Positions 1 to 27,740 of a DNA stretch of 27,740 nt are shown one piece after another (positions within the stretch are counted from its first letter, which is position 1; each line of letters begins with the position of its first letter). Made by a program: the position numbers and the translations under genes. The stretch lies in IMG/VR virus record IMGVR_UViG_3300044784_000026, positions 1 to 27,740 of that record. The stretch is one strand, 5' to 3'. The notes under the pieces are model-generated. The model saw only the letters and a list, made by a program, of their open reading frames with translations, had not been told where the DNA came from and made no database searches. Source of the stretch: a virus (Duplodnaviria; Caudoviricetes).

Positions 1-201
1 GGGGACGCCGCCGCCGCCGGGGACGCCGGGGACGCCGCCTGGGACGCCGCGTGCCGCCGGACGTGGTGGGTCGGCTGGGCCGCCGCCAGGGCCGCCGCCA
101 GGGACGACGCCAGGGACCGTCTACAGCCAACAGTCGACCAGCTCCAGGACTCCGCTATCGACCTGTACGAGGCCATGATCCACCCGGTGGTGCCGTCATG
201 A
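1..201 (+). CDS. 3' end of Ala/Asp/Trp low-complexity repeat protein (partial)
   Basis: Frame 1 reads GDAAAAGDAGDAAWDAA...LQPTVDQLQDSAIDLYEAMIHPVVPS*; TGA 199-201 overlaps the next ATG (ATGA). Not in the ORF track. Confidence 0.75.
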   Translation, partial: GDAAAAGDAGDAAWDAACRRTWWVGWAAARAAARDDARDRLQPTVDQLQDSAIDLYEAMIHPVVPS

Positions 202-854
202 CCACGCAGACAGCCACGATCCTGCTGGGCGCCGCCTTCATCCTCGGTGCCGGCTTCGGCCACCTCACCGGCCACAGCCGGGGCTGGCGACGCTGCGAGG
301 CCATGTGGGAAGCCGAGTGGGACAACCGCGTTGGCCGCGCCATTGGGCACCACACGCAGGCCGCGATCGGCACCTCAACGTGGCCCACACCCTTGCACCC
401 CCGCGACGCTGATGTGATCCGCGACATGCCCATAACCGGATTGCCAGCCCACGCCAGCCACATGGTCGCCGGGGAACGAGCCCAGCGCCAACTCACAGCC
501 ATCGCAGCCCATGGCATGGACCTACCCACCCAATGGGGCACCCTGGCCGAACACGGCCGGCTCAAGCAGCGGGCAGCCCCGAAGCCTGATGCGGTTGGTG
601 CGTTCAGCCCCGGCCGCATCGTCATGCCCGTCTACACCGGACCCGAATACGTACCCAGGCACACGCCGATGGGGCGCCGCTGGGTGGCGAAACACCGACC
701 ACCACCCATCCGAGTGAGGCTGCGGCAATGGTGGGACAGTCTCGCACCCGTCGACATTGATGAGCCAGTCAACCGGGCGATGCAGTGGCAGCCAGAAGAA
801 TCAGCGGTGCTCATCGGCCGACCACCGCGCGAACTCGCGGAGGTGGGGTCATGA
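198..854 (+). CDS. hypothetical protein with N-terminal hydrophobic segment
   Basis: ATG 198 in ATGA overlap; MTTQTATILLGAAFILGAGFG; same frame as ORF 51..854. Confidence 0.65.
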   Translation: MTTQTATILLGAAFILGAGFGHLTGHSRGWRRCEAMWEAEWDNRVGRAIGHHTQAAIGTSTWPTPLHPRDADVIRDMPITGLPAHASHMVAGERAQRQLTAIAAHGMDLPTQWGTLAEHGRLKQRAAPKPDAVGAFSPGRIVMPVYTGPEYVPRHTPMGRRWVAKHRPPPIRVRLRQWWDSLAPVDIDEPVNRAMQWQPEESAVLIGRPPRELAEVGS

Positions 855-1216
855 AGATCTCAAACGAGCAAGCCTGGAACGAATGGGTCGAGGCCAACAC
901 CGACTCGTACTACGGTGCCGGCGTCATCCGCTACGCCGAACGGTGGGCCGAGCTGATCGAGTCCGAGTTAGCCGACGGCAAGACACTCGAAGCCGTTGCT
1001 GACCGGACAAGCCATGAGGCCGACACCGAGGGAATTACCGGCTTCATGTACGGGGCCGCCGTCGCGGTGCTCGCGTCGAGTTGGGAGCACGGTGACCAAC
1101 TTCGCCGCTGGCACAACCTTGCCACACAGATCCGCGACGAGGGCGAGCGGGCTAACGAGTCCGGTGGCGTACTAAACCCAGCGATCCTCAACATCGGACC
1201 GAAGGCAGGGTCCTGA
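851..1216 (+). CDS. hypothetical phage protein
   Basis: GGAGG upstream, ATGA overlap; MKISNEQAWNEWVEANTDSYYG...; globular-looking sequence. Confidence 0.8.
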   Translation: MKISNEQAWNEWVEANTDSYYGAGVIRYAERWAELIESELADGKTLEAVADRTSHEADTEGITGFMYGAAVAVLASSWEHGDQLRRWHNLATQIRDEGERANESGGVLNPAILNIGPKAGS

Positions 1217-1587
1217 TGTTCGGCCGTCCTCGCCGCGCCCGGTTGGAACTGGAACTCCGCGCCGCCCTCGCCGCGGAGCGCCGCTCGGCCGCCTGCGCCC
1301 GGCTCCGCGACGTGGAGGTCATCGGCTTGCACAACCTGCTCTCCGAGCGCAACGCCCACATCCTGCACCTGACGGACACCGTGGCCCAGTTGACGGCAGC
1401 AACGGAGAAGCTGCTCACCGCCACCGGGGCGACGGTGCCACCACCCGTTGATGATGATCTGACCGTTGTCATGGACGCCGTGGTTGAGCGTCCAGCATGG
1501 GCGGGGCCGGCCACGATCCTGCCGCTGGTGCCCACCGGGACGGGTACGCGGCGGATGGGGTTCGCACCACCGGAAGGAGCCCGATGA
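1216..1587 (+). CDS. hypothetical protein, possible coiled coil
   Basis: TGATG coupling upstream and ATGA coupling downstream. Confidence 0.65.
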   Translation: MFGRPRRARLELELRAALAAERRSAACARLRDVEVIGLHNLLSERNAHILHLTDTVAQLTAATEKLLTATGATVPPPVDDDLTVVMDAVVERPAWAGPATILPLVPTGTGTRRMGFAPPEGAR

Positions 1588-1973
1588 CTGCCTACTACGC
1601 GGGCCCGACCAGCTTGGACCCGCTGCGGATCCGCCGGCTGTTGGGCCGGGGCAACTGGTCGACACCCGAACGCTTCGGTCCCGACGGCTGGCGTTACGTC
1701 AACCTCGACGGTAAGTCATCGGTCATCCTCACCGTCGCGCCCAAGGATGAGGACGAGTGGATCCACGCCTCGATCGCATACGCGGATCACATGCCGACCT
1801 ACAGCGACTTGAAGTTCCTTCACGCGGCAGTCTTCGGCGACGGGTGGGCGTACCAGGTGTTCTCGCCGCCGTCGGACCACGTCAACATCCACGAGTTCGT
1901 GCTGCACCTGTGGGGACGGCTCGACGGTCAGCCGGCGCTGCCGGACTTCACCGATGGGATGGGGTCAATATGA
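1584..1973 (+). CDS. conserved hypothetical phage protein (His-rich WxHxS...P...HVNIH...LHLW type)
   Basis: GAAGGAG RBS, ATG 1584; motifs EWIHASIA-HMPTY and HVNIHEFVLHLW. Confidence 0.8.
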   Translation: MTAYYAGPTSLDPLRIRRLLGRGNWSTPERFGPDGWRYVNLDGKSSVILTVAPKDEDEWIHASIAYADHMPTYSDLKFLHAAVFGDGWAYQVFSPPSDHVNIHEFVLHLWGRLDGQPALPDFTDGMGSI

Positions 1974-2179
1974 GCCTCACCGCCTGGACTACCGTGGTCT
2001 GCTCCGTCGACCTGTGCGAGCTCTGCTCCGGCGACATCGAGTGCGGCCACCACTGCCACGACATCCTCACCCCAGTCACCACCATTGCGCACACCTGCAC
2101 CCCACCCGACTACGCCGAGCAGTGCACCGCCTGCGAAATCGACACCGATGACGCGTACCGGCGGCGACTCGATGTCTGA
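1970..2179 (+). CDS. small Cys/His-rich hypothetical protein
   Basis: ATGA overlap; CELC, CGHHCH and CTAC motifs. Confidence 0.6.
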   Translation: MSLTAWTTVVCSVDLCELCSGDIECGHHCHDILTPVTTIAHTCTPPDYAEQCTACEIDTDDAYRRRLDV

Positions 2180-3212
2180 GACCACCATCAACACCCGCCC
2201 CGTCGGCCTGGTCGGCTGGGACGACACCGACGACATCTGGCGCGCCGTCCGCTCCAAGGGCTGCGGCGCCTCTGACGTGGCCTCCCTGCTCGGCTTCTCC
2301 AACTACCGCTCTAGCTACCGCTCACCGTGGCAGGTGTGGGCCGAGAAAGTCGACCATCCGCAGGCGCCCCCATATGAGACGTCCGAGGCAGCCGAGCTTG
2401 GGCACGCGTTGGAGCCGTGGCTGATCCGCCAAGCCGAGAAACTGATCGGCGAACAGACCGGCCAAACTGAGCACCGCCACTACGCCCACCCCGAACATCC
2501 GTGGCGACGGTGCTCACCCGACGGGTGCGTGGACGGCGACGACCAGGAGTTGGTGCAGGCCAAAACCGCGGGATTGGTCACCGGCCGCACGCATGGCTGG
2601 ACCGACGACACCATCCCGCTCGGCTATGAGCTGCAGGCCCGGTGGGAGATGCACGTCATGGGCGCCCGCCGCAGCCACATCGTCGCGTTGGTCGCCGGCC
2701 GTGGCCTGTGCCTCTACACCCTGGAACGGGACCTGGCGTTGGAGGCCGACCTCGTGTCGCAGGTCGACACGTGGTGGCAGAAGCATGTGATCGGCGGGGA
2801 AGCCCCACCGCTGGCCGGTCGCGACGCTGCCATGGTCGCCGCGCTCTACCCCGCGGTGGCCCGCAACGGGGTCGACCTTGACGACAGCGAAGCCATGAGG
2901 TGGCAACGTGCCTACCTCGACGCGCACGCCCAGATCCGTGACTTGGAAGCGGCGAAGGCGGCGGCCGGCACCGAACTGAAAGCGCTGCTCGGCGACGCGG
3001 AGATCGGCTTCGTCAACGGACGGCCGGTCGCGGTGTGGGCCGAGAAACGCAACAGGGTCGACTGGGAACGGTTCGCCCGCGACCTGTACGCGTACGCCGT
3101 CGAGTACGACGCCCCGGAAGAGTTGCCCGCCGACTGGGCCGAGGCCGACTTCCTCAAGCGTGCCGAGGGTTACCGGCCCGCACCAACCCGCAGCCTCACC
3201 ATAAAGGAATAG
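2172..3212 (+). CDS. YqaJ/lambda-exonuclease-family (RecE-like) exonuclease
   Basis: W...R..G.GASD, SPWQVWAEK, GHALEP, SPDG, QAKT and YELQ motifs; directly upstream of recT. Confidence 0.92.
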   Translation: MSETTINTRPVGLVGWDDTDDIWRAVRSKGCGASDVASLLGFSNYRSSYRSPWQVWAEKVDHPQAPPYETSEAAELGHALEPWLIRQAEKLIGEQTGQTEHRHYAHPEHPWRRCSPDGCVDGDDQELVQAKTAGLVTGRTHGWTDDTIPLGYELQARWEMHVMGARRSHIVALVAGRGLCLYTLERDLALEADLVSQVDTWWQKHVIGGEAPPLAGRDAAMVAALYPAVARNGVDLDDSEAMRWQRAYLDAHAQIRDLEAAKAAAGTELKALLGDAEIGFVNGRPVAVWAEKRNRVDWERFARDLYAYAVEYDAPEELPADWAEADFLKRAEGYRPAPTRSLTIKE

Positions 3213-3215
3213 ATC

Positions 3216-4463
3216 ATGAGCACCGAAGCTAAGAACGCGCTCGCCACCCGCCGCGACAACGGCGGCCAGGTCGCCACCACCCTGACCGCGCGCATCAACC
3301 AGATGGCCCCCCAGTTCCAGCTGGCCATGCCCAAGGGGGCTGAGGCCACCCAGTTGGTTCGGGACGCGCTGACCTGCCTGCGGATGAACGCGAAACTGGC
3401 CGAGTGCGACGCCGAATCGGTTCTCGGCTCGTTGATGACTTGCGCCCAGTTGGGCCTACGACCCGGGGTGCTCGGGCATGCGTGGCCGCTGCCGTTCTGG
3501 GACAGCCGCGCCAACCCCGATGAGAACGGCCGCCCGCGTGGCGGCTACCGGGCCCAGCTGGTCATCGGCTACCAGGGCTACATCGAACTGGGTCACCGGT
3601 CGGGGCAGATCGCTTCGCTCATCGCCCGCACCGTGTACGAGAACGACATCTTCGACGTCGACTACGGGTTGGCGGATTCGTTGGTCCACAAGCCCAACCT
3701 CAAGGGCACCCGCGGCCCTGCTGTTGCCTACTACGCCATCGCCAAGTTCAACTCCGGCGGCCACGCGTTCATCGTCATGACCCATGACGACATGACCGAG
3801 CACCGCGACCGGTACGCGCCGAAGAACAAGCAGGGCAAGATCGTCGGACCCTGGGTGGACAACTTCGAGGGCATGGCCCTGAAGACCACCATCCGCAGGC
3901 TGGCGAAGTACATGCCCAAGTCGACCGAGCTGAACAATGGGCTCGCCGCCGATGGTGGTGTTCGGGTGGACACCAGCCCCGCTGTTGCGCCGTTGGAGGT
4001 GACGCGGCAGCCGGACATGTGGGACGGCGAGGTCGTCGCACCTGTGGACGGGCCTGTGGATGGCGCGACCGAACCTGAGGACAAGCCCCAGTCGCCCGAA
4101 CCCGCCCAGGCGCATCCGCTGGATGATGTGCAGTCCAAACCGCGTCTGCTCACGCAGAAGCAGAAGTCGCAGATCATGGTCCTCTCCGGCGAGTTGGGCC
4201 TCGGGGAGCGGGATGCCCGCATCGAGTTCATCGCGGGCACCATCGACCGACCGATCACCTCATCAACCGAGTTGACCAGCCGGGAGGCGTCGAAGGTTAT
4301 CGACGTCATGTTGGACTGCAAACGCAGTGAGGAGGTCCGCGGCCAACGGTCCGGCCCGAAGCCGTTGCGTGAGGTGGCCGCTGAGCAGTCAGCGGCACTG
4401 CGATCAACCCGTGGCCAGCCATCAGAGCAGGTGCCACCCGACTCAGAAAGCCCGGCCCGATGA
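3216..4463 (+). CDS. recT: RecT-family single-strand annealing recombinase with C-terminal extension
   Basis: SVLGSLMTCAQLGLRPG, AQLVIGYQGYIEL, RTVYEND and MALKTTIRRLAKYMPKS motifs; AAGGA RBS. Confidence 0.95.
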   Translation: MSTEAKNALATRRDNGGQVATTLTARINQMAPQFQLAMPKGAEATQLVRDALTCLRMNAKLAECDAESVLGSLMTCAQLGLRPGVLGHAWPLPFWDSRANPDENGRPRGGYRAQLVIGYQGYIELGHRSGQIASLIARTVYENDIFDVDYGLADSLVHKPNLKGTRGPAVAYYAIAKFNSGGHAFIVMTHDDMTEHRDRYAPKNKQGKIVGPWVDNFEGMALKTTIRRLAKYMPKSTELNNGLAADGGVRVDTSPAVAPLEVTRQPDMWDGEVVAPVDGPVDGATEPEDKPQSPEPAQAHPLDDVQSKPRLLTQKQKSQIMVLSGELGLGERDARIEFIAGTIDRPITSSTELTSREASKVIDVMLDCKRSEEVRGQRSGPKPLREVAAEQSAALRSTRGQPSEQVPPDSESPAR

Positions 4464-4729
4464 GCACGGCCACCATCGACGGCGCGTCCTACCGGCAGCT
4501 GGACTACTGGGTGCGACGCGGCTACCTCCGCCCCGAGGAGGCCACCCCGGGCACCGGCTACGCCCGCACCTGGGCGCCATCGGAGCTGCGAGTGGCCGCC
4601 CGCATGGCCCGACTGGTGGCGGCCGGGCTGACACTGGCGGCGGCCGAGAAGGTTGCCCGCGCCTCCGGTCCGATGGACCTGGGTAACGGCGTGTGGGTTG
4701 GGCTGTCCGACACCGGGGAGGTGGCCTGA
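4460..4729 (+). CDS. MerR-family HTH DNA-binding protein
   Basis: ASYRQLDYWVRRGYLRP...GTGYARTW...L is the typical actinobacterial MerR-like signature. Confidence 0.85.
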   Translation: MSTATIDGASYRQLDYWVRRGYLRPEEATPGTGYARTWAPSELRVAARMARLVAAGLTLAAAEKVARASGPMDLGNGVWVGLSDTGEVA

Positions 4730-5046
4730 TGCACAGCGGTCGCCGCATCGCACAGCCAGCAGAGTTCCGCCGCACCGAAACCGCGATCGAACCCGCCCAA
4801 CCGGCCTTGTCCGACGTGAAGCGGCGCAAAGCCGGACTGCAACTGGCTGACCTTGCCCGGCACGAACCCGAACCGGAGGGCTGCCTGCGGGAGCTGCTCG
4901 ACATGTTCGGCTTGCTACGCCCACCCCAACGGTCACCGGGGGTCTGCGCCTGCGGTGACGTTTTGCCCATGACCCATGCGGGTGGTGGCGCAACCAGAAT
5001 CCGCCGCGACCAGTGCCGCACCTGCGCCGGGGAGGCGACACCGTGA
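4729..5046 (+). CDS. hypothetical protein, possible Zn-binding (CAC...CRTC)
   Basis: GGAGG RBS, TGATG coupling upstream, GTGA coupling downstream. Confidence 0.6.
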   Translation: MHSGRRIAQPAEFRRTETAIEPAQPALSDVKRRKAGLQLADLARHEPEPEGCLRELLDMFGLLRPPQRSPGVCACGDVLPMTHAGGGATRIRRDQCRTCAGEATP

Positions 5047-5405
5047 CCGACCAGTACCGCCGGGGCGCCGTCTTCGAACGGCAGATCGCTGACCGGCTGA
5101 CCGAGGACGGCTACCTCGTCATGCGCGCCGCCGGCTCCCACGGACACGCCGACCTGATCGCATTGAAACGCGGCCAGGTGTTGCTCGTGCAATGCAAACT
5201 CGCGGGTGCTGGTGCCGTGCCACCCGCCGAATGGAACGGGCTGTGGGAAGTCGCCGAGCGGGTTGGCGCGGTCGCGCTGATCGTGTCCCGGCCGAAGCGG
5301 GGCGCCAAAGCGTGGCAGCGGATCACTGGCCCCAAGTCGGGTGTGCGCGGTGTGAAACCGCCGTGCGTGGTGTGGACCTCGGATGAGGTAATCGGCCATG
5401 GCTGA
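5043..5405 (+). CDS. Hjc-like Holliday junction resolvase (PD-(D/E)xK nuclease)
   Basis: YRRGAVFER...GYLVMRAAGSHGHADLIA...LLVQCK; GGAGG RBS, GTG start. Confidence 0.85.
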   Translation: MTDQYRRGAVFERQIADRLTEDGYLVMRAAGSHGHADLIALKRGQVLLVQCKLAGAGAVPPAEWNGLWEVAERVGAVALIVSRPKRGAKAWQRITGPKSGVRGVKPPCVVWTSDEVIGHG

Positions 5406-5886
5406 ACCCGAGTTGTGCCGATCCTGTTCGAAGCCGATCATCTGGGCGGTCACCGACCGGCTCAAGGACATGCCCGTCAACGCCGAACCGCAGGACGGCG
5501 GCAACCTGCTGTTCAAGCCGCGCGACGGCTTGGCGCCGCTCGTGGTGATGGTCGACGCGAAGCACGCGTTCGGCCGCGCCGAGGCGTGGGAGCGACTGAC
5601 CGCCGAGGTGGAACGACTACGCGCGCTGACCCGTTCGGTGGACTATTTCGGCACCGGCTTTCTGTGGCGTCAACCAGACGGCCATGAGGTGGTCCTCGAT
5701 CCGGTTGAGGTAACCGTCGTCATCAACGCCGATCAGGTGACCGTGTACGAACAACTCGAAGCCACCGTTGCCCGCGTGGAGGCCGCTCTCACCGCCCGTG
5801 GCATGGAGCATCCGAACGTCACCTACATCCGCATGGACGACATCCGCCGAGCCCTCAACGGGGAGGCCAGCGATGGCACGAACTGA
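5398..5886 (+). CDS. hypothetical protein with N-terminal CxxC
   Basis: CRSCSKPIIWA...MPVNAEP..GGN motif common in actinophage small proteins; GAGG RBS. Confidence 0.7.
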   Translation: MAEPELCRSCSKPIIWAVTDRLKDMPVNAEPQDGGNLLFKPRDGLAPLVVMVDAKHAFGRAEAWERLTAEVERLRALTRSVDYFGTGFLWRQPDGHEVVLDPVEVTVVINADQVTVYEQLEATVARVEAALTARGMEHPNVTYIRMDDIRRALNGEASDGTN

Positions 5887-6082
5887 CGCCACCTTCACGC
5901 TCAGCCTCGCCGACCTTCCGGAGATCAAGGCGATCGTTGCCGCTCTGGCCCGGGTGCGACTGGTCCACGCCCGCAACACGCACCACCCGCACTACTGCGT
6001 CAACTGCCGCGCACCGTACCCGTGCAAGACCATCCGCGCCCTCGACGGGGACAGCCCGGACACCCAGGAGGCCGGTCGGTGA
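5873..6082 (+). CDS. small hypothetical protein (CxxC...YPCxT)
   Basis: GGAGG RBS, ATG 5873; LVH...CVNC..PYPCKTIRAL. Confidence 0.7.
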   Translation: MARTDATFTLSLADLPEIKAIVAALARVRLVHARNTHHPHYCVNCRAPYPCKTIRALDGDSPDTQEAGR

Positions 6083-6453
6083 ACCGTGACGTGGACCCGA
6101 TCCTCACCGGCCTACGCGACCGGCGCCGCGAACTCGGCGTCACCCAACAACTCCTCGCCCGGGCCATGGGCACCGCCGGCAGCCCCAACCTCATCTCATC
6201 CCGGGAACTCGGCCACCGCTCACCCACACTCGCATTCCTGCGCCGCTGGGCTGACGCGTTGGGCTGCGAGATCGCGTTGGTGCCGTTGGACACCGACGGG
6301 GAAGCCGCGCATGATCCGGTGCGGTTGTTGACCCACGCGCAACGGCGGGCCGAGTTGCGCCGGTTGGCCAACGGACATTTGCCGGCCCGGGAGTTGGCGG
6401 CCCGGGTGGGCGTGTCCACACGAACCGCGCACCGGGCCAGGGAGATCACATGA
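6079..6453 (+). CDS. XRE-family HTH protein with a second C-terminal HTH
   Basis: LRDRRRELGVTQQLLARAMG...ISSRELGHRSPTLAFL...ADALG, then ARELAARVGVSTRTAHR; GGAGG RBS, GTGA overlap. Confidence 0.85.
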   Translation: MNRDVDPILTGLRDRRRELGVTQQLLARAMGTAGSPNLISSRELGHRSPTLAFLRRWADALGCEIALVPLDTDGEAAHDPVRLLTHAQRRAELRRLANGHLPARELAARVGVSTRTAHRAREIT

Positions 6454-6686
6454 GCCGGGTGTCGGGGCGTCAACGTCAGCAGGCGAGCAACGATGGTCGG
6501 CGAGGTCGCTTTCTCCTGTCCTCGACCAGTGATCCGACCAGCGTTCCGGCACCCACCCGGCACATATCGCGGTTCCGTTGGTCTTGTGATCTTTGTTTCG
6601 GGTTCGGATACGCCGACACCCAAGATCATGCTGTGGCCGAGTTTGAACAGCACTACTGGGACAAGCACCGACCGGAGGACGAGTGA
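6450..6686 (+). CDS. hypothetical protein (WxCxxC...H)
   Basis: GGAG RBS, ATGA overlap; FRWSCDLC...AEFEQHY. Confidence 0.55.
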   Translation: MSRVSGRQRQQASNDGRRGRFLLSSTSDPTSVPAPTRHISRFRWSCDLCFGFGYADTQDHAVAEFEQHYWDKHRPEDE

Positions 6687-6717
6687 TCGGCGTGGGACGA
6701 GTGATCGGCGTGGGACG
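6677..6717 (+). repeat. 18-bp tandem repeat GGACGAGTGATCGGCGTG, about 2.3 copies
   Basis: Exact copies at 6677-6694 and 6695-6712, plus GGACG at 6713-6717. Confidence 0.9.
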
Positions 6718-6762
6718 CGCAACACCTTGCCCGCGTGTCGTTTCTGATCATGGCGGTGCGGT

Positions 6763-7605
6763 GTGACCGTCGGACGCAGCCACAGGACGCCGGCAAAGCA
6801 CGATCTGATGTGCAGCCTGATCGGCAAAGAGGTCGGCGTTGTCAACAGCAAGCCCGACATCGGTCGGTCGGTCTGGTTCGACCTGACCGCTGGCGATGGT
6901 GTAGCGGTTGACGAACTCCAGTGGGAGCGGAACTGCTCGCCGGGGATCCTTGCCTACCACGCGACGAACTCGACCAAGCCCGTAGACATCCTGCTCTACG
7001 AGATCAAGCCGGCAACGTTCCGTCGGCTCCTCGACAGCCTCTCTGCGAACCTTCCCCGACTGGGGTACACCACACAGGGCGAGGGCGCATGGATGCTCGG
7101 CTCGCGAGTTCGGCTTCGTGCCTACTGTGGCAGTGGCTCGGACGCCGACTTGCTCGGCGTCCGCCGTGGCGACGCAGTGTTCGCGGTCAACGACCCGAAC
7201 TCGATTACTGATTGGGCGATGCGACCGAAGTTCGCAGCCGAGATCGGCGACCGCACCCTTTGGTTCCGCAGCTTGTCGACGATGGGTTGCAACACGGGCG
7301 GGCTGAAGCGTCTCGACATCGAGCAGCGTAGACAGTGGTTCGACCTGCTTGCCGACCAGGAGGCGGCCCTTCCCCGCTACCGTGATCTCCTGCTCACTGC
7401 AATTGATGGTGACGATGCGCAGTGGGCGTACCTCATGAGCGAGCCCATCAAGTGGAAGGGCACGATCGAGGTCACGGCTCGGAGCAGTTTCCGTCGGTTC
7501 AATCTTGAGATTGCCGCCGCCTGGTATCGGCGGGACGTCGATAGCTACAGCGCGCTCAAGCGCCACCTCTTCCTCACGGCACCAGAGCGGAAGGAGTTGG
7601 CATGA
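6763..7605 (+). CDS. tcmP: TcmP-like (three-Cys-motif partner) SAM-dependent methyltransferase-fold protein
   Basis: TxxKH (TPAKHDL), motif-I-like WFDLTAGDG, CSP, LLYEIK and VNDP; neighbours a DUF5131 gene, the known TcmP partner. Confidence 0.65.
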   Translation: MTVGRSHRTPAKHDLMCSLIGKEVGVVNSKPDIGRSVWFDLTAGDGVAVDELQWERNCSPGILAYHATNSTKPVDILLYEIKPATFRRLLDSLSANLPRLGYTTQGEGAWMLGSRVRLRAYCGSGSDADLLGVRRGDAVFAVNDPNSITDWAMRPKFAAEIGDRTLWFRSLSTMGCNTGGLKRLDIEQRRQWFDLLADQEAALPRYRDLLLTAIDGDDAQWAYLMSEPIKWKGTIEVTARSSFRRFNLEIAAAWYRRDVDSYSALKRHLFLTAPERKELA

Positions 7606-7835
7606 CGGAGCTCGCATACCGCACGTACGCCGAGTACCTCAAACACCCACGGTTTCTCGCGGTGCGTGCCAAGGTGTTCGCACGGGCCGCGGGTGTCTGT
7701 GAGCGCTGCGGCTTGCGGCCGCCGCGTGATTCGCACCATCTCCGGTATCCGCCATGGGGCGAGTTCGACGTTCCAGAGAACATGATCGCGATCTGTCGTC
7801 AGTGTCACTGCGAGATCCACGGCAAGGAGCGGTGA
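7602..7835 (+). CDS. small HNH endonuclease
   Basis: YAEYL...CERC...HHLRY...ENMIAICRQCHCEIH; AAGGAG RBS, ATGA overlap. Confidence 0.85.
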   Translation: MTELAYRTYAEYLKHPRFLAVRAKVFARAAGVCERCGLRPPRDSHHLRYPPWGEFDVPENMIAICRQCHCEIHGKER

Positions 7836-7838
7836 CCC

Positions 7839-9251
7839 ATGACCAAGCTCGGCCCGTATGAGGTGCATCCGTTCGCCGACAAGTTCCCGTTGTTGGAGGG
7901 CGGGGAGTTCGAGGAGCTCGTCGCCGACATTAAGCAAAACGGCCTGCGGGAGCCGATCGTGCTTACCAACGACAAGGCCACGTTGGTTGACGGCAGAAAC
8001 CGATACCGCGCCTGCGACGCCGCTGGCGTCGACTTGGTCTACGAAACACTTCCGGCGCGGTACACCGAGACGATGATCCTCGACCTGATCGTGTCCGAGA
8101 ACGTCAAGCGACGACACCTTAACGCTGGGCAGCTCTCCATGTTGGCGCTGGACTACGAGAAGGCAATCGCGGCAGCGGCACATAGAGGGCCATCGAAGGA
8201 GAAAAGCGCCGATCGGCCCACTACTCCATCGAGATCGACCGATAAGGCCGCGAAGGCAGTCGGCGCAGCCGATCGGACGGTGCAGCGTGCTAAGGCCGTC
8301 CAACGCGATGCGCCCGATCTCGCCGACAAGGTGCGCAAGGGAGAGTTGGCGCTAGACGCGGCGGCGAAGCAAGCCCAGGCGCGTAGGCGCGCCGAGCCCG
8401 AGAAGCCACCGAAGGCGGCGACGACCAGCACCATCCTGACGCTCTTCACCCACACCGGTGAGCCCGTGGAGTACCGGCAGCCCAAGGGCAAGGCGACATT
8501 CAACGACACGAAGGGCGACGGGATCTCCTGGGCCGCGTGGTCCTGGAACCCGGTCACGGGCTGTCTGCACGGCTGCGACTACTGCTACGCCCGCGCGATC
8601 GCCCACGACGAACGGTTCGCCTCAGCCTTTCCGGCAGAGTTCACGCCGCTCTTCCATGAGGAGCGGCTCGCCGCGCCAGCCAACACGGCGATACCCGCCA
8701 AGCACCGCGGGCATCCTCTGCTCGACTGCCTGCCCGACTGCCCATCGTGCGCGTACCGGCGGGTCTTCGTCTGCTCGATGGCGGATCTCTATGGCCGGTG
8801 GGTGCCGGACGAGTGGATCCGGCAGGTGCACGCCTCGATGCTCGCCAGCCCGCAGTGGGAGTACCTGCTCCTGACCAAGTTTCCAACCCGGTATGTCGGC
8901 CTGGACCTGCCGCCGAATGCGTGGGTCGGTACGTCGGTCGATGAGCAGAAGCGGGTCCGCATAGCCGAGGACGCCTTCCGGAAGGTCGATGGCGTCAAAG
9001 TGAAGTGGCTATCGCTTGAACCGCTACGGGAGCCGCTGGAGTTCACCGACCTGTCGATGTTCGACTGGGTCGTCATTGGTGCCCAGACGGAGACGCGACA
9101 GCCCACCGGCGTGGTGCCGGCGCAACAGCCGGAGTTTGAGTGGGTGGCACGCATCACCGTCCAGGCAATCGACGCTGGTTGCAAGGTTCACCACAAGCCC
9201 AACCTCCGAGCCGTGCCGGGCGTGCAGTGGCTCAACGAGTACCCCGAGTAG
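7839..9251 (+). CDS. ParB-like N-terminal domain fused to DUF5131 (phage Gp37/Gp68, radical-SAM-like) domain
   Basis: HPFADKFP...LVADIKQNGLREPI...VDGRNRYRAC...SENVKRRHL (ParB-like); WNPVTGCLHGCDYCYA, VFVCSMADL, LLTK, WVGTSV, WLSLEPL and DWVVIG (DUF5131). Confidence 0.9.
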   Translation: MTKLGPYEVHPFADKFPLLEGGEFEELVADIKQNGLREPIVLTNDKATLVDGRNRYRACDAAGVDLVYETLPARYTETMILDLIVSENVKRRHLNAGQLSMLALDYEKAIAAAAHRGPSKEKSADRPTTPSRSTDKAAKAVGAADRTVQRAKAVQRDAPDLADKVRKGELALDAAAKQAQARRRAEPEKPPKAATTSTILTLFTHTGEPVEYRQPKGKATFNDTKGDGISWAAWSWNPVTGCLHGCDYCYARAIAHDERFASAFPAEFTPLFHEERLAAPANTAIPAKHRGHPLLDCLPDCPSCAYRRVFVCSMADLYGRWVPDEWIRQVHASMLASPQWEYLLLTKFPTRYVGLDLPPNAWVGTSVDEQKRVRIAEDAFRKVDGVKVKWLSLEPLREPLEFTDLSMFDWVVIGAQTETRQPTGVVPAQQPEFEWVARITVQAIDAGCKVHHKPNLRAVPGVQWLNEYPE

Positions 9252-9258
9252 CCCCGCC

Positions 9259-9468
9259 ATGACCCGCCGCCGCAAACCAGACCCCGACCCGCGGGCCCGC
9301 GAACCCGCACAACCCACCCCCAACCCACCAACCGAACTCACCACGATCATCTGCCAAGCATGCGGAGGCCACTACCTGGACATCCCTATCGGCCACGACA
9401 GCCACAAAGTGGTCATGGGCCACCAACCAGTACCACCACCAACCACAAACCCGCGGGAGGACCAGTGA
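9259..9468 (+). CDS. small Pro-rich hypothetical protein (CxxC...H...H)
   Basis: ATG 9259, GTGA coupling to the next gene. Confidence 0.55.
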   Translation: MTRRRKPDPDPRAREPAQPTPNPPTELTTIICQACGGHYLDIPIGHDSHKVVMGHQPVPPPTTNPREDQ

Positions 9469-9911
9469 CGCAGACCACGGCACGCGAGCGGCATCCCGTG
9501 CTACGAACCGGCGAACGCGAACCCGTCGACCCGTACAAACGACGCTTGATCTACAAGCGCGACGGCTACAGCTGCGGCTGGTGCGGATGGCAAGTCGACC
9601 CGAACTCAGAAGCACCCGGCATCATCCTCAAACTCGACCACGTCATCCCGTGGTCCGCCTTCGGAAGCGACCGCAGCGACAACCTCAGATCACTGTGCAC
9701 ACCCTGCAACGATGAGCGATCCAACTTCATCGACCCGTGTCCGCCGCGCATCATTGGCGTGACCCGCGCCTGCTACTGGTGCGCCAGACGCCGAGGAGAA
9801 CTACCCGACCACCTACGCGGCATCGCATCCAACGAACTCGACCAAATCAAGGCTTACTGCGGACGCTGCGACGCCACCTCATGGGTACCAAGCCAGAGCT
9901 GGATCATGTAG
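9465..9911 (+). CDS. HNH endonuclease with extra C-terminal CxxC pairs
   Basis: IYKRDGYSCGWCG...LDHVIPWS..GSD..DNLRSLCTPCN; GGAGG RBS. Confidence 0.9.
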   Translation: MTQTTARERHPVLRTGEREPVDPYKRRLIYKRDGYSCGWCGWQVDPNSEAPGIILKLDHVIPWSAFGSDRSDNLRSLCTPCNDERSNFIDPCPPRIIGVTRACYWCARRRGELPDHLRGIASNELDQIKAYCGRCDATSWVPSQSWIM

Positions 9912-10583
9912 ATGAGCTGGGTCCGCCGCGACGACCAGGCCTCGATCCACCGCAAGGTGGCGCCGCTCGATGACGCTACCTATCGGCTATGGAGCGAGGC
10001 CATCGAGTGGTGTTCCCGGAACCTCACTGACGGCGTCATCCGCGCCGACGAGCTAGCCGAAGCATCCAAACGCGGTACTCAGCCCCGCGCCGCCCGGCTC
10101 GTCGAGCGGGTGCTGTGGCACACATCCGATGTCCTGTGCCAGAGCCCGAAATGCCCACCGCCCGGTAAAGACGGCTGGGTGATCCACGACTACTTCGATT
10201 ACCAGCCGAGCCGGGAGAAGGTGAAGGCCGAGTTGGTGGCCAAGGCGAAACGAACCCAGGAATGGCGGGACAGGAAGGCCGGCAAGAAACCACCCAGTGA
10301 CGTACCCGGTGACGCGTCACACGACGGGTACGTATCCGCCGCGAATCAAGACAGTGTCTCTTCCCCGTCCCCGCCCCGCCCCGCCCCGAAAGGGCGGGGG
10401 GGGACTACGTCCCCCCAGCGCCAGCCCGCCGCCAGTGGCAGCGTGGCTGCGGCGGACGGCGTGGCAAATCAAAACCATCACAACTCACCCATGTGCCCAA
10501 CATGCGGCAACCGCCCCGAAACCGCCTACCACCGCAACAACTGCATCGTAACCAACCAACTCGCCGGGAACGGTGACCCATGA
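9912..10583 (+). CDS. probable phage replication initiator (actinophage WxRxDD...HxK...TDG type)
   Basis: MSWVRRDD..IHRKV...WCSRNLTDGVI...GWVIHDYFDYQPS, then a basic helix and a PSPPRPAP linker. Confidence 0.6.
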   Translation: MSWVRRDDQASIHRKVAPLDDATYRLWSEAIEWCSRNLTDGVIRADELAEASKRGTQPRAARLVERVLWHTSDVLCQSPKCPPPGKDGWVIHDYFDYQPSREKVKAELVAKAKRTQEWRDRKAGKKPPSDVPGDASHDGYVSAANQDSVSSPSPPRPAPKGRGGTTSPQRQPAASGSVAAADGVANQNHHNSPMCPTCGNRPETAYHRNNCIVTNQLAGNGDP

Positions 10584-10810
10584 CCGGGCTAAACGGACAT
10601 GAGCCCATAAACCGTTCGGCTGGAAGCAGAGGAAGTGACACCGTGACTGACGTAACACCCTACGAGCGGCAACTACTCGCCGAGCTCGCCGCGATCCGAC
10701 GTATCGACCGCGCGTTGCAAGCCGTGGACACCGAGACGCAGCAGCGGATCGTCCGCTATCTCGTCGATCGGTACGCACCGAAGCCACCGATCACCGAGGC
10801 CACTCCATGA
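10580..10810 (+). CDS. hypothetical protein (alternative start GTG 10643)
   Basis: ATGA coupling at both ends; helical ELAAIRRIDRAL...RIVRYLVDRY. Confidence 0.65.
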   Translation: MTGLNGHEPINRSAGSRGSDTVTDVTPYERQLLAELAAIRRIDRALQAVDTETQQRIVRYLVDRYAPKPPITEATP

Positions 10811-10968
10811 CCGAGACAACCCCGGCCAAGATACGTGCGCAGACGATCAAGGAAGCCACGGCGTTCGGGCATGCCGTCCTTGCCGCTGCTCGTATCCCGG
10901 AGCTCGCCGCGTGGGTGGACCGTCAGTTGCGCCGCTGGCCATGGCTTTACCGGAAGTTGGGCGGCTGA
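10807..10968 (+). CDS. 53-aa hypothetical protein
   Basis: GAGG RBS, ATGA overlap; MTETTPAKIRAQ...WPWLYRKLGG*; below the ORF-track cutoff. Confidence 0.55.
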   Translation: MTETTPAKIRAQTIKEATAFGHAVLAAARIPELAAWVDRQLRRWPWLYRKLGG

Positions 10969-10976
10969 CAGCGACG

Positions 10977-11028
10977 CGTACGCTATCCGGGCGTTGACGT
11001 CCGATAATCGGACGTCAGGGTTTACGAT
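10977..11028 (+). promoter_or_regulatory. candidate late promoter 1: two CGTCCG-N5-CGGACG-like boxes plus TACGAT -10
   Basis: Boxes at 10977-10993 and 10998-11014; the second lies within a perfect 11-1-11 palindrome at 10995-11017; TACGAT 11023-11028. Confidence 0.65.
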
Positions 11029-11066
11029 CACAGCAACCCGGCCCGGCGTGATCGGAGAAGCCGCCC

Positions 11067-11396
11067 ATGACCAACATCGGAAACGGCCGCATCCTACGGG
11101 TCTGCGACCTATGCGGCGGGGTCGACGACCACCCCCGACACGTTCTCGCCGGCGGACTACCCAACGTGTTCCCCCGCCCCGGCGACAACATCGTCAACGC
11201 GGTCCTCGCCAACGCCCCCGTCGACGACCGGGCCCGACTCATCCGGGACTTGCTCGACACCGGCTCATCCGACCGGCACATGGACTGCTGCCGGGCCGCC
11301 GGATGCCCCGACAGCACCTGCAACCAGGTCACCGCCGGTGCTGAGGAGCTGCGCGGCGCCGACCTGCTCATACACCTCACCGGCGGCGTGTCATGA
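11067..11396 (+). CDS. Cys/His-rich hypothetical protein
   Basis: GGAGA RBS; CDLC..VDDHPRH...RHMDCC...GC...C. Confidence 0.8.
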   Translation: MTNIGNGRILRVCDLCGGVDDHPRHVLAGGLPNVFPRPGDNIVNAVLANAPVDDRARLIRDLLDTGSSDRHMDCCRAAGCPDSTCNQVTAGAEELRGADLLIHLTGGVS

Positions 11397-11833
11397 CCAC
11401 GTTGCGGCTCCTCGCCCTGCTGTCCGGGATCATGCTGGCCACCCGCGGCCTGGCCGCAGTGGACTTCGCCAACAAGGTCCTTAACCACATGCTGCGCGCC
11501 GTCGCGTCCACCGCCCCCGCCGGCCAATTCGTCAAATTGCACCTGGGCGACCCCGGGTCGGCCGGCACCGCCAACGTCAGCTCGGTCACCACCCGGCCAT
11601 CCCTCACCTTCTCCGCCGCATCCGCCGGCGCCTGCGCCTCGTCCAACACACCCTCGTGGACCAACTGGGCCGGCACATCCCCCGAAACGATCAGCGACAT
11701 TTCCGTGTGGGACGCGTCCACCGCCGGCACGTTCGAGTACTCGATCGCCCTGACCGCGAACAAAGTGGTCCAGACCGGCGACACGTTGACCCTCACAAGC
11801 GTGTCGGTCAGCCTCGCCCCGATCGCCGCATAG
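11393..11833 (+). CDS. small virion structural / fibre-associated protein
   Basis: LHLGDPG.AGT...R...FSAASAG...VWDASTAGTF...KVVQTGDTL pattern typical of small phage beta-rich structural proteins. Confidence 0.7.
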   Translation: MTTLRLLALLSGIMLATRGLAAVDFANKVLNHMLRAVASTAPAGQFVKLHLGDPGSAGTANVSSVTTRPSLTFSAASAGACASSNTPSWTNWAGTSPETISDISVWDASTAGTFEYSIALTANKVVQTGDTLTLTSVSVSLAPIAA

Positions 11834-11846
11834 GAGGCCCCCCGCC

Positions 11847-12053
11847 ATGAGCCTCGGCCCGTTCTATTACGAGGTCCGTGTACTGCACGGCGAGTCCGGC
11901 ATCGAAAGGCTCATCTACGTCACCGCCCCGACGGGGCCCGAGGCCGAGATCAAGGCCGTCGCCGCCGCCGCCCGAGACGCCAGCTACTTCGGTGAGATCA
12001 ATAACATCGAGGACTACGCGTCGATGTCATACACGACAGTCACTCCCGCCTAA
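11847..12053 (+). CDS. hypothetical protein
   Basis: AGGAGG RBS; fills the gap between neighbours. Confidence 0.7.
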   Translation: MSLGPFYYEVRVLHGESGIERLIYVTAPTGPEAEIKAVAAAARDASYFGEINNIEDYASMSYTTVTPA

Positions 12054-12087
12054 ACCCTCGCCGAGCCGGCGCGGGAGGTGACGCCCG

Positions 12088-14118
12088 ATGGCGCTTGACA
12101 CCTACTGCACCGGATTCGAGCCGCGCTTCCTGGGCGTTGTCGGCAACGTCGGTAACCGGCTCTACTCGTCGGTTACCGGCACGCCCACGATCAACACGAC
12201 AGTGCCGGCCAACGGTGCGGCCTGCCTCGAAATCAGCGCCGCCGGCGCGGCCGAGGCGGTCGTCCTCGACACCAACCTGATCGGCGCCAGCAAAAACCGT
12301 GTGCGGGTCGTCTTCCGCATCCGGCTTGAGGACCTACCGGCGGCCGATACCATCCTCGCCTCGTTCACGGCCGCGGCGAACGTCGAATTCCGCTGGCATC
12401 AATCCACCGGCAAGTTCTCGGTCGAGTACGAGGGTGGCACCGAGACGGATGGACCGACCGTCTCGGCCGACACGTGGTACCACATCGAGATCTACGCCGA
12501 CATGGCCACGGGCGGCGCAAAGACGATCGACTGGTGGGTCGACGGCGCGGCGCAGACGCAGCACACGAGTGCCGGCGGCGCGGACACTGCCGCCACGTGG
12601 GAGTGGGGCTGCTCGTTCGTTTCCCAGACGTTCACGGCTCAGTACGACGACACAGTCATCTGGACCGACACGGCCGCGATCGCCGGTCCGAAAGGGCCAC
12701 ACAAGGTCGTCCTGCTCTCGGTCGACACCGGCGGCACCGTCTCCACCATTGGCGTCACCAGCGAGTTTCAGACGTTCGCCGGAGCGACGCCCACCCTCAC
12801 CGCATGGAACGCCACCACAGCGCGCGGGAACATTGATGAGATCCCGGTAAATACGACGTCGGCCCAAGACGGCGTCACGCAGATAACCGCCAACACCGCC
12901 AACGCCGTCAACGTGCCCATGACCAGCTACACCCTCGTTGGCGCCGAGGCCGTGGCCGCACTGCGCATCTGCGTACCCGGCTGGCAGGCAACCACCGCGA
13001 GCGGCACCCTCGGCCTTCGTTCGTTCAATGGCACGACCGAGACGATCCTGCTAGCCGCGCAGGCGCACACCATTCTGGGCAATAACACCGCCACCCCAGG
13101 GTGGATCTGCCGCATGGCCACCCTCGCCGACTTCGACACCCAGGGCGAAATCGACGCCCTAGTGGTGCGGATCGGATTCTCCGGCGACGCCACCCCGGAC
13201 ATGGGCTTCCACGCGGTATACGGCGAACTGGCCGTGAAAGAGGTCACCACCGTCACCCACGAGGCCCAGGCGTCCCTGGCGGTCACCGCCACCCTCACCG
13301 CCGCCCTACGCCTCGACGCCGTCCTCGCCGCCAGCCTGGCCATCACCGCCACCGCCACCGCCGCCGGCACCGGCACCCGCCCCGCCCAGGCATCCCTCGC
13401 CGCCACCGCCACCCTCACCGCCGCAGGGGACGTCACCGCCGGCGGCGTATCAATCGCAGCGGCCCTCGCCGCCACCGCCACCCTCACCGCCGGCGCCACC
13501 CACGAGGCGGTCATCGCAGCAACCCTGCCCATCACAGCTACGGGCACCGCCGCAATGGGCCACGAGGCGGTCATCAGCGCCACGCTGCCGGCCACAGCCA
13601 CCCTCACCGCCGGCGCCACACGCACCGCCACAATCGCCGCCACCATGGCCATCACAGCGGGCCGCACAGCAGGGATCGCCCTCACCGCAGTGATCGCCGC
13701 AACGCTGCCCATCACCACCACCCTCACCGCCGACGCCACCGTCGGCGCCGCCCCCGTCCTCATCCAGGCCAGCCTCCCCATCACCGCCACCCTCACGGCC
13801 GCCACATTGCGCGAGGCGCCCATCGCCGCAACCCTCCCCATCACCACCACCCTCACCGCGGCCCGCATCGCCACCCTCGTCCTCGCCGCCAACCGCACCG
13901 CCACCGCCACCCTCACCGCCGCAGGCATCGGCACCTTCTTCGTACCCGCCTCCCGGCCCATCACAGCCACCCGCACCGCAGACATGACCGTTGCCGTCGC
14001 ATACATACCCGCCCAAGTAGGCATCGACAGTGGAGCGACTACTAGTGGCATGTCCGAAGGGCGCGGCGCGGCAGGATCGGTGGACAGTGGAGGCGCAATC
14101 AGTGGCGTCATCGAATAG
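12088..14118 (+). CDS. fibre/decoration-like protein: LamG/ConA-like N-terminal domain plus 12 Thr/Ala repeats
   Basis: GGAGG RBS; DTWYHIEI...WWVDG...YDD pattern; repeats A[ST]L[AP][IA]TATLTA. Confidence 0.7.
   Translation: MALDTYCTGFEPRFLGVVGNVGNRLYSSVTGTPTINTTVPANGAACLEISAAGAAEAVVLDTNLIGASKNRVRVVFRIRLEDLPAADTILASFTAAANVEFRWHQSTGKFSVEYEGGTETDGPTVSADTWYHIEIYADMATGGAKTIDWWVDGAAQTQHTSAGGADTAATWEWGCSFVSQTFTAQYDDTVIWTDTAAIAGPKGPHKVVLLSVDTGGTVSTIGVTSEFQTFAGATPTLTAWNATTARGNIDEIPVNTTSAQDGVTQITANTANAVNVPMTSYTLVGAEAVAALRICVPGWQATTASGTLGLRSFNGTTETILLAAQAHTILGNNTATPGWICRMATLADFDTQGEIDALVVRIGFSGDATPDMGFHAVYGELAVKEVTTVTHEAQASLAVTATLTAALRLDAVLAASLAITATATAAGTGTRPAQASLAATATLTAAGDVTAGGVSIAAALAATATLTAGATHEAVIAATLPITATGTAAMGHEAVISATLPATATLTAGATRTATIAATMAITAGRTAGIALTAVIAATLPITTTLTADATVGAAPVLIQASLPITATLTAATLREAPIAATLPITTTLTAARIATLVLAANRTATATLTAAGIGTFFVPASRPITATRTADMTVAVAYIPAQVGIDSGATTSGMSEGRGAAGSVDSGGAISGVIE
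13261..13985 (+). repeat. coding repeat, 12 degenerate units of about 20-23 aa
   Basis: Recurrent ACCGCCACCCTCACCGCC; units run from ASLAVTATLTAA to ASRPITATRTAD. Confidence 0.85.
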
Positions 14119-14182
14119 CTGCCGGAAAACATCCCCACCCCCGAACACGGGGAAGATCAGCATGGTGCATGGGTGGTAACGA

Positions 14183-14503
14183 ATGAGCGGCAGATCACAG
14201 CGCAACAGGTCAGGGCGCAAAGGAACCAACGACCGCACGTACCGCAAGAATCTGATGGTGGTATTGGCAGCATCAGACATCTGCCATCTGTGTGGGCATG
14301 GTGGTGCACGCAGCGGAGACCACATCATCAGCCACAAACACTGGCCACCCGGTGTACCAGGATTCAACAACATCACCAACATCGCACCAGCCCACGGCAC
14401 CATGGGTAATCGTGCGTTGAACCGGTGCCCCATATGCCACAAACTCTGCAACCAATCACGCGGTGCCAAGCCCCTCCTGGCCATACGCAGCAGAGACTGG
14501 TGA
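14183..14503 (+). CDS. terminase-associated HNH endonuclease
   Basis: CHLCG...DHII...NIAPAH...CNQSRG...SRDW, immediately before terS, as in cos phages. Confidence 0.85.
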   Translation: MSGRSQRNRSGRKGTNDRTYRKNLMVVLAASDICHLCGHGGARSGDHIISHKHWPPGVPGFNNITNIAPAHGTMGNRALNRCPICHKLCNQSRGAKPLLAIRSRDW

Positions 14504-14623
14504 GCGAGGGGAGGGGGGGAGGGCCCGTACTTTTGAAAACAAGCCGCTGCGACGCTCCGCCGCATCACCCGATTGTGTGTGTATGCCCGATTTTTTTAAG
14601 AGAAGATCAAGAAAGATAGGCCC
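14504..14623. other. probable cos/packaging region
   Basis: Intergenic between HNH and terS; G-run, T/A tracts, CCCGATT direct repeats (14568, 14586); strand composition flips here. Exact cut site not determinable. Confidence 0.5.
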
Positions 14624-15016
14624 ATGACTGGCTCGCCGCGTCGCCGCTCCGGCCGGGTCGAGTTGGCGGTGCGCCGGGATCTGCGGCGGCTGGGCCGTCT
14701 GGACACGGGCGTACGCGGATCCCTCGCGGAGGTGGCGTTCGTGTTGGCCCGGGCGATCGACGAGGCGGGGGATGAGCCTGCGACGACGGTGGCAAAGTTG
14801 GCGCAGGAGTTGCGGGTGACACTGGGGGCGTTGAGGGAGGTGGGTGGCGGTGACGACGACGATGCGGCGGTCGTCGCCGCTGACCTGTCTTCCGCTGTTT
14901 GGGACGCCGAGGAGTCTGGATCGGGCGACGTTGGGCCCGAAGGTGGCGGCGGTGGCGGGGTGGTTGGGGAAGCCGCCGATGCCGCATCAGCGCCACATTC
15001 TGGACGTGGCGTTTGA
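14624..15016 (+). CDS. terS: terminase small subunit
   Basis: Position; VE.AVRRDL...LA.VA..LARAID...AKLAQELRVTL..L pattern. Confidence 0.8.
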   Translation: MTGSPRRRSGRVELAVRRDLRRLGRLDTGVRGSLAEVAFVLARAIDEAGDEPATTVAKLAQELRVTLGALREVGGGDDDDAAVVAADLSSAVWDAEESGSGDVGPEGGGGGGVVGEAADAASAPHSGRGV

Positions 15017-16409
15017 GATTGACCCGGCGACGGGGCTGCTTGCATATTCCGAGGTGGTGTTGATCGGGCCCCGTCAGGCGACGGGTAAGACAGAGCTGTT
15101 GTTGCCGGTGATGACGCACCGGTGTCTGGGATTTGAGCAGGCCGGGCCGCAGGCGGTGTTGTATACGACGCAGACGGGGGACAAGGCCCGGGAGAAGTGG
15201 CGCGACGTTCACCTGGAGCGGTTGAAACGCAGCCGGGCGCCGCAGCTGCGGGGCAAGTTCACGTGGCGGCTGCAACGCAACAGCGAGGCGATCGTGTGGC
15301 GGAACGGGTCGATGTGGTCGCCGGGGTCGACGACGGGCAAGACGGGCGGTACGGGTGACACCCTGGATTTGGGGGTGATCGATGAGGCGTGGTCGCGGCC
15401 GGATTCCCGGACCGAGTTGGGGATGCGCCCGGCCATGATGACCCGGGATTGGCGGCAGATGTGGGTCGCGTCGATGATCCCTGGGCTGTCGCGGGCGGCG
15501 CCGGGGACGTGGCCGTATCTGCGGCATAAGCGGCAGGTGGGTCGGGCCCGGGTGGCCGCGGATGTGCGGCATGGGATGGCGTTTTTTGACTATGCGGCCG
15601 AGCCGGGTTTGGATCCGGCGGACCCGGCAACGTGGTGGTCGTGTATGCCCGGGTTGGGCCGGACCGTGTCGGAGCGGGTGGTCCGGGAGGACTTTGATGC
15701 CATGTCCGATACGGGGACGGGGCTGGTCGATTTTGAGGCCGAGTATTTGGGGTGGGAGCCGATGGAAACCGCGCCACGATGGACGATGATCCGTAAGGAG
15801 ACGTGGGCTGACCGGTGCGATATGGGCTCATATATTGAGGGCGCCCCGGCCCTGTCGGTGGAGATCAATGAGGAGCGGACGGCGGCGTGGATTTGCGCCG
15901 GCGGTCGGCGCCCGGACGGGCATTATCACGGCGAGGTCCTGGAGCCCGGTTACAAGGTCGCGGCGGGGGTGGCGGGGATCGGTTGGGTCGAGCCGCGTCT
16001 GTGGGAGATCATTGAGTCGCATAAGCCGTGCACGGTGGCGTTGGATCCGCGTCGTCCGGCTGCGTCGTTGAAGGTTGCGTTGCAGAACCGTGGGGTTGAT
16101 GTGACCACCCCGAATCAGCAGGAGATCGCCGGGGCGTGTGGCCGATTTTTCGATGCGACCGGGGAGGAGCTGCCCGAGGGTGTGGAGCCGGAGGCCTGGT
16201 TTTTTCACCTGGGTCAGCCGGAGCTGGACCGGGCGGTGGCCGGCGCCCGCCGGTATGACATGGGTGAGGGGGCGTTCACGTTCGTCCGTAAGGGTGCGAC
16301 CGCCAACATCTGCCCCCTGTACGGGGTGGTGTTGGCGATGCACGGCCATGACGTGAAGGGCTGTGACGTGACACCTGAGCCGGATATTTTCTGGGGAGAG
16401 GGCCAGTAG
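14850..16409 (+). CDS. terL: terminase large subunit
   Basis: PMPHQ, Walker A PRQATGKT, Walker B LGVIDEAW; GTG 14850 is 9 nt after GGAGG (alternative starts 14844/14862). Confidence 0.93.
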   Translation: MTTTMRRSSPLTCLPLFGTPRSLDRATLGPKVAAVAGWLGKPPMPHQRHILDVAFEIDPATGLLAYSEVVLIGPRQATGKTELLLPVMTHRCLGFEQAGPQAVLYTTQTGDKAREKWRDVHLERLKRSRAPQLRGKFTWRLQRNSEAIVWRNGSMWSPGSTTGKTGGTGDTLDLGVIDEAWSRPDSRTELGMRPAMMTRDWRQMWVASMIPGLSRAAPGTWPYLRHKRQVGRARVAADVRHGMAFFDYAAEPGLDPADPATWWSCMPGLGRTVSERVVREDFDAMSDTGTGLVDFEAEYLGWEPMETAPRWTMIRKETWADRCDMGSYIEGAPALSVEINEERTAAWICAGGRRPDGHYHGEVLEPGYKVAAGVAGIGWVEPRLWEIIESHKPCTVALDPRRPAASLKVALQNRGVDVTTPNQQEIAGACGRFFDATGEELPEGVEPEAWFFHLGQPELDRAVAGARRYDMGEGAFTFVRKGATANICPLYGVVLAMHGHDVKGCDVTPEPDIFWGEGQ

Positions 16410-16420
16410 TTGGGCTGAAA

Positions 16421-16473
16421 CGTCCGGAATCCGGTCGCGGCCGTCCGCTATCCGGATGATCGGGGTCTAATAT
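16421..16473 (+). promoter_or_regulatory. candidate late promoter 2: two CGTCCG-N5-CGG boxes plus TAATAT -10
   Basis: Boxes at 16421-16437 and 16442-16458, TAATAT 16468-16473; same layout as 10977-11028. Confidence 0.65.
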
Positions 16474-16479
16474 CTGCAC

Positions 16480-16833
16480 ATGCGCAGGTGGATTGCCGTG
16501 CCGGTCGCTGTGGCCGGCGTGTGGTTGCTGGTCGGCCCCGGCTGGGGTCTGCTGGCCGCGGCCGCGCTGATCGCGTTCACCCCCACCCCGACTGCGCCGG
16601 GCTCGGCTGCCCGGTGGGCGATCCGCGCCCGGTCGGTGCGTACCGCCGTACGCGTGTGGACGGCCCGGCAGTGGCGGTGGATCGACCGGCAGCGCCTGGC
16701 CGCTCTCGCGATGCCGGTCGGTGTCGCCGCGATCGGTGTCGGACTGGGCATGGCCGTCGCCCCCGGGTTGGGGCTGGCCGCCGCGGGTGTGTGCGTGGCC
16801 GGGTTGTCCCTGGCCGCTGATCGGGCTGCTTAG
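16480..16833 (+). CDS. small membrane protein preceding portal
   Basis: Two hydrophobic helical-hairpin segments; no RBS, ATG 6 nt after the -10, so possibly leaderless. Confidence 0.7.
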   Translation: MRRWIAVPVAVAGVWLLVGPGWGLLAAAALIAFTPTPTAPGSAARWAIRARSVRTAVRVWTARQWRWIDRQRLAALAMPVGVAAIGVGLGMAVAPGLGLAAAGVCVAGLSLAADRAA

Positions 16834-16842
16834 GAGTCGGCC

Positions 16843-18261
16843 GTGGGCTGGTTGACCGGGCCGCGGGACACGGCGTCAAAGGCAGGCTTCGATGTGCAGG
16901 ACGGCCAGCAGTCGTTCATGTCGATCGACGCGTTCGGCGCGGCCCGGCCGAACCTGAACGGCATCCTGGAGCCGGACGGGTCGTACGACAACTACGCGAC
17001 CAAGGCGTACGACCGTAACGAGCTGGTCTACGCGTGCATCGCCGAGCGCGCGCAGTCGTTGGCCCAGTCGACGATCCGGGTGTACCCGCAGGGTCGGGGC
17101 GAGGCGATCGACGACCACCGCCTGCGGCGGGTGTTCGAGCAGCCGAATCCGCTGGTGTCCGAGTTCGAGCTCTTCGAGCTTTCGTCGACGTACAAGGACC
17201 TGGGTGGCACCTGCTTCTGGCTGATCATCGAGGGGCGGGACCGCCTGCCGTCCCAGTTGTGGCCGTTGCGACCCGACCTGGTCGGGGTCCTGCCGTCGAA
17301 CAAGGATCCGCGCATCTACGCGTGGGCGTACAAGCCCGACGAGCGGCGGCCGGACCGGTGGGTGGTCATCCCCCGGGACATGATGATCGTGGTGAAGTAT
17401 CCGAATCCGAACCCGCGCGACCCGGCGCAGCGGTATTTCGGTCGGCCACCATTGCGGGCGGCGGCGCGGGCCACGACGTTGGACAATGCGGCCACCGATT
17501 TTGTGGACACCCTGCTGCGTAATCACGCGATGCCGTCGACCGTTGTCGAAACCGAGTCGGTCATGACAGACGCGATCCACTCCCGGCTGCGGTCGATTTG
17601 GAAGCGGGCGTTTGGCGGGCCGAACCGGGGTGAGCCGGCGTTCCTGCAGAAGGGCATGAAGGTCCACGAGCTTGGTTTGACCCTGACCAATCTAGAATTT
17701 CCTGACCTGCGGGCGGTGTCGGAGACGCGCATCTGCATGCCGTTCGGCGTACCGCCCATTCTGGTCGGCGCGAAGGTGGGCCTGGAGCACAACGCGTACA
17801 AGGATTTCCGCGAGGCCCGGCTCCAGTTCTGGGAGGAGACGATGCTGCCCGAGCAGCGTCGTTTCATTGACCCGATCCGGGGCCGCCTGCTCAAGCCGTT
17901 CTTGGGTGTGGGGCGTCGGTCGGTGCGGGTCGCCTGGGACAACTCGGAGGTGCTGGCCCTCAAGGAGGCGCTGGATTCCAAGTGGTCCCGGGCGACCAAT
18001 GCGCTGGCGCGGGGCGGCATCACGGTCAATGACTTCCGGATGGAGGTCGAACTGCCGACGGTGCCGGGCGGGAACGTGTTCCTGGTGCCGGCGGGGGTGG
18101 TGCCCACGGTGGCGCTGGACGAGGCGGGCGCCGCGGCGGCCGCGGCCCAGGCCGAGGTGGTGTCGGCGAGTGTGGAGTTGATGGCCGCCGAGTATGGCAT
18201 CGAGTTGTCCGAGCGGGAGTTGTTGGCGCTCAAGTCGTCGGCGGAGGTGTTCCGTGACTGA
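16843..18261 (+). CDS. HK97-family portal protein
   Basis: VYACI, PNP..S.FE, LWPLRPD, GRPPLRAA, ICMPFGVPPILVG, ITVNDFR...LP..PGG; AGGAG RBS. Confidence 0.95.
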   Translation: MGWLTGPRDTASKAGFDVQDGQQSFMSIDAFGAARPNLNGILEPDGSYDNYATKAYDRNELVYACIAERAQSLAQSTIRVYPQGRGEAIDDHRLRRVFEQPNPLVSEFELFELSSTYKDLGGTCFWLIIEGRDRLPSQLWPLRPDLVGVLPSNKDPRIYAWAYKPDERRPDRWVVIPRDMMIVVKYPNPNPRDPAQRYFGRPPLRAAARATTLDNAATDFVDTLLRNHAMPSTVVETESVMTDAIHSRLRSIWKRAFGGPNRGEPAFLQKGMKVHELGLTLTNLEFPDLRAVSETRICMPFGVPPILVGAKVGLEHNAYKDFREARLQFWEETMLPEQRRFIDPIRGRLLKPFLGVGRRSVRVAWDNSEVLALKEALDSKWSRATNALARGGITVNDFRMEVELPTVPGGNVFLVPAGVVPTVALDEAGAAAAAAQAEVVSASVELMAAEYGIELSERELLALKSSAEVFRD

Positions 18262-18637
18262 TCTGATGTTGTCGGCGGCCCGGCTGGGAATCGACCTTGA
18301 CCTGACCAGCCCGTACGCCCAGGAGTTGTTGGTCGGCAAGCATCTGCCGGGGCGGCACGATCAGTCGACGCATGGCGGCGGCGGCGGTAACCGTGACGCC
18401 ACGTTGTCCGACCGTTATCAACAGGTGTACGGGGACATCTCCGATGAGTGGTCGGTTGGGGACAACCTCACGGTGGTGTTGACCCAGCGGGGCGAGGCGC
18501 ATGTCGCCAACGACGAGGGCCCCGGCGACCGTGAGGTTCTTTTCGACCTCGTCGATTCCGACGAGGCGCGCCAATTGGCCGGGGCGCTGGACACGATGGC
18601 CGACGACTGGGACGACCTGTTGGAGGGCGAGGAATGA
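18254..18637 (+). CDS. acidic head-module protein A with KHLPGRHDQSTHG motif
   Basis: GGAGG RBS, GTG 18254; paralogous to the next gene. Confidence 0.8.
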   Translation: MTDLMLSAARLGIDLDLTSPYAQELLVGKHLPGRHDQSTHGGGGGNRDATLSDRYQQVYGDISDEWSVGDNLTVVLTQRGEAHVANDEGPGDREVLFDLVDSDEARQLAGALDTMADDWDDLLEGEE

Positions 18638-19272
18638 CCGTGTCCTCCTTCGCCGCCCTGGCCGCCGCGCATGGTGTCGACCTGCGCGAGTCGGATGGGT
18701 ACGCCCGCCGGCTTCTCGGCGAAAAGCACCTGCCCGGCCAGCACTCACAGGCGACGCACGGTGGCGGGGGTGTGGGCCCGGGTGCTGACGACGACGACGA
18801 GGACGAGGGCGAGTTCGGCTTTGGTGTGGATTCGGCCGGCGTGTCGTACACCGAGAACGACGTGGACGACGCCGGGAACCCCCGCTTCTCAGAGTCGTAC
18901 CGGAGACGCTACGGGCCGATCAACAGCGAGACTATCCACGACACAGCGGAGGGCCGCCCTATCGCCATCGTGCAAAGCGAAAAGGGGCCGTTCATGCACG
19001 TTGCAGACGACAGCGCGGGGACGAGGGGTCGCGTGGTCGTCCAGGAGTTCACCCAACCCCAGACGAAGGCGCTCGGTGACGGCGTCTGGTCGGTCTACAA
19101 CGGCGACAAGGAATCGGCCACCGTGGCCGGGGTGTCCATCAAACCGGCCGGCGCGAACCCCACCAGGGACGGCGTTCAGATCACATGGAGCGGTGGCCTC
19201 CAAACCACCTTCGAGGGCGAGAGCGGTAACGACGAGGCCTTCGACCTGCAGGAGAGCTTGGGGTTGTCATGA
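18634..19272 (+). CDS. acidic head-module protein B with KHLPGQHSQATHG motif
   Basis: ATGA coupling at both ends; paralogous to the previous gene. Confidence 0.85.
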   Translation: MTVSSFAALAAAHGVDLRESDGYARRLLGEKHLPGQHSQATHGGGGVGPGADDDDEDEGEFGFGVDSAGVSYTENDVDDAGNPRFSESYRRRYGPINSETIHDTAEGRPIAIVQSEKGPFMHVADDSAGTRGRVVVQEFTQPQTKALGDGVWSVYNGDKESATVAGVSIKPAGANPTRDGVQITWSGGLQTTFEGESGNDEAFDLQESLGLS

Positions 19273-20192
19273 ATGGTGAATGGCTGAAGCTCGGTGTCGA
19301 CGGCGCGGTGCCGATCCACTGGACCACCCTCGCCAAAGGTGCGGACGACGGCACGGGCGAACTGGAGGGGTGGGCCAGCGTCTACAACGTGGTGGACGAC
19401 CAGGATGACATTGTTGTGCCCGGCGCGTTCGTGAAGACGCTGAACATCTGGCGCGCCAACGGCCGCGTGATCGCCCTTACCAACGCCCACGACAACGCGC
19501 CGTCGGGTGTCATCGGGTCCGTGACCAAGGCCCAGGACATGCCGTACGGCCTCAAGCTGCGGTTCAAGTATTCGTCCGCGCCGGATGCGCAGGCAATCCG
19601 TACGAAGGCCAAGGAGGGCCACATCGGCGGCCTCTCCATCTTCGGCCCGATCATCAGCCACGCGTACGAGAACCGCGCCGGCCGGGACTTGCGGATCATC
19701 ACTGAGGCGGGACTGTGGGCGGTCGGCCTGACCCCCATGCCCGTCAATACCAAGGCCCTGGTTACATCGGCGAAGGCCAAGGGTCGGGCCGGGGGACGCG
19801 ACGAGGACCTGTCCGAGGTGTGGATCTGTGACATGAAGTCCGCCCTGGCAATCACCGTCCCCGCCGCCCGCAAGGCCGCGGTTGACCTTCTGGTCAAGTC
19901 GCAATACAACATCGGCGTTGTCGACCGGCCCGCGCCTGCGGCCACGACCAACGACGGCGGCGGCACCGCCGCGCCCACCGCCGCGCCCAGTACGACCACG
20001 GAGCCCGTGACCGGCGTCGACGACGCGTCCACGTACGCTCTCAACCTCATCGGAGAACCCGGGCCTGACGGCAAGTCGCCCGGCGGCGAGTCTGGATCTG
20101 GTTCCCTCGCCGATCAACTGCTGGCGACGCTCGGCGCCGCCACGACCAGCGCCGACATCGAGGCGCTGGCAGCCGAGATCGGTATGCCTTAG
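19269..20192 (+). CDS. HK97-family prohead protease with C-terminal extension
   Basis: LEGWASVYNVVD..DDIVVPGAF.KTL, catalytic His (AHD...IG) and Ser (GGLSI). Confidence 0.93.
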   Translation: MNGEWLKLGVDGAVPIHWTTLAKGADDGTGELEGWASVYNVVDDQDDIVVPGAFVKTLNIWRANGRVIALTNAHDNAPSGVIGSVTKAQDMPYGLKLRFKYSSAPDAQAIRTKAKEGHIGGLSIFGPIISHAYENRAGRDLRIITEAGLWAVGLTPMPVNTKALVTSAKAKGRAGGRDEDLSEVWICDMKSALAITVPAARKAAVDLLVKSQYNIGVVDRPAPAATTNDGGGTAAPTAAPSTTTEPVTGVDDASTYALNLIGEPGPDGKSPGGESGSGSLADQLLATLGAATTSADIEALAAEIGMP

Positions 20193-20203
20193 GAGGCATT
20201 GAA

Positions 20204-21475
20204 ATGAGTGAACAGACCCGAAAGACGTTGGTCGACAAGGCGATGCAGTGCATTCACCTCGCCCGGACAATCCGCGACCGGCACCCCGACCCGACGAAGA
20301 TCCCCGCCGAGGATGCGGTCAAGATGCAGACCCTCCTCAAGGAGGCGTCGCGCCTCAAGGACTCGGCCGCGCTCGAAAAGGCGCAGGACGAGATGGAGGC
20401 GTGGTCGGCGGCGCCCGACCAGGTGCCGGCCGCCCTTGCGGCCGAGGCCCACGCCGCGGCCCTGACCGGGGGCGAGCCGGCGTACGCCGAGGCCGCCAAG
20501 CGCCGCCAGACCGAACTGTTCGCGAAGGCGATGCGGCACGGCTGGAAGAACCAGGGCTGGGTCGAGCAGCTCGACATGGCCGAGAAGGCGTCCCTGGTTG
20601 AGGACGCCACCGGTGAGGTCATCGTGCCCCACGACATCGCCGGCCCCATCTTCAAGACCCTCCCGCGGCTGGGCATCTTCCGCGGCTCGGGCCCGACTGT
20701 CCGGCCCACCACGTCGAACAAGGTCGACCTGCGGTCGCTGACCCAGGCCACCGCCGGCTGGGGCAAGTTGGAGGTCGGCGCGGCCACGGTCGACGCGAAC
20801 GTGGTGGCGAACACCCCGGTCGACGTGGTCGAGGTCCACGACCTGGTCGCCATGTCCCGGATCGGTGTGGACGAACTTGCCGACACCGACGCCAACCTGG
20901 TCGCCCTGGTCACCGACATCGTCGGCCAGTTGTGCGCGCAGATGGAGGACGACGCGTTCGCCGCGGGTAACGGCGTGTCGAAGCCGTGGGGCCTGGCGGC
21001 GCGCGCGACGTCGGCCGGCAACCAAATCACGCAGGCCGTCACCGCGGCCGGCACGGCGATCGTCACCGGCGACGAACTCAAGCGGCTGCAGTACCGGGTA
21101 CCGACCCGGTTCCGCAGCAGCGGCGTGTACTACGCCAGCGCCGACGCCGCCGAGGCGATCGCGTTGCTCAAGGACAGCACGAGCAACTACCTCTGGCAGC
21201 CGTCGGTGCGCGCCGGCGAGCCGGACACCCTGTTCGGCAAGGGGTTCTTCACCCTTGAGGGTTTGCCGGCCATGACCGCAACCACCACGATCACCGACCC
21301 GTCGGTCATCTTCGGCGATCCGGCCCTGGGCTACCTGTTGGCCGACCGGCAGCGGATCACCGTGCAGCGGCTGGACGAGCGTTACGCGGAACTCGGCCTG
21401 GTGGGGTTCCTCTTCAAGTTGCGGGTGGGCGGCGACGTGATGCGCCCGGCCGCGTTCGCGAAGTACCTCCTCTGA
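20204..21475 (+). CDS. HK97-fold major capsid protein with N-terminal delta domain
   Basis: AGGAGG RBS; helical N-terminus, EDDAF..GNG..KP.G, LKD....YLWQPS...G.P.TL.G, IFGD and R.GGDV..P.AF. Confidence 0.96.
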   Translation: MSEQTRKTLVDKAMQCIHLARTIRDRHPDPTKIPAEDAVKMQTLLKEASRLKDSAALEKAQDEMEAWSAAPDQVPAALAAEAHAAALTGGEPAYAEAAKRRQTELFAKAMRHGWKNQGWVEQLDMAEKASLVEDATGEVIVPHDIAGPIFKTLPRLGIFRGSGPTVRPTTSNKVDLRSLTQATAGWGKLEVGAATVDANVVANTPVDVVEVHDLVAMSRIGVDELADTDANLVALVTDIVGQLCAQMEDDAFAAGNGVSKPWGLAARATSAGNQITQAVTAAGTAIVTGDELKRLQYRVPTRFRSSGVYYASADAAEAIALLKDSTSNYLWQPSVRAGEPDTLFGKGFFTLEGLPAMTATTTITDPSVIFGDPALGYLLADRQRITVQRLDERYAELGLVGFLFKLRVGGDVMRPAAFAKYLL

Positions 21476-21476
21476 C

Positions 21477-21518
21477 GTGCTCGGGGTGTGGGTGTCACGG
21501 CACCCACACCCCGCGCAC
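21477..21518 (+). terminator. GC-rich hairpin after capsid stop (terminator or mRNA stabiliser)
   Basis: CGGGGTGTGGGTG (21482-21494) pairs with CACCCACACCCCG (21501-21513); flanking GTGC/GCAC; no U-tract. Confidence 0.7.
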
Positions 21519-21598
21519 CCCCCAAGTTTCTAATCCCCGAAAAGTGCCCGGCATCTGTGGCGACTTAGAAACTTCGCCCTCCGTGAAAGGACCCCGCA

Positions 21599-21844
21599 GT
21601 GAACATCAAGACGCTGAACTATGTCAACGACCGGACGGAGGACGGCCGGGTCTACGCGGCCATGGAGGGCACCGAGTCGGTGATCGACGACGCCGACGTG
21701 GCGATGGTCGCGCTGATGAAAAGCCTCGCCGCCCGGGGTCTCGTCGAGATCGCCAAGGACAAGGCGAAGGAGGCGGCCGCAGCCAAGGCTGCGGCGGCAG
21801 CCGACAAGGCCGACGCCAAGGACAAGGCGGCGGACAAGGCGTGA
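21599..21844 (+). CDS. small post-capsid protein with Lys/Ala-rich tail
   Basis: GAAAGGA RBS, GTG start, GTGA coupling to the next gene. Confidence 0.8.
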   Translation: MNIKTLNYVNDRTEDGRVYAAMEGTESVIDDADVAMVALMKSLAARGLVEIAKDKAKEAAAAKAAAAADKADAKDKAADKA

Positions 21845-23751
21845 AGATCCTCTGGCACTCCGTCGCACCGTGGGCCCCATCCGGGTACGGGCAGCAAACC
21901 GCGCTCTTCGCCCCACCGATCAAGGCCCTCGGCCACGACCTGGTGATCTCCGCGTACTACGGCCTGCAGGGTGCCGACCTCGACTGGCACGGCATCAAAT
22001 GCCTGCCGTCATACTCGAAGATGTACGGGGCCGACACGATCGTGCCGCACGCTCTCTGGCACTTCGGCGCCGGCGGCGACGACGTGACGAAACTGCGGGA
22101 CGCCGCCAACCGCGGCCTGGTCATCACCCTGACCGACGTGTGGGTGTTGGACGCCCCGCTGCTGCCGGACCTGGCCGTGGCCGCATGGGCGCCGATCGAC
22201 CACGAGACGGTGCCGCCCGCGGTGCAGCATTGGTTCGGCCAGACGGGCGCCATCCCCATCGCCATGTCCCGGTTCGGCGAGCGCGCGATGCGCGAGATTG
22301 GCCTTGAGCCGATCTATGTGCCGCACGGTGTCGACACGTCCGTATTCTTCCCGGGCGACAAGGCCGAGGCCCGGGCGCGCATCGGCCTGCCCGAGGATGC
22401 GTTCGTGGTGGCGATCGTGGCCGCCAACGTCGGCAAGGACGGCGCCCGCAAGGCGTTCGCCGAGCAGATCACGGCGTTCGCAGAGTTGCGCCGCCGGCAT
22501 TCGGACGCGGTCCTGGTCCTGCACACCGACATCGACGCGGGGGTGGGTGTGCGCATCCGCGACCTGATCGACGACCTGCCCGAGGGGTCGTGCGTCTACA
22601 CCGACCAGTACATGTTCAAGCGCGGTCTGCCGGCGTCGAAGGTGGCCGACATCTACCGGGCCGCGGACGTGTACAGCAACACCTCCTGGGGCGAGGGGTT
22701 CGGCATCTGCATCATCGAGGCCCAGGCGTGCGGTACCCCGGTGATCGTGACCGACACCACCGCCATGCCCGAACTGGCGGGTGCCGGGTGGAAGGTGCCG
22801 GGCGAACCACTCTGGCACGACTCGCAGCGAGCGTGGGCCCGCCGCCCACTGCTGGCGGGCATCATCGACGCCTACGAGAAGGCGTACGACGGTGCGCGCG
22901 ACGAGGACCTGCGAGCCCAGGCGTGGGCGTTCGCCCAGGCCTATGACGTCGCCAACGTGATGGCCGAGTACTGGGAGCCGGCCCTCAAGACATTGGAGAC
23001 GGCCCTGGACCGGCGCCGTGACGACGCCCTCACCACGCCCAAGGCGGCCACCCTGGAGACCACCCTGCGGCAGGCCGACGGCCTCCTATGGCTGGACCGG
23101 GGCAACCGCACGGACGACTGGATCGGGTGGAGCAAGCACGAGGAGACCCTGGGGCCGATCCTCGACGGCCTGCTGCCGGACGGCGGCGTGTTCCTGGACG
23201 TGGGTGCCCACATCGGACGGTGGTCGCTGCGGTTGGCCGGCAAGGCGTCGTGGGTGTACGCCGTCGAACCCAACCCCGAGACGGGGAAGAGCCTGGTTAA
23301 ACACCTGGTCCTCAACGAGATCAAGAACGTCTCCCGGATTCCCGTGGCCGCGTGGGACGTGCACGCCCAACTCCGGCTCGACGACGCCAACAACCGCCTC
23401 GCCGGCGGGTCGACCCGAACGCTGGAGGTGGCCGAGGCCGAGGCGACGGACCCGGTGTCGTCGGAGGCATGGGTGCCGGCGCGGCCGCTGGACGACGTCC
23501 TCGAACTGCAGGCGGCCGACCGGATCGACCTGATCAAGATGGACGTCGAGGGGGCCGACCTGCACGCCCTGCGCGGCATGGCCGGCCTCATCGCCAAGCA
23601 CCGGCCCGCCATGGTCGTCGAATGCCACGACCAGTACGGGTACTACACGCGCGCCGAACTTGAGGCCGTCCTCACCGACCTCGGCTACGTGTGGGACGAG
23701 GTCAAGTATCTGACGTCGCCGTACCTGGTGTGCACCCCGGCGCCGGAATGA
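21841..23751 (+). CDS. GT4 (GT-B) glycosyltransferase fused to FkbM-family methyltransferase
   Basis: KILWHS.APW.PSGYG, PHGVDT..F and EGFG..IIEAQACGTPVI; then FLDVGAHIG, VYAVEPNP and IDLIKMDVEGAD...LRG. True start is GTG 21841, not 21544. Confidence 0.92.
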   Translation: MKILWHSVAPWAPSGYGQQTALFAPPIKALGHDLVISAYYGLQGADLDWHGIKCLPSYSKMYGADTIVPHALWHFGAGGDDVTKLRDAANRGLVITLTDVWVLDAPLLPDLAVAAWAPIDHETVPPAVQHWFGQTGAIPIAMSRFGERAMREIGLEPIYVPHGVDTSVFFPGDKAEARARIGLPEDAFVVAIVAANVGKDGARKAFAEQITAFAELRRRHSDAVLVLHTDIDAGVGVRIRDLIDDLPEGSCVYTDQYMFKRGLPASKVADIYRAADVYSNTSWGEGFGICIIEAQACGTPVIVTDTTAMPELAGAGWKVPGEPLWHDSQRAWARRPLLAGIIDAYEKAYDGARDEDLRAQAWAFAQAYDVANVMAEYWEPALKTLETALDRRRDDALTTPKAATLETTLRQADGLLWLDRGNRTDDWIGWSKHEETLGPILDGLLPDGGVFLDVGAHIGRWSLRLAGKASWVYAVEPNPETGKSLVKHLVLNEIKNVSRIPVAAWDVHAQLRLDDANNRLAGGSTRTLEVAEAEATDPVSSEAWVPARPLDDVLELQAADRIDLIKMDVEGADLHALRGMAGLIAKHRPAMVVECHDQYGYYTRAELEAVLTDLGYVWDEVKYLTSPYLVCTPAPE

Positions 23752-23763
23752 GGTGCGGGGCCG

Positions 23764-24318
23764 ATGGATTGGTACGAGGTCGCAGACACCGCCGTTGGGG
23801 TGCACCACGCGTCGCAGCACCGCGACGAGTTGGCCGCCGCCCTCACGGTGGTCGCCGACCTCGGCCCGTCGGTCATCGTCGAGATCGGGTGTGACGCCGG
23901 CGGCACCCTGTACGCGTGGCGGCAGGTGTGCGACCGGGTGTACGGCATCACCGCGGCGGACAACAGCTACGAGGCGGGCGGCAGTAGCCGGCCGTTGGAT
24001 GCGCACGGCAGCGTCGTCCTGATCGGCGACTCGCACGACCCGAGCAGCGTCGCCTGGCTGGATGCCCAACTGGCCGGCGACCCGGTGGACGCCCTGATCA
24101 TCGACGGCGACCACACCTACGCCGGCGTCAGCGACGACCTGGGGCGGTACGGACCGCTGGTGCGGCCCGGCGGGCTGATCCTGCTGCACGACATCGTGAC
24201 CGTCGACCCGCGGGCCGAGGTCCGCCTGCTGTGGCCCGAGCTGGTCGACCGGTACCGGACCACCCAGATCCGCGGCCCGTTCGGGTGGGGCGTCATCCAC
24301 TGGGACGGCGCCGCATGA
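23764..24318 (+). CDS. class I SAM-dependent methyltransferase (Methyltransf_24-like)
   Basis: IVEIGCDAGGT, IGDS, DALIIDGDHTY.GV..D and LVRPGGLILLHD. Confidence 0.9.
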   Translation: MDWYEVADTAVGVHHASQHRDELAAALTVVADLGPSVIVEIGCDAGGTLYAWRQVCDRVYGITAADNSYEAGGSSRPLDAHGSVVLIGDSHDPSSVAWLDAQLAGDPVDALIIDGDHTYAGVSDDLGRYGPLVRPGGLILLHDIVTVDPRAEVRLLWPELVDRYRTTQIRGPFGWGVIHWDGAA

Positions 24319-25190
24319 CCATCTACCGGATCCAACGATCGACCGAGGTCACCCTGTCGAAGACGCTCACCGTCGACGAGGTGGACACGGATGCGGTGGG
24401 CACGGTCACCTGGGCCGTCACCCGGCTGAACGGCGACGCGGTCGCCAACGGCAACGCCGCCCACGGGGCCACCGGCGTCTACTCGTTCGCCCTGCCCGAG
24501 TACGCCCAGGTCGACATTCAGCGCCTGGTGTGGACGGCCAACCTGGCCGGCGCGATCGTCTCACTCGAGGACGTCGTCGAGATCGTCGGCGGGTTCCTGT
24601 TCGGCCTGGGCGAGGCCCGCGCCAAGCACAAGTCGCTGCAGAGTCTCACGACGTTCCCGCCGGCGATGTTGGCCGAGCGGCGGATCGAGGTTGAGCACGA
24701 ATGCGAGTCGATCTGCCACCAGGCGTGGGTGCCGCGGTTCGCCCGGGTCCGCCTGGACGGGTCGGGCACCAACGAGTTGATCGTGCCCGACCTGATGGTC
24801 CGCACCGTCCGGGCGGCGTCGGTGGCCGAACGGTACGGCGCGGCCCTGGTGCCGTTGACGTCCGACCAGTTGGCGGCGGTCGCCCCCGAACCGTCCGGGG
24901 TGCTCATCCGCGACGACGGCGCGGTGTGGCCCCGCGGCCACCAGAACGTGATCGTCGACTACGAGCATGGGGCGGACCGGCCACCCGAGGACATTCACCA
25001 AAACTCGATGCTGCGCCTGCGGTCGGTGATGGGACGCACCACGTCCGGCATCCCGGACCGGGTATTGTCCTATTCGATCGCCGACGGCGGCATTTACCGG
25101 ATCGCCCTGCCCAGTGCCACCTCGACCGGCATCCCCGACATCGACGCCGCCTACAAACGGCACGGCCACGATCGGGTGTGGATTTCGTGA
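24315..25190 (+). CDS. head-tail adaptor/connector with N-terminal beta-rich (Ig-like) domain
   Basis: ATGA overlap; WPRG..NV.V.YEHG...PP.DI...and TGIPDIDA motifs; position after capsid. Confidence 0.75.
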   Translation: MTIYRIQRSTEVTLSKTLTVDEVDTDAVGTVTWAVTRLNGDAVANGNAAHGATGVYSFALPEYAQVDIQRLVWTANLAGAIVSLEDVVEIVGGFLFGLGEARAKHKSLQSLTTFPPAMLAERRIEVEHECESICHQAWVPRFARVRLDGSGTNELIVPDLMVRTVRAASVAERYGAALVPLTSDQLAAVAPEPSGVLIRDDGAVWPRGHQNVIVDYEHGADRPPEDIHQNSMLRLRSVMGRTTSGIPDRVLSYSIADGGIYRIALPSATSTGIPDIDAAYKRHGHDRVWIS

Positions 25191-25366
25191 ATGGTCTTCG
25201 CATGGTGGGCGGCACCCTCGCAAGCACCGCGGGGACCCGGGTGGGCCGAACCGCGCGGTGGCCCGCATCGCTCAGTTGGACGCGGTTTCAGGGGCGGCGG
25301 TCCGGCGTGTACGTGCGCCTCGGCAACCGAGCCGCGTACGTCTGCCTCACGTGGCGGACGCCATGA
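25187..25366 (+). CDS. 59-aa Arg-rich hypothetical protein
   Basis: GTGA and ATGA overlaps with both neighbours; fills the gap exactly. Confidence 0.5.
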   Translation: MNGLRMVGGTLASTAGTRVGRTARWPASLSWTRFQGRRSGVYVRLGNRAAYVCLTWRTP

Positions 25367-25809
25367 TCACCGGTCTGGGGGCGCGGCAGGCCCTGTTCAC
25401 GCTGCTGGAAGCCAAGACAGCGCCCGGCCAGCCCCTCGAAGGCTGGGACGTCACCGAGCGGGTGCCCGGCGAGTTCGGGCAACGCTGCATCTACGGCGGT
25501 GGTCGCCGGTTCGTCCACACCGACATGGTGGCCGAGGGCCCGGGCGTGATGGTCGCTGTCGTCACCACCCAGACCGTGTACATCCGCACCATGAACAGCG
25601 GCCCCGACGCCGATGTGGACACCGAGGCCGACGCCGAGGACGCCGCGCAGATCATCGCCAAGATCCTCAAAGACAATCCGAAGCTGGGCGGGGGGCTGAC
25701 CTGGCAGGGCATCGCGAGCGGGTTCGGCGACTACGAATCCACCGGCGACGACCAGGTCACCAACGTGGTCTTAAACATCCTGCTCGGGCGGGCGATCAGT
25801 TATGACTGA
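25363..25809 (+). CDS. probable tail terminator / head-tail joining protein
   Basis: Position; ...I..ILKDNPKLGG motif; ATG 25363. Confidence 0.65.
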   Translation: MITGLGARQALFTLLEAKTAPGQPLEGWDVTERVPGEFGQRCIYGGGRRFVHTDMVAEGPGVMVAVVTTQTVYIRTMNSGPDADVDTEADAEDAAQIIAKILKDNPKLGGGLTWQGIASGFGDYESTGDDQVTNVVLNILLGRAISYD

Positions 25810-26110
25810 CGACGTTCGGGTGGTCTTTCATGACCGGGGGCTGGCCGAGCTGATGGGCGAGCCGGTCATGGGCGAGATGCTGGTCGAGGCCGCCGAGCCC
25901 GGCGTGCGTGAAGCCCGCTTCCGCGCACCGAAAGAGACCGGGGCGGGTGCGTTCAGCATCGCCGCCGAGGCGGTCCGGGACTTCGGGGAGTGGGCCGCAC
26001 ACGTCGGCTGGTCGAGGACCCGGTTTTACATGTACTTCCACGAGCGCGGCACCCGGCGGCTGCCGGCCCGGCCGTTCCTTGTTCCATCGTTCAGAGGAGC
26101 CCACCCATGA
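25802..26110 (+). CDS. HK97 gp10-like tail completion protein
   Basis: AP.ETG...SI...VGW...FYMYFHE.GT..LPARPFL.P. Confidence 0.85.
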   Translation: MTDDVRVVFHDRGLAELMGEPVMGEMLVEAAEPGVREARFRAPKETGAGAFSIAAEAVRDFGEWAAHVGWSRTRFYMYFHERGTRRLPARPFLVPSFRGAHP

Positions 26111-26415
26111 CCGGACCGACATCGGTACCCGACCCGTACGCCGCGGACCACGAGCTGCAGGAGTACATGCTCGCGCAGCAGGAGGAATTCGCCGAGTGGG
26201 TGGCCGCCCAGGACATCTACTTCGGCATCGCCCTTGCGCACCGCGCGGGCGACCCCATCTCGAAGTCGAATATGGAACGTCACGGCTACGCCAAGAACGG
26301 CCTGGCGGTCAAGCGCAACAGCAAGGAGGGCCGCGCCATCACGGGCGAGCCGGAACCCGTGCCCGAGAAGAAGGGCAAGGCCACCGACGAGGAGAAGGCT
26401 GGGGGTAACGCCTGA
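26107..26415 (+). CDS. hypothetical tail-region protein
   Basis: GAGGAG RBS, ATGA overlap; WVA.QDI....ALA..AGDP..SN.ERHG. Confidence 0.75.
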   Translation: MTGPTSVPDPYAADHELQEYMLAQQEEFAEWVAAQDIYFGIALAHRAGDPISKSNMERHGYAKNGLAVKRNSKEGRAITGEPEPVPEKKGKATDEEKAGGNA

Positions 26416-27005
26416 TGTCACTCACAACCGCTGTCCCGCTGCTCATCACCGACCCCGGCTTCATCTTCATCGCCGACCTGGGCACGGCCGAGCCGACGCA
26501 CGCCGCCCTGGCGTCCACCTACGACCTGGACGTGTGGGGCGTGGCGTGGGTGTCCGCGGGCGCCACCGAGGACGGGTCCAAGTTCAAGTACGCGTCCGAG
26601 GTCGAGGCCGTCGAGGTGGCCGAGTTCCTCGACCCGATCAAGTACGCGACCACCGGCCGGGCCGGGTCGTTCGCGTTCGCCATGGCCAACTACACGCTGA
26701 AGAACATCCAGCGGGTCTTCAACGGCGGCACCGTCTCCACCGTGTCCGGATCGGGCGTCACCCTGTCGTCCAAGTACGTCCCGCCGGCGCCGGGCGGCGA
26801 GTTGCGCCGGATGATCGGCTACGAGTCGCTGGACCACACCTTCCGGATCGTCATGTACCAGTGCCTGCAGGGCGGCGAGATGGAAACGGTGTTCGGCAGG
26901 GCCCCGTCGAAGTCGCTGCTGCCGGCCGAGTTCAAGTTCGAGGTGCCGTCGTCCGGCAACCCGTTCGCCATGTACGGCGCGGGCACCGGAAGGCTGGGCG
27001 TCTGA
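26415..27005 (+). CDS. major tail (tube) protein
   Basis: PG.IFIA.LGT.EP, W...GATEDG..F.Y and VEVAE..DPI motifs; upstream of the chaperone. Confidence 0.88.
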   Translation: MSLTTAVPLLITDPGFIFIADLGTAEPTHAALASTYDLDVWGVAWVSAGATEDGSKFKYASEVEAVEVAEFLDPIKYATTGRAGSFAFAMANYTLKNIQRVFNGGTVSTVSGSGVTLSSKYVPPAPGGELRRMIGYESLDHTFRIVMYQCLQGGEMETVFGRAPSKSLLPAEFKFEVPSSGNPFAMYGAGTGRLGV

Positions 27006-27604
27006 TGGCCACCCGACACCTTGAGGGCGAGTTCGGCACCCCGCGGGAAGCGGTCGACGCCGACTTCCCCTACTTCGGCGAGACGATCCGCCTACACCCC
27101 GACGCCAACGACCTCGCCTACACGGAGATGATGATCCGGGCCCGGGACATCGACATGGACGACCTGGACCCTAACGACCCGTCCACATGGGACCCCGAAC
27201 TGGTGGCGGCCGCGAAGGAGGCGGCCGACCTCGCCGCCGACATGATCCGGCAGCAGATCCACCCCGACGACTGGGCGCGGTTCTGGAAGACGGCCCGGGC
27301 CAACCGGCAGATGACCATCGACCTCATGACCCTCTCGCAGCGCCTCGCGGAGTTGGTCGCAAATTTCCGTACAGCGCCATCGGCCGCCTCGTCGCCTGGG
27401 CGGCGGACCACCAAGTCGAAATCGAGGGCCGGCTCATCCTCGCGGGCTCGCCGTACACCTTCACCCTCGGTGCGCGACACGGTGATCACCCTCGAGCAAT
27501 TCAGGGGTCGGCCCGACCTGAAGGCGGCGGCATTGCAGGCGGAGATGGCGCGGCGGGCGGCGGCGGCCGAGGAGGCGGCGGAGGCTGCGGGCGAAGCCAG
27601 CTGA
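27005..27604 (+). CDS. tail assembly chaperone (G form)
   Basis: TGATG coupling; position after tail tube; contains a slippery site. Confidence 0.85.
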   Translation: MATRHLEGEFGTPREAVDADFPYFGETIRLHPDANDLAYTEMMIRARDIDMDDLDPNDPSTWDPELVAAAKEAADLAADMIRQQIHPDDWARFWKTARANRQMTIDLMTLSQRLAELVANFRTAPSAASSPGRRTTKSKSRAGSSSRARRTPSPSVRDTVITLEQFRGRPDLKAAALQAEMARRAAAAEEAAEAAGEAS

Positions 27605-27740
27605 CATTCTCCGAGTTGTGCGCCGTCACGTACGCCATCCTGGTCGAAAACCTGGAGCGGTACTCGGTGGCCCTGTTCACCGTGGCCGGTGTCGCGGCCG
27701 CCCGCGGCGGCCCGGTCGAGATGCCCGACCCGGACGACAT
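27361..27740 (+). CDS. -1 frameshift extension of tail assembly chaperone (GT form, runs off window)
   Basis: A AAT TTC at 27361-27367 in XXXYYYZ phase; -1 frame FPYSAIGRLVAWAADHQVEIEGRLILAG...LTFSELCAVTYAILVE... is open to the window end with no suitable start codon of its own. Confidence 0.8.

What the first reader, a model, noticed from the sequence alone, without database searches (positions are those of the whole stretch)
18175..20192. Shared helix motif on portal tail, protease tail and two cargo leaders: candidate procapsid-targeting and Lys-cleavage code
Seen: portal C-terminus ELMAAEYGIELSERELLALK-S; protein A N-terminus LMLSAARLGIDLDLTSPYAQELLVGK-H; protein B N-terminus AALAAAHGVDLRESDGYARRLLGEK-H; protease C-terminus IEALAAEIGMP. 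All four share AAxhGh, and three continue to [ER]LLxxK. The capsid has EK-ASL (K128) at the expected delta-domain boundary. Known: HK97 protease cleaves the capsid after Lys and is co-assembled inside the prohead; T4 uses a cleavable capsid-targeting leader for internal proteins. Inference: one portable peptide docks portal, protease and cargo on the delta-domain scaffold, and cleavage after K releases cargo beginning HLPG. I am not aware of this being described for HK97-type actinophages. The motif is short and Ala-rich, so chance similarity is possible.
Basis: partly seen in the sequence, partly recalled or inferred. Interest (0 to 1): 0.85.

Follow-up and report, generated by a model that had tools for sequence, protein, structure and literature searches.

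The report
Header-tagged cargo genes beside phage portal
Two small sister genes wedged between the portal and protease genes of this uncultured high-GC phage start with a histidine-rich peptide (KHLPGxHxQxTHGGGG) that also stands at module boundaries in over a hundred large phage head-associated proteins and is likely a loading or cutting tag for capsid cargo, while the proposed helix shared with the portal and protease tails is probably coincidence.

Summary

- **Proteins A and B:** they are tandem paralogues, so their common leader is inherited.
- **Leader core:** K-HLPGxH[D/S]QxTH-GGGG belongs to a widespread motif I found in no searched paper. An exhaustive profile search gave 164 proteins, mostly 500-3000 aa, with 2-11 copies spaced about one domain apart. 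Some carry MuF or polyvalent-type ADP-ribosyltransferase domains.
- **Leader helix (AAxxG[IV]DL):** it occurs only in A, B and one other protein.
- **Portal tail:** conserved in orthologues that lack A and B. Its likeness to the leader is weak.
- **Protease tail:** its likeness to the portal tail is absent in 4 of 4 orthologous modules.
- **Header swapping:** B's cargo domain has a Whirly/PUR-like predicted fold. In relatives it carries a different header (QPRDxxGRF), so headers are interchangeable modules.

The likely reading is that A and B are head cargo, with a header that marks them for loading or release. Neither packaging nor cutting is shown.

The co-folding test could not be run. This scan had already noted similar header tags on other DNA.

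The parts
16843..18261 (+). HK97-family portal protein, 472 aa
   Evidence: PF04860 E 5.6e-53; phrog_2662 and phrog_12.
18154..18261 (+). Portal C-terminal tail. It holds the conserved element ...AS.GL[LM]AAE[YF]G[IV]EL[ST]xxEL..., followed by Lys464.
   Evidence: Conserved in 5 of 5 orthologous loci read (L011, L012, L013, L014, L016). It is present in 13 of 40 database portals; the other 27 lack it, and most of them carry a different AASYAExFLxEL tail.
18254..18637 (+). Protein A, 127 aa from GTG 18254. It is a short paralogue of B: header plus one four-strand-and-helix unit.
   Evidence: SD GGAGG at 18243-18247, and the gene overlaps the portal stop. hhalign of the B family against A gives probability 94%, E 1.3e-7. 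The AF2 model has H53-59, four strands at 62-99 and H102-124, with core pLDDT 64-80.
18254..18391 (+). Header of A: helix region, spacer, K29, HLPGRHDQSTH (18341-18373), then GGGGG.
   Evidence: profile match 5-46, E 3.2e-21.
18634..19272 (+). Protein B, 212 aa: header, acidic/Gly linker and cargo domain.
   Evidence: ATGA overlaps with A and with the protease. Four to five homologues of the cargo domain.
18634..18777 (+). Header of B: helix region, spacer, K31, HLPGQHSQATH (18727-18759), then GGGG.
   Evidence: profile match 1-46, E 2.5e-22.
18811..19269 (+). Cargo domain of B (residues about 60-212). Predicted as two (four strands + helix) units, a Whirly/PUR-like fold.
   Evidence: AF2 pLDDT is 84-96 per block over 61-210. 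The top 8 VIA-align rows are all Whirly/PUR-like, Z 8.0-6.9, and the next row is 5.3. The best Foldseek PDB match is Pur-alpha, E 8.6e-3.
19269..20192 (+). S78 (HK97-type) prohead serine protease, 307 aa.
   Evidence: PF04586 E 8.9e-12; phrog_80 and phrog_3244.
20157..20189 (+). Protease C-terminal peptide IEALAAEIGMP.
   Evidence: Present. Not conserved in orthologues, and in 4 of 4 of them it is no more similar to their portal tails than shuffles are.
20204..21475 (+). HK97-fold major capsid protein, 423 aa. The N-terminal delta (scaffold) domain is residues 1-128 (20204-20587). The predicted maturation site is EK128|A129.
   Evidence: PF05065 E 5.2e-42 from residue 137. E127-K128-A129 is invariant in 4 of 4 aligned capsids. 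The HK97 gp5 site reads KTFNK|SLGSDAD.

Best explanation
A and B are tandem paralogous accessory genes inserted between the portal and protease genes of an HK97-type head module, and each begins with a copy of a widespread header peptide that likely marks proteins for loading into the procapsid or for release by cutting.

**Shown**
- The header core is [V/h]-x-K-H-L-P-G-x-H-[D/N/S]-Q-x-x-H-[G/A], followed by a Gly-rich linker.
- The same core stands at N-termini and between domain-sized modules of large phage proteins. Some of these carry MuF or polyvalent-type ADP-ribosyltransferase (ART) domains.
- The cargo domain of B occurs in relatives behind a different header (QPRDxxGRF).
- A near-identical leader sits on a different cargo in P0006.
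- The four genes portal, A, B and protease overlap start to stop.

**Inferred**
- A and B are made with the head proteins and enter the procapsid by their header.
- The S78 protease would cut after the Lys, as it is predicted to cut the capsid at EK|A. That would free Whirly/PUR-like, possibly nucleic-acid-binding, proteins inside the head.
- The portal tail is a separate conserved element. The protease-tail match is chance.
For: **The header is real and widespread**
- The leader profile searched against 1.84 billion representatives found 164 proteins at E<=1e-3 and 27 at E<=1e-10.
- Only A, B and P0006 match the whole profile. In the other 147 listed, the best stretch starts at profile position 11 or later, mostly 24-30.
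- A regex over the listed hits found 412 instances in 142 proteins. The residue before His is K in 342, F 27, L 12, A 11, R 9.
- For 140 non-window proteins:
  - median length 903.5 aa;
  - median 3 instances per protein;
  - median spacing 246 aa;
  - first instance within 60 residues in 81 of 140.
- In viral contigs, 25 of 25 instances in L001-L007 follow K.

**Head association**
- L005, L020 and L023 have Phage_Mu_F domains, with the motif right after AHPNCRC in L020 and L023.
- L007 has ART-PolyVal domains.
- L021 is an S78_2 protease with the motif after its protease domain.
- L020 has a MuF-header-ART fusion, followed by two separate header-ART genes.

**Header swapping**
- Six members of B's cargo family were examined.
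- B and P0003 have the HLPG type, and P0004 a degenerate one.
- P0002, P0005 and L031 have the RDxxGxF type.

**Paralogy and context**
- A against B.
- A and B are absent in 4 of 4 orthologous modules where downstream DNA is held.
- ATGA overlaps join A to B and B to the protease.
- The capsid EK|A site is invariant in 4 of 4 aligned capsids.
- P3 of the K-type instances is V, I or L in 174 of 337.
Against: - No datum shows that A or B is in virions or is cut.
- Twelve conserved residues after the presumed cut site are unusual for a protease site. They fit a binding or metal-binding element as well.
- K is not universal before the motif: 70 of 412 instances have another residue.
- The local context of the capsid site (MAEK|A) differs from A (LVGK|H) and B (LGEK|H).
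- One homologue of B (L031) lies among connector and tail genes, not beside the portal.
- The leader-to-portal-tail likeness is not nil:
  - 17 of 5000 and 120 of 5000 shuffles in the window;
  - 4 of 5000 for P0006 against the portal P0156.
  A real relation of these two helices is therefore not excluded.
- The window is only about 55% of a genome, so a MuF gene or another reader of the tag may lie outside it.
Confidence: 0.55

Rival explanations
1. One helix (AAxhGh...[ER]LLxxK) is a common docking peptide that places portal, protease and cargo on the capsid delta domain, with cutting after the Lys in each.
For: - All four peptides exist.
- The portal tail is conserved in orthologues.
- Uncorrected shuffle counts are low for portal tail against B helix (17 of 5000) and against protease tail (4 of 5000).
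- A basic residue stands at the Lys464 position in 8 of 13 related portal tails.
- As recalled, Duda, Oh and Hendrix 2013 show that the HK97 protease carries a targeting function in its C-terminal part. The paper is not held. I saw only its reference entry.
Against: - The protease tail matches its own portal tail in 0 of 4 orthologous modules: 3644, 2136, 534 and 3379 of 5000 shuffles.
- The protease tail does not match the leaders: 706 and 1212 of 5000.
- The portal-tail profile scores the B leader at only E 2.6, and does not match A, among 567 segments.
- hhalign gives probability 2.3%.
- A and B are one case by descent, not two.
- The helix is found on no other header-bearing protein outside this lineage.
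- Portal orthologues keep the tail without any tagged cargo.
- The HK97 portal contacts the scaffold by its wing domain (PMC10275583 passages).
- Leader and tail scores show no own-pair preference between the two related phages.
Confidence: 0.1
2. The KHLPGxHDQxxHG peptide is not a loading or prohead-protease signal. It would instead be a functional hinge of its own. Options include a metal-binding site (three His, one Asp), a site read after ejection by a metallopeptidase of polyvalent proteins or by a host protease, or an aid to threading through the tail channel.
For: - H, G, H, Q and H were fixed by the search pattern. Where alternatives were allowed, one residue still dominates: L 92%, D 79%, K 83% before the first His. 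That is more than a protease site usually needs.
- The motif keeps the same form in contigs of very different composition.
- Small header-bearing proteins P0133 and P0141 carry HExxH zincin-like motifs, read by eye.
- Iyer et al. 2017 propose that embedded metallopeptidases process polyvalent proteins (passages of PMC5512222).
Against: - No metallopeptidase was found in the window.
- The frequent N-terminal position after a short variable helix (81 of 140) looks like a leader.
- The motif is interchangeable with an unrelated header (RDxxGRF) that has no His triad.
Confidence: 0.2
3. The helix in front of the header descends from, or mimics, the portal's own C-terminal helix. It could be a junction duplication made when the cargo genes were inserted at the portal's 3' end. 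It could also be a mimic that docks cargo at the portal crown, as SPP1 gp7 is docked by its portal.
For: - Gene A starts inside the portal's last codons.
- A helix-G[VI]D-spacer-KHLPG arrangement also opens MuF-type proteins P0038, P0048 and P0064.
- The leader-to-tail likeness recurs in P0006 and P0156 (4 of 5000).
- The only two tails with Lys at the position of Lys464 are the window-like P0155 and P0156.
- SPP1 gp6 targets gp7 to the procapsid (passage of PMC6316719).
Against: - DNA alignment of the tail and leader regions shows no more likeness than shared amino acids in a high-GC genome would give.
- hhalign gives probability 2.3%.
- That P0006 and P0156 share a contig is inferred only from equal contig length (4425) and source.
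- The two phages are close relatives (372 of 445 portal residues identical), so this is not an independent repeat.
Confidence: 0.1
4. A and B are ordinary cytoplasmic accessory proteins, for example single-strand nucleic-acid binders. They would merely be expressed from the late operon, and the header would have no role in the virion.
For: - The fold resembles Pur-alpha, MRP1/2, Whirly and SsgA/B proteins.
- A and B are dispensable for the module, since orthologues lack them.
Against: - The header is tied to MuF, a protease, polyvalent domains and head gene clusters elsewhere.
- A and B overlap start to stop with the portal and protease genes.
Confidence: 0.1

Closest known systems
Capsid targeting sequence (CTS) of phage T4 internal proteins (IPI-III, Alt)
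   Same: A short N-terminal peptide shared by otherwise diverse proteins, which directs them into the scaffolding core of the prohead (passages of PMC3012670). As recalled, the prohead protease removes it.
   Different: T4 uses a different, shorter peptide and, as recalled, a T4-type protease that cuts after LxE. Here the module is HK97-type with an S78 protease, and the tag is a 13-residue His-rich motif with a conserved part after the presumed cut. The tag also occurs internally between modules. No function has been shown.
MuF (SPP1 gp7)-fused cargo: phage-type polyvalent proteins and MuF polymorphic toxins
   Same: Effector modules ride into the capsid on a portal-bound head protein (PMC6316719 passage; PMC5512222 passages). 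The same KHLPG header stands between MuF and cargo in L020 and L023, and between ART-PolyVal modules in L007.
   Different: A and B have no MuF domain, and the window holds no MuF gene. They are stand-alone small proteins. The motif is not mentioned in the main text of PMC5512222 (term search) or PMC5576092 (term search). Their supplements were not read.
HK97 gp4 protease and gp5 maturation (MEROPS S78)
   Same: The same gene order and families: portal, S78 protease, and capsid with an N-terminal delta domain. The predicted capsid cut follows Lys (EK|A), as in HK97 KTFNK|S.
   Different: HK97 has no genes between portal and protease. Its portal and protease tails show no AAxxG motif. HK97 carries no tagged cargo that I know of (recalled).
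Encapsulin cargo-loading peptides (recalled, not tested here)
   Same: A short portable peptide loads diverse cargo into an HK97-fold shell.
   Different: Those peptides are usually C-terminal, differ in sequence and are not cut off. No comparison was run here.

Membership tests
KHLPGxHDQxxHG header of phage head-associated modules (motif family defined here by profile A1; no curated model) | Core K-H-L-P-G-x-H-[D/N/S]-Q-x-x-H-[G/A] | tested here: met
   A has K-HLPGRHDQSTH-G and B has K-HLPGQHSQATH-G. The profile hits them at E 3.2e-21 and 2.5e-22 among 164 hits.
KHLPGxHDQxxHG header of phage head-associated modules | Stands at the N-terminus after a short segment, or between modules, and is followed by a Gly-rich or low-complexity linker and a folded module | tested here: met
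   His is at residue 30 (A) and 32 (B). GGGG(G) follows, then a disordered stretch, then folded domains. The family-wide median position of the first His is 20.
KHLPGxHDQxxHG header of phage head-associated modules | Encoded in or fused to head-assembly genes | tested here: met
   A and B lie between portal and protease and overlap both. Elsewhere the motif sits in MuF, S78_2 protease and ART-PolyVal proteins.
KHLPGxHDQxxHG header of phage head-associated modules | Tagged protein is loaded into the capsid and/or cut at the tag | not testable with these tools
   Needs virion proteomics.
T4-type capsid targeting sequence | T4-type prohead protease with an LxE cut site next to the tag (definition recalled) | tested here: not met
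   The protease is S78 (PF04586). The leaders have no LxE directly before the mature part.
MuF / SPP1 gp7 family | Phage_Mu_F domain (PF04233) | tested here: not met
   A and B have no Pfam, PHROG or NCBIfam hit.
   The tails read GLASLEDELKSM, ELDAMLRDFGQSAKG, EIAAIAAELRGESA and DLDKLEKELLGDN. None beats shuffles against its own portal tail.
   Only A, B and P0006 match profile positions 1-24, out of 164 hits in 1.84 billion representatives. A looser G[VI]D form occurs in a few MuF-type proteins.
   Shuffle counts are 17 and 120 of 5000 and 4 of 5000, uncorrected. hhalign gives probability 2.3%, P 0.021. The HMM gives E 2.6.
Whirly / PUR-like fold (Pur-alpha, MRP1/2, Whirly, SsgA/B) | Two four-strand-plus-helix units packed face to face | tested here: inconclusive
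   The secondary structure fits: E96-139 + H141-155, then E162-193 + H201-210. The top 8 VIA-align rows are of this kind (3k44_A: Z 8.0, rmsd 4.2, 109 aligned), and the next is Z 5.3. Foldseek E-values are only 8.6e-3 and weaker. Z near 8 is within the tool's stated middling range.
HK97-type head module | Portal PF04860, S78 protease PF04586 and HK97-fold capsid PF05065 with an N-terminal delta domain, in that order | tested here: met
   Capsid residues 1-136 lie outside the Pfam domain, and the EK|A site is conserved.

The most novel reading that the evidence does not exclude
KHLPGxHDQxxHG is a general address-and-release label for capsid cargo, read by a conserved head component in many unrelated tailed phages. 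In this lineage the helix in front of it copies the portal's own C-terminal helix, so that free-standing cargo docks at the portal crown without any MuF carrier.
Probability: 0.12. Interest if true: 0.8.

Novelty: new variant of a known kind. Interest (0 to 1): 0.5.

Why it matters
- Phages carry proteins inside the capsid and inject them with the DNA. These include anti-defence enzymes, toxins and DNA-binding proteins.
- How such cargo is addressed is known in detail for T4 and for MuF fusions only.
- A short, widespread, sequence-recognisable header would allow virion cargo to be predicted from sequence alone in uncultured phages. It would also give a simple handle for loading foreign proteins into HK97-type heads.
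- This window adds three points:
  - stand-alone tagged cargo in a plain HK97-type module without MuF;
  - a natural header swap on one cargo family;
  - the same leader on different cargo in a close relative.
- It also removes a tempting but unsupported idea: that the portal and protease share the tag.

Tried and rejected
**Searches that found nothing or only spurious matches**
- tblastn of A, B and the A leader against 50,697 phage records gave no match at E 1e-3. At E 10 it gave only a chance hit in an endolysin.
- The genome-contig scan with the protease found nothing.
- The genome-contig scan with the leader gave one spurious off-frame hit in a Chitinophaga transporter gene (L017).
- L008 from the viral scan is likewise an off-frame artefact.
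- Viral-contig scans with P0006 and P0084 found nothing.
- The metagenome scan with the leader gave 12 loci. None covers leader residues 1-18.
- The protein atlas gave no usable hit for B's cargo.
- The A-only protein search found only A itself.

**Literature**
- The motif strings occur in 0 phage papers. The searches were made, over PMC-CC and bioRxiv only.
- Duda et al. 2013 is not held.
- Supplements of PMC5512222 were not read and may list the motif as part of a named domain.

**Tests that could not run or did not support an idea**
- Co-folding of the leader with three delta domains never ran.
- Recent DNA duplication of the portal tail into the leaders is not supported.
- Co-variation of leader and portal tail between the two related phages shows no own-pair preference.

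Full report
**What the window is**

The window is a whole IMG/VR virus record of 27,740 bases, rated about 55% complete. Its G+C content is 63-72%.
- The left half carries early genes:
  - a Tad4-like Thoeris inhibitor;
  - YqaJ and RecT;
  - an Hjc-like resolvase;
  - an HTH protein, DUF5131 and an HNH nuclease.
- An HK97-type head module follows:
  - large terminase, 14844-16409 (phrog_9);
  - portal, 16843-18261 (PF04860, E 5.6e-53);
  - two small ORFs, A and B;
  - S78 protease, 19269-20192 (PF04586, E 8.9e-12);
  - capsid, 20204-21475 (PF05065, E 5.2e-42 from residue 137).
- A and B match nothing in Pfam, PHROGs or NCBIfam.

**Checking the observation**

- A most likely starts at GTG 18254, six bases after GGAGG, and overlaps the portal stop.
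- B overlaps A, and the protease overlaps B, each by ATGA. The four genes therefore form one coupled unit.
- The capsid has MAEK128|ASLVED. E-K-A is invariant in 4 of 4 aligned capsids. The HK97 site reads KTFNK|SLGSDAD.

**A and B are paralogues**

- BLASTP of A against B gives E 5.7e-13 over the leaders.
- The likeness continues into the body. A profile of the B family aligns A's YQQVYGDI...LTVVLTQRGEAHVANDEGPGDREV with B's YRRRYGPI...IAIVQSEKGPFMHVADDSAGTRGRVV (probability 94%, E 1.3e-7).
- B's model is confident over residues 61-210 (block pLDDT 84-96). It is two units of four strands plus a helix.
- A's weaker model (core pLDDT 64-80) is one such unit.
- In the search that does not lean on Foldseek, the best eight solved chains are all Whirly/PUR-like:
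  - Pur-alpha: Z 8.0, rmsd 4.2, 109 aligned;
  - MRP1/2: Z 7.9;
  - 2nvn, ErpC, an SsgA-like protein, StWhy2, PBF-2 and 2it9: Z 7.1-6.9;
  - the next row drops to Z 5.3.
- Foldseek agrees only weakly. Its best match is Pur-alpha at E 8.6e-3, and none reaches 1e-3.
- The fold assignment is therefore likely but not firm, and it gives no function.
- The 'two cargo leaders' are thus one leader inherited twice.

**The core of the leader is a widespread motif**

A profile of the A, B and P0006 leaders was scored against 1.84 billion representative proteins.
- It found 164 proteins at E<=1e-3 and 27 at E<=1e-10.
- Only A, B and P0006 match the whole profile.
- In the other 147 listed, the matched stretch begins at position 11 or later, mostly 24-30. 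That part is K-HLPGxHDQxxH-G.
- Most hits are 500-3000 aa, with 2-11 matched stretches.

A regular expression over the listed hits found 412 instances in 142 proteins.
- The preceding residue is K in 342, F in 27, L in 12, A in 11 and R in 9.
- The residue after the last His is G in 276 and A in 108.

Among 140 non-window proteins:
- median length is 903.5 aa;
- median number of instances is 3;
- median spacing is 246 aa;
- in 81 of 140 the first instance lies within the first 60 residues, with the first His at a median position of 20.

Among the K-type instances, P3 is V, I or L in 174 of 337.

In viral contigs, all 25 instances in L001-L007 follow Lys. These carriers are head-associated.
- L005, L020 and L023 hold Phage_Mu_F. 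In L020 and L023 the motif comes directly after the AHPNCRC end of MuF.
- L007 holds ART-PolyVal domains.
- L021 is an S78_2 protease with the motif after its catalytic domain.
- L020 encodes a MuF-header-ART fusion, followed by two separate genes that each begin leader-KHL[PA]G-ART.

I found the motif strings in no phage paper. They do not appear in the main text of the polyvalent-protein paper (term search) or of the MuF-toxin paper (term search). I did not read the supplements.

Earlier notes of this scan describe the same kind of header tag on other DNA. I read them after reaching this view, and they are not independent evidence.

**Headers are interchangeable**

B's cargo domain has five relatives.
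- B and P0003 carry the HLPG header, and P0004 a degenerate one.
- P0002, P0005 and L031 carry ...RDxxG[QKR]F-GGG at the same place.
- P0006 has an A-like leader on a body that does not align with B beyond residue 83.
- P0006's contig length (4425) and source equal those of portal P0156, which is 372/445 identical to the window's portal.
- A close relative therefore probably has the same leader on other cargo after its portal. This is inferred, because the contig could not be fetched.

**The portal tail**

- Five orthologous loci at 55-63% portal identity keep ...GL[LM]AAE[YF]G[IV]EL[ST]xxEL.
- In all 4 loci with downstream DNA held, the protease follows the portal directly. None of L011-L016 holds the header motif.
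- The tail is therefore a conserved element whose function does not depend on A or B.
- A search with the portal's last 93 residues gave 40 portals. Thirteen have this tail. The other 27 lack it, and most of them carry a different tail, QAASYAExFLxEL...NGH.
- At the position of Lys464 the five loci have E, P, R, Q and V. The 13 database tails have K 2, R 6, T 3 and E 2.
- Lys itself is thus not conserved, though a basic residue is common.

**Is the leader helix like the portal tail?**

- Composition-preserving shuffles give 17 of 5000 (B), 120 of 5000 (A) and 4 of 5000 (P0006 against P0156).
- B against nine other tails of the same class gives 10 to 140 of 2000.
- These pairs were chosen by eye among many termini, so the counts are uncorrected.
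- The formal searches are negative:
  - the portal-tail HMM gives E 2.6 for B and nothing for A;
  - the leader profile finds no tail;
  - hhalign gives probability 2.3% over 9 columns.
- The DNA shows no recent duplication.
- There is no own-pair preference between the two related phages.
- I rate a real relation as possible but unproven.

**The protease tail**

- In the window it resembles the portal tail (4 of 5000). It does not resemble the leaders (706 and 1212 of 5000).
- In 4 of 4 orthologous modules the protease tail is no closer to its own portal tail than shuffles are: 3644, 2136, 534 and 3379 of 5000.
- What the protease C-regions do share is a block further upstream, YALxLIGExGP...PGGE...SLADLL (read by eye).

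**Mechanism**

Shown:
- the header is a portable, conserved module;
- it stands in front of diverse modules in head-associated proteins;
- it can be exchanged for another header.

Inferred:
- it addresses the module to the procapsid, marks where the module is released, or does both;
- in this phage the S78 protease would cut after the Lys, as it is predicted to do at the capsid's EK|A.

Points against a plain cut site are the twelve conserved residues after the Lys and the 70 of 412 instances without Lys. A binding or metal-binding role fits these equally well.

The co-folding test of leader against delta-domain trimers could not be run, so docking on the delta domain stays untested. In HK97 the portal contacts the scaffold through its wing domain (PMC10275583 passages).

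**Verdict**

- The four-way 'code' is not supported.
- The leader is a member of a widespread header family that I found in no searched paper.
- I rate this as a new variant of a known kind, namely capsid cargo tags such as the T4 CTS and MuF fusions.

Noticed in passing
window 785-1216 (+): ORF of 143 aa matching the Type I Thoeris inhibitor Tad4 (PF25186, E 4.9e-34). This would be an anti-defence gene in the early region.
   Followed up: no
window 21544-23751 and 23764-24318 (+): Directly after the capsid gene lies a 735-aa fusion of a GT4 glycosyltransferase and an FkbM methyltransferase. A second methyltransferase follows. L014 has a similar 665-aa ORF after its capsid gene, judged by eye from shared end sequences. 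Cluster O mycobacteriophages carry sugar-transferase genes inside their head module (PMC4351075 passage), so virion glycosylation is a possibility.
   Followed up: partly
window 19269-20192, C-terminal third; also L012, L013, L014, L016: The protease C-regions share a block, [AS]x[YF]ALxhIGExGP...PGG[ED]...[SP]LADLL, upstream of the variable last residues. This block is a better candidate than the extreme tail for a conserved targeting or autocleavage region.
   Followed up: no
database portals P0168-P0194: More distant HK97-family portals end in a different conserved tail...QAASYAExF[LI]xEL...NGH. Both tail types begin with AASY-like residues. Their function is unknown.
   Followed up: no
L020 1-2746: A MuF-header-ADP-ribosyltransferase fusion is followed by two separate genes, each leader-KHL[PA]G-ADP-ribosyltransferase. 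The same cargo type is thus both fused and free-standing in one locus.
   Followed up: partly
L021 4978-6408: An XkdF-type prohead protease (PF14550, E 3e-26) carries the KHLPGRHDQKAHG motif after its protease domain.
   Followed up: no
window 12088-14118 (+): A 676-aa ORF without any Pfam hit. It lies in the stretch with the highest G+C (0.72) and the strongest negative GC skew (-0.325). The skew turns positive just after it, near 14000.
   Followed up: no
window 2085-5405 (+): A recombination module: YqaJ-like exonuclease, RecT and an Hjc-like resolvase.
   Followed up: no
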